A DNA stretch of 64,000 bases from Bilabrum cf. latius (lineage: Eukaryota): positions 992,001-1,056,000 of the forward strand of contig OZ237737.1 of NCBI GenBank assembly GCA_965178125.1. The letters run 5' to 3'. The notes under the pieces were generated by a model that saw only the letters and a list, made by a program, of their open reading frames with translations, had not been told where the DNA came from and did not search any database. Below, one piece after another: positions 1 through 64,000 of this stretch (position 1 is its first letter; the number at the start of each line of letters is the position of its first letter). The translations under genes were made by a program, and so were the position numbers.

Positions 1-1
1 T

Positions 2-550
2 GACGCAAACACCTTTGAGGCAGAAGAAGCTGTCGCTGGGTACGTCACGGGGGCTCCAGAGTCTGGTGGAAACGGCCTGCTGGAAGACTTGCAGGCAGCT
101 GCACCCGCTCTAGCCGAACGCCTCACGGTAGACACATCGACCATCTCGTTCGAGACTGAAACGCTCACGGAGGCGGAGGTGGTCACGACGTACGTTGAGA
201 CTGATAGTACCCCGGTAGTGGCTCCCTCACCCTCTTCGCAGCCAGCCCCTGCAGCATCGGCCAGCCCGTCGCCTGCCTCGGCTGGGGAACCGGTTGACCT
301 GGACGAAGACAATGAGGACGAGGATGGTGAGGACGGGATCCCCATGGTTGCTATCATTGCAGCAGCCGTCGGAGTGGTTGTTCTCGTCGGCGTTTCAGTG
401 ACGGCGTATTGCTGTTGCTGCGCGGCGAAGGCGGCCAACAAGACTGGGGTTCAACGGGGAGGGAAGGTTACCATCATCCACACCAATGGAAGCTTCAATG
501 CAGCTAACCCTATGTCGAAGGCCGTCCAAGGCCGGCCTGTGCTCGCTTGA
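2..550 (+). CDS. 3' part of a single-pass (type I) membrane protein; 5' end lies outside the window
   Basis: Frame is open from base 2 to TGA at 548-550. It has a Ser/Pro/Ala-rich stalk, an acidic patch, a TM helix (IPMVAIIAAAVGVVVLVGVSVTAY), a juxtamembrane CCCC and a short tail. Confidence 0.75.
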   Translation, partial: DANTFEAEEAVAGYVTGAPESGGNGLLEDLQAAAPALAERLTVDTSTISFETETLTEAEVVTTYVETDSTPVVAPSPSSQPAPAASASPSPASAGEPVDLDEDNEDEDGEDGIPMVAIIAAAVGVVVLVGVSVTAYCCCCAAKAANKTGVQRGGKVTIIHTNGSFNAANPMSKAVQGRPVLA

Positions 551-933
551 AAGATATCGTTTGCGTGTCTGTGCGATGCACATGCTGGTGTTGGAGAGCT
601 GGATCTGCCGGACGACGGCGGTCATGATAGCATTAACCAGCACCATGTGTCTGAGCGGATTTGATCCGTGCAAGTTTAGATCCGGGTCAGTCTAATAGTA
701 GCCTGTGGCGGGCTCTTGCCGCGCCCTTGGCGGCTGCTTGAGCGCACTTTGTGCTCCGATATGTTGAATTGACGCAAATACTGGATCGGATACTGCCACA
801 TATAAAAACTTCTGTTACGAGCAAAGCTACAGAATTGGTTCCACAAAGGCCTGCACTGGGATGAGATCTGACTTAGATGGAACCAACCAAAGGTTCGTGT
901 TCTGGAAGAGGGTCTGCTCAGAGACATGGTCGT

Positions 934-2427
934 TCAGCGCACCAGTGCGCAGTCATTGCCTGGCTTTCCATTCGTACACTTCTCTTTGAATGCATTGACC
1001 CAGTCCACCTGGTTCGTGCCAGCAGCCTGGAACGCAACGCCCATTGCTGTCACTGCGGCCTGCGGCTCGACGCGGTGGTGCGGTGAGTTCAGGAGACCCC
1101 CGACGCACACCCTCTCGAACTTGATCTTCTTCTGCATGTCGAAGCCGCCACCTCCGCCCCCCATCTCAGTCACGGCAGATTCGGCACACTCCTGCACTGC
1201 ACCCAGAGCATTGCCCGCCTCTTCGTCGGTGAGACCTGCAAGCACCAGGTCGGCTCTGTCCTCCTTTCGCAGCAGCGAAATGTGAGGACTTCTCTCCAGG
1301 AGCGGGCCGAGGTCGGAGTTGCCGCGCAGGAGCATGGCGATCCATGAGCCGTACCCTCCCCCTTCGGTGATGCTCTCCAGGTCCCTGCGGAAGCCGAAGT
1401 TGTACTGCGCCAGTTCGTTTTGGACCCTGCACATGTCGGCCTCGAGGACGTTAAAGAACTCGAGGTTGTTGGCCCAGTCGGCGATGGCCTCGTAATCTGC
1501 GCCGCTCACGTCTATTGGTGCGAGGGTCATGTGTGCGCGTGCTGAGGGCTGCAAGTAGGCCACTACAGTGTTCTTGCCCTTCACTTGGACGGGAAGGAAG
1601 CCGTCTTGGTTAGCCGGCAGGACTTTGAGGTTCTTCTTGGCGCAGGTCTTGAAGAAGCTTCCGAAGATGTCGGTGATTTTCGATTGGTCATCGGACGAAG
1701 GCTGGCCTTGGCCATAGACCGGGACCCTGCCAGGGTGGGACCTCCGAAAGTCTTCCAGAATCTTGGCGATCTCAACCGGGGTCTTATCAGCAAATAGGGC
1801 CAGGAGGTTGGTCAGCCGAGCGTTCTGATCACGGATCCGATCCGCAAACGTCTGCTGGGCGTATTTGATGTTATCGCTCCCATCCGAGAAACCTGAGGAG
1901 AAATCTTCACGCTGTTGTTGCATGTTATCGGCTGGAAACAGTTGCTGTGCAAGACGCTGCACTGCTGTGGTGCGATCGCCGACGTTGATCTTGCCGCGGG
2001 TCGGATCCCGAGCTTGCGCCACGTTCAGCTCATCCAGCTCCGCAGCAGCAGCTTCACCAAGAGCTTCAATTGATGCTGGAGGTCCCGGTAGCCGCGCCTG
2101 CCAGGCAGCCACACCGGCAGCCAAACACGTAGCGTCGTTGAAGTTGTTGGGATCTTGGCAGTTGGGGTTGCCACCGCCAATGCCTCCTCCCCATCGATCC
2201 AGCTGTGGCGCGATGATTCCGCGTTTGGACAGCAGCGCGACGAAGAAGCTCTGTCCATCCTCTGGCAGGTCAGCGCGAGCGTGCGACCTAGAACGGCCTC
2301 GGATTGAACGGAAGCGGTTCTCATTCCTTTGATGGGTCAGGCCCCACTATTCGAATGCTGAAGTCTTTGCATGCTAAGCAAATGATGTGATAGCCAAACT
2401 TGCGACTACAATCAGGATATTGTGCAT
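934..2427 (-). CDS. Secreted hypothetical protein, ~497 aa (TAG=Gln)
   Basis: ORF 934..2124 extends upstream through in-frame TAGs at 2347-49 and 2374-76 to ATG at 2427. This gives a signal-peptide-like start (MHNILIVVASLAITSFA-Q). It ends at TGA (934-936). Confidence 0.7.
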
Positions 2428-2623
2428 CCGTGGCTGCTACTGAGCGATGAAAATGATATGGCGGCTCTCTGGCGTTTGATTCTGTATTTTGATACGCAGG
2501 ATTAAGTATTCGCAACTTGAAAACCGAATCCACTGGTTTGATCCAGGATTCTTCTTATTCGATCTGCCAACGGAGTGGCACGTATGCATTCTTCCCAGTG
2601 TAGGACTGGCCGGCTACGTGGAA

Positions 2624-3103
2624 TCAGCCAGCTGCATCTCTGTGGCTGCTAGTAGGGGTTGCGGGTGTGTCGGGAGCCAGGTCTGCTGCAGCCTGAAGCC
2701 CTTGCTGTAGTCGTAACTGGTAGAGCGCATCCGTTGTAGCCCGCAGCTGCTATTCATAGTGAGCTAGGGCACAGCCTTGCGGATTGGCCCGCCTTTGCTG
2801 CCGATCGCGTCCTTGAAGTAGCTTGTCGTCGGCACTGCGTGCGAACGACCACTGCTTGGCAAGCAGGAGCACTACAAGAGAGTTGTGAGGTATCCGTCGC
2901 GGGGCTCCGATGCGCAGTCTCTCAAAGCAAGACGCAGGCGCACCGTGGCGTTCCAATGCGTTGACCCTTGTGTTGGTCGCAGCCCCGGGGCTGCGACCTC
3001 GTGGTCGCCGCGCGCACCAGTTGCGGAACCCGACGAGTGTTCGGTGCGTTGTGCAACAAGAGACAACCAGAAATAAAGCAGCGAAGGTCGATATCTGCCT
3101 CAT
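2624..3103 (-). CDS. Possible small hypothetical protein; structure uncertain, may contain an intron near 2872-2943
   Basis: ORF 2750..3103 reads through a TAG to TGA at 2624-26. It has a hydrophobic N-terminus and no recognisable domain. Confidence 0.25.
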
Positions 3104-3189
3104 ACTGCTGCAGCCTTATTAAATTGGTTAGTTCGAGTGTCTGAGGATATATTCGACTTGATTGCATCGGGTTGGCTGCACGGCGGAAC

Positions 3190-4482
3190 ATGCGGTCACT
3201 CGTCGAAATCTTATGCTGTTGTATACTCGTCTCTGTACAGTTCATCCACAGTGCTCGAGCCCAAAGTAGCAATCAGATATCTGATAATACAGTGCTTGCA
3301 GTGCTTGCGGATGATAGAAAGGTGCCTGTGCAGACACGAAACCAGTGGGGGATACGACTGGAGAGCATTGCGGCGGAGGCAAGTGACTGTTTCAGCCTAT
3401 GTGACAGTATTCAGCCATCAACTTTATCCCCTATCAGTTGCATGCCACTCGGACATATTTCTCCCCGGCCTCTGATGCAACGCGTCTGCCAGCACGGCTG
3501 GTCGCACTCGGGACTGGGGCTGCTGAAATCAGCTTGCCATACAGGTTGCGCCTTCCCAGCGACGTGCTCCGCCAGCGAGTACGAGTCCCTGCACAACCGT
3601 ATCATGTCGGAGAAAGTTGAGGCGCGGCACCGCAGGCGGAACCGCAAGAAGCAGCGCAAGCAGCGGGCCCCGGATCCCCGCGCGCTTGGACGCGATCTCA
3701 ACGCAGACGAGTTCGAGGCAGCCAGGCGCTCCGTCGCAAGCGATCTGCACCCACCCGCGGAGCGATACCGGGATATTGCAGCCACGGTGTCCGCGATTAA
3801 TCTGACGGCAAGCACGCTGCGAAGCGAGGCGTGCAGCCCTGAAGGCATCGCTAGCAGGCTCGGTGCCATGGCAACTCGCGTGAACGACAGGGCAAGCCTC
3901 GAGGCGTGCGAGCGCGGTCGAGACACGTCGATCGCGGCTGGTTGCGAGCTTGCAGTGGCCTGGCACCGCGAACACGAGGTGCAAGTGGCGGTGATGGGTG
4001 ACCTCAGCAGCAGGTATGGAGCTGACAATCCCGATGGCAGCGCCTCAGTTGACTCGTCCGAGATGCGAGTGCAGGTACAGGTGGGAATTGATGTGGACGA
4101 TGGCAGCATAGCAAGCAACTAGCAAGAGTCAGAACCCACCCAGGGACTCCGAGGGGCGGGCAAGCCCGAAGAAGCCGATGCCCCAGCAGACGATCCAGCA
4201 GAGGAAATGGCTGGGACTATGGAGGTGGCCAAGGAGGAGCCCAACGAGCCGGTCAAGAGAGATGTAACACTCGATTTGGCCCCCGCAGATTCACCCTAGA
4301 CCGACGGAGATAGCAACGGGGTAGAGAAGGCAGCCGGGAATAAGCAAGAATCGGGCTCTGTGGAAGCGCAAGACCACGAAGAATCAGCGGGTGGCGTCAA
4401 AGACGACTCCCGGCTGCAGGCTCTACTGGCTGCAAGAGCAGCACGCGACGAGAAAACCAAACCAAACTCTGACAGCAGCTAA
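3190..4482 (+). CDS. Secreted hypothetical protein, ~430 aa, Cys-containing N-terminal half and acidic low-complexity tail
   Basis: ATG at 3190 starts a signal peptide (MRSLVEILCCCILVSVQFIHSARA-Q). The frame continues past TAG 4120-22 and a second TAG to TAA at 4480-82. Confidence 0.7.
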
Positions 4483-4615
4483 TTCTGTATTGGAGCTTTG
4501 GTCGGGGCCCAGACGCAGCTCATGGTGATGCAGACATTGGGTCGGGTCGGCGACGCGCACAAGCGGGCTTTCGATCATCATCACGATTAGCGACATCGGA
4601 GCAATACAATTATAC

Positions 4616-7600
4616 TTAATCCTCCACCACCATCATCTCATCCTGTACCATCTTCAGCTCGAGCTCTTCGTCCCGCTCGCGCCTGGCCCTGATCAAATTC
4701 CTGGCTTTAAGCAGCCTGGCGTGAGCCTCCCCTGCCATGTCAGGTCCCTTGGACTCGTCGACGGTGACTTCGATGGGCTTCTCTTCGGATTCAGGCTCTT
4801 CCTCTTCCTCTTCAAGGCCCATAAGCGCGTGTTCAACGGGCGCATGCGCAACGCCGAGGTGAAGCCTGAACGTCGGTGTTTTCCAAGCCTCTCGCCGCAG
4901 GCCAATGGCCCGCTCCAGCCGGATCAGCACCTGCCTCTCATCCTCAGTCTCATGCCCACCTGCGGCTCGCGAAGCATCCGCTCTGGCGCGCAGCTCCTCT
5001 CTCTTCTTTCCGATCAGCTTCAGGGCGCGGCGTTCAAGTGCCAGCATCCTCAGGATTGTCGTTTGCACGCGGAATTGCACGTAGGTCTGCAGCACCCGCC
5101 GCTCCATCGTGCGGCCTGCTTCTGCCAGCGGGGTGACGCCGGCCTTCCTGTCGCGGCCAGAGAGAAGCACATCGCCGAGGTCTTCGCTCATCTGGTACAC
5201 GACGATGGCATATGCCGGGTCCATCCCGGATGCAGCCGCGGCAGCGTGCGGCAAGGTGACCACTTCCAGTCTACCAGCCAGAGGTGAATTGCTCTCCATG
5301 AGGTCGTTGCCCTGGTACATGTGCATGCAGGGCATCCACCCGATCCAGCGGAACAGCATTGGTAAAAAGATCAGCAGGTAAATCAGGGTGCCAAGTGCCC
5401 ACACCGGCTCAGTCGTGAACACGCCAAGAGCTTGCGAGACGAAGAATGTCCTCACATAGTCGAGAATGACCGTTTCGCCGTATGTGAGCCCAAACAACAG
5501 GATGTAGAACAGTACGAACCCCAGGTAAACAGCAAACGCGATCCACGCGATCAGGCTGAACTTGATGTCCTCGAGGGCAGGACAGCCGCAGCAGCAGTCC
5601 TTGGGTCGTTCCCACAGGGTTTGTTTCGTTACTTCTTTCATGATTGGGTCCTCGAGGACCTCTTTGGCTGCCCTGGCAATGGAAGCGCGCAGGCACTTCC
5701 TGGGCCGCCTGCCAAAGTACTCGATGTCCTTCATGGTGAGCCTTGTGCCTCGGTCGGCACGCAGCAGTTGCTTCTAGAGCTCCTCCAGCTTGTTCGCACA
5801 CGCGGAATCGTCCTCAATTTCAGGCTCGCTGCAGTTGCAAACGATTCTTTGCGCGGCATGATGCCTTGCGAGTACATTGCAGCAAGAATCCTTCGGGATT
5901 GTATAGTAGTCGAACCAACCCTCCTAAGATCGACCCAACCAGCAGCAGCCGTGCGGTCGCTCGTGCACAACTCGGTGACGACGCATGACAAACATGCGCT
6001 GGTCAGGGTGCCGCTCAAGGCATTGCATCAAGCAGCCGCAGTAATCGACACAGCACTCTGGGGCCTCCTCAAATCCAGCCTCAAGATCGTCAATCTCGTC
6101 GATCGAGCTCCTAGAAAGCGGATCGTACGGGCTGGACAGCAGCTAGTCCCGAAACTGGGGCAAAATCTCAGGCTAAATTGGCGGCCGATCAAGCATCTAG
6201 GCCTCCAGCTGGTGTTCGTGGGAGCATGGGCACCAGCTCGGTATCCCGCAGCACCTGCACGACAGCCGGACGCCGTAGACGCCGCAGTTCCACCTCCTTC
6301 CACGCGTCATCCTGTTGCCGATTCGTATGGCACGAAGAGTGGCATGTACCTGCGACACCGCGATAAGGAGCTTCTGCCTGTACTTGCTTGTCGGTATCTC
6401 GCCGGGTCCCAGCATGCGAGCGAACGGGAATTCCTCGTCGCCATCAAAGATGGTCTCTGGTACCTCGCCTGTGCCAAGCCGCTTCGCACTGAGCTGTCTC
6501 GCGCTCATCATTGCCATGCTGCCGTGAGAGCCGAGCTTGCGCATGCTCTTTCCCCGAGACGGCAACTTCGACATGGTTCCGGGTCGTGTCATCACGCCAT
6601 CGCCCATCTCCCCTGCGTGAGCTGCCGATTCAGCAGCCACTTTGGCTTGTTTCTCCTAAAACCTGTGCTTTTCCTTGGGATCGACAAGATACCGCTGCAG
6701 AAAGTGCCGTGAGCACGCAGCAAAGAAGTCCTCTTCCAGCTCTTCCAGCGTGCGCGGGTGGTGCATGGCAGACTCTGCGCTGGCGATCACGAGTCGGGCT
6801 CGAAGGTGCTGCAAAATCTGCCCAAAGCGTGCCTCTGCTGCGCGTCGAATCTCAAGCTCACGCCACAAGGCAAAGAAGTGCAATCTAAAGCACTCTTCGG
6901 ACGCTCTCTCGAAAATCCACTCGAAAAAGTATACGACAGGGAGTTCAAGCACGGCAGCAATCAGACCAAACACAACCGTCTCCCAGAAAGTAAATGGGTC
7001 CTCGCACGATGGGTCTTCCGGATCATTGCACCCGCGAAATCCCCAGAAAAATGTCGTGACAAACATGGCGGTGAGTACTGCGGCAATGAATACCCCAAGG
7101 CGGGTGTATCGCGGACTCGTATAGTCAAATCTCGTGCACATTCCGCAGTACGTGTGGTGGCAGCACATCGTGATTGCCCACGCGTACATGACGAACCCAG
7201 TGCGCCGCCAAAACGTCGAGCAGCTGTCGCAGCAAGCCTCGTCCTCATTGATCTCTTCATCCTGGTTTGGTGCCTCTTGAGAGCCCCCCGCGCCAGGAAC
7301 ACCCTCCAGGTCATCCATTGAGTCAAAGGCAGCACCCTTGCTGGATTTCATCATCTCTGAGAATTTAGGTGCCCTGCGGCGACCAGCCTTGGCGTCTTCG
7401 GGCGGGGGTTGCATGCTGGAGCTACCAGCAGACGGCACCTTGCGACCAGACAAGGCGATGTTGCCTTGCTTGGACGGTCTCCCGTCCTGGAGGTTACTAG
7501 TGGTGTGTCCTCCACCCGGACCACCTGTCATCCTGCCGTTCTATATGGCTATGTCTAAGCTGGCTGACGTCCCGTCGTGATGATCCACTGCAGTCAGTCC

Positions 7601-10600
7601 AGGATGATCGTCCAGCATCGCCATGTACATTCCACGCATGACCGTCGTTCCCCCGATCCTCTTGGGATGACCCAAGTGGAACGTAGGCTCCCTCTTTGGC
7701 TCCGGAGCCGGCATCTCATTGTCCAATCGACGAGACGGCTGTACCTTCGCCGCAGGCTCGGGCGAGCGGACAGCAACTTCGCTAGAGGGGCCAAAGGTAC
7801 TAGCTCGATTGGGTTCTGCTACCGCCCCAGTGTTAGCGGCAGCAGCTGTATCGCCGGTCAGTGTCGCACCGACCGTGCCGGTGCCCCTCCCAGTACTGTT
7901 GTCACTCGTTGCGCTTGTGGCACTACCCTCTTTGAATCCAGATCCATCGCCAAGATCCTGCCTGCTGCCAGCCCATCGGTTCGGCGAGCCGATGTCAGGC
8001 TTCACATCTGCGCTCCGAGGGGAGGCAGGCCGTGCCCCATTCACCTGCACCGGCTGGCTGTTGGATTCCGCAAGCTACCCGGCTCTGCCTTCTACAATGG
8101 ATGCGTACTTTTCCTCTCTAGCTGCGTTCAGCGAGCCCCCGCCTTGCTTGGCAGCTGCCTCACCTGCCCTGCGAGCCAGACTCGTGATCTGCTCGAATGT
8201 TCGAGTCAGCTCGATCTCCGTTTGGTAGTCTAAGCCTTTGGCCTCTGCCAGCTTGATTAAGTTCGTGAGGTGGATGTTGTAGTCCTCTACCTCAGTAAGC
8301 ATCCGAATGAACTTGATCTCGTCGTCTTCCAGGAGCTCGTCCGCGAAGGCAGCTGTCTGCTTCGCGTCGAGGTAGCAAACTACGGCCAAGAGAACCAAAG
8401 AAACAATCAACAAACTTCCTACCAGTATGAACACACCCGGGTTGTTCAGGATGGTCTCACGATCAAAGGCAGTTGCAGCCTGGCTAAACACCTTTCTCTA
8501 GTCACTGCCTAGCTGCTGCATGCGCCCCTTGATGTCCGTGTGGTGGCCGCAGAGACACGCGAGGGCCCCGATGTCAAGGTCAACGTAGTCGGGCTTGCAT
8601 CCGCGCGTCTCCCAGCTTCCTTGACCTCCAGCAGCCTCTTCGTCCCAAAACTCGCACCGAACAACAGTGAACTGTGGAACAACTGTGTCTGAGGCGTTTC
8701 TCTCGATGGTGACGTTGGGGCGCGAGCCGACTAATGGAATTTCCTCGAGATCCTCATTCACGATTTGTAACTGCAGCTCAGCAGCTAGAATAACAGTGTC
8801 AATCGGAAGAAAGACCCTCGACTGGAGCCCGAAAGAATCCGGCTGCACAACGTCGCCAGAGTCTTGCTCGATAGCATCCACCGAGACGGTGAGGGTCGTG
8901 CGTGGGCGGCTGCCAGCCGGTGCCGTGAACACTGTATCGTTGCCTGTGCCAGAGCTAATGTTGGCGGGTGTCCCGGTTACATTCTGGCCCAGCAGAGTGC
9001 TAGCGTTCTCAGAGATCTCGTCAGCGTGGAGCTCGATTGGCCAGCGAGCAGCAACGAATGCAAGCTCCTGCGATCCAGGCGACGCCCCCGACTCTGCAAC
9101 CGGCTGCAACCCAAATACACCGCCAGCGGAGTCTGATGCAACTGCTGTACCAGGTGAACGTGTTGCACTGGATCCATTGAAGGTCACTGCCGAGCTCGCG
9201 GATCCTTGCGGGGTACCCACAGCAGCGGCAAGAGCCAGGGACGAGTTCTGCGAGCCTGGAGCGGCAGCAGCATCCTATTGGCTGGCAATCAGCCCGTTTC
9301 CTTCGTCAGCATCGGCACTAGCTGCCGCTTGCAACATCCTGCGGAGCATACCATCCGGGCTTTCAGGTGCGCGAGGTGCGCCTGACGCAGTCAGCGCGCC
9401 CCCGTTCGAGCGTACCCAGACTCTGCGCAAGGACAGGCGCCGGGCCTCAGCGGCACCATCGTCCGTGTCCTGCAGATCTAGAACAGTAGGAGCCTCGCCA
9501 GGCACAGAATCGGCCACAAAAAGCCGCCCCACGCTCCGCAGGGTGGCCTTTGCTCCTGTGACCACCGGTGCTTCAGCCCGAGCAACACCATCTGTTGCTG
9601 CGCCCGTGCTGGCCTGCAGACGGCGCCGCACCGCTGCCCTCCTACCACTAATCGTGTTTACGCCCTCCGTTTGCTGCTGCGCAGCTTCCTCCTCTCTTGC
9701 GGCGGCAGCCGAGGACTCTGCGTTGAAGTTGCCGAGGGCGCCCTGTATGGCCCTGCCAACAGGGTCTGCTCGACCAGGGTCCATCTCAAATTGACCCGCG
9801 GTGTCTGTCGCGCTGCTACCTGTGCCAGCCTAATTCTGAACACGAGTGAACTCCCGCTCCTGTGCTTCGATAATCACTTGCACATTGTCCACCACAGACT
9901 CTGCCAACTCTTCGGAAGCGACGCCCACGCTAGCAGCACCCTGCATGGATCGCCCAACAAGCTGAATGGCGGCGTTGGACGGAGGAACTTCCCGTAGAAC
10001 TCGGGAGGTCACGTCAACCGAAAGCCGCTGCAGCTCTGCTGCCACACTGCCTGGCTCAGGTGGCGGCAGCACAACGCCCTCTGGCACCTCACCGTTGGGA
10101 GTCACGCTCAGCGGCAGGGCCAGCGAGAGACCAGAGGTCAGGAGTAGGCTCTGCTGGGCGCTTCGCGTAGCAATCAAGGAGCTAGTTCGCTGCAGCTACC
10201 CGCGTAAAAACGGAGCAACGACGTCGGGGTCAGCTGCCTGGTTGTCCGTGAGCGATCCCGCGAGCTAAACCACCCGCCCGAAAGCTACCTGTGCTCCAAA
10301 GCGATCGGTCACAACCACGACTGCTACGGCCAAGTACCCGCGGAGCGTGCGAATCCCCGGCATGATGGTGGTCGCAACTGGATTGGGCGAATTCAGGCCA
10401 ACAGTTGACGCCTCAGCAGACCGTGCGGTCCGAAACGCGGAGGTGGAGTTGAGCGTATCGCCTGGCAGCTTGCTTCCCGGCGACGCCAAACCGGAGCTCT
10501 CGAGCGCACTGAGTGGTGTGACGAGGAACTCGTACTGCAGCGGCAGATCCTCCGGGTCATCCTGCCAACCAGAAGCGACGAGAACGAAGTCGTCCAGCAG

Positions 10601-11548
10601 TGCACGCCCCTGTCCCGTGGCAGACACCGTCAGGGTGCCTGTGGACGGGGGCTCGTTGGCCACAAGCCACACGTCCACGAAAGGGTCATCATCGTCGGGT
10701 ACCGTGCCCACAAAATAGGTGGATACTCTAAACTGATAAACGGTGCCAGGAGTGAGGCTGTTCTCCGCAAATACGACCTGCGGGCCGCTCACGCCGGTCA
10801 GCAGCAGCCGCTCAGCGCTCTGCGATGGGATGCCTGTCGGGCCCGTGTCGAACAAGTCTGCGGGCAAGTCGCCTTCGATCTGCTGCCAACTGTATCGAAG
10901 AAGAACAGCTAGAATCGGAGACTCGATGGCAGGCCGCACCTGAACTGGTATTTTATAACTCGTGGCAACCTTGTAGCCGTCCACTCCGCTGCGTCCGGGG
11001 ACAGACGTGAGGGCGCTTCGGCCTCTCGTGCCCACACGGTCAACCACCAGAGACGGAAGCTCAGTTTCCAAAATGATGAGTCGGATCGATTCTCCAACTT
11101 TGGATTGCAGAGTGAGAGACCCACCTGAGACGAACGCAAGACTAGCAGGTGCGATAGACACACCTCCCTCAATGCAACCAGTTTCACCACCAGACGCTAA
11201 AAAATCGCCACAGTCTGATGAAACCGTGGTCCCATTAACACTAACCCCGCTACATTCCCACGCTTGGTTCGTACCAGTTTCGCAAGGGTGGTCCTTTAGT
11301 CGGGTACTAGAAAATGTAGCCGATGTGGCGCACGGTGACACCATGAGGCCGCCATCAACGTTCACGGCTGCATTACAGCTTCGGTCCGCAATCACTACGT
11401 ACTGCCCTAGACGTACAATCTACCTGAACTGGCCGTACAGTCCCTGGGCCGCTAATGCGTATCCAGCGGAATTGGGCTGCGACTGCGCTGCCACAGCCCA
11501 GTGCAGCACAAGAATAGTACAGACGGTGCTCAAAGACCTAAAGACCAT
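4616..11548 (-). CDS. Polycystin-1/PKDREJ-like membrane protein (signal peptide, REJ, GPS, ~5 TM), ~2,310 aa
   Basis: Nine minus-strand ORF pieces (low ends 10265, 9830, 9275, 8498, 8075, 7541, 6656, 6197, 4616) share one frame and are separated by TAG. The start is MVFRSLSTVCTILVLHWAVAA-Q at 11548 and the end is TAA at 4616-18. It has a REJ-like motif (NEPPSTGTLTVS...GWQDDPEDLPLQYEF), a GPS motif (CEFWDE...SWETRGC...CLCGHHTD) and polycystin-like TM helices. Confidence 0.8.
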
Positions 11549-11918
11549 TAAGTTTCTCGAAATTCGTGACTATCGCAAATTTTGCAGCAGCGATGGCTGC
11601 GAAAAGAACTGTAGTTTCGATTTCTTTCTGGTTCTGGCAAGTGCAGTTGCGGTCGCAAGTTCAATGAATCCGAGTCAATCGAAAGGCACTTCAGTCGCAA
11701 CCAGGTATGATCCTAAGAAAATGGTGCTCTCAACACAATATATTTAAATGCTATTATTTGCAGTGAATGAATTGCAGTATCTTCCAGCGAGAATTCATTA
11801 AAGGATGGTACTTTCCAAATGTACCGTGCATTTATTTTCAAAACCAGATTGCGACCAACTGCGACTTGCCAAACGGTCCATATGTCTTCGAGCAGCATTT
11901 TGGGACTAAGTACCCACC
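11549..11918. promoter_or_regulatory. Putative bidirectional promoter between the PKD1-like and dynein genes
   Basis: A 370-bp AT-richer interval lies between divergent start codons. The dynein ATG is in a CCACCATGG Kozak-like context. Confidence 0.5.
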
Positions 11919-14900
11919 ATGGCAGGCCGTAGTGGCCGTAGTCGAATTCCTATGGCACCAGGAAGGAGTGCGAGATTAAATTGGATGGGATCAAGAGTCG
12001 CAGATGTCCTCGGAGACAAGGTGACGGGTGATGAAGCCGCTCAAGCTCTTAGCGAGGACGGCAGAGCAGCCGCACTTCTGGCTGCGCAGGATACCAGGCG
12101 GCCTATGAGCAAGTTATTTATATACTATCAGCCAGAGCAGTCGTCAACCGAGGAGGTGAGAGGGTTTGTCTCGCATGCCGTGTAGCGATACTGCTTGTTT
12201 TTGACCGTTTGCCGAATCTGCTGCTGCCTTTATGGAATCTGAGCATCGGTCTTGGCACGCCTATCCACACCCGTGCTTAATTTTGATGTGATCCCAAACA
12301 ACGCGCCCCTCTCTTGCCATGTGCGATGGAGTTCACGGGACTAGCGATCTGAACCACAAACCCCATTGCGCGCAGTCAAAAGCATCGTCGGATGACGCCC
12401 GACTGCTCATCACCGACGGACAAGACGAACCGCTCGTTGGAAAGGGTGTGTATTTCATCCGTGTGTGCGATCCCTCGAAGCAGATCAATACGGACAAGGT
12501 GAGTGACCTGCCGAGCACCCGACTTGAGTGACCGAGTATCCTTGTGCACCTGTGGTTGAACCTGGGTTCCTGCCTCTCATTTACCGTGTCCGATCGCTGT
12601 GCACCTTCCATTCTCACACAGGAATCGGATGGTGACCTCCTGTCTGGAGAGCTGGATGCCAGCTTGTTGGGTTTGCTGGAGGCTCAGCTCACTCGCGTGT
12701 ACGAGCCGATGCTGCGCGACAAGGCGGATTGGGGACTGGCGGATGACGAGGTGGCATCAACATTCCGTGAAGAGGTGGCAAAGTTTGCTGAAGACGTAGG
12801 CGAGGCTCGCCGGAGCATTGCCTCCGGCGTTCGACTGAAGCAGCCGAGAGACGACATTGATTGGGAGGCTGTTCGCCGCAATCCCCAGCGAGTCGCCAAG
12901 CGTGACCCAGAGCTCGTCCGAGAGTTAGAAACCTTGATGGAGTCGTGGTGCGACGACATCGCGGGACACTTGGAGGACGACAAGATGGCACGTGACGCGG
13001 TGCAAGACGAGCACGGGCCCCGCGGCATGATCGAGCTCTGGCGGGCACGGATGCAGGAGCTCACCTCCATCACGGAGCAGCTCAAGTCCAGGCCGTTCAT
13101 GGCGGTGACGTCGTTTATGACCGAGCTCGTGCAAACATCGGCCTCGTCCGCGGCGCAGGCGTCCTCGTCGGACCACGTGAGGAGTAGCGCATTCGAGCTG
13201 CTCCGCAGGTGGAAGGCTCTGGATGTCGCCATCACTGAGGCGGCCAACGAGGCCAAGGATAACGTTAAGTACCTAAACACGCTGGACAAGTTCATCGAGC
13301 CGCTGTACGCGCAGTCGCCCCCGCAGATCGTGGATGCACTGCCCGCACTGCTGAACTCGATCAAGATGGTGTACACGATCAGCAGGTACCTGTGCTCGGA
13401 CGGTAACAACCACAGGATGATCGATCTCCTGCAGCGGATCGTCGAAAAGATGATCAGGAGGTGCATCGTGCACGTGCTCTTGGCCGGAGAAGACGCTGCA
13501 GACCCCGCCACACCCGAAGAGATGGGTGCTGCAGAGGCAATGGCAGGCAAGGGTGGCGCTGCGTCAGGGGCTGGATCCTCTGAGAGTAAGACAGCAGGGG
13601 ACGGTGCCGGTGCAAGCGCCGCCGTGGAGGTCAAGTCCAGCTACGGGCTCATGTCAGAAGACGCCCTGCTGGACAGCAAGAGCGCTCAGTACGACCTGTG
13701 GTTCAAGCAGCCGCAGGCTCTCCTCCGTCGGCTGAGGCACACGCTCCGGCTCAACGACGCGTTTCAGACGTCTTACCGGCTCATCCGAGAAGCTCTCGAG
13801 GCGACTGATTCGTCCAGGAAGTTTGACTGGCCAGACCGCGTGGTGTTTGGCAGATTTGACCTCTTCTGCAGGCGAGCCATCAAGCTGATCGACCTGTTCA
13901 GCACGTGCGAGCAGATGCGGCTGCTCAAGGAGCACAAGATCGAGGGCATGGAGCCCATCACGGAGGCGTTCGATGCTTTGATCGATGAGATGAGGAGGAA
14001 GAACAAGTACGAGCTGCTGCGGTTCACCTCCAATGCCTTCGACAGGGACTTTGTCGAGTTTAACGTGCGCGTGACCGCGCTGGAGGGGCAGCTGCAGCGC
14101 TTTATCGATGAGTCTTTCAGGGATGCGGCCGATGTCATGTCCTCTTTGCAGCTACTGCGGAAATTTGAGGCCGTCCTGCAGCGAGAGTCGCTTCGCCGAG
14201 ACTTGGCATCGAAATTCAGCCTGATTTTCCAGACGTTCGGTGAAGAGCTTGAGATGGTGCGCGACCTGTACGACACCCACAGGCACAGCCCCCCGGTAGC
14301 AAGGAACGCGCCTCCAGTTGCGGGTAACATTGCTTGGGCGAGGCATCTCCTGCAAAGGATTGAAGCTCCCATGCGTGCCTTTGAGGCCAACCAGGCCGTG
14401 CTTGCCACGAAGCCAGCGAAGCGAATCGTCGGCCTCTACAACCGCGTGGCTCGTGTGCTGGTCAGCTACGAGTACCTCTGGTATCAGGCGTGGACTGAGA
14501 GCATCCCCAAGGCCAAGGCTGGTCTGCAGGCCACCCTGATCATCAGGCATCCTGCCGACAAGCGTCTGTACGTGAATCTGGACCAGCAGATCCTCCAGCT
14601 GATTCGCGAGGCAAAGGTCATGGATCGCATGGGCATTGAGGTACCGGAGAGCGCTCGGGTTGTGCTCTTGCAGGAGGCCAAGCTCAAGTCCTACTACAAC
14701 TCCTTGTCGCACGTGCTTCGAGAGTACGGGCGGATCACCAAGAGCGTGCCTCCTGTGTGCGCACCGCTCCTGCGTGGTGTGCTCCACGATTTCGAGCTGA
14801 AGCTGCGCCCGGGCATGGTGAGCCTGACCTGGACGTCCTTGAACATCGACTCGTACAAGGCGCACCTTTTGGCCGCCCTTCAGCGCCTGGAGGAGTTGGT

Positions 14901-17900
14901 AGCCTCCGTTGTTGACATTCTCAACAACCGTATCGAGAAGAACCTCAAGCTGATCGCGCTGGCCAAGATGGTTTCGCTGCCCGACGACGACGTAGTTACC
15001 ACGGACGAATTCGTGTCTACGCAGCACGAGACCGCGCGGGAGCAGGCCGAGTTCCTGCGTGGGAAAAATCTGGAGGTAGAGAGTGCTGTGGAGGATCTGT
15101 GCAACCTGGTGCTAAGCTTCCCGCTGGATCCGCACGTCAAGGGCCCCCAGCCGGTAGACGCCGAGAGACTGCGCCTTCACTACTCCCACTTCCTCTACAG
15201 CGCCTTGCTCAACGCGTGCAAGCAGAGCCTGAACGCTCTCAAGAAGAGGGTGGCAGCTCGCGTAGCCCGTGCCAAGACGCACGAGGAAATCGTGAAGCGG
15301 GCCGAGCTGCCGTTCGAGACCGTTGGCGGCCCGGGCACCCCTGCACCGGAGGAGGGCTTCCTGGTGGCAGCAGACAGGGCCCGCAGCTTTGCCGCCAGGC
15401 GAGCTGCCGCCATGGGCGAGGACGATGACGAAGAAAAGGCCAAGAAGAAGAAGGAGAAGGCCAAGCGCAAGCAGAAACAGGCGGCTCAAGGCGGACAGGG
15501 CCTGCCCCGCGAAGCCGCGGCCGCCGCTGCGGTGGCAGCTCTCACGGGAGCTGCCGTGGAGGGCAGCGAGATGGACGACGCACAGGACGGTGCGGCCGGC
15601 GAAGGCGACGGCGAGGTGTTCTAGCAGGGCGCTCCGTTCTTCGAGATCGAGGTGGAGCTGGCGGCCCCTGATGTCCGCCTGAGCCCCAGCCTAGAGTCCG
15701 TGCAGCAGGCCATCAACCGGTGTGCCGTGGCCGTGCTGGGTAGCTCTAAGCGGCTGCGTGACTGGGGCAACTACCCGTCGTCGCAGGTGGCAGCTGAAGA
15801 GGCGGCCAAGCGGGCTGCAGGAGAGGACGATGACGGGATGGGCGTGGCTCTGCCAGGCTCTTCCATTGTCCGAGGACTGTTTGGCACTGTGGGCGGCACC
15901 GCAGTTGAGCGCGGGGAGGTCCTGCCCACCAACGCTGATGGCACCGGCACTGGCGGTCGGACGTTCTACGATCGCATCTCCAGCGATCTGGAGGTGGTCC
16001 GGGTGGTGTTGCTGCTGACTGGGTCTGTACAGTCTCTCCGCGACCAGGTGGATGCATACCTCAGCACATTCCGCCGGTTCAGCTGGATGTGGGAGCGCGA
16101 CATCGACCAGACCTTCAAGGAGTTTGCGTCGACGAAGCCCAACACGAGCGAGTACGAGTAGGAGCTGGGTCGCTTCCTCGCCATCGAAGCCGAGATTGAC
16201 GCTCTGCAGTCAGACTTTAGCATCGGCGCCCTGTCTCTGTCCACACGGCACCTCAAGACGCAGCTGAAGGAGCTGGCCGGACAGTGGCGCAGCAAGTTCT
16301 CGGAGAACCTCCACAGGCAGGCTCGCAAGGGGCTCGAGGATCTGACCGAGTACATCCGCAAGGCCAACCAGCGCCTGTCTAGGAACACAGACACGCTCCC
16401 TGCCCTAGCCGAGTGCATGCAGACTCTAAGGGACGTGCGCACCATGGAGGCCAACATCGATGCGGAGACTGCCCCGGTGCTTGACATGTATGCCATGCTG
16501 GAGAGGTACCACGCCTCGAGCTTTATGGACAAGGACGAGCTGGACCAGCAGACGCGCCTCATGCCCGAGTGGAAGAAGCTCGTGGAGCTGGCCGACACAA
16601 AGACCGCCGAGGTGCAGGAGGGCCAGAGCAGGCACCGCGTGAAGCTGTTGCACGATGTGCGCGCCATGCGCGAAGACGTGCGGGCCTTCAGGCAGGGCTT
16701 CCTGCAGAAGGGTCCCATGCGGGACGACGTGTCGCCGGACGAGGCCCTTGATCTTCTGCGTCGCTACAGCGACGAGTTTGAGATCATCTGGACGAAGAAG
16801 GAGCTGTACCAATCCGGCGAGAGGCTGTTTGCCTTGCCCGTGACTGAGTACCCCGAGCTCGATCGCACGAAGAAAGAGCTGAGCCTGCTGAACAAGCTCT
16901 ACGGTCTGTACCGTGACGTCAAGGCCAAGAAGGAGGAGTGGTCCACTATTCTGTGGTCTGATGTGGTGCAGCAGGTTGAGCAGATGGCCGCTGACATGCA
17001 GAACTTCGCGGATCGCGTTCGCAAGCTGCCTGGCAAGCTGCGGACGTGGGCTGCCTACGGTGTGCTGGAGAAGGACATCCTTGATTATCAGGGCGTCCTG
17101 CCCTTGCTCACAGAGCTGTCAAAGCCCTGCATGCGCGAGCGCCACTGGAAGGAGATCGAGGAGCTCACAGGAGGCGAGGAGCTGCCCGTGAATGACTCGA
17201 ACTTCACCTTGCAGCAGCTGATGTCTCGCGATCTGGCAAAGTACCAGGAGGACCTGGAGGAGATCTGCGACGCCGCCGCGCGCCAGGAGGTCATCGAGCA
17301 GAAGCTCCATGAGATTGAGGACCGCTGGGCAGAGTATGAACTTCTGTTCAAGCCGTACAAGGAAACTGGCATCCCCATTCTGGCTGGCGTGGCGGTCGTC
17401 ACTGAGGAGCTGGAGGAGGACCAAGGCAACCTACAGACCGTCCTCACGGCCCGGCACATCGGACCTTTCGCTGAGTGGGCCAACTCGCTGCTGAAGCAGC
17501 TGTCTGACACTTCTGACACGCTTGATCTGTGGACCAAGGTGCTCAAGCAGTTCGTCAGTTTGGAGCCCGTGTTCATGAAGGGCGACATCGCGAGGCAGCT
17601 CCCGAAGACTGCCGGCCGCTTCCAGAAGCTCTACAAGGAGATCTCGAGGATGCAGGCAAATGCAGCCGACACTGGCAAGGTTGTGAAAGCTTGTGAGAAC
17701 GAGGCGTTGCGCGCCGCGCTGCCTGTCATGTACCAGGAGCTGGAGGGCTGCAGCAAGAAGCTTGGGCAGTACCTCGAGCAGAAGCGAGCCAAGTTCCCCC
17801 GGTTCTACTTCGTGTCGGACCCAGTCCTCCTGCAGATTCTGTCTCAGGGCAGCGACCCTCACGCGGTGCAGCCTTTCTTCGAGAAGGTCTTCGATGCCGT

Positions 17901-20900
17901 GTCGCACGTCGTGTTCGACAAGAAGGACAGGACGCTGGTCACACAGATTGTGAACGTGCTCAAGGGCAGCCCCGAGGAAATCGACCTCCGGAGGCCGGTC
18001 AAAGCACAGGGCAACATCGAGGACTGGCTGACTCTTCTCCTTGAGGAGATGCAGAAGACGCTCAAGGAGATGTGCGAGGAGTGCGCCAATGATATCGCAG
18101 ATGTTGGCGATGACATTCCGCGCCTGAGGGGCTTCGTCGACAACGCGTGCGGGCAGTACTCCTTGCTCGGTTTGTAGCTCAAGTGGACCACCGACATGGA
18201 GAAGGGCCTCTCTGCCGGTCGCGGCAACCGCGCCACTCCTAGCGGGATGAAAGAGTCTCTGGAGAAGACCATTGCTGTGCGCGAAGAGCTGACCAAGTGG
18301 TGCAGACAGCCACTCGGGACGGTGGCCAACCGCAAGAAGATCGAGACTTTGGTCACCATTCAGGTGCATTAGGTCCAGGTGGCCAACGAGCTGCGGCAGC
18401 TGGCCATCGAGCAGTCCAAGAAGGGTGGGTCAGGTGCCGGACCCCTGAGCACCGGTAGCTTCGACTGGACTAAGCAAGTTCGGTTCTACTGGCGCCCTGA
18501 CGGCCAGGACCGCGTATCGCTGGATGGTCAGCTCGTAGTAGGCTGCACGGACTACCAGACAAACTACTCCTTCGAGTACCTCGGCATCAAGGAGCGCCTG
18601 GTGATCACCCCGCTAACCGACAGGTGCTATATCACGCTGTCTCAGGCGCTCCGAATGAAGTTCGGCGGTGCACCCGCTGGCCCTGCAGGAACCGGAAAGA
18701 CCGAGACTGTGAAGGACTTCGGCCGAACCCTGGGTCTCTACGTTGTGGTAACCAACTGCTCGAGTGAGATGAGCTACAGGGATTGTGCCAAGATTTTCAA
18801 GGGGTTGTCCATGGCTGGTCTTTGGGGCTGCTTCGACGAGTTTAATCGCATCCTTCTGCCAGTGCTGTCGGTGGTCGCACAGCAGCTCTTCGTGCTGCAG
18901 GCCGCTGCCCGTTCCAACCACGAGACCTTCCAGTTCCCCGGTGATCCGCAAGTCATCCCGCTTAACCCGCAAGTAGGCTACTTCATTACAATGAACCCTG
19001 GTTACGCTGGGAGGCAGGAGCTCCCTGAAAACCTCAAGGCACTCTTCCGCGGCGTGGCCATGATGGTGCCCGACCGGCGAATCATCATCGAGGTGAAGCT
19101 CGTATCCGTAGGATACTCGAAGTCGCTGGAGCTTTCCCAGAAGTTCTTCGCTTGCTACAGGCTGTGTGAGGAGCAGCTCAGTCAGCAGAAGCACTACGAT
19201 TTCGGGCTCAGGAACATTCTGTCCGTGTTGCGCACAGCAGGTGCCACCCTTCGCGAGAACCCGCACAAGGGCGAGGCTGAGCTCCTGTACCGGACTCTGC
19301 GCGACATGAACCTCTCCAAGATGGTTAAGGATGATGTGCCGCTGTTTACACAGATGCTTGATGATCTTTTCGTCGGAATTGACAGACCGGAGACGGCCAG
19401 TTACCCCGACGTGGAGCGGGAGATCCAGTTCAAAGCCTGCGAGATGGGCCTGGTGATGCACAAGCCCTGGGCCAGGAAAGTCGTGCAGCTGTACGAGACA
19501 TCGATTGTCAGGCATGGCATCATGCTGTCTGGTCCAACGGGTGGTGGTAAGACGATGATCATTGAAGTGCTCCGCGGCGCGCTTCAACGTAAGGAAGACA
19601 AGAAGCACGTGGTCGTTCGCCTGAATCCCAAGGCCGTGAAGGCAGTAGAGCTGTATGGATAGACGTCCCCCGCAACGGGAGAGTGGGAAGTCGGTATTTT
19701 CTCCAGCATCTGGGAGAAGTACAACCAGCGCGAGTTGCCGCAGATTACGTGGATCACATGCGACGGACCTGTGGACACCATCTGGATTGAGAGTCTGAAC
19801 ACCGTGCTAGACGACAACCGGCTGCTGACGCTAGCCTCGGGTGACCGGTTCCCCATGACGGACAACGTGCTGCTGCTGTTCGAGAACCAGGACCTGCGAA
19901 ACGCCAGTCCCGCCACGGTGTCCCGCGCTGGTATCGTCTTCGTCTCTGCCGAGGACCTGGACTATCACCCCGTGGTGGAATCGTGGGTGCGCAAGCAGCC
20001 TGCCGAGTACCGAGCCTTGCTGCGCCACCTTATTGCGAAGCACGTGGGTGCCCGTAACCCCGGCAACGATCACAAGTCAGAGCCTGGCGAGACGTTCGAA
20101 TTCCGAAGGCAGTTCTGCTCGGAGCGCATCGGGACCTCTCGCGTTGGTGCTGTAAACGGCATGCTATCTCTCATCGACGCTATTTTGAAGGAGGCCACTG
20201 AGACCGGGGCTCTGCCTGGTGTTGGGGGCGATGCGGCGGCGATTGCGAAGCAAAACGGCGACCCGATTGACATCATCAGCGCAGGCGGTGGGGTATACAC
20301 TGGTGAGGGCAGCGGACACCGCAACGAGGCAGACACTGACAAGCTCAGGAAGCTGACCGACAGCATGCCCGAGACGGCCATTCCTCTAGACGACCCCTTC
20401 GAGAAGCCCAGCGACTTCATGACCGGGGCAAACGGTGAGGTCGGCAAGGTGGGAGTGTCGCAAGAGTTCTACGAGGCCATGGAGCGCATCGTGCTCTACA
20501 GCGCTGCGTGGAGTATCGGTGCTGTGCTTGAGCCCGAGGACCGCGCCAGGTTTGATGCGCTGCTGAGGAACAAATCGCCCTCCAACATGCCTGATGCTGG
20601 TGAGGACGGTGGCGTGGAGGAGGGCCACGATGAGGGCGATGTGCCGTCAACCCGCGGCCTCACCGTATTCGAATACGACCTCGACTCGAAGACGGCTGGA
20701 GGCGGCTTGCAGTGGGTCAAGGTACGCCCGCAGGTGTGGGAGTATCCTTCCGCTCAGGATCCTCTTGATTTCAGCAACCTGCTGGTGCCCACCATGGACT
20801 CAACGCGAGCAAGCCGATTGCTCAGCCTGGTCCACGGGAGCCTGCAGCGGCCGACGCTGCTGGTGGGAGGCCCCGGTACTGCCAAGACCTGCTCGGTGCA

Positions 20901-23900
20901 GATGTACGTGCAGAGCCAGTTCGACCCGAACGCGCATATCCTGAAGAAGATCAACTGCTCCAGCGCCACAACGCCGGCCATGCTGCAGCAGCAATTCGAG
21001 TCCGGACTCGAGAAGCACGGTGGCAAGAGCTTCCGGCCCCCAGGCGGCAAGCGCATGACCGTATTCATCGATGACGTGTCTATGCCGGAGATCAATGAGT
21101 GGGGAGACCAGCCCACCAACGAGCTCACAAGGCAGACGCTCGAGGACCACGGCTTCTACTTCCTGGAGAAGGAGCGCCGTGGCGAGATGCGCTTGCTAGA
21201 GGGAATGGCGTTCATCGGTGCGATGATCCACCCCGGCGGCGGCCGCAATGACCTGCCTGCTCGTGTGAAGCGGCATTTCTACATCTTCAACATGGTGCTG
21301 CCGGACCAGCAGTCGCTGGATGATATGTATGGCCAGATGGTACGCGGCCGGTTCACATCGGCTGCTGGCTTCGACGCTCGCGCCCTCGAGACTGCCTCGC
21401 GCCTTACGACCGCCACCATCGACCTTTGGCGTGGCGTCAAGGCCAAGATGCTGCCAACCCCCGCCAAGTTCCATTATGTCTTCAATATCCGCGACCTGTC
21501 ACGCGTGTTCCAAGGGATCCTTCTGACCCCCTACGACGTGCTCTTGAGCGGTGGACAGCAGATGAAGGGCGCATCTCCAGCGACCACCATTGTGCGGCTC
21601 TGGCGACACGAGTGCTCTCGCGTGTTTGCCGACAAGCTTGTTGCCAAGCATGAGAAGTACTGGGTCTCACAAGCCATCGATCGGGTTACGGAAGCGCAGT
21701 TTGGCGCCGCTCTGCTGGAGGAGGCCAAGGACGAGGAGAGTCTCTGGGCGAACTTCTTCCGCGACGACGTCTACGATGAGGACGAGGTGCTCATCGAGGA
21801 GGCACCCAGGATGTACGAGGCTGGTGGGACACTGGAGTCCATCCGGGCTCGTGCCGAGCACTTCATGAACGAGCACAACCGGGAGCATCCGTCTAACCAG
21901 CTGAATCTGGTGCTGTTCGACGACGCCCTCAAGCACCTGCTGCGGATCAGCAGGATCTTGCAGACTCCCCGCGGGTCTGCCCTGCTTGTTGGTGTTGGTG
22001 GAAGCGGCAAGCAATCTCTCACGAGACTTGCTGCTTTCATCAACCGCAGCGAGCTCAGGCAGATCACCCTCATCAAGAACTACGGCGTGAAGGATTTCAA
22101 GGAGGACCTCAGGATCCTGTACGACCTGGCAGGTCACCAGCGCAAGGACGTTACCTTCCTCCTCACGGACGCAGAGATCAAGGATGAGGCATTCCTCGAG
22201 TTCGTGAACATCGCTTTGCTGACCGGTGATATTCCTGCCCTGTTCGCAAAGGACGAGATGATGGCCATCACGGCCGACCTGAGCCAAGCCTTCTCAAAGG
22301 CGTACCCGGGACTGTCCCCTACGGCGGATGCCCTCAAGTCATACTTCATCCAGCTCGTGCGCGACAACCTTCACGTTGTTCTCTGCATGAGTCCGGTTAA
22401 CCCGAAGTTCCCGGAGCGGGCGCGAAAGTTCCCTGGCCTGGTCAGCAGCACCACCATCGATTGGTTCCTGCCCTGGCCCGAAGACGCCCTCCGCAGCGTG
22501 AGCAGGGGCTACCTTGAGGACTTTGAGGTGGAGGTGGACGACCCCGCCGTCAAGGACGAGCTGGTTACCCACGTGGCCCGAGTGCACCAGATGGTCGTGA
22601 AGACTTGCGATCTGTACTGGACCTCGATGCGCAGGCGCGTGTATCAGACCCCCAAGAGTTTCCTCAGTTTCCTGCAGAACTACAAGGACACGTACGTGCT
22701 GAAGCTGGACGAGATCAAGGAGAAGGAAAGCAGGGTAAACCTGGGTCTCAGCAAGCTGATTCACGGTGCCGAAGACGTGGCCACTCTAAAGGAGGTGGTG
22801 AAGAAGGAAAAGGTCAAGGTCGCAAACGCGGAGCGCGAAGTGACCGAGATGCTGGGCTCGCTGGAGGTGTCTTCGGCCGAGGCCGAGAAGGAGGCAGCAG
22901 TCGTGAGCAAGATCAAGGCAGACAGCGAGCACGAGGCGCAGCGCATCCGTGCAGATGAAGAGCAGTGCCAGTCAGATCTGGCGGCTGCGCAGCCCTTCCT
23001 CGACCAGGCCGTGTCGGCTGCCGAGAGCATCAAGCCCAAGGACATCACCGAGATCAAGGCCATGAAGAAGCCCTCCGACATCATCCGCGTGGTGCTTGAC
23101 ACGGTGCTCATCTACCTCAAGCTGCCCATCGACCCCGTGCAGCCAGCCACTCTCAAGATTTCCAAGAAGGATGTCGCCTTCATCCTGCCGTCTTTCGCAC
23201 TCTCCGTGAGCAAGCTGCTGTCGGACGAGGGCTTCCGCGGCAAGCTGACCAACTTCGACAGGAACAACATGTTGGAGGAGACGATCGAGCTGGTGGGGCC
23301 CTACCTGGACTTCCAGTACTTCACCGCGGAAATCGCGGGCAAGGCCTCCAACGCTTGCGAGGGACTTGCCGTGTGGTCGACCGCCATGCGGAGCTTCCAC
23401 CGAGCCAGCAAGATCGTGAAGCCTCGTTTGGAGGCCCTCCAGATCGCCCAGGAGAAGCTCAAGGCCGCCCTTGCTGCGCTTAAGGAGGCTGAGGACCGCT
23501 TCAAGGCCTGTGAAGACCGCCTCGCTGAGCTCAAGGCCAAGTACGACGGAGCCATGGCGGACAAGACCAAGCTGGAGGAGGGTGCCGCGGCTCTCGAGTC
23601 CAAGATGATCAAGGCCGACAAGCTGATCGGCGGGCTGCGCGTGGAGAGGAAGCGCTGGCAGCAGGACTCGTCCAAGTTCGCGGAGCGCAAGCGCAGGCTG
23701 ATCGGCGACTGCGCCGCTGCTTGCATGTTCGTGAGCTACTGCGGTCCATTTAATGCCGAGTTCCGCCGGCTGCTGATCCGCGACAGATGCATCCGCGACT
23801 GCCGGAAGCGCGGTATCCCGGTGTCACCGGACATCGATGTGATCACGTTCCTGGTTGATGAGGCGACCGTGGGCGAGTGGAACCTGCAGGGGCTGCCTCA

Positions 23901-26900
23901 GGACCCGCTGTCGAAGGAGAACGGCATCCTTGTGACTCGATCGTCGCGCAGACCCCTACTTATCGACCCGCAGGGACAGGCCCTGGTGTGGATCAAGAAC
24001 AGGGAGGAGAAGAACCTGCCCAGGCACGGTACCACCACTCTCACTCACAAGGACCTGAAGGACCAGCTTACGCTTGCCCTGGAGGAGGGTCTTTCTCTGA
24101 TTCTCACTGCTGTCGAAGAGGAGCTCGACCCCATCTTCGACCCCATCCTGGAGAACCGGTTCATCAAGAAGGGACGCAAGACCATGGTGGAGGTGCAGGG
24201 CAAGCTCACGGAGATGCGGGACGATTTCAAGCTCTTCTTCATCACCAGGCTACCCAACCCGCACTTCAGCCCCGAGCTGCAGGCAAAGACCACTGTGGTG
24301 GACTTCACTGTGACCATGCAAGGTCTCGAAGACCAGCTGCTGGGCCGCGTGATCGGCAAGGAACAGCGGGCGCTCGAGGAGCTGTTGCAGGAAGTGCTGG
24401 CTGACGTGAACGAGAACACGAGGTCTCTGCAAGACCTGAACGACCAGCTGCTGACTCGCCTTACCCAAAATGAAGGCAATCTCCTGGATGACGAAAACCT
24501 GCTCAACGTGCTCAACTCCACGAAGTAGAAGGCGGAGGGCGTACAGGAGCAGCTCAGCAAGGCCTCCGAGACTCGTCGCAACATCGACCAGCAGCGCGAG
24601 GTGTATCGGCCCGTGGCCACTCGCGGCTCAGTGCTGTACTTCAGCATTGTGGCCATGTCGGAGGTGAACCCCATGTACCAGACATCTCTGGCGCAGTTCG
24701 TAGTGCTTTTCATGCAGTCGATGGACAAGGCGGATCGCGCCAAGCTTGCCTCCAAGAGGGTGGGCAACATCATCGAAACGATGACGTACATGGTGTACAG
24801 GTACATCAACCGCGGCCTGTTCGAGCAGCACAAGCTGCTGTTTGTATTCACCGTGGCCCTCAAGATCCTCGTGCGGGCGAGGAAGCTCTCCCAGGAGGAC
24901 ATTGCCCTTTTCCTACGTGGCGGTGCCGCCCTCGATATGCAGACCGTGTCTAGGCGAATGCCCTCGTGGATCAAGGACCCCAGCCACTGGCTGAATGCGG
25001 TCGCCCTGGCCGAGGGCTCTGCTCAGTCGAGCGGATTCTTCCGCGCTTTAATCGACTACGTCTATCGCAATGAGGCCTCGTGGCAGCTGTGGTACGAGTC
25101 GGAGGCGCCTGAGAGCGATGCCCCGACCCAGCAGGCACCTCCGCCAGGCGCTGCTGCCGGTGGTGCCGCTGGCGGGGGTCGCCGGGGCCGAGGTGGTGGC
25201 GCCGCAGCTGCCTAGGCCGCAGCCTCTGCCATGGTATCAAGCAACCGTATCCCCGACTACGAGGACTAGATCCGGGAAAACACTGACATGGGTAGCTTCC
25301 TGAGGATGGTGCTCGTGCGTTCGCTGCGTCCCGACCGCACGATGTTGGCCGTTCGCCGCTTCGTCCGCGACACCAAGGAGCTGGGCGAAAAGTATGTCGA
25401 GCCCGTCACAGACACGATCGAGCAGATCTACACGTCTATGGACAACCAGGCTCCTGTCATCTTCCTGCTGTCGGAGGGTGCCGACCCAACCGAGAGCATC
25501 AAGCAGCTGGCCCACCGCAAGAAGAACACGATCGAGGCCATCTCGCTGGGCCAGGGTCAGGAGCCTGTGGCACAGCGCGCGCTGCAAGCCGCAGTGGTCA
25601 ACGGCACCTGGGTACTCCTGCAGAACTGCGAGCTCGGGCTGGGCCTCATGGACACCCTCGAGGAGTGGATCCTCAGCGTGCGGGAGTCTGCCCACGAGGA
25701 CTTCAGGTTCTTCATCACCGCTCAGCCCGACCCCAAGTTCCCGCTGGGTCTGCTGCAGCTGTCCATCAAGGTCACGAACATGCCCCCCACTGGCCTGCGC
25801 GCTGGTCTGCTCCGTTCGTTCACTGTTACGGTGGACCAAGATAGGCTCGAGCGGATCGACGGCAACGAGTGGCCGAGGTTGCTGATGGCTCTGTGCTTCC
25901 TCCATTCGATTGTGCAAGAGCGAAGGAAGTTCGGCGCGCTGGGCTGGTGCAAGCCCTACGAGTACAACTCGGGCGACCTGGATGCGTCCATCCGGTTCCT
26001 GGAGAGGCACATGTACGCCTCTACGCAGCTCCAGTGGCCCGAGATCCAGTACCAGGTGGCCGAGGTGCAGTACGGTGGCAAGATCACGGACGACATGGAT
26101 CGGAGGCTGTTCAACACCTTCACGCGCGGATGGATTGACAAGAAGACGCTCGAGTCGGGCTTCACCTTCTCCCCTGCCAACCCGATCCAGCCTATTCTGG
26201 ATGCGAATGGGCAGCCGTTCCGCCCCTCTGCCGTGCTGGAGAAGGACGTGGAGGGCTACAGGAAATACGCCCAGGCATTCCCCGACATCGACTCTCCGGA
26301 GCTCTTCGGCCTGCACCCCAACGCCGATCTGACGTTCCGAAACAAGGAGTCGCGCGAGTTCTTGGGGTCGATGGCTCTGACCCAGCCCAGGCAGGTGGGC
26401 GGTGACGACGCCGCTGCGCAGGCTGACGACGACGAAGGAGACGCCCCTGAGGATGACGGCACACAGGGACCGCAGCTCTCCGCGTTTGAGAAGAGGGTGC
26501 AGCAGGAGTCAAAGACGCAGTTGCAGCGGCTGCCTCCTTCGTACGACCTCGAGGACGTCCGCCTGCGGCTGTCAGGCGGCGCCCGCGGGCCGACTCCCTT
26601 GCAGACGTTCCTGCGCCAGGAGATCGAAATGTTCAACAAAGTGATCGTGAGGGTGCGCGACACTCTGCAGAACGTCCTGGCGGCCATCAAGGGCGAGGTC
26701 GTGCTTACTACTGAGCTACAGCAAGCGATGGACGCGATCTTCAACGCCGCGGTGCCTCGATCGTGGCTGTACACGCCGGGTGGGGACGAGTTCTCGTGGC
26801 TGCTGTCCAAGCTTGGCGGGTGGATGGGCTCGCTCGTCGACCGCGACAACCAGCTGCGGACGTGGCTCATGGATAAAGAGCCTGCTGCCTACTGGCTCAC

Positions 26901-27453
26901 TGGGTTCTTCAACCCGCAGGGATTCATGACTGCCACCAAGCAGCAGGTGGCGCGCGCACACCACTGGGCCCTCGATGTGGTGGAGTACAACTGCAGCGTG
27001 ACTGCCGTGGAGAAGCTGGAGCAGGCCGTGGGTGGCAACAAGGACGGCGTGCTCGTCTACGGGCTCTCCCTGGACGGTGCCGCGTGGGAGAGGGCCAAGG
27101 GGATGAAGGGCCTCGGTCCCGCCGCGGAGGGCGGTAGTGGCGGGAGGGGCAACTCGGGGGGACAGCAGGACAAGGTCCAAGAGATGGGCTTCCTGACCGA
27201 GCTGCCTCCCCGCATCCAGTACGTCTCACTGCCCATCCTGTGGGTATCTGCCCTTGATAAGACAGAGTACAAGAGGCAGAATAAGAGTAGGCACCTGTAC
27301 AAGTGTCCGCTGTACAAGTACCCGCTGCGGATGGACCTGTATTTGATCGCGATGATCGACCTGCCATACCGGCTTGGAGGCCTGTCTGCGTAGGAGGGTG
27401 AGGATTACTGGATCAAGAGGGGCGTGGCCTTGCTGTGTGCCACGGAGGTGTGA
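11919..27453 (+). CDS. DNAH5: Axonemal outer-arm dynein heavy chain, gamma/DNAH5-DNAH8 type, ~5,063 aa; exons 11919-12155, 12376-12498, 12622-27453
   Basis: The four P-loops are GPAGTGKT, GPTGGGKT, GGPGTAKT and GVGGSGKQ. Other motifs include WGCFDEFNRI, KFPRFYFVSD, a stalk coiled coil and the C-terminal YWIKRGVALLC. There are nine in-frame TAGs (15622, 16159, 18175, 18370, 19660, 24526, 25213, 25267, 27391) and a TGA stop at 27451-53. Subtype is inferred from the GTAKT P3 loop and the VH(Q) motif. Confidence 0.93.
12156..12375 (+). other. Spliceosomal intron 1 of the dynein gene
   Basis: GTGAG donor and GCGCAG acceptor, phase 0. Splicing joins ...QSSTEE to SKASSDDARLLITDG...KGVYFIR. Confidence 0.7.
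12499..12621 (+). other. Spliceosomal intron 2 of the dynein gene
   Basis: GTGAGT donor and pyrimidine-rich CACAG acceptor, phase 0. Splicing joins INTDK to ESDGDLLSGEL. Confidence 0.75.
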
Positions 27454-27713
27454 TATACTGATGAATTGATGCGAAAAGTTAGCGTACGCCAAATACAAGC
27501 CGTAGAATTTATTGGAGGCCTATTCCTGTTTCACCCCACGCATGATCCGGATCAATTGCCTTTGTTTGCACTCAACAGCATCTGCTATCATGTTGAACGC
27601 AACGCGGAAGTCTCCAGGACTACCATGGCTGGCTGGCGGCAAATCGCATCTTGGGAGCCCAGAGAAATTTCCTGCCAACGTGCACCTCGTTTCAGCTCTG
27701 CTTTCCACTCATT

Positions 27714-30518
27714 TCACTTCCGCGCGTTGCTCTTGGCGCTCCTTGCCGACTTCGTCCCGCCGGCGTCATCCAAACCACCAGAGGACAGCGCTCGCGCTAC
27801 CTGCACAGCCTCAGGGTGGAGCACGCGAACAACTACGTGCACGATGCCCTGCGCTGCTACTTCCTCAGTGAGGCCGAGAGACTCAAGGGACCTGCCCTTG
27901 CCCCCGGCAAACATCGAACGGATCGCCGCGCTCGGCCCCACGCCTCCCTTAGGCCCAAGCGCCTTCCCAGCGGCTGCTCCTGCCTGTCGCACTGCTGCCG
28001 TGCCAGCTGCCGTGTCCCAGCGGAAAATTGACCCGGACTTGCGTCCATTCATCCACACCTCGCATATCAATGACTACCCCGCTTTGCCTGCGGCCGCTGC
28101 ATCTATCGTGTCCCCGCCTTTAATCCTTCGCGACGAGGCCTTTGCCGACCGGGCGCTGGCTTTGGCTGAGCGGGCAGACTTGTCTCCCTTGCCTGCAGCC
28201 GCGAGGATATCGCCAGCGCTCGGCTGCAGCCGAGGCTGCACGAGAGATTTCAGCGATGGTCGCCTCTCCACTGCCTCCTTTAGCATTTGCTCGATGCTTG
28301 TCACGTCTGGGCGAGCCAGCATAACAACCCTGCCCTCCAGTTCCTGCGCCATCTCCGGCAGCATGGACTGCACGTCCAAAGGAACGTCTTCGTGGCTGTC
28401 TTTTGCAGCAGCGTCGGCATCCAAGCCGATCGCCGCGGCCGCATCTGCGTCCAAGTCTGCCCTTGATGAGTCGAGGCGGTCGGACACCACAGCGTAGGCA
28501 CCAGTGGTCGCGTGCCCAAGCCGCGCAGAATCGGAGGCAGGTGCTCGAGTGGCAGGGACCAGCTCCTCGGCGAGGACTGTCAAGGCCTTGCCTGCCAATG
28601 CCACCCTGCGGCCTTCCTTCGCGGCCTTCTCCTTGTCGGCCTGGCTCTCGTCGGCGTCGCCGCCCCCCTTGCCCCTCGACGATGCCTTTCCACCCCGTGC
28701 GCTCGATTTCCTGGACGAGCTCTTGCCTGTAGCGGCGGTGTCTCCGCCTCCCAGAGAAGAGGCCTGCCGTGCCTCCCTGCATTGCCTGACCAAGGCAGAC
28801 TCTGCGATTTGCTCCGAGACTGAGGGCACAGACACGGCTCCTGGTGCTGCGCTCCGCTCGGTAGAAGCAGGCTCAACAGGCTGTTCTGCCTGCTCCTGCT
28901 GCAGAATCGCGTTAATGGCAGCCTCGTCGTTCTTCAGAGTCGCCTCCCTAAGGGCTCTCGCCATGCGGGCTTCTGCCATGGCAGCTACCATGAACGCGCT
29001 CCCATCTCCGAGGAACACAGGAGGGACGGCTGCGTGCTGCGCAGCCTCATCTGCAACAGGTGCGCCACCCGTTGCGGATGCACCGGGCTTGGGCTGCTGC
29101 GGCAGACCCAAGGTGAGTGCAGCCGCATCAATCGTGGGAGTCGCAATGAAATGCAGAGCTACCCTCGCCTCGTCCCTGCCGCGGCCCAGGATGCAAACCT
29201 TGTGCGGCACCACGTGCAGGTGCGGGCGAAGCAGCAGCAGGACTTGGTGATCGGCAGACGCCAGCGCAGATGCAGAAGCATCCTTTGAGGGCCCTGCTCC
29301 AGACCCAGACCTAGACCCAGGCTTGGCTCCGATGGATCCCTTCATGGGAGGCCTGGAACCCGCAGAGGCTGCATCTTCCGTGCCAAGTGCCAGACGAGGC
29401 ACAGACCCTTGAGCGAGGCGAGGCGATGGGACCCCGGCTGCGGTCAGGTCACTCTGACGCTGCCGAGGTTCACCCGCACCGCGACGTCTTGCCCCCGCTC
29501 CCCCTCGCCCGCCCTTGGATTTGGGTTTGGCGAATGGGTCCGCCGGGACGGCAGATGGCGGTGGGGGTGGACTCTTTCCATCCACGAGCACGTTGTTGCC
29601 CTGCTCCACCAGCACGTCGAGGGGCAGGTACAGTCCGTCCACGCCTCCGTCCACCAGGCGGCGCAGCATCAGAGAGGCCCTGGAGCTGCCTAGGATCTTG
29701 CGGAGATCGGGATGGGGTGGCACGGCAGTTGCATCCAGTCCGTTACGGAGCTTTGCCGATGGTTGCATGCCGCTCGTTGGTCCAGCAGCAGCGATCCCGG
29801 GGTCTGCCAGCATGGGAAACCCTTCGCTGAATGTGACTGTGGCCCCCATCCTAGCGGCTGGACCGTCGCGCGTGGAGCCAATCGATGCGGATGTGGTCTC
29901 GAAGGCCGGGTTACCGCCTGTCCATGCGGTCGGTCGGCTCTTTTTCTTGCTCCCGACTCTGCTTGCTTCCGCCTGTCGCTCGGACTCGGTGCTCTGCGCA
30001 ACCACGCGCGCGATTTGGTTGAAACCATCTGGATCATCGCGATAATACGCAACTACAGGTGCTCGGGCCGCAGCTACGATGTACTTGACAACCACAGCTG
30101 CCTCGCTGTCAGGCAGTTTGTTTCTGTCACCGTGCAGAGCCTTTGCAGCGTCAAAACTTCGGAGAAAAAGCGTCGGCCGCTCAACTGGAGACAGTACTTC
30201 CGTGGCTTCATTTGCAGGGACGCGCATAGCAGCATACAAGGGCACACCCTCTGTTAATCTTCTGCAATCGAGAGGCAGGGACACAGATCGCCCACCGCGA
30301 GACCCAGTGCTGGATACTGCATCTCGGCCAGCGGTACCGGTGCGTCGTGCTGCTCCGATCGCCGTTGAGATCATCCTAGAATCCGGGCGCAAAGCAGCCC
30401 CAGTTCTGTCTCCGATCGTAGACGGAAAGGGTGATAATAGCTGTCCTTGCATTCGCCGACCGCCTGCCCTACCGCGGGACAGCGAGGCAGTAGATGGCTG
30501 CCCAGTGACTGCTGCCAT
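27714..30518 (-). CDS. Hypothetical Ala/Gly/Ser-rich protein, ~934 aa
   Basis: The 814-aa ORF continues through TAG at 28074-76 into the same-frame ORF ending at TGA 27714-16. An in-frame TAA lies just upstream of ATG 30518. Confidence 0.7.
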
Positions 30519-31391
30519 GTCTTATAGCACACAATAAGTAACTGTCGATCTGACGACTCGAAACGAATTCGACTTGCTTCGAAAACTTGGATGAATCGAC
30601 TGAGGCATAGGTCCGTTTGGATGCTGAACAATTTATCGCTTCATCTTCGCAAGATGCCAGTTGTGTCGCACACCAACAAATTGGTCTGGTCGCATGTCAG
30701 GCGGTGTGAATGAAAGAAAATAAGCGGGTATCCGATTTTCCAGATCCAAATAGTGTTGGGACCCAAACTCAGATGGAGTTGGGTAGCTGCATTTGAGCTG
30801 GACAAGCCAGCGCACATCATCTCTTTCGGCCTGCACGCCTGGTGAAATCAGGTTATTCGCTATCGGTGGGGCTGCAGCGATTGCATGCCTGCATTGTTGG
30901 AGTACCCTGTGAGAATATGCTGAAGCACGACGTAGGGTTTGGGACTCCATTCAAAGCAGCAGCCGTGACGGCAGCCGGCTGCAGGTTGTGTCGCCGCGCG
31001 CTGCGGCTCGGCCGGTGCCAGTGGTTCCGCAATTTCGCGGCGATCCATCCGTCTGTGCGCGTGCACAACCAGCCAACTCCGAGCGTAGATCTGCCTAGGC
31101 ATTCGTTTCTGCGGGGCAATCTTAATATAGTGAGCTACATAAGAAGTCTGCGGCAACTTAGATGATGTGTACTGTGCACTCACGGGCTGGTGGTGCATCG
31201 ACGATGTATGCCCCCAGCCTCGGCGCCTCGTGCAGCTCGTGTTTGGGCAAATTAATGTACTTTGGAGCACGAGAAGATGCACTATTAATACACATATAGC
31301 GATTCAATCCTTTATGCATTACTTCGCGCAGGACGAAGCCTCACATCTGGAGATTCGAAAGCTGACGTCGACGACCCGAGCGCGTGCAAGC

Positions 31392-34300
31392 ATGGCTTTA
31401 TCGATGCTGTTACCCACGTGGGCGACCCTTATCACAAACGCATTGGTATTTGCCTTGCTCATACCACCATCTTTTGTTCACGGGTAGGACCCTGCAGCAT
31501 TTTTGGACGGCGATCGCTCCTTCGTGAGTGCCGATATTCCGGACCTCGGAGACGCTTTCACGGTAGAGATGTGGATCTTTGCCACTTCCGTAGACCAAGA
31601 CTTCTGCGTCGTGTCGTTTGGAGCTGATTTTTAGCCCCCCATTGTCGAAATCGCGCTAGGGAATCCAGGGGCGGGACACGGTGGAAAGCTCGAGGTACAG
31701 GTCGCAAACTCCGCGACAGAAGGGGGCATTGTTCGCACGGATGCGGACCGGCTGTCGGCCTCGAAATGGACGCATATCGCTGTTGTTGTCGACTCTGCAG
31801 CCAGCGGGCTTTTGCCGGGACAAACCCGCGCTGTCCTGTACTTCGACGGAGCGGTGAAGGCGCAAGGCATCCTGCCGAAACCGGCTGCCGCCTCTCGAGA
31901 CAAGCACTAGTTTGGCAGGTCACTGCTCGGCCGGCCGTCTCTTGCCGGAATTGTGGATGGCATCCGCGTCTGGTCGGTGGCACGGACCGCCGAGCAGATC
32001 AAGTCTTCCATTTTCTCGACCATCCAACACCCTTCCGTCGGCCTCTTGCTGTCCCTTCCCATGAACGTGACTGAAGGGGAAGACGTCAAGGGGCTCGGCA
32101 GAGCCCCAGCCACCTTGCAGGAGCTGGTGCTGAGGGCACGTACGGGCGCGATCCCCAGCGTGAAGCTCGTGGACCTCGCAAATGTGACGAGTGCACTGGC
32201 GCTCGAGCCTCCCCGCCTGCATTGCGAGTCGACCGCCTGTGTCGTGCCGGTTCCGCCGCCGAGGGAGCGGGTCCTATGCGGCGATGGTCGTCGGTTCCCA
32301 GGGCTGGAAGAGTGCGACACTGGCGGCAACTTGGACGGCTGCACCGCAGAATGCAAGGTGCGGGAGGGGTACCTGTGTAGCGGGGGGGAGGACCTGCAGT
32401 CGCCCGACACGTGCGTGCGCGGATCCATTGTGTTCCAGGACGGCTTTGAATCGGAGCAGGACGCTGTTTCCTGGAAATGGAACGAGGAGACCGCCACTGA
32501 TGACCGCACAGCCCTCGGTCGCGCGCACTGGAGCACGGCGCCGGAGTTCAAGGCAGGCGGGGAGGCAGGACTGCGCCTGCGGGTGGATGCAAGGGAGCTC
32601 CACGAGGGCTGCGAGCCTCTAATTAGCCCGGCCGGCGGTGTGTTCCTCGCTGGAAACCAGCCAACGTAGGACGCAGACAGCGCGGCCGATTTCGTGAGCG
32701 CGGGGTCGGCATCATCTGGTCCGGCGCAGCACACCTCGGTCGTATCGTGGCCTATCAGCGGCAGCGCGCAGCTGTCGCAGCTGCCTGTGGATCCTCCCAG
32801 GTCTGGTCGTGTGCTGCAGCTCGGATCCAGCAACACCTTGTCGTCGGAGGCAACGACATACTACGCAGTGGGTCCCAAGTCTGGGGCCTACGACAACGCC
32901 GACGCTATCCGGGCGCCTTCGGGTGCCATTTCGCTGCGATTCCGTGTCAGTGCCGTGGCCATGGTGCAGCCGAACAGCTTTGGGAACGGGTTCGAGTACG
33001 ACGGCGAAAGAGATCTGTTGGATCTGGTGTTATTCGACAGCAACGGTGACGCGGTGCCTAGCCGACGGCTGACTCCGAGCACTGCTGCGTTCCCGTCCAG
33101 GCCGGGCCGCTGGGAACGCATCGTGATGGATGTGGAGGTGGTTGGCGGGCCCATCTAGCGAGCCAAGGTGGCGGATTTCGAGGCGCGCTTCGGTCGTCGC
33201 ATGCGAAACAAGAAGGGGTTCGTGTGGATGACTGACCTAAGCGTCATTCGCCATTGCCCTGGGCTGCCCCCGGGAATTGCCTTGTGGCTGCGAGCGGACC
33301 GCCCCGGAGTTCCCCTGGTGGACGGGCAGCAGGTGTCCCAGTGGTCTGACTACTCAGGCCAAGGTGCCAATGCCCAGGCCCCGCAAAGCAGCAAGGCTCC
33401 GGTGCTGAAGCTCGGGACAAGCGACGCGGCGGGACTCCCCGTCATCCGCTTTGACGGCGTTGATGACCAGCTCGGTTTCGACGAGAGCAACGTGAAACTG
33501 GAGCGGCCGTTTACGCTGTTTCTGCTCGCGAGGTATGTCGAAGGTGGGGCTCGCCGGGAGATCCTTCAAGGAATCCAGGAACGCTAGATCAACTGCCACT
33601 ACTACGATCGGATTGGGCTCTACATGCGGTCGGCGTGGATGAGTTTGGAAACGCTCCCTGCCGCAGAGCGGTACAAGTTCCAGCTGTGCGTCACCCAGCT
33701 CAGAAGGGACTACAATGGCTTCCGTTGGCAAGGCACTGAGCGTGCTATGCTGCGATCGTATCTCAACGAGCCACTGGGCCTTTCCATGGGCGGTCCTGGG
33801 TACTCTAACTCACCGTCGAACGCCGACGTTGCCGAGATGATGGTGTACCGCCGCGATCTATCAGAGCAAGAGATTGTCAATGTGGAGCACTATCTCGCGA
33901 AGAAATGGGGCCTCGGCTCGGTACTTCCCTCTGGTCACTAGCAAGCCATTGTGCCCTACGGCTACGAGTCTGCGCTGCATGCGCAGCAGGAGGCAGTGGC
34001 CCTGCGGGAAGCTGAGAGCGCGGCTCTCTCTGGTTCAACGTCTGCATCGACCAGCAGTGGGGGCGATGGCACAGACAACACCGGCATCAGTGCCCTTGCG
34101 CCCACTGGAGGTAACGAGCTTGACACTGACGTTAATCCCCTAGTGGCCACCGTGGCTGCTCAGCACGGCACCGTGGACTATTTCCACACCCACCGACTAG
34201 AGACGCAGCTCGTGGATGAGCCGTTCAAGCACATCTCGTGGGGGCGCAGGACCGTCGTCGGCCTGGATGACGCTACAGTGCTAACGATGAAGGTGAACGT

Positions 34301-37300
34301 GCGGAGACAGCCAATGTTTGCCGGTTTTGCCCTTCAGGTCATCGTTGCGGACGCAGCTGGCCGCGATGAGCAAGGAACCACTGCTGCGCAGCTACCTGCG
34401 TACCACGAGTGCTTCCAAAAGCGCACCGGCTGCGGCTCGCTTCGAGTGATCCGACTGTGCGTCAACTCAGGGGCACACCTAGGAGGCTGTGACGATATGC
34501 AAGAGGTACCACTAAGGGAATGGCGAACCATCACCATCCCCATCGCACAGAAGATCCGTGCCATCTACGGCGCCAACACCAGGGCACCCACCGCCGTGGC
34601 AGTGTTGCTGGCAGCTGCCGCCCCCGAGGGCGTCTCCGAGGTATACATTGACGACGTTAGCGTAGTCAAGCTGAATGAATCGTCCATCTTGGCCCCCGGA
34701 GCTGACACCTCATCCGGGTCAGCTGCGTCTGTGGCCGCAGCGGCAAGCGCATCTCCAGGGCAGTGCCCGCGCTACGCCGCGTACAGCCTTGCGTCCACTT
34801 CTCGCGCGCACGCCCTATCCCTGCAGGCCACCATGAGCGGGTCTGGCTCCTCGTTTGACCAGTTTTGGACCACTAGGGCGGCTTCTGGCAGCATTTCTGC
34901 GTCTGTTGCTAGTGCCGGTTCCTAGCCAACTACAGGATCCCCTGTGGCACAGGATCAGATCCTTCGCATCACTGGCACGGTGCCCAGCTCGGCAGCCCAG
35001 CTAGGTGACAATCTCTTGATTTCAGCCTCGGGTGGTCTGGCAAACTCGGAAGTGGTCCGGTAGACGATCGGAGAGGCTGACCCGCGATCTGCCTCAGCTT
35101 TCTCAGCAGACTCGTACTCGCGCGACAGGATTGAAACCGTGCAAGTCGCGACTCTTTCTGGCACCGACACTGCTAGTGACGCGCTGCCTTCAATAGAGTT
35201 GTGCGGCGGGGACGTGTCAATTCAATACAACCCCACAGACGAAAAATGGAAGTATGCCTTGCCATCTGGGGGGCTGGCGGACCCGCCGTCAACGTTCATT
35301 CATATCAAGACGGATGAAGACGGCGACGGCCAGGCAACCGACGAAGAGTGGAGCCCCGGAGAGAAGGCAAGAAACCTGGGAACCATCATCCCCTTCGACG
35401 AGCAATGCACGTACACGTTTGACTTCAGGGTCGATGGCATCCAGAGGTACTGGACGCAGCTTTTCCAGAGGGGCAGCAACGCGAACGGGTACTCTTACAT
35501 ACAGGATGATGGGGCAGACACTCGGGTGAGCGGTGGGGCCGACAGGCAGCCTGCAGTGTTCTTGCGTTACAATTAGCCTCGCCTCCACATTCGACAGGCA
35601 ACGCGGACCAACTGGAACCATGGGTGCGACCCCTTGGTCGTAATGACGCTGCGCAAATGGACGCACTACGCGATCGTGCTCACGATGACTGGGATGCGCG
35701 TGTACGTTGATGGCAACCTGGAGTGTTCCACTGGTTTTGGGGTCAACAATCCCAGGTGGAATGACGGAGTTGCCAGAGACTTCTGGACTCAAACGGGCCA
35801 CTACACCAGAGAGAGGCTCAACCGACTTAGAGATTTCAGGTATTACCGGTCCGGGCTAAACTCGTTGCAGGCTCGCAACTTGTTCTTGCAGCGGCGCAGC
35901 ATCGATTCCGCCTCTGTCGTGCTCGGATCCTCGGCCAACTTCGCCAAGATCACGTGCGCTCGCCAGGGTGGCCTATTTTCCGTGTACGAAGACGGCGTGC
36001 TGAGGTTCCTTTAGGACGCTAGCGATTTGGGCGTTGGCGTGATCACATCTGCGGCATAGGCAACTCCAGTCGGCGTGAAGGTGACTCAATCTCCGGGCAA
36101 ATCCGTCAACGTGCAGCTCCGTGGGATCGGAGTGTAGGAGCTGAAGGAAACCGCAGGATCTCCGTCGTTCTGTGCCGCGACCGGCAATTTTTACCTCTAT
36201 GTTGCGTCACAGCAGTCTACTGGATCGTCCATCGTGTTCACGCGAGGTGGTAATGCCGGCGACACGGCAGTCGCTGCCGATCCTGACTTGCTCCCTGGTA
36301 TCCTGTACTCGGATGCGTAGGATGAAGCCGAGCAACTGGTGTTTCAGGGTAGCCGAGGCCACATGGCGACCATTTCGACGGCTGCTGAGCGAGAGTGCGT
36401 GGCACAGCTCCTCGCAGCTGGTGGCTGTGCGAGGGCTTGGGTGTCTGGCAGGTATCAGAACAACTAGTGGCGATTCGATGCAGGTCCTGAGCAGTCGAGC
36501 AGAGTGCCAAACTCTGCGATATCGTGGGCTACGGGCGCGAAGCCTGCCGCAGAGCCCACCGGGCAGCAAGGTGAGGTCCACATGCTGATGCATCCCACCA
36601 AGTGCAGTGCAGATGGAGGGTCTAGGCTGGGACAGTTGGGCGACTGTACTGCCTCCTGTATCGGGGTCAGGGGATACGTGGTCGAGTTCCCGGCGCCGGA
36701 CAGGCTAGTACGCAACCATGCAGCGTTCTAGGCAGGTGCCCGCATCGTGGCCAACAGTCCAGTCATCGCAAGCACCGACATTGGGGGAGGTGGTCTCATT
36801 TCTGGTCTGTCGTACAGCGATGCAGTTGATCGAATGCGCTAGAACGTTCTGGTGCCCAGTGACTAGCAGTAGCCATGGTTGCGAAACGGTGAGGCTCAGT
36901 TTCTCTTCGCCAATCGTGGCAGTGGTACAGGCGAGAGCAACGGAGCTTAGTGGGTAGTGATTGACCTGGGTCGTGAGCAAGATGTGACTCGTGTGCGTGC
37001 ATTGCTTTCTTCTGCTGATCGACCCTTGGACGACTACGTGTAGGTGCAGGTGTCCACCACTAGCAGCTCCTCTGGGTGGTCACTCTTCGGATTAGTCGGC
37101 GAGAAGGATGGCGAGAAGTTTCTCGACCCCGCCCCGACAGAGGTGATCATAGTGCCTTCGCCTCTTGGGAATGCAGGGCCGTCGTCTAGCGGCAGCGGCG
37201 TTCACATCTCGGAGTATCACAGCGTGCGAGCCCGGTGGGTTCGCGTTGAGTTTGGCGTGCAAACGGGCAGCTCCTCCAGTGGGGGGCGGCTGGAAGGCAT

Positions 37301-40300
37301 CCGTGTCGAGGAGGTGCAGCGGAGCATCGCCAGGCTAGAGCAGCAGGTCTCCGGGTAGCCTGCCCAGGAGCTTGGCACGGATCAGTCTTCAAACGCTTTC
37401 CAGAGTGATGCTGCCGAAGATACTGGTGCTCTGGTGGTGTCGATCGTGAATGGCACCACTGGGCAATAGCGGTATGCTGCTGAGTACAACATGACTGACG
37501 TCAACTCACAAATGCGCTTTATTGATGACATCGATAAGGTAGCTATGGACGGCGATATCGTCTTGGCGGCCTCGCGCGACCTAGCAGGCGGAGGCGATCT
37601 TCTATTTGAGGACCAGTTCGACTCAGTTCTTAGCAATACCGATGTGCTGCGCACCACGTATCGTGACGCTGGGCTCGGTGTTTTCCCTCAAGTGGAAGGC
37701 AAGACACACGACGAAGCAAAAGAGTACTGCGCAGCTCAGGGTCGCAGCTTATGCCCTCGGAACCACGTCTGCAGGCCGGAGTACCCGGACTGGCCAGGAG
37801 GCGTGCCCCTGTACGGCTGGAGTCTTGACGGCAAGTCCCACGTCGCCGTGCTGGAGGGCTGGCTGACCATGGGAACTGCTCATTCCAGGGCGAACGAGGT
37901 TTGCAACCTCTACAAAGAAAATGAAGGGCGCGAAGCAACTGAAGCAGAGCAGCGTGCCTGGCAGAACAGTCGTGTCATGTGTTGCGACACAACCCCGCAG
38001 GGACCTCGCTGGAAGGCAATCGAGTACGGCGTGCGAAACAGCACCGGCCGGAACAACAACGAGAACGGCGATGCCCGCTATCCTAGCTACTGGCGAGTGC
38101 AAAATAGTCAGTTGAGACACCACGGGTACTCTTGGGGGCACCCCAGCTACTCTGGATGGGACGTGTACTCGAGGAGCTGGTCTGAGGAACGGTGCCGTGA
38201 CAAGCTCGGCGTTTCTGCCCTGATCCTTGACGAGCCTTAGGCGTATTTGTGGAGCGACATCCGTGTTGAGAGCATATTCCTGCAACACTTCCGCGGGATT
38301 GGGGCATTCCTGCGGTGGGTGGACACGAACAACTACTACTCTATCCAATTCGATCGCGAGATGGGATGCCTACGGTTCTACCGGGTAATCGATGGTGAGC
38401 CCACGAAGCTCGGTAGCACGATTCAGGTCAGCATGTCCAGGGGCCAGTGGCACATGATGGAGGCTTCGATCGTGGGTGGTCGGCTGGAACTGCGCTTCAA
38501 CGGGGAAGTAGTGGGCCAGGCCGTCGACACGGACTACCCGGATGCTGGCCACCCAAAGCTGGTCAGAGGCACGATCGGGCTTACTACATGGATGTCGTGG
38601 TACACGTACTGGCAGAGCGTCCGTGTCTATCGATCGGCTAGCGCGGATGCTTCGATAGCTTCCAACGTTACGTCTGCGCTGCGCAGCATCGGGGCTCATT
38701 CCCAGGCTGGCATTTTTGGCTCGTCGTGGAGCATTGTGGGCAGGAAGGGGGCCACACCAGGCACAGTGCCCGTCTCGGTTGACGGAGATGCCGGACTCGC
38801 GGAAGCATCGACCGTGTTCCCGTGCCAGGAGCAGCGAGCGGTTGTCGCAGAAGGCTCTCGGCAAGGCGCGGTGGTGCCAGTGCCCGTGGGTGTACAGGCT
38901 GGCAGCGATGCGCAGAGCTTTGCCGCTCGACTGGAATCTACCGGGACTACGGCATCGGCTGAGCCTTTCGGGGCCGATACTAGCTCAGGACAGCTGTTCG
39001 TTCGCGACACGTCTGCTCTAGATGCTGAGCGAAACGGCACGTTGCGAGTGAGTGTGACAGCTCAAGATGGCGGATGGGACTCCGGTTGGTTCAAGATGGG
39101 TTCACAAGCAGGCTAGTGGAGTCAAGTGGAGCTGCCACATGGTTTGGGTTCCTCTCCTTCTCAGCTCCTGGTGACTGCCACCATCAGACCGCTCTAGCGC
39201 AGCATGCGAGGGTATGAGATTCCGATGCACGGCACGACTTTCTCGAGCGACTGGTCGTGGATCAACACTTATGGTGGTGTCTAGCTGGCGATCAGCTCTG
39301 AGAGAGTCAGGTTGTTTGCCCCCACTCGATACCAGTAGGCCCCAAGTGGTGCCATCGTGCAGGTTGGTAGGGGATGGGGTGGCGTGTACGAGAACGGGGT
39401 TTGGCTTAGGGAGGCTCACGTCGCTCACGAGCATCTAGCAGACGTTAGGGTGAGGATCGCAAAGCTGCCGCCCGCGGACTTCGATTCTGGCTGGAGCTAG
39501 ATGTTCTCGAGAGCAGGGAGTGCATCGTTTCGGTAGTACAATATGCCGTCGGGCCGTCGCAAGGTTTCGAGGGTGCGAGTACTCGTCCGAGCGGACAGCG
39601 GACCGATGAAGGGCTACGTGATTGAGGCTGCTGGCTCGGCTCAGAGTGACGATGACATTTGGACGAATCACATCATTGGAGCCGTGTACGCATGGTCGGA
39701 TACCTAGGTGCGCGTGTGGGTCCCCTCGACGACGAGTCGGCCCGGGACCATCGCAGGATTGGGCGCTGGCTGGTCGAACAATCCAAACATGGTGCATCAG
39801 CTCGACCAGGCATCTGTTAAGGTCCTTGCATGGTATGGTCTTGTGGAGGAGGACGTCGATGGCAGCGAGTCGGCTGATGTGGGAGCCGCCGCTGCGCTCG
39901 CAGCGAAGCGCAATCACCCTGCCCATCCCGACTACGACAGCGGATTCTTCACAATGATCGCAAACTAGGATTCGTACCGTGAGGTGCAGCACAACCTTGG
40001 TGAAGCGCCAGGCAGGGTGCAAGTGGTGGCCACGCCGACAACCGGGTCCAACCGGGGGTTCTTCTTCGAAGGGCAGGGCATGCCCCAGTCCTCACAACGG
40101 CAAACCAGCCATGACGCGGGAGGCGTCCTATACGGGTACACGTCTGACCGAATCCGCCTATTTGCCCCGTCCCCGCTGGAGGAGGGCAGCGCATTTCCGG
40201 CCAGGAGCCGCGGCTTCTTGACTTTCGTCACAGACGGGTGGGGAGCCAACCAATTCGGGGAGGCGCAGCGCGGTGGGGATGTACGCGTGCGCATTTGGAA

Positions 40301-43300
40301 GCAGGCATCGCTGGCTGCTGGCCGCTTGTCACCCGCCGAATTATCGGCGTTGTCTAGACAATTGGACGGCGTGGGGGGGGCTCTGATACAGCCGGGCAGC
40401 GGTGGCGGCGTCAGCACAGACTCCACCATCATTAACATTATCGTGTAGAACGTGGCAGAAGCCCCAAGTGCATTGGCTGACAGGGTGATGCTTCCAGAGA
40501 ATCCTCGGAACGGGAGCATAATAGGAACAATCAGGCCATCTGACGGCGACTGTGCCGTCCCTAATGCTGCCGAATCTGGGGCATTCGTCGGGTCCGGTGC
40601 CTGTGCCGGTATGCTTGACTTCCGGATTGTGTCAGGAAACGACGACAACGCGCTCTTTATCACGCAGTCGGGAGACATCCTGGTGAAGAATGCCAGCGCA
40701 CTTGACTACGAGGCCCGTCGAGTTGTTGCTGTGTCAGTGGAGATCACAGATGGTGCTCTAAGCACATTTGTACAGCCTGCATTCAGACTCATCGACTAGA
40801 ATGATCCTCCCATCGTCGAGGATGCTGTTGTGAGCGTTTTGGAGGAGTCTCCAGTGAATTCGAAGGTCGGGGCGGCGCTCAATGCCACTGACCAGGACCT
40901 TGGTCAAGTGCTCACGTGGGAAATCATCGACGGAAATACTGACAACGCGTTCAAGATTGGAACCTGCGATGGTTAGATCAGGGTACGCAAGCGATCTGCC
41001 ATTGACTATGAGCAGATTCAGAGCTTCAACTTAACTGTCTTGGTCACAGACGATCACCCCACTAATCCGCTCAATGCCACTGCGGATGTGATTGTGCAGC
41101 TGATCAACGTGAATGATCCTCCGGAAATGAGGTCGCAGACCATATTCATTGCGGAGAATACACCGATTGGAGGTGATATTGGCGAACCAATCCGAGGCTA
41201 CGACCAAGACGGGGACATGCTTCGGTATTACGTCTTGGCTGGGGACGATCGGTCTTAGTTCAACTTGATCAATGCAACGGGCCAACTGACAGTTGCACGC
41301 GAAGGCTTCCTTGATTTTGAAGCAGACGAGTCTCTCAACTTGGGCAGGTTCTCGTTGCAAGTTGGAGCAAGCGACGGCGAGTTCACGGCCGTTGCTGAGA
41401 TCACCCTAATTGTGATCGATGCGTAGGACCAGCCAGAGTTCAACCCTGACCCCAGGCAGTAGGTGCTCTCGGTGGATGAAAACTCTGAGCCTGGTGCGCT
41501 TGCTGGTACGCTGCGAGGCTTCGATTAGGACGTAAACGACACCCTGATGTGGCACCTTATCTCGGCATTCCCGCCCGAGATTGAAGACGTGCTTGAAATC
41601 GAGGCCTCAACTGGTCGAGTGCTGGTGTCGTCAGGTGCGAGCACGTACCCATCAGTACTCAACCACGAAGATTTGGCGGGGAGGGGACGCAAGCAAGCTG
41701 GTACCGCATCTCTTTAGATTGAGCTTCGAGACAGCGGAGGCAACACCAGAAATTCGAACTACACCATGTCAACCGTAGCCAACGTGTCATTTGTGGTGAG
41801 TGACGTCCCCGAGCCTCCGTTCTTCTACTTGCCTGATTCAAACGATCTCGCTGCTCAAGGAGAGCTCGTTGCGAATATCAGTATCGAGGAGAACCAGCCA
41901 TTCGGTACATAGATTGTGCAGCTTCGCATTTTTGATGAAGACACGAACGATGTTCTCGAGCAATCTGAGCGGGGACTTACGCTGACAATCATAGATGGCG
42001 ATGTTGACGGTATTTTTGCGACAGGGGCTGACCCGGAGTACCCTTTCAATGTTACAGTCCGCCGCCCTGCTCTGGACTTCGAATCACAGTCCTAGTTTGT
42101 GCTTACTGTGCGGGTAGCCGAGGACGAGATACAGGGAGACGCCGGCAGCGACTCCGGCGGCGATCCCGGGAACGTTGGGAATGATGGTGGCGAGAACAGC
42201 ACGGACACTAGCACGAATACTGGTGGGCAGCAGAGTGTCCTGAACGCAACCGCAACAGTGATAGTCAACCTCCTCAACCGGAATGATCCTGCTAGAATTG
42301 TATGTAACGCGTCCCTGCAAGGCCGTTACGAGTGGCGGGGGGGAGACGGCTACGACGCTGCCCTCTCGTTGATGCCGAATCCGTTTGACCCGTCTAGTGC
42401 TGATGGAACTCTAACGTTTGAACTCTCCCCGCAGCAGCCAGATGTATCTGCTGCATTGGCTGATCCTGCTCTGGAACTCGGTCTCCAAGCCGAAGAGGTG
42501 CAGTCGTGGACGAGGGAGGACCTTGCAAGACGGTACGCTTGCAGGCAGGCTTGTGCTCGCTTGCCTGTTTGTGCCGGCTTTACATACGCTTCCTTGTCTT
42601 ACGATCTACCAACCCTTCGGGGTGCGTGCGTCGGACGAAACTCCTTTTCGGACCGACTGGTGCACTCCATTACGGAGGTTGGTGATCGATGGGCGGAAGC
42701 TAAGACAGAGGTATGCTTTGAGGCTTGGACTGTGGAGAACGCTGGCACGGGCCCCAGTGTAATGTCGCCAACCTTGCAGGTTTCGGCAGCCGATGATGAG
42801 GGCGATGCGGTTTTCTTCGCGATTGATAATGGGACTGACGCGCTCGCAAACTCAGCAGTTCGGCAGGGAGCGCGGCTTTTTTCTGTCAGCAGAACAACGG
42901 GTGTACTCAGTGTGCGGTCACTTGCTGCCCTGAACCACGAAGCCCTCGGAAACCCACGACGTCCTGGGCTGGTCTTAGCCAGGGTGGTTGCCGAAGATTC
43001 CGGAGCTTCCGGGCTTGTCGGCAACGCTTGGGTTGCGGCGCATGTGCGCGACGTTGCGGAGCCGCCTGCTCTCTTTGACTCAGAGACATAGCGCAGACAG
43101 GCCGCCGAGGAGAGCCCTCAAGGAACGCAGTTTGCGCCGCCAGTTGGGGCCTTTGACGAAGATTTCAATGACACCGTGACGTTCAGCATCTCTGGTTCGA
43201 ACCATGGGCTGTTTGCGATCGACCCGAGCACCGGCATGCTGTCAGCAACCACTCAGCTTCCTAGCCTTGCGACCTCCACTGATTACCAGCTGACCGTGAG

Positions 43301-46300
43301 GATGACAGACGAGACGGGGCTGACGACCGAAGTAACGATCACAATCACCGTTGCAGATGTGAACAATGGCCCAGTGTACACTTACCTGGGTCAGCCAAGG
43401 GCTATCGACGAAAACTCTGAGGCCGGCGCAGCAGTGGACGGACCCGCAGTACAGGCGACTGACGCAGACGGAAATGACATAGTGTTTTCGATTTTCAACG
43501 GCCCCACCAGCCCGGTCACTGGCGAAGCGCTTTTTAGCATAGACTCCAGCACCGGCGTGATTCGTGTACAGGGGCTATTGTCATTTGAAAGGCAATCATC
43601 TTACCCTCTGACCATCGCTGCCACTGACAGGCCTGATGACCTCTCCACTGCCATCACAACGCACGGAACTGTGACAGTCACGGTCCGAGACGTGGCAGAG
43701 GCTCCTGTTGTGGTCGGCCCAAGCGACCTGCGCACTACGTCGTTATCACGAGCGCCCACCACAGGTGGAGTAATCGTACGTGTCGCTGAAAATTCGGTGG
43801 CCGGGTCTGTGTTGGCTGTAAGCCAAAGCCAAGATCGGCCAATATGGTTCGATGAAGACTTATCCTCGACCAACGTATCCTTCAGTATTGTGTCAGTGTA
43901 GGCGGGAAGTGTCGCCCCAGCTGGTCTGTGGGGAGGAGTATCAGGAGGAGCTGATGCAGCCTCGGCGCTGCAGAGCGTGCTGCGAGTACGCGATGCCGGA
44001 CGCGTCAATCCTCCTGCCAACGATCAGGTTCGACCGAGCAGATTCCACCGCATGGAGTTCGTTCTGGATGTGGGTGCAGATACTGCTGTCCTAAATCATG
44101 AAGAGCAGTCTGTATACGATGTGGTGGTGGAGGCGGCAGATACAACCGGGTAGACGTCCCGAGAAACGTTCTCTTTGTACGTTGAGGATCGCCCTGAGCC
44201 CCCTGTGATTGAAACTGTTTCTCTGAGTGTGCCAGAATAGGACAACGGTGGCTCTGTGGGCGTCGTGGTGGGAATCATCTCTGCCGTCGACCCAGATAAC
44301 TCGACTACGTTCCTTTGGTCTATCAGCTAGAACTTCAGACTTGGTGGCGCCGAGGCGTTTGCAATCACCACGCAGTCGTCTACCGACCCGGGGCGGCCTG
44401 GTCTGGTGCGCGGTGTTCTGGTGCTTCTCCCTGGTGCCCGGATTGACTACGAGGATCTGCGCCAGCTCGTTGTTGAGGTCGAGGTGAGGGACTCCACGAA
44501 TCCTCTCACGTGGTTGACTGCCAGGAGATAGTTCGTGGTCGATGTGCTGGACGTCGATGACCTTTTCGTGCAATCTGTGTCTGCGCTATTGACTACGAGG
44601 ATCTGCGCCAGCTCGTTGTTGAGGTCGAGGTGAGGGACTCCACGAATCCTCTCACGTGGTTGACTGCCAGGAGATAGTTCGTGGTCGATGTGCTGGACGT
44701 CGATGACCTTTTCGTGCAATCTGTGTCTGCGCTCGATGATCAAGATGGCGAGGATGATAGCCTTGAGGCGATCTTCCCTACGAGCGGCTGCGGCGGACTG
44801 CGATGCGTGCGCCTTACCGGCAGCAACCTTGGGCCGACACAGGACTACTTGCAGAGAGAGGGAAGTACTGGGATCCCAAGTTTGTAGGTCTACTTCGGTG
44901 GGCAAGATGGGTCTAGGTACACAGCAACCAACTGCAGCGTGATGCGGTCGGAGGGCAAGGGCAACGAGGCCGTGCATTGCAGCGTACCACCTGGGGTTGG
45001 TAACAACCATGCGCTCCGCGTGTCTTTCGGAAGATGGGCATTTGTTAGCTCTAGCACAGTGGGTGTGATTGGTGGCGATCCGCTGGATCAAGGCCAGTTT
45101 GCACGCATCAGTTTTGAGCCTCCTACTCTGCAGCAAGCATCAGTGCCCGCGAGCAGCGGTCTGAACACGGTAGGCGGAGGCGAGTTTACGATTACTGGTG
45201 CCAACTTCGGCTCGACAAGCGAAGCTGCATCCATTTCGAACATCACGGTTGCATACTAGCTTGTGGGTCAGACTCCTATGTATGTTGCGACTGGTTGTTT
45301 GGTGTCCAGAGACCACGTGGAGCTCCGCTGCAACGCCGCTCCTGGTGTAGGCGAGCGGCACAACTTCACCGTCTGGATTGGCGGCCAGCAGAGCCCTTGG
45401 ACGAGGCTTGATGACTTCCACTACCAGCGACCGCTTCTTGCTACGCTAACCATAGACTCGTCAAGTGCCATTCAGGTTGATTCCGATGCAGCATTTGACT
45501 ACGGCACCGCTCCAATGGGATCTGCGGTCGATGACGCAACACTGCCGAGCACTCGCCTTCGTGCCGAGGGCGGGAGTGCAGTCTTGCTTGGTGGAAGGTA
45601 TTTTGGCCCGGCTGGTGATGGACACGCAGTTGTGGGTGTGTTTGCACCTCCCGAGGCATTTGCTGCAGCCGGCTCCAGCATCTAGGATATCGCTGTCGAA
45701 GGGCTCTTGCAGCAGTAGCAAGGTGGGAGGCCTTGGTTCCTCACGGCGCCATGCTCTATCGATGAGGCCCATGAAGCTGTCCGTTGTTCCACCCCTCCGG
45801 GCGTGGGAACGAACCTTGTGTGGTACTTGCTCGTTGCCAACCAGATCAGCGCAGCTGTCGCCCCGAACTCGACGTCTTATGAGAGTCCAACTGTCGCTGT
45901 TGTGACAGGTCCTGGTGCACGGAACGGCAGCACTAGCGGTGGGGAAGATGTATACATCGACGGCGTCTTTGGACCCCCTCGTGAAGACCTTCCCAACGGC
46001 GTAGTGCCTCAAATAGTTGCAAGGTACGGTAGAATGCCAGGACTGCCTATCGTAGCGCAGAACTGCAGCGTGCTGGACGCTGCGGGCACGCGCCTGCTGT
46101 GCGGGTCTGCGCCAGGAAGTGGCAAAGATCACTCGTGGAGGGTTTCTGTTTCGCTGTGTGCGAGGGACCCGTCGGGATCTCGCAACGATGTCCTGCCTGG
46201 CAGCTGCTCGGGCGCTTCAAGCGTCGTGAACCACGCAATGACGGCCTATGCCCCCCCGGTGATCGCCCAGATCTCCGGTCAAGGGGCGGCGTCTCCAACG

Positions 46301-49300
46301 GAGGGTGGGGTCACGGTGAGGGTGCGAGGTGCCAACCTGGGGCCGTCGGATTCAACCGTTGAGTTTGTGGGGTTTGAGCTGTTGGATGGGTCCTAGGAGG
46401 ACGAAGAAAATGCGCAAGGGGGTGGCGGAACCGTGTCAACGTTGTCCCCGTCAACGTTCGACCTGTCTCAGTGGGCAACAGAAGTCGCTTTGCAGTACCT
46501 TGGCCGCTCCAGCTCAGGCCCCATGCAGCGAAATGCTCCGGGTGGTAATCTCGGAGGTTCCTTGCCGCTGCACCTGCCCGAACTGTATGAGGAAGGCACT
46601 GATACAGCGAACTAGCTCCTTGCTCCTGATGAGACACCCGTACATCTGCCTCGTGGACCTGCCGCGTGGGACGTCTCGGAGCATTGCAGGATGGTGGAAC
46701 CACACCAAGAGCTTGAGTGCAAGATGCCTTCGGGTGCTGGATCTTTGCTGCGATGGCAGGTGATTGTTGCAGGTCAGCGGTCAGTGCAGCCTTAGTACGG
46801 CTATAAGCCGCCGAGTATTCTTGCCATACGGCGCGTTGTGCCGACGAGCGGCCGGCCCGGTTTATCCGGGTACACATACACCACAGATGTCAGCTCACCG
46901 CAAGATATGGACACATTGGGTGAGGAGTGGATCGAAATCGAAGGCGAGAATTTCGGGGCGTCGTTGGACTAGCTGGACTCTGTCAGGTACGGTCCCTACC
47001 GCATGGCTGGCTGTGCAATGGTAGTGCCGCACTTCACCATCCACTGCAAGACCGTGCCCGGCGTTGGCCAGAGGCACTCGTTATTTGTCACTGTGGAAGA
47101 CCAGCAATCGGCTCCGTCTGCAGTGACCGTGACGGACCAAGCTTCCGGTGCCAGGGCAGGCACTCTGTCGTACAGCCCTCCAACGCTTGCAGCTATGGTC
47201 CCGCTTGACGCTGAAGGGGCGCAGGCGAACCCTTCCGGTTTCCACGCCACTGAAGGCGGCGTGGTCATGCAATTGATCGGTCGTGGATTTGGACCAGCTG
47301 GCAGTGGCACGTGGGTCTCGTTTGGACAGGGTGGCGGGCCGTGCAGTGAGTCCTCAGACACAACGGTCTCAAACGACACAGACAGCAGCGAGTTTCCTTC
47401 TGCGACACGAGCGTCATGCGCCCAAGTGACTCATGTAAATGACACAGTGCTATTCTACGCTACGCCTGAAGGGCAAGGAGCCAATGTGCCGGTTACTGTG
47501 GTTTCCGGCGGTATTCGCTCGGCAGATCTGATGCGATACAGCTACTCAGCACCTGATGTTGTCAGGCTCACGGTGCTTCAGCAAGAAGAGCTTGATGAGC
47601 TTCTCGCTGGCCGAGCCGCCGCCTCCGGTGCTGACCGGCGGAGACTGCAGCTGAGCGCGAATCAGCTGTACCTATACGTAAGCGGTACCAATTTTGGGCC
47701 CAACCCAACGGTTGCGGTCACTGATATTCTGGACGAAGGGGTGGTGCGTGACGTATTCCCTGTCGAGGGCGGCTTCAAGACTCATTCAGAGGCCCTTGTA
47801 GCGGTGCAGGCGCAAGAGGGGGCAGTGCGCATCATCGCTGGGAACCAGCGCAGCGATCCTGCCAAGACGTTTTCACAGGCATCTCCAGTCATTGTGTCTG
47901 TTACACGGCACGATGGGCGTGATGGCGGTGTCGTTGTGCCAGCTGGTCGCACGTAGGGCGGGTGGAGAATCCGAATGCGCGTTCGCAACATGGGAAAGGT
48001 GCGACAGTCGACGTCTGCTCCAACTGTGATGGCATCGGTCCGAGGCACCGATGCGGCTTGCGACAACCTCCCCGGCAGTCTCGTTTCGGATGGTCTTGGC
48101 GGCACCGTGTTCCAGATTGACGATACTGCTGACGGTGGTTATGATGTGCGAGGCGATTCTATCGTTGAGGGCACTCTTTGGTGCACAGTTCCACCGGGCT
48201 TTGGCGCTGATGCCCCCATCTTGGTAAGACATGGGAATGCTGACGACGCCAGCTCCCCAGCTAGGGTGGCGTACAACCCCCCTTCCAACCTTGGATTTGA
48301 GACCGTCCAGGGACTCACCAGCGTGGTGGACGGCGTGCGTGCCGGCCAGGTCGTGACCGTGCGTGGGTCGCACCTTAGCGCCGGTGGCACCTGGAACCCC
48401 ATTTTGGACGCTCGAGATCCCAACGAGATCGACCCTTCGGAAGACATCAGCTCGATCGGAGAGCTTGAGCCCGTTGTACGTGTGTATTTCACTGACCTAG
48501 CCTCAGGAGACGTGTCAGAAGCTCCGCAGGCTGACGTTGAGGTGGTGCAGGACCACGAGCAGATCCGGTTCGTGGTCCCCCCCTTGGCAGGTGATGTCGG
48601 CGTGACCGTGGAAGTGGCTCACCAGCGACAAGCCTCAGTGACTGCTAGCGCAGGGCTCTCCGCCGGAATCTATCGTGATGGCCGTGACGATCGTGCGGCA
48701 TTGGGGCTACGCTACGCCCCTCCATCATTCAGCATGCGAGGTGACTCGTCTGGCTCAACCGTCGGTGGAGCAGCCTCAGGAGCAGTCATCGCACTGGACG
48801 GGTTTGGCTTTGGCAGACAGTACGACGACGATGGCAATGAGATTGGATGGGTTACGGTTGGTGGAGTTAAAACCGAGTGCTTTAGTTGGAACGATACTGC
48901 TATCCGTTGCTACCCGCCCGCCTCCCAAGGCGAAGGCCAAGACGTTGTGGTGCACACCGCTGGCGGTAGCTCGTCGTCGGGTGTGGCGGGACCAGACTAG
49001 CGCTTTGACTACCTGCCCCCCAGCTTGAGTGTGTCTCAGTCGGGCGGCCCGTGGCAGTTTAACACGACGGCCATGGAAAGGCGAGCAGATGCCGTTGCCA
49101 GAGCTCGTTCACTGACCGACGACGTCCTGGAATCGCTTGCAATTGCGGCTGCTGCCATCGAGCCATCGTAGTCTGGTCAGCCGGACGACGATATGATTCC
49201 AGCTATGGTGAGTATGCGTGGAGCCGACTTGGGTCTAGAGGGCACCGTGTACATGGGTAATGACGTCCGGATGGTATGGAGCCGATCCAGCCCGACGAGC

Positions 49301-52300
49301 TCAAGCCGCGCGCTGTAGACTTCAGGATTTGTGGCGGAAACGCAGCATACGGAAAGCAGTGGGTTCCGTGGAGGCGGAATCGTGTCGTGGACACACGATT
49401 AGGTCGTGTTTACCGTGCCAGAGGGGCAGGGCACCGACCTTCCGCTGCTGCTGGAGGCGGGCATCGCAGGCTCTGGGCAGCAAGCTGCTACTGCTGCAGC
49501 AGCACTTCGCGTCTCGTACGCCGCGCCGCAAGTAGGGTCATTAACCCCGGGTAGTGTGCCAACGGATGGATGCTACCAATGGGAGCGCGTGACTGCCGCC
49601 AACAGAGGTGTAGATCCGCAGACCGGCCTGCCTCTCCGACTATGCTGCCAGCCCAGCCTCGTGGAAATTAATGGTCATAACCTGGGAGTCAACCCCACGG
49701 TGACCATCGCTGGTGTAACGCTGCGTGCCTCTGAGCACTCCTGCAGCGCCTTGTTTGAGTCGCGCAACGGGCAGCCCCCGCCTGCCCCACCGAGCGGAAG
49801 CAGCCCTGTCCTATCAAGGCGTCAGCTGCATGGAGCTCCGGGTGTAGGGGCTGTCACCGATGGATCTGACTATGAGGTGACATGGGCGGAAGGACAGCTA
49901 CGGTCCGGTTCAAGGGGGCTTCAAGGCCTGGCGGCGAATGCAGAGGTGCTTGGCAGCCAGTGCTCGTCGGCGTGTGACGACCCTGTGACTAGGTTGAGGA
50001 ACCCACTTCTGTGCGGGGCGCAGGCATCGCAGTGCTGTCGATACGCCGACTTTCCGTCAGGACTTGATGATATTGACAGCTGTCCGTGCCCTGTGGCTGC
50101 AGGCGCTTGCATTTTGTCGGCTTCGCACAACCGAATCACGGTCAGGCCTCCCGGAGGCTTTGGTTCGAACGCTGGCCTGACGATTGACATTGGCGGGCAA
50201 GCCGTGGAAGACCCGCTGTTCGGTTTCGACCCGCCAGAGGTTCGTAGGGTCACACCGTTCCCGCACGATGCCCGGGGCGATGGCCTTGTGATCGAGGGCA
50301 AGAACCTTGGCAGCAACAACCCGAACGTGTCACTGGCCATTGGTGGTATCGACTGCGAGGAGCTCAAGTGGACGGTGGACCCTCGGGGGCTGTCAGCGCA
50401 AGGTCTGCCCTACTTGGAGTGTGTGTCGGCCACTGATACTGCCGGTGACAAGAATGCTACCATTGACGTAGGTGGGATGGGCACGCTGGTTGAGGCCGAG
50501 GAGCAGACGTTCGTCGCTGTATGTCTTCCCGAAACGTACGGCCTCGACGGGGAGTTCTGTCTGTCGTGCCCCGATGGTGCATTATGCCCCGGTTATGGCG
50601 TGGACCCGCCTTCCCTAGCGGGCTGGTGGCGACAGGACCTGAGCACCCCGAATGGTATCTGTGCCCCAGAGCGGCAGCCTCCTCTTGCCAGTCCAGCCAG
50701 GAACGGGACCTGCCCGAATTTCATCCCGTGCCAGCCGCCCGGGGCCTGCCTTGGAAACAACGAGTGTGCCGAGGGCTACGACGGCGTCCGATGCGCGCTG
50801 TGCCAGGAGGGCACGCACTACAGGCTCGACGGGGAGTGCGTGGAGTGTCCCGACAATCCGCTCCTCATTCTCATCTTTGGGCTCGTGGCTGCGATTTTCG
50901 CAGCCATCGGGGCGTACGTCCTGAACAAAGGCAACGTGTCAGTGGCCGTTCTTTCCATCAGCGTGGACTTCCTGCAGATCCTAGCTATCTTTGCCAAGTC
51001 GAGAGTGCGATTCCCGCCGCTGATCCGCAGCGTGCTGCAGGTCTTTTCAGCTTTCAACCTCAACCTTGAGCTGGTGGCACCAGAATGCAGCATTCCTGAC
51101 CTGGATTACCGCTTTAAATGGTTTGCCATTGTGTTGCTGCCGATTGGTGCTGCTGCGGTGTTCCTTCTGATGCACGTGTATCTGATCGTGTACAAGTACT
51201 GCTGGCTGCAGCGACGTGGCGACAAGGTCTACAGGCACGCTCCGAACCTCCTGTCGGCTGGCCTCACGGCGGGCTACTTCGTCTACCTGATGGAAGTGCG
51301 GACGGTTTTCGATATCTTCAGCTGCAGCCCGACCACCCCGCCGGACGGCAGGGTTTACATGCAAAGCGTCTTCGTGCCATGCTGGGAGAGTGGCAGCATG
51401 CAGATGCAGCTCTTCCCGTGGGCGCTTGTATTCACGGCCTTGTATGTGATCGGATTCCCTGCAATCGTCGGCTACATCATGTGGAGAGGTGCCGATGCCT
51501 TCCCTCAATACTTGTATCACCAGGCGAAGGGCACTGCTTTCGACAAGCGGTTCGAAAGGCAAGCCTACTCGCTGAGCAAGACATTCCGGAGGCTGATCTA
51601 CTTCTTCAAGCCCCGGTTCTACTATTGGATCCTCGTGATCATTGCCCGCAAGGCACTGGTTGCGTGCACAGCTCTCTTCTTCCAGCGGAATCCAGCCCTG
51701 CAGATGAGCATGGCACTTCTAGTGCTGTTCGTGGCGTACACTCTGCAGGTTGTCTACAACCCATTCATGAGCGAGAGCGACAAGGACGAGGTGGCGGAGG
51801 CGTGGGAGCGAAGGATGGAGACGAAGGACCGGGAGAGGAGGCTCAAGGAACAGGCCAAGGCGCGTGACAAGCTCAAGAAGCTGGAAAAGCAGAGCTCCGC
51901 CAGAAAGAGTGGTGCCTCTGGCGGTAAGGATGGCGCCGCCAGCGACAAGGGGACGGTGCAGTTCGCCAATCCGATGGCAGCTGCCAAGGCGGGCAACGCT
52001 CTGATGCTCTCGTCGGGCGAGAGCGAGTCCAACCGCTCCCTGGACGGGACGCAGAAGGATATGGTCGAGCGCACCAGGGCGCTGGAGGCGAAACGAAGGC
52101 GGGCGTACAGGCGACAGAGCATGCGCTCTGCAAAGAACAAGGGTAAGGAGATTGAGGGCCGCGAGGAGAAGGAGCTGAGGCTGCAGTACTCGCTGGACTA
52201 CAACCGGCTTGAGGCTTCGCTTCTGAGCGCGTCGATCTTCGTGTGCCTGTGTGGCGTCATGTTTGCCTCCAACCGCTTCGACTAGGACGAGCACTTCGTG

Positions 52301-53068
52301 GAGCAGCGCGACGCGCTGACGTACATTTGCATCACGGTGATCGTGCTGGCTCTGCTAGCCGTCTTCCTTGCATTCTTGTACGAGGTAGTGGTTGGGCTCA
52401 AGCCCGAGTCTCGCGCGTGGTTCCTCACCTGGCTTGTGTACACTGGTAAGATCCCGCCTTCGCACGACGAGGACGAGAAGGACAAGATCCAGCTGCAGAG
52501 CGCGCTTGGGGCAAACGGGATGGGGGATGTGGACGACGACTCGCCGGCTCTCACGCAAGCAGAGTGGGAGCAGTTCAAATCCGACTATGCCGAAGCGCAA
52601 GCATCTCTGCAGCGCGCTGAAGATCGTCTTGAGAGCGAAAAGGCCGCGATGAGCAAGGCAGCTGCGTCCAGTGCGGCTGCAGGCGTGTCAGGAACGAACC
52701 CCCTGGCATTGCGCAGGGGTGTATCTGCTTTCTCGAAGCGCAGCGGCGCCAAGGCCAAGTTCAAGCAGAGGCAGATGCAGGCAGTCAAGAGGGGTAAGGG
52801 CCTCGGTGGCGGCCTTATGGCGCGACGGCCGCGCGGTTCCGTGATGGAGGCTTCTCCTTCTTCTTCGGCAACGAAGGAGAGATCTAACTCTGCCATTCTG
52901 AAGGCTGTCGTTGCTGGTGCGGGCGAGGATGATGATGGGGATCAGAAGCTCGTGTAGAGGCAGGCTGGCGCTAGCATGGGCGTGAATCTGCGGAAGCTGC
53001 GAGAGGAGGCAGCACGGGCTGAGGCGGAGGAGGCCTCCAAGGGTGGAGGCGACGGGGAGGAGCCGTGA
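31392..53068 (+). CDS. Giant LamG/cadherin/IPT-TIG adhesion-receptor-like protein with nine TM helices (nonagonal-type cadherin), ~7,176 aa after removing the 146-bp duplication
   Basis: It starts with a signal peptide (MALSMLLPTWATLITNALVFALLIPPSFVHG-Q). All ORF pieces to 44587 share one frame and all later pieces share another, offset exactly by the duplication. The breaks I read are all TAG, and it ends at TGA 53066-68. Motifs: LamG (KWTHIAVVVD, WTHYAIV), a CGDG...EECD Cys repeat, F5/8-like (Q)WVVIDLG, about 10-11 cadherin repeats (LDYE, DxD, DxNDPP), many IPT/TIG repeats (G.N.G), a Cys-rich juxtamembrane region and nine hydrophobic helices. Confidence 0.85.
44442..44733 (+). repeat. Exact 146-bp direct tandem duplication (44442-44587 and 44588-44733)
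   Basis: ATTGACTACGAGGATCTGCG...CTGTGTCTGCGCT occurs twice back to back with no mismatch seen. It shifts the reading frame of the cadherin gene. Confidence 0.95.
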
Positions 53069-53922
53069 GATGGGCGGCATGGCGAGCGTGGTTCGGGGCC
53101 TCGACCTCGCCGCCGTTTGAGTACTTGATCATTTAGTAGTGAGGAGCATCATGACCGGTGCGGCAGATACCATGGTACTAGGACTGGAAGGCAACGGCAG
53201 TAGCCAAGTGGGTTGTACACTACACCCGCGCGGCGTGCCTTGCCGGCCCTTTGTGGCTCAACCAGCCCGAATTCCTGGAATCTGCTGGCATTCGGTCGTC
53301 CATCGGCAGGTCACGTGGGGAGCGATCAGAGCAATGCAGTACCGCAGTTGTATCGGCGCTTGCTCGCATAGAATCTAGCTCTGCTCGTCATCGTGGCTGC
53401 TGCCGTGTGTAGCTATCGCTTTTTGAATCCTAGATGCCGAGAGATTCAATACCTTATGCAATCACAATGCACCAAACAGGGACCGCACTATGTGCCAGTA
53501 TCACAGGCACGTACGGTTTCTGAGCCCCGCCATGGCGTCCCTCTCGCCGACTCGCAGATGCCTGTTTTCGACTACCGTGACGGACGATTTGGGGCGCTGC
53601 TTCGGTCTTCCCTGGTATTCTGTCCGGCACCGCTAGTAGTGTCCCTCCGGAATACAGGAGGCCGACTTGATGGCGTACGAAGACCATAGTCACTGCACCC
53701 CACCATACGCACGAGCGCAGAGCCTTTGCGCCATGGCCGCGCCTAGCCGCCAGGCAACCTCAAAACTACTCGCAACTTTGAAATCTTGATTTCGAGCTTT
53801 GCGCGAAGCGAGTCTGAGCACTACAAGGGCTTTGAAGTCTTTCCGGAGGTATTGGTGCCGAATTTGTTGTTACCCTAAACTATTCCTGTTTTTTTGAGGG
53901 GAAGGATTTCAGTAAGGTTGCC

Positions 53923-55906
53923 ATGGACACCTACACGCCGGTGATCACAATGGCGGAGCTGCCCTTAGGTGACCAAGAACTCTTGATGCAGTTTCTGGTC
54001 AAGAAGAGGATTCAGGTATGTTACTTATTCTTTAAATGAGATGCATAATGGTCGAACTGGTGCGCTTGATTGCACATGCAGGCTGCAAATGCAACGGGTC
54101 CAATTCCGAACGATCAACTGCACCCACCCGGCTCCTTCGCCCTATGCTGATTGCTTAACGGAAATGGCTTGCTATTTGCTTTCAATGAACAAATGTTGCA
54201 GTTTTTCAAGGACTCCGACGGCAGCTATGTTGCCAACGTGCGCATGCATGACGAGGACTCCGCCAAAGAAGCTGGTATCTCGGATGAACCGGATGATCTG
54301 GAACAGACTGGAAGATCGGTAGCGTCCAGGAAAGAACAAAGTGCGCCATCGTCTGCCAGCAGGGGCAAGGGAAGATCATCGAGTAGGGGGGCCTCTATCG
54401 GTCCCGATGATATGCTGCGCAGTGTAACCTAGCAAGGTCGGGCTCTGTTTGACACGACGTCTTACTCTGCATTTGTGTAAGCGATGTCGTTGACACGTAT
54501 CAAGCGTTGGCATGCACTATTGCAACGGGTCTTCGAACTCCAAGCCTGCTTTGGAATTGATGCTCCTCTTCTCTTATCCACGCAGTGACTTGATCAGCAG
54601 CAAGGACACCGCACGCAAACCCAAGCGCCGCCCGCTGTCATGGCTAATGCGAATTATCGAGGATCTGTACAATACACGGTATAAGCGGGACACTTCCTCC
54701 ATGTTTGACGAGGACGGAGAGGGCAAGGAGGCCGGCACGAACCCTGACGACCAGCTCAGCCAGCGATTCCCGATTTTCGTTGTGCAGCAGCAGCTCAAGG
54801 TATTCGGGCTCAAGAGCCTGGTAGACTCCACGTGCTGGGACATTCTATACACGATGCACGAGGGACGAAGGGAGCACGTGGAGTGCGAGCTGTTCGCCAG
54901 GTTCCTCGAGGAGTACTACGACCCAGACGACCTGCTCTACTTCCTGTACGTGAGGTCCGTCATCGAAAAGGAGCTCAAGATTGACTTCCGGTCGCGATGG
55001 TCCGAGATTGGCAGGGGTGGCGCCAGCAGGACTGGCACACCGCACCCCGTGTACCTCAACCAGCAGGAGTGCCGCACCGTGGCGAGGGTCGTTTTCGGCT
55101 CCGAGTCGGACCCGCTGTGCCGCAAGTTCCTGCGGGTGGTGGACGAGGATCTCGCGGGCTCCCGCAGGATCGAGGTCATGCGCTACCTGCAGCTGGCTGT
55201 GGACGACTACCACGAGTCGAGGCCCGCCGATGGGGAGGAAGACGGCGGCGCGGCTGAGGGTGCTGGAGGTGGGGGCGAGCCCGTGCAGATGGGCCAGGAC
55301 GAGCAGGACCGCCTGGTCCGTGATGCAGAGAGGCAGTACGAGCAGAGGCAGAGGGAGCGCGAGAGGAACGGGCAGGGCAACGACGGGGCCGCCGCTGCAC
55401 CATCGGCCGAACCACCAGCGGCCGCCCCCGCCGATTCCGGGGCCGGGCCCGGCGGCGATTCTGGCGATTAGCCGACGGTGAGCAGGGAGCTGCTAGAGCG
55501 CCTGAGCGTGGCGCTGCATGAATCGAACCAGACCTACCTCGGCGGGCTGATGCGCCAGGCGGAGGGCCTCCCGAAGGACGCGCGGGACAACATCAAGATC
55601 GAGTTGGAGAAGGCGCTGAACAACGTTGTGGATCTGCAGCTGCAGAACTGCATCGGGGACGTGGAGGCGGGCGGTTCCATCGACAAGGACGCCAAGCCGC
55701 TCTCTGCTGCATTCAGGGAGGTGATCGATTCGCAGCACGACGCGGATTCGAACCAAGCGGCCATTTCGTCGTTCTGCAGGCTGCTGGCAGCATCGAAGGC
55801 AGTCAGGGGCAGCCTCGAGCCTATGGCTCAGATGATGGTGACGTTCGTGACTTCCAAACAAGCAGGTGCCGCTGCGGGAGGTGCCGACGCAGCTGGATCG
55901 TCTTGA
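53923..55906 (+). CDS. Conserved-looking hypothetical protein, ~562 aa; exons 53923-54015, 54202-54476, 54586-55906
   Basis: Introns GTATG..TGCAG and GTAAG..CGCAG restore one frame. There are in-frame TAGs at 54430 and 55469 and a TGA stop at 55904-06. The helical core (RPLSWLMRIIEDLY...ECELFARFLEEYYD) is loosely reminiscent of TSNAXIP1-like proteins (tentative). Confidence 0.7.
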
Positions 55907-56124
55907 GCTAGCCTGTCATGAGCTCGTTGGCTGGGGCTGCGTCCTCGACAACGTGTTTATCACGAGTTGTCTAGAAGTATAAATGTCTTCAAGGAGTGCC
56001 GCCAAGTCTCAGAACCTTCCAATCCACCCGTAGACTGCACAGAAACGATTGGGTCGGGAATCGCTCTCGTCACCCCGCCGTCAACAAGTGTATCGAATCA
56101 CTGGCAGTTTCTGAGGTCGGAAGC

Positions 56125-58374
56125 ATGAGTGCCGCGAGTACAACCGAAATATCTGAAGACTCTCCCCTGGGAGACGCGTGCTATGTGGCTGTTCGCGCCC
56201 CAGCAGAGCGCTAGGCTCGGATAAAGCTAAGGGCGGTACTGCTCGCATCTGGCTGGCGTCGCGCGCGCATGCTGCATGTCCTGCCCGTAAAGGCAGGGGA
56301 GGAAGTTTACATAGATTAGTCCCAGCAAAATCGGCTGATCCTGCACACGGGTAGCTTGCCAAGCCCGTGTGTGTGCTATTCAACCACGGATCTTGATGTG
56401 ACCGCGTTGCGGCTGCACCACCTCGGGATTCCGTTCCAATACCTGGGTCACAAGGGAAATTTGGACCAATTTGACCTGCGAGCTCTCTCAACGGCAAGTC
56501 TTGAGCCTAAGCTCCGATTGCTGGTCCCCAGAGAAGCCGACAAGACAGCCGCGTTCCCGAAGCGGCCGCTGGCCTCCGAGAAGCCGGATGAAGATACCCA
56601 CAGCGACTTCGAACTTCCCTTGATCTAGGGCCCACTAAAGGCAACCAAGAAGAAGGTGGATGCTTTGGGAGCAGCTCTGCGTGTCAACGGCGTAGTTGGG
56701 ATACTTTGTAGGGATCCGCACTCGCCCGCCAGCGTCGCGGTGTTTAGCCAAAAGTAGGTCGCACCTTTGCAGCCAGCGGCGTTTGTTGGCATGTACCTGA
56801 ACGATGTATGCCGAGGATTCGCCGACGGCATGCTGCCTCCGCTGGCCAGATCGTTCCAGGATCCTGCAGGTGAGGGAGCCCTGCCTGTTGAAGGGAAAGT
56901 CGAGCGCGAAGCCAGAGCCGAAGTAGACGAAGACTACGCCTACGAGCTCGACGTGTACACTAATTTGGAGCGCATTGGACACCAAAGCTTGCCACAGAAC
57001 CGCAAGGAGCGAATCGAGTTCCTGCGAGCAGCATCTGCTTGGGAGGAGCAGCTGCGAGCAGACGAGGAAGCAGCGGACCACAAGAGCATCCCGTCGATCG
57101 TTGACTGCCCTTTGCCAGCAGGCAAAAGCAGCTATAGCGAATCAAGCGACGGTAACGAATGGGGCGTGCGCAGCGCGATGCTTCGAGCCATCTAGTAGAG
57201 TGAGCAGTTGTCGGGTGCAGCGGTCGGATTCCGCGGCGGCAGTGATGAGAATCTGGGCCTGGCCATCCCATCCAAGGACCCTGCCAGGTCCAGGGACTTC
57301 TTTCGTCGGCTGGGTTATTCCACTGGCAAGTCCGTGCGGTCCCCTCTCGACGTCTTCGTCATGACTGACGGCTTGGGTTTCGTGAGCATCGTGTCTGAGT
57401 CCTTCTGCCAGGGGCTCGAGAGGCCGGCCCTCATAGTAAACGCCACCGTGTGGGAGGCTGCAGCCACGCGATCGCGGCTGTGGGGCGTTACAGCCGAGCT
57501 TTCAGTGGAAGAATTGCAGCTAAACAAGGCCGCCACGGAAGCCAAGGCGGCAATGTGGCGAATTGGGGCTCCGGAGTTGCTCAAGGCAGCTAGGTCCGAC
57601 AAGCTGCGGAGGTCTAGCAGCCTTGGGGCCGCTGTACAGGCGAGCGACAGCCAGCCGTCCGCGCTGGAGGCGCTGTCTATCGGTTCGGACGATGAAGACG
57701 TGCACGGGGTGCACGATGGAGACATGGCTGTTCGGAAATCTCGTGGCCGAAGCGGTTCCGTGAACAGGACAGGGTCTGCTGGAAGCACGGGCTCTGGCTC
57801 TGAACAGAAGCACAGGCCTGCTGCTCGGCAATCATCGGCGGGTCGACCGGTGGGGATCGATCCACTGGTCAGGGCGCCACCGGGTACGGGGGCACCCGGC
57901 GTGGAGCTGGTGCTCGTGGGCTTCACCGAGTCACCGGAGGGCAACGGCATGAGCGTGTGGTCGCAGGTGCAGCTGTTCTGCGTTCTGTTTGTGGTTCTGT
58001 CCGTCCTGCTGCTCGTATTGGCGGAGTTAATTGGGCATGCCGCAACGGGGGAGTCATTGTTTGCATGGATGGACCAGCACATCGTCCCTGCTGCGGGCGA
58101 CTACATGTCGAAGGCCGTGAGGTTTGTCGGCCTCGAGGCCGCGGTCGACTGGGTGCTCCGGCTCGTGGGATCTGGGGGGCAGTCAGACGTGGATGCTGCC
58201 CAGGGCGTGGGGTACGATGCGGCGGCTGGGGCAGAGGTGGCACGGGGTAGGCTTTCTGGCGTCGCGGGGGCGGCATCGTTCGGGTACGTGCCGGGGCGGG
58301 GCATGGTGCGAGCAGATGGAAGCCACGATGACTCTGAGTGGCAAAGCGGGGGTGATAGGTGGGAGGAACTATGA
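56125..58374 (+). CDS. Hypothetical membrane protein, ~749 aa, possible glyoxalase/VOC-like segment, C-terminal TM and -WEEL end
   Basis: ORFs 55996, 56356, 56767 and 57208 share one frame and are separated by TAGs, including TAG TAG at 57193-98. It ends at TGA 58372-74. Motifs are LAIPSKDPARSRDFFRRLGY and the TM LFCVLFVVLSVLLLVLAELIG. Confidence 0.7.
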
Positions 58375-58455
58375 TGGTGATGCACCGGCGCTTTGCATTG
58401 CTCTACTTCTAATTTCACGCGTGCTATCTTTCTTGAATCAAGCGAAACGTCACCG

Positions 58456-59254
58456 TCAGTACCGCCCACCACTGGCAGCTGGCACCGGCCCATCATCCGG
58501 GTCGTGCTCCCTCGTCGCAGCGGCACCCCCCTACTCCTACGACCCACACCAGTACTACACGGATGGACACGCCGAACTTCCAATGCTACCGTATGTGCTA
58601 CTAATGTACACGGAAAAGTACACTAGCGACATGAACGAAACAACCGCGACTAAAATAGATGCAGGGAGCGATGGGTAGAACCGCACGAACCCAAGTAGTC
58701 CTAGAGACACGAGAAATGTTGTTATCCCCCATGTGAAGCAAGAAAAAGCAAATTCCCAGTCACGCTCGCACCTCCTGACCCAGAAATCCCCAAAGCCGTG
58801 GGTATTGTCAACAACAGATTGCTTCTCGTCGTACTCTAGTATAATTACGAGCAAAAATGAGCATATCAGAGTAGACGTTAGCGTCATTGCAATTGCCAGA
58901 GCGCAACTAGTTGCCCATGTTGCCAGTAATGCGGGCTACAGAGACTATGTGTCCACCTGCGTCTCGACGAGCACCACCATCTCGAAACCAGCCAGCAGTG
59001 CCGCAAGCTGTGATACAGTCTAAAGCTGCATCACTCGTTTGTCAACCAATCGTCTACAGTCTCCTAGCTTCTCTGCGCGGCAGGACCTTTTCATCACGTA
59101 CACGTTGCATCTTTCAGACTCGGAAACAGGTCTATTCGAAGCGGAGCATGCAGGTCTTACAGTATCGCTTCTCGATCTATCTGTACACCAAATCCTCTGC
59201 TCTGGCCTTTCTTTGGAACACAGCTTCATCTGCCTGGTAAAGTGCTTCCACCAT
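58456..59254 (-). CDS. ORAI: Orai (CRAC) calcium channel homolog, ~236 aa; exons 59254-59161 and 59072-58456
   Basis: With TAG=Gln the frame reads RRLVDKRVMQLQTVSQLAALLAGFEMVVLVETQV. This resembles Orai TM1 (ALLSGFAMVAMVE, including the selectivity-filter Glu). Three further TM helices follow, and it ends at TGA 58456-58. The intron GTAAG..CGCAG spans 59160-59073. Confidence 0.78.
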
Positions 59255-59395
59255 GGCACCAGAAAATTGTACGCAAGGGTAGTTGCTGTTCAAGCATAAA
59301 TCTGAATTTCGGTGAAACCACTCGCCTCATTCCCACAACGGCTACTATTACGACAATATAGGGCGATTTGTTGCACAAGCTGATTGCCGACTAGC
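59255..59395. promoter_or_regulatory. Putative compact bidirectional promoter between the Orai-like gene and CFAP57
   Basis: Only 141 AT-richer bases separate the divergent ATGs. Confidence 0.5.
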
Positions 59396-62300
59396 ATGGC
59401 AGCAACTTTATCATATAGGTATGTGGAATTACTAGACACCCACCCGTTCAATAGCGAAAATGCCTCGCCAAAGTGCTGTACCATGATTCGTTCCCAACAC
59501 GGCTGCGTCGCAGGCATATATTTGGCGTCAAAGGAGACGTTAAGAATGGCTTGCACTTCTACGATGACGATGTTGTTATTTATCCCGCTGGCCATCACAT
59601 TGTGAAGCTGCAGCTGGAAAGCAAGCTACAGGAATTCATCAACGGGTCCGAGCAATCCGGTGGAGTCTCTGCGGTCACAGTCAGTCGAACACGGAAACTC
59701 ATTGCTGTCGCTGAGCAGGCCGCGTCGAATGCAGGTGATGTCTCGACGACTGGAGCAGCGGCTGGAGGAGCTGGCTCGGTTGCTGGGGCCAACGAAGGAG
59801 GTGGTCGTGCGGAAGCTGCGCAGCGAGGGCTGGAGCGGCGGCAGAGCCGTCCTTTCGTGACCGTTTACAACTTGCGCCGGCTCTACCGGATCAAACAGTT
59901 GGACGCACCCGACATCGAATCGAATCGCTTCGAATGCCTCGATTTCTCTTCGGACGAGCGGCGGCTCCTTGCACTCGGCGGCGGGCCCGACTGGCGCCTG
60001 GTCGTTTTTGACATCGAGCGAGCGCGGGTTGTTGCATCGATCGCAGTTTCATCGAGCGCATCTCTCGCGGTATTTGGCGCTTCGTTCAACCCCGCAAACG
60101 ACACGAAACTTGCCGCGTACGGCGACGGCGTGTTCCGGTTCTTGTCGCTGGAGGACGAGGACAAGCTGGCGGTCATCCCGTCGAGCGCTCGGTTCGCAGA
60201 GAGGCCGCCCGCGGAGTACAAGGCCCACGCATGGCTGCCCGACGACATGAGCGTCCTGGCCACGGCCCAAGGAGAGCTGCTCTTGTTCCTCAGAGAAGTG
60301 CTGCTCGCGGTGCTGGCGTCCGGGCCGGGCTCGCCGGGCGAGGCCGTTGAGTGCATCCTGCCGTATGAGAGGGGGTTCCTGGCCGCTGGGAAAGGGGGCA
60401 CCGTGCGGCTGTATGCGCCCGCGGAGGAAGAGGGCGTCTACTTTGTGTGCGCCAAGAGATTTCGCATCGGCGCGGGTCTCATCGAAGGCAGCCTGCGGGT
60501 GCACAGCCTGGCGGTGAGCCCTTCGGCAGAGAGGCTCGCACTCATGACTGCGGGCTGCCAGATGCTGCAGCTTGACCTGGCCAAGGCAGTCCTGAAGGAA
60601 GAGACTCCGTTTCAGCCGCTGGGCGCGCACGCGCACGGCCCTTCACCGGGCAGTGCGATGCTTCCAGGAGCGGCCGGTGACGCAGAGGCAGCCGCTTTCG
60701 AGGCCCACCACGGGGGCTCTTCGGCGGCAGCCGCCGCAGCAGCCGCCGCGGCGGCTGCCGCTGCCGCTTCTAGGGTGACCGGTGAGGACGGAGATGACGG
60801 TGAGGGAATCAGCGCGGACGGTCCAGTGGCGGTGGCGAGGACGAGCACCGTGACAGGTCTGGACGCGTGCGTGCGGAAGCCCTTGCTTGTGAGCTCGGGC
60901 GAGGACGGCACGGTGCGCGTGTGGAACTACCTCGAGAAAACGCAGGAGTTGTGCGTCAACTTGGGCGAGCAGGTGTCCAGCGTGGCCATTCATCCCAGCG
61001 GGTTTCATTTGCTGGTGGGAGGCTCCGACAAGCTACGGGTGTACAACCTGCTGCTGGACGACTTGCGGCTCGTGAAAGAGGTGCAGATCAAGGGGTGCAC
61101 CGAGTGCAGGTTTTCAAACGGCGGGCACCTGTTTGCCGCGGCCAACACGCAGCTAGTGCAGGTGTACAACTTCCTCACGTGCGAGATGGTCAGCACGCTC
61201 AGGCACAACGGCAGAGTGCAGTCGATCCGATTCACTCCTGATGACTAGCTGCTGGTATCGTCGGGCTTGGATGGAGCTGTGTACGGCTGGGACTGGCGGG
61301 CGGGAAAACGGACGTACGAATTTGTGCACAAGCGATCGCAGTTCACGTGCGCAGTGCCGAGCGCCGACGGCAGCACGTCGTACGCGGTGTCGCGTGACGG
61401 CAGGCTGTGCATGGCGGACATGAGAACGGGTGCCGTAGTGCAGGAGCTATCCCACGACGAGGCGCCGGGTCTGGTCGCTCTTGGAATGGGCGGTCGCTTC
61501 CTGTTTTCTGCCCTGTCTTCCACCGCTGGAGAGACGTCTAATGCGGCGTTAGGTTCGTCCGGTGCTCCGCTGACGCCCGGCATGTCTGGCGCAATCTCTG
61601 CGCAGGTGGTCGGCAGCGTGATGTCGTATCCCATGCCGTTTACCACCAAGCAGAGCTTCTGCTACCCCGCTGCTTCGGGGGCGGTGACGCGGCTGATGCT
61701 CACGCCGGACCAAACGCACCTCGTGACAGCCGGCGTGGATGGCAGCATCTGCGTCATGGAGGTTCGAGACAAGGATGGACGCATCCCGCTGGTTGGAACC
61801 GCGGGTGCCTCTTCCGGTCAGTCGGCGGGTGGATCAGGGAGCGCCGCCGGTGGGGCCACCACAGCTAGGCTGCCCTGGGCTGACGAGGTCCTCATGACTA
61901 GGACGCTCCTGGAGGAGATGGCCCGGCAGATCCAGACCCTCAGCGAGCAGTACGAGGAACTCATCAGCAACAACGAATACAACATGAGGATGCGCGAGAT
62001 TAATTTCCAGGATGACATGAAGAACGTGGGGCAGAGGTACCAGGCAGAGCTGGATCGAGAGAAGACCCAGCTGAGCATCGAGAAGGAGGAGCTCGAGGAC
62101 CTGCAGCGGGAGTTCGGCGAGAGGCTCGCGGCCATGGAGGTGGCTCACCGGTCCGAGATGCAGAAGCGCGAGGCCGTGTACCAGGGATCGATCATGGAAG
62201 AGGTGAAAAAGTACCAGGAGCTCGCAAGGGAGGTGGATAGGACGGCGGATGACCAGCGGAGCAGGAGACGAAAGCAGCTGCAGTCCCACAGAGAGGAAGT

Positions 62301-63558
62301 TGCCGCGCTCACTGATAGGTACGAGAAACAGTTGGAAGCCGCTCGCAAGAAACGAATCGGGATGGAGGAAGCGAACGCCGGCCTGCTGCGCGACTGGTCC
62401 GAAACAGAGGGGCAGATGACGGGGGATCTCGACGACGAGGTGGCGGAGATCAAGAAGCAGTACGAGGCGAAGCTGGAGCAGGAGAAGCAGATGATCCTGA
62501 AGAACAAGAGCAAGTCTGGTGTGCTCAAGAAGAAGTTCGAGGTGCTCCGGCAGGAGTTGGATGACCAGGAGGAGGAGATGGCGGGCCTGCACGAGACGCA
62601 GGAGAGTCTCCGTCTGCAGATCCAGACGCTCACCAAGGAGGTGCAGGTCCTCTCGGACATGATCGTGCAGAAGGACTCCAAGATCGGCGACAAGGAGAAG
62701 CAGATCTACGACTTGAAAAAGAAGAACCAGGAGCTGGAGAAGTTCAAGTTTGTGCTGGACTACCGCATCAAGGAGCTCAAGCGACAGATCGAGCCGCGGG
62801 AGCGTGAGATCCGGGCCCTCAGGAAGCAGATCAAGGAGGTGGATGCAGAGCTCGAGGAGTACCACGCGCTCAACGCTAGGCTTGACGAGAAGATTGGCGA
62901 CCACCGGAAGGAACTGGGGGAGAAGACCAAGCAGCTGAACTAGGCGCAGCAGAGGCTAGCGGAGCGGATCGCCAGCCGGGACGCGCTGCTCGCCGACTTG
63001 GAGACGATCAGCGGGATCGTGCTGGAGCACGACCAGCTGTCCAAGCGAGTGCGTGAGATGTGCGACTTGCATGTGCCGAAGGGTCTCGTGGTTCCGAAAG
63101 AGTCGGACGAGGTCAAGGGCGAGTACGAGCGGCAGTCCAAGTATCTCGAACAGTCCGTGTCGGCCCTGCGAAAGAAGATTGGCAGAGACGAGGCGGCCAA
63201 CCGCGCGGAGAGCCTCCGAATCATGCAGCACAACATGAGGCTCATTCAGGAAATATCGGCTCTGCGAGCCGAGGTGCAGAAACTCAAGGCGAGACGATAG
63301 GAGATCCGGATGGGTCGGAGCGGCAGACCGGCAGCCAGCGATGGCGCCAAGGGGGCCGCAGGTGGTGGAGCAGGCTCTGCCACCGCATCAGGCGCGACCT
63401 CGGCCGCCGCGCAGAGCGCTAGAGCGTTGGATTTGTTGTCAAAGGTGGAGTCTGCAGAGGAGGAAGAAAGGAAGCTGAGCGAAGCGGCCGAGGTGTTGGA
63501 GCAGGCCCTGCTGCTTGCCAAGCCAGTCTCGGCTGCCGGCGCTGCTGGCACGATGTAA
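59396..63558 (+). CDS. CFAP57: Cilia- and flagella-associated protein 57 (WD40 + coiled coil), ~1,355 aa; exons 59396-59418, 59514-63558
   Basis: The spliced N-terminus is MAATLSYRHIFGVKGDVKNGLHF...YPAGH. Motifs include TGLDACVRKPLLVSSGEDGTVRVWNY and KEKQIYDLKKKNQELEKFKFVLDYRIKELKRQIEPRE. There are in-frame TAGs at 61246, 62941 and 63298, and a TAA stop at 63556-58. Confidence 0.9.
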
Positions 63559-63677
63559 TTGGAACTGACAAGAAAAATGCTTGCTGGTTAAAGACCGACC
63601 AGCATAAGCTGCGCGCAATCCTAGATCCCACGTGCTTCTGAGTTCAATGGTCTGACTCCACTATGGCCAGTGGCCAG

Positions 63678-64000
63678 TCACCCCACAAGCTTGCCAAACT
63701 GTGTCTGCAAATACGCCACAAACTGCTAGGCTGCCTGCGCCACGGACTGCGGTGGATGTGCTCGAATCATCCTCATGTACTCGATGCGCGCCGTTCGCAG
63801 CTGCGATGCCGTGGCTCGTCGCAGCATCCTCAAGTGGGTGACGGCACCCCGCCGGGCAGCCTTGCCTGACGGCGCCGCACCGCATGCTGCCAAGTCTATG
63901 GCAATTGTCTGCCCAGGGTCAGCCAACGCAGCTTTGGCGGCAACCTGCCTGGCTACTTCCTCCACAACCCGTTCGATAGAGGAGGCAAGGGCCCCCGAGG
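63678..64000 (-). CDS. 3' end of a hypothetical protein that starts beyond the window
   Basis: ORF 63726..63965 reads through TAG at 63726-28 to TGA at 63678-80 (...AQAAQQFVAYLQTQFGKLVG). Confidence 0.55.

What the first reader, a model, noticed from the sequence alone, without database searches (positions are those of the whole stretch)
11919..27453. Variant nuclear genetic code: TAG encodes glutamine
Seen: the dynein heavy chain is complete and unframeshifted but has nine in-frame TAGs, and the dynein C-terminal motif (YWIKRGVALLC) lies after the last one. Known: gamma/DNAH5-type dyneins have LLGIQxxWT and TIxVHQRD motifs. Here they read LLGL[TAG]LKWT (18175) and TIQVH[TAG]VQV (18370), so TAG sits at conserved Gln positions. 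Inference: UAG is reassigned to Gln, as in NCBI table 15. UAG-only reassignment is rare in nuclear genomes. I know of it in the fornicate Iotanema spirale, a rhizarian and some ciliates, and I do not know of a stramenopile case, so this may be an undescribed independent origin.
Basis: partly seen in the sequence, partly recalled or inferred. Interest (0 to 1): 0.96.

Follow-up and report, generated by a model that had tools for sequence, protein, structure and literature searches.

The report
UAG read as glutamine, stramenopile-like nucleus
In this piece of a protist nuclear genome the stop codon TAG is used as an ordinary glutamine codon while TAA and TGA still end genes, a rare change of the genetic code that seems not to have been reported for this branch of life.

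Summary
The outer-arm dynein heavy chain gene (11919-27453, three exons, 5063 aa) has nine in-frame TAGs and no in-frame TAA or TGA. Two TAGs sit in near-invariant Gln columns (118 of 119 and 108 of 120 homologs). TAG is sense across the window: 91 TAG, 0 TAA and 0 TGA in 15,906 codons of five genes. Contigs from two further studies carry two GT..AG splice joints and show TAG at all nine sites, so they are most likely mRNA-derived and editing is unlikely. Three near-identical fragments (93-96% identity) have Q at 3 of 3 window TAG sites. A metagenomic relative (73% aa identity) also gives giant ORFs only with TAG=Q. In 5,794 aligned codon pairs, TAG pairs mainly with CAG, CAA or TAG in both directions, and Gln beats the next amino acid by 59 and 65 log-likelihood units. 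TAA and TGA end the genes, which is the NCBI table 15 pattern. The dynein is closest to stramenopile orthologs, with Cafeteria nearest among named ones. Nine literature searches found no nuclear code change in stramenopiles. The tRNA-Gln(CUA) and eRF1 could not be examined because no genome is held. Verdict: real, and a new lineage for a known code variant.

The parts
11919..27453 (+). Outer-arm axonemal dynein heavy chain gene (DNAH5 / Chlamydomonas gamma / Tetrahymena alpha type). Exons are 11919-12155, 12376-12498 and 12622-27453; 5063 codons; stop TGA.
   Evidence: for identity; for the splice joints and reading frame.
12156..12375 (+). Intron 1 (220 nt, GT..AG)
   Evidence: The joint 12153->12374 (cut +2) is present in contigs of X5, X6 and X7 and absent in X1. 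Sequence read.
12499..12621 (+). Intron 2 (123 nt, GT..AG)
   Evidence: The joint 12496->12620 (cut +2) is present in X5, X6 and X7 and absent in X1. Sequence read.
15622..15624 (+). In-frame TAG 1 (residue 1027 of the 12544 frame), variable column
   Evidence: 37 homologs aligned, V 11, N 5, no Q among the eight commonest.
16159..16161 (+). In-frame TAG 2 (residue 1206), variable column
   Evidence: 105 aligned, R 25, A 20, K 12, E 10.
18175..18177 (+). In-frame TAG 3 (residue 1878) in LLGL[Q]LKWT, near-invariant Gln column
   Evidence: Q in 118 of 119 homologs.
18370..18372 (+). In-frame TAG 4 (residue 1943) in TIQVH[Q]VQV, conserved Gln column
   Evidence: Q in 108 of 120 homologs, A in 12.
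19660..19662 (+). In-frame TAG 5 (residue 2373), Glu-dominated column
   Evidence: E 101, Q 6 of 120.
24526..24528 (+). In-frame TAG 6 (residue 3995), variable column
   Evidence: A 69, E 12, Q 3 of 115.
25213..25215 (+). In-frame TAG 7 (residue 4224), inside a lineage-specific Ala/Gly-rich insert
   Evidence: gap in 111 of 114 homologs.
25267..25269 (+). In-frame TAG 8 (residue 4242), variable column
   Evidence: R 49, K 25, Q 9 of 114.
27391..27393 (+). In-frame TAG 9 (residue 4950). It lies 20 codons before the TGA stop and before the conserved C-terminal motif.
   Evidence: E 34, D 22, Q 5 of 100. In one search, 100 homologs still align at residue 4960.
27451..27453 (+). TGA terminator of the dynein gene
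   Evidence: The contigs that carry the splice joints end at 27418-27487.
31167..53068 (+). Giant LamG / cadherin / TIG surface protein gene. It reads as two frames (31167-44633 and 44630-53068) split by a 146-nt duplication. 64 in-frame TAGs; stop TGA.
   Evidence: It is continuous in the relative L002.
4616..11578 (-). REJ-domain membrane protein gene, 15 in-frame TAGs, stop TAA
59242..63558 (+). CFAP57 (WD40 plus coiled coil) gene. Three in-frame TAGs lie inside the homologous part (61246, 62941, 63298). Stop TAA.
44442..44733 (+). Perfect 146-nt tandem duplication that shifts the frame of the giant gene

Best explanation
The organism reads UAG as glutamine throughout its nuclear genes and keeps UAA and UGA as its two terminators (the pattern of NCBI table 15). 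Shown here: TAG lies in frame in conserved, spliced genes. It stays TAG in contigs that are most likely mRNA-derived. It exchanges with CAG/CAA between strains and between species. TAA and TGA are absent from coding frames and close the ORFs. Inferred from what is established for other UAG-to-Gln lineages (Panek et al. 2017, PMC5304391, passages read): a tRNA-Gln with anticodon CUA, one mutation away from tRNA-Gln(CUG), decodes UAG but not UAA; eRF1 has lost or weakened recognition of the G in the third stop position; and glutaminyl-tRNA synthetase accepts the CUA anticodon. The carrier is most likely a stramenopile, with the bicosoecid Cafeteria the nearest named relative by dynein. At least one environmental relative at about 73% amino-acid identity shares the code. 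The nearest full-length dynein relatives (about 56-60% identity over residues 1800-2600; Cafeteria among them) are on record as unbroken proteins of 4.4-4.9 thousand residues. The change therefore arose within this lineage.
For: (1) ORFs. With TAG=Q the window gives ORFs of 4969, 4488, 2812, 2320 and 1438 aa, against a longest of 1597 aa under table 11. Table 6 (TAA also Gln) leaves the three TGA-ended ORFs unchanged.
(2) Codon counts. In 15,906 codons of five genes there are 91 TAG, 0 TAA, 0 TGA, 539 CAG and 137 CAA.
(3) Dynein columns. Against 120 homologs, with TAG masked as X, Q is in 118 of 119 and 108 of 120 at two sites. A profile likelihood over 8 usable columns gives Q a posterior of 0.9999, with E next. 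The same method decodes 58 of 59 sense codons correctly, and 2793 of 2850 random nine-column samples.
(4) Near-identical fragments. P0274, P0249 and P0266 (93-96% identical, two of them recorded on a 17.6-kb contig) have Q at 3 of 3 window TAG sites. P0249 and P0266 end just before the next window TAG.
(5) Relative L002. It gives ORFs of 4447 aa (41 TAG) and 1469 aa (8 TAG) only with TAG=Q; TAA=Q changes nothing in these two genes, which stay in pieces. In 5,794 aligned codon pairs, window TAG pairs with Q 20 and TAG 8 of 57. Relative TAG pairs with Q 24 and TAG 8 of 49. Window CAG pairs with Q in 53% and TAG in 10% of cases; window GAG pairs with Q in 3%. Log-likelihood: Q -120.5 against E -179.7, and in the other direction Q -75.0 against R -140.0. 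57 of 57 sense codons were decoded correctly.
(6) Other data sets. Contigs of X5/X7 and X6 (two further studies) carry both GT..AG joints that X1 lacks. The listed pieces of X5 and X6 cover all nine TAG sites, and those of X7 cover seven of nine, with 0 other letters.
(7) The last TAG. It lies 20 codons before the stop, and 100 homologs align beyond it. TAG is therefore sense even close to the 3' end.
(8) Placement. All 14 of the best 120 dynein hits that carry an organism name are stramenopiles by my own knowledge of taxonomy. Full-length phmmer scores are Cafeteria 5098, oomycetes about 4700-4820, the other named ochrophytes 4500-4740 and Hondaea 4328 bits. The best solved structures score Tetrahymena 3735, Chlamydomonas 3365 and human DNAH5 3059 bits. 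In the trees the window is sister to Cafeteria_a plus P0005, with SH-aLRT 100 and 97.
Against: No tRNA gene was found in the window or in L001-L003, and no genome is held. The decoding tRNA and eRF1 are therefore unseen and the mechanism is inferred.
Only five genes in 64 kb were sampled.
Only 2 of the 9 dynein TAG columns are Gln-dominated. One is Glu-dominated (E 101, Q 6 of 120). Some columns of the giant protein are hydrophobic or acidic in distant homologs (V/I/L 65 of 74; D 44 of 74).
The three CFAP57 TAG columns are variable, with Q in only 6 of 120, 10 of 118 and 13 of 107 homologs.
The tool marks the run kinds only as guesses ('RNA?', and for X5 'probably DNA'). That the spliced contigs are RNA is my inference from the joints.
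Whether some genes end in TAG cannot be seen from ORF logic.
Both dynein trees warn that long branches meet. No non-stramenopile dynein was in the tree. In the CFAP57 tree the window sits in a nine-row clade with no named organism, outside the named stramenopiles under midpoint rooting.
Confidence: 0.93

Rival explanations
1. UAG has two meanings, Gln inside genes and stop at gene ends, as in context-dependent codes (Condylostoma type), or it is read by inefficient readthrough rather than full reassignment.
For: ORF logic cannot show that no gene ends with TAG. Only about ten gene ends lie in the window. The dynein 3' UTR looks very short: the stop is at 27453 and the contigs end by 27487.
Against: TAA and TGA are never in frame, unlike in the known ambiguous codes. 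A TAG 20 codons before the stop, about 95 nt from the contig end, still precedes a conserved motif to which 100 homologs align. A gene with 64 TAGs could not be made by low-efficiency readthrough.
Confidence: 0.04
2. Both UAA and UAG are reassigned to Gln (NCBI table 6), and TAA is merely rare because the genome is GC-rich.
For: UAA and UAG usually change together in nuclear codes (PMC11687900, passages read). GC is 0.57-0.62.
Against: 0 TAA against 91 TAG in 15,906 codons, although CAA is a quarter as frequent as CAG (137 against 539). About 23 TAA would be expected by that ratio. The REJ and CFAP57 ORFs end at TAA. TAA=Q lengthens no gene in the relative L002.
Confidence: 0.02
3. TAG is not translated at all: the TAGs are sequencing or assembly errors, RNA-edited sites, or mutations in pseudogenes.
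For: Nothing specific. This is the default suspicion for in-frame stops.
Against: Four runs from three studies show no other letter at any site. Spliced contigs keep TAG. There are no frameshifts and no TAA or TGA in 5063 dynein codons. Eight TAG positions are shared with a separate metagenomic relative.
Confidence: 0.01

Closest known systems
Iotanema spirale (Fornicata): UAG = Gln, with UAA and UGA as stops (Panek et al. 2017, PMC5304391; abstract and passages read)
   Same: The same code pattern: only UAG is reassigned, to glutamine, and UAA is kept as a terminator. The expected mechanism is a tRNA-Gln(CUA) derived from tRNA-Gln(CUG) plus an altered eRF1.
   Different: An unrelated supergroup (a metamonad anaerobe) known from a transcriptome. 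Here the carrier is a GC-rich, intron-poor genome with stramenopile-like genes. The eRF1 change reported for Iotanema (T32G in the GTS motif) could not be looked for.
Ciliates with UAG = Gln and UAA as stop: Protocruzia tuzeti and two phyllopharyngean lineages (McGowan et al. 2024, PMC11687900; passages read)
   Same: The same table 15-like assignment, which arose independently several times.
   Different: The window's dynein scores about 1360 bits higher against Cafeteria than against Tetrahymena, so the organism is not a ciliate. Ciliates are the classic hotspot of code change. No nuclear change is on record for stramenopiles in the papers I searched.
UAR = Gln codes (NCBI table 6: many ciliates, Hexamita, Ulvophyceae, Streblomastix, Amoeboaphelidium; listed in PMC11687900)
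   Same: UAG is read as glutamine.
   Different: TAA is not a sense codon here: 0 of 15,906 codons, and it ends genes.
Rhizarian exLh and some phyllopharyngeans: UAG = Leu. Scotinosphaera: UAG = Ser (PMC5304391, PMC11687900)
   Same: UAG alone is reassigned and UAA is kept as a stop.
   Different: The amino acid here is Gln. Neither Leu nor Ser came near Gln. In the dynein profile Ser is 14.9 log units behind and Leu is not among the best eight. In the pairwise test Ser is 76 units behind in both directions and Leu is not among the best five.
Mitochondrial code changes in Labyrinthulea (Stramenopiles) (Zihala et al. 2020, seen only as a citation in PMC12574857)
   Same: The only stramenopile code changes my searches turned up.
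   Different: Those are organellar and act through a different release-factor system. The present case concerns spliced nuclear genes.

Membership tests
Nuclear code with UAG = Gln and UAA/UGA = stop (NCBI table 15 pattern) | In-frame UAG in conserved, expressed protein genes | tested here: met
   9 in the dynein, 3 in CFAP57, 64 in the giant gene and 15 in the REJ gene. Spliced contigs keep TAG.
Nuclear code with UAG = Gln and UAA/UGA = stop (NCBI table 15 pattern) | UAG positions correspond to glutamine in homologs | tested here: met
   posterior 0.9999; Q at 3 of 3 sites in near-identical fragments; Q ahead by 59 and 65 log units.
Nuclear code with UAG = Gln and UAA/UGA = stop (NCBI table 15 pattern) | UAA is not a sense codon and terminates genes | tested here: met
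   0 TAA in 15,906 coding codons. The REJ and CFAP57 ORFs end at TAA. TAA=Q has no effect in L002. The sample is only five genes.
Nuclear code with UAG = Gln and UAA/UGA = stop (NCBI table 15 pattern) | UGA is not a sense codon and terminates genes | tested here: met
   0 TGA in frame. The dynein and the giant gene end at TGA.
Nuclear code with UAG = Gln and UAA/UGA = stop (NCBI table 15 pattern) | UAG is no longer used as a terminator | tested here: inconclusive
   A TAG 20 codons before the dynein stop is read through, judged by conservation. Gene ends at TAG cannot be excluded from 64 kb.
Nuclear code with UAG = Gln and UAA/UGA = stop (NCBI table 15 pattern) | A tRNA-Gln with anticodon CUA | not testable with these tools
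   No tRNA in the window or in L001-L003, no Rfam match and no genome held.
Nuclear code with UAG = Gln and UAA/UGA = stop (NCBI table 15 pattern) | eRF1 N-domain changes that weaken UAG recognition | not testable with these tools
   eRF1 is not in the window and no genome is held.
UAR = Gln code (NCBI table 6) | In-frame UAA at sense positions | tested here: not met
   0 TAA in 15,906 codons, against about 23 expected from the CAA/CAG ratio.
Ambiguous codes with all three stops as sense (Condylostoma, Blastocrithidia type) | In-frame UGA and UAA as well as UAG | tested here: not met
   0 TGA and 0 TAA in frame.
Outer-arm axonemal dynein heavy chain (DNAH5 / ODA gamma / Tetrahymena alpha) | Full-length similarity to solved outer-arm heavy chains | tested here: met
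   7kek_A 3735 bits, 7kzm_C 3365 and 8j07_n0 3059, all at E = 0. The homologs carry the dynein Pfam domain set.
Stramenopiles (taxonomic placement of the carrier) | Orthologs nearest to stramenopile sequences and nested among them in trees | tested here: inconclusive
   Dynein: 14 of 14 named top hits are stramenopiles, the scores are about 600-1360 bits above the best non-stramenopile solved chain, and the window is sister to a Cafeteria paralog. However, the dynein tree has no outgroup and carries long-branch warnings, and in the CFAP57 tree the window's clade has no named organism. No rRNA is available.

The most novel reading that the evidence does not exclude
This is the first nuclear genetic-code change in stramenopiles. 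It would be an independent UAG-to-Gln reassignment with UAA retained, in a bicosoecid-related clade of heterotrophic flagellates. The clade holds at least two species-level lineages: the window's organism and the metagenomic relative L001-L003. The window's organism occurs in data of three separate studies. The lineage would be a GC-rich, intron-poor and possibly culturable system for studying how UAG and UAA recognition by eRF1 becomes uncoupled.
Probability: 0.55. Interest if true: 0.8.

Novelty: new member of a known kind. Interest (0 to 1): 0.74.

Why it matters
Nuclear code changes are rare. Cases in which UAG and UAA have different meanings are rarer still: by a 2024 account (PMC11687900) they are a handful of ciliate lineages, one fornicate, one rhizarian and one green alga. 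A stramenopile case would add an independent origin in a major group where none is on record. It would give one more natural experiment on how eRF1 can drop UAG while keeping UAA.

There is also a practical warning. Standard-code gene calling shreds these genes. The public protein collections already hold the window's genes, and those of a relative, as fragments of 46-285 aa. Annotation, MAG quality scores and phylogenomic matrices for this lineage will be wrong unless table 15 is used.

Tried and rejected
- Whole genome: none is held, so genome-wide codon inference and searches for the tRNA and eRF1 were impossible.
- The look-up of sequencing runs: no RNA holder listed. The run kinds are the tool's guesses.
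- tRNA scans of the window and of L001-L003 found nothing. Rfam found nothing in the window.
- The homolog search with the REJ protein gave only 2 weak hits covering 6-7% of the query, so its 15 TAG columns could not be scored.
- Distant homologs of the giant protein piece (about 25-38% identity) gave noisy TAG columns: Q was the commonest residue in 1 of 20. I relied instead on the near-identical fragments and the 73% relative.
- The CFAP57 TAG columns are variable and say little about the amino acid. The four TAGs upstream of residue 95 lie outside the homology and were dropped from the counts.
- The ORF upstream of the giant gene in L002 has no similarity to the window's neighbouring ORF, so it shows no synteny and adds no codon pairs.
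- A search for the accession prefix shown in one source's protein name found no paper. Cluster look-ups gave no organism names for the closest fragments.
- The CFAP57 tree did not place the window among named taxa.
Full report
**1. The observation**

Under the standard stop set, the region 11919-27453 breaks into ORFs of at most 1597 aa. Reading TAG as a sense codon gives one frame of 4969 codons, 12544-27453, with exactly nine TAGs and a TGA at the end. The nine TAGs start at 15622, 16159, 18175, 18370, 19660, 24526, 25213, 25267 and 27391.

The protein is an outer-arm axonemal dynein heavy chain. The best solved relatives are:
- Tetrahymena alpha heavy chain, 7kek_A, 3735 bits
- Chlamydomonas gamma, 7kzm_C, 3365 bits
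- human DNAH5, 8j07_n0, 3059 bits

ATG is at 11919. Exon 1 ends at 12155, exon 2 is 12376-12498, and exon 3 starts at 12622. Both introns are GT..AG and the frame is kept, giving 79 + 41 + 4943 codons. Both joints are present in assembled contigs of three public runs (X5, X6, X7) and absent from a fourth (X1), whose contigs run straight through.

**2. TAG is sense throughout the window; TAA and TGA are not**

With TAG=Q the window yields ORFs of 4969, 4488, 2812, 2320 and 1438 aa. Besides the dynein, these are:
- a LamG/cadherin/TIG giant surface protein
- a REJ-domain membrane protein
- CFAP57

Adding TAA=Q (table 6) does not lengthen the three ORFs that end in TGA. Over 15,906 codons of these genes I counted 91 TAG, 0 TAA, 0 TGA, 539 CAG and 137 CAA. 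If TAA were a Gln codon used in the CAA:CAG proportion, about 23 would be expected.

The other two frames of dynein exon 3 hold 20/9/118 and 11/21/108 TAG/TAA/TGA. The absence of TAA and TGA is therefore a property of the coding frame. The REJ and CFAP57 ORFs end at TAA; the dynein and the giant gene end at TGA.

**3. Which amino acid**

(a) Distant homologs. I aligned 120 dynein homologs (the best 120 of 1395 scored) to the query with TAG masked as X.
- Two TAG columns are almost pure Gln: 118 of 119 and 108 of 120.
- One column is Glu-dominated (E 101, Q 6 of 120).
- One column falls in a lineage-specific insert (gap in 111 of 114).
- The other five are variable.

A profile likelihood over the 8 usable columns gives Q a posterior of 0.9999, with E next. 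The same procedure decodes 58 of 59 sense codons correctly (AGA was read as K), and 2793 of 2850 random nine-column samples.

The three TAGs inside the homologous part of CFAP57 lie in variable columns and add little.

(b) Near-identical sequences. An exhaustive search with a 1200-aa piece of the giant protein (20 TAGs) found short fragments 93-96% identical to it: P0274, P0249 and P0266. P0266 and a cluster mate of each of the other two are recorded on a contig of 17,589 bases. These fragments have Q at 3 of 3 window TAG sites that they span. P0249 and P0266 end immediately before the next window TAG. This is what standard-code gene calling would produce on another strain of the same organism.

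(c) A relative. Fragments at 62-77% identity sit on contigs of 20-22 kb. I fetched one such contig as L002. Under table 11 its longest ORF is 413 aa. With TAG=Q it has ORFs of 4447 aa (41 TAG) and 1469 aa (8 TAG). TAA=Q does not join these pieces.

Codon-by-codon alignment with the window's giant gene gives 5,794 pairs at 73% amino-acid identity.

| Codon | Aligned sites | Pairs in the other genome |
|---|---|---|
| Window TAG | 57 | Q 20, TAG 8, R 7, S 4, V 3, E 3, G 2, D 2, L 2, and Y, F, K, N, A, P once each |
| Relative TAG | 49 | Q 24, TAG 8, R 4, A 3, P 2, S 2, and F, T, G, E, L, M once each |
| Window CAG | 159 | Q 53%, TAG 10% |
| Window GAG | 192 | Q 3% |

With substitution tables taken from the same alignment, Gln beats the next amino acid by 59 log units (over E) and 65 log units (over R) in the two directions. 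57 of 57 sense codons with at least 20 pairs decode correctly.

**4. Not an artefact and probably not editing**

Four runs from three studies were laid on 11000-30900, and no other letter, insertion or deletion was reported.

| Run | TAG sites covered by listed contig pieces | Other letters |
|---|---|---|
| X1 | 9 of 9 | 0 |
| X5 | 9 of 9 | 0 |
| X6 | 9 of 9 | 0 |
| X7 | 7 of 9 | 0 |

X5, X6 and X7 carry the two GT..AG joints. Their contigs stop near the gene's ends: they start at 11907-12046 and end at 27418-27487, while X1 goes on. I therefore take them to be mRNA-derived.

The tool itself marks their kind only as a guess, and for X5 as "probably DNA". If they were DNA, they would still be independent confirmation of the TAGs, but not evidence against editing.

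**5. No sign of position-dependent termination**

The last dynein TAG lies 20 codons before the TGA and about 95 nt before the end of the longest contig. 100 homologs still align beyond it, to the conserved C-terminal motif. I cannot exclude that some genes end with TAG.

**6. Who carries it**

- The 14 of the best 120 dynein hits that bear an organism name are all stramenopiles by my own knowledge of taxonomy: Cafeteria, oomycetes, diatoms, Ectocarpus, Triparma and Hondaea.
- Full-length phmmer scores are Cafeteria_a 5098, oomycetes about 4700-4820, the other named ochrophytes 4500-4740 and Hondaea 4328 bits. The best non-stramenopile solved chain scores 3735 bits.
- In two dynein trees the window is sister to one Cafeteria paralog plus an unnamed protein. 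Support is SH-aLRT 100 under LG+G4 and 97 under a mixture model.

There are three caveats. Both trees warn that long branches meet. Neither tree has a non-stramenopile outgroup. In the CFAP57 tree the window falls in a well-supported nine-row clade without any named organism, outside the named stramenopiles under midpoint rooting.

I conclude that the carrier is a stramenopile (about 0.85), perhaps near bicosoecids (about 0.5).

No protein more than 62% identical to the dynein (residues 1800-2600) was among the full-length proteins searched. The nearest full-length relatives are on record as unbroken proteins of 4.4-4.9 thousand residues. The reassignment is therefore younger than the split from them.

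**7. Mechanism**

Shown: UAG is in frame, most likely in mRNA, and interchangeable with CAG/CAA; UAA and UGA are excluded from coding frames and close them.

Inferred from Panek et al. 2017 (PMC5304391, passages read):
- a tRNA-Gln(CUA), one anticodon mutation from tRNA-Gln(CUG), which pairs with UAG but not UAA
- an eRF1 with weakened recognition of G at the third stop position
- a GlnRS that tolerates the CUA anticodon

None of these three could be examined. There is no tRNA in the window or in L001-L003, no Rfam hit and no genome held.

**8. What is known**

McGowan et al. 2024 (PMC11687900, passages read) list UAG=Gln with UAA kept as stop for Iotanema spirale, Protocruzia tuzeti and two phyllopharyngean ciliate lineages. 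They also list UAG=Leu for a rhizarian and some ciliates, and UAG=Ser for Scotinosphaera.

Nine searches of the held library, together with passages of PMC12574857, PMC12152300 and PMC11412368, turned up only mitochondrial code changes in stramenopiles (Labyrinthulea). The library lacks most subscription journals, and supplements were not seen, so "not in print" is provisional. The sequence occurs in runs of three studies dated 2025, so others may already be describing it.

**9. Verdict**

The code itself is a known variant. The lineage appears to be new for it, and the variant is shared by at least one environmental relative.

Noticed in passing
window 44442-44733: A perfect 146-nt tandem duplication (44442-44587 and 44588-44733) shifts the frame of the giant gene, giving two ORFs that both encode the same 35 residues. 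The relative L002 is continuous across this point. The repeat carries GAG|GTGAGG, so a GT at 44486 and an AG at 44631 could let exactly 146 nt be spliced out. That would fit the model, recalled from memory, of intron birth by duplication of an AGGT-containing segment. It could equally be an assembly artefact or a real frameshift.
   Followed up: partly
window 27451-27487: The contigs that carry the splice joints end 0-34 nt after the dynein TGA (27418, 27438, 27487). This suggests a very short 3' UTR, though contigs cannot show a true RNA end.
   Followed up: no
window 59242-59525: The CFAP57 ORF has four TAGs and no ATG before the point where homology starts (about residue 95). The true start probably lies in an upstream exon or at a non-obvious site.
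   Followed up: no
L002 7265-7268: The relative's copy of the giant gene changes frame where the window is continuous (window residue 1481/1482 of the 31167 frame). This may be an intron or an error in the metagenome contig.
   Followed up: no
window 4616-63558: Several cilium-related genes lie side by side: a REJ-domain (polycystin-like) protein, an outer-arm dynein heavy chain and CFAP57. TAG makes up about 4% of Gln codons in the dynein and in CFAP57, but 22% and 12% in the two frames of the giant surface protein and 15% in the REJ protein.
   Followed up: partly
window 15000-24900 (runs): The stretch is held nearly complete (shares 0.90-1.00) by runs filed under three different coded organism labels in three studies. 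The organism may be present in other organisms' cultures or samples, or it may be filed under several names.
   Followed up: no
window 934-3066, 3172-4482, 27714-30518, 54512-58374: ORFs of 436-934 aa that are open only with TAG=Q have no Pfam family. Contigs of X5 cover 27518-30590, so at least that one appears to be transcribed.
   Followed up: no
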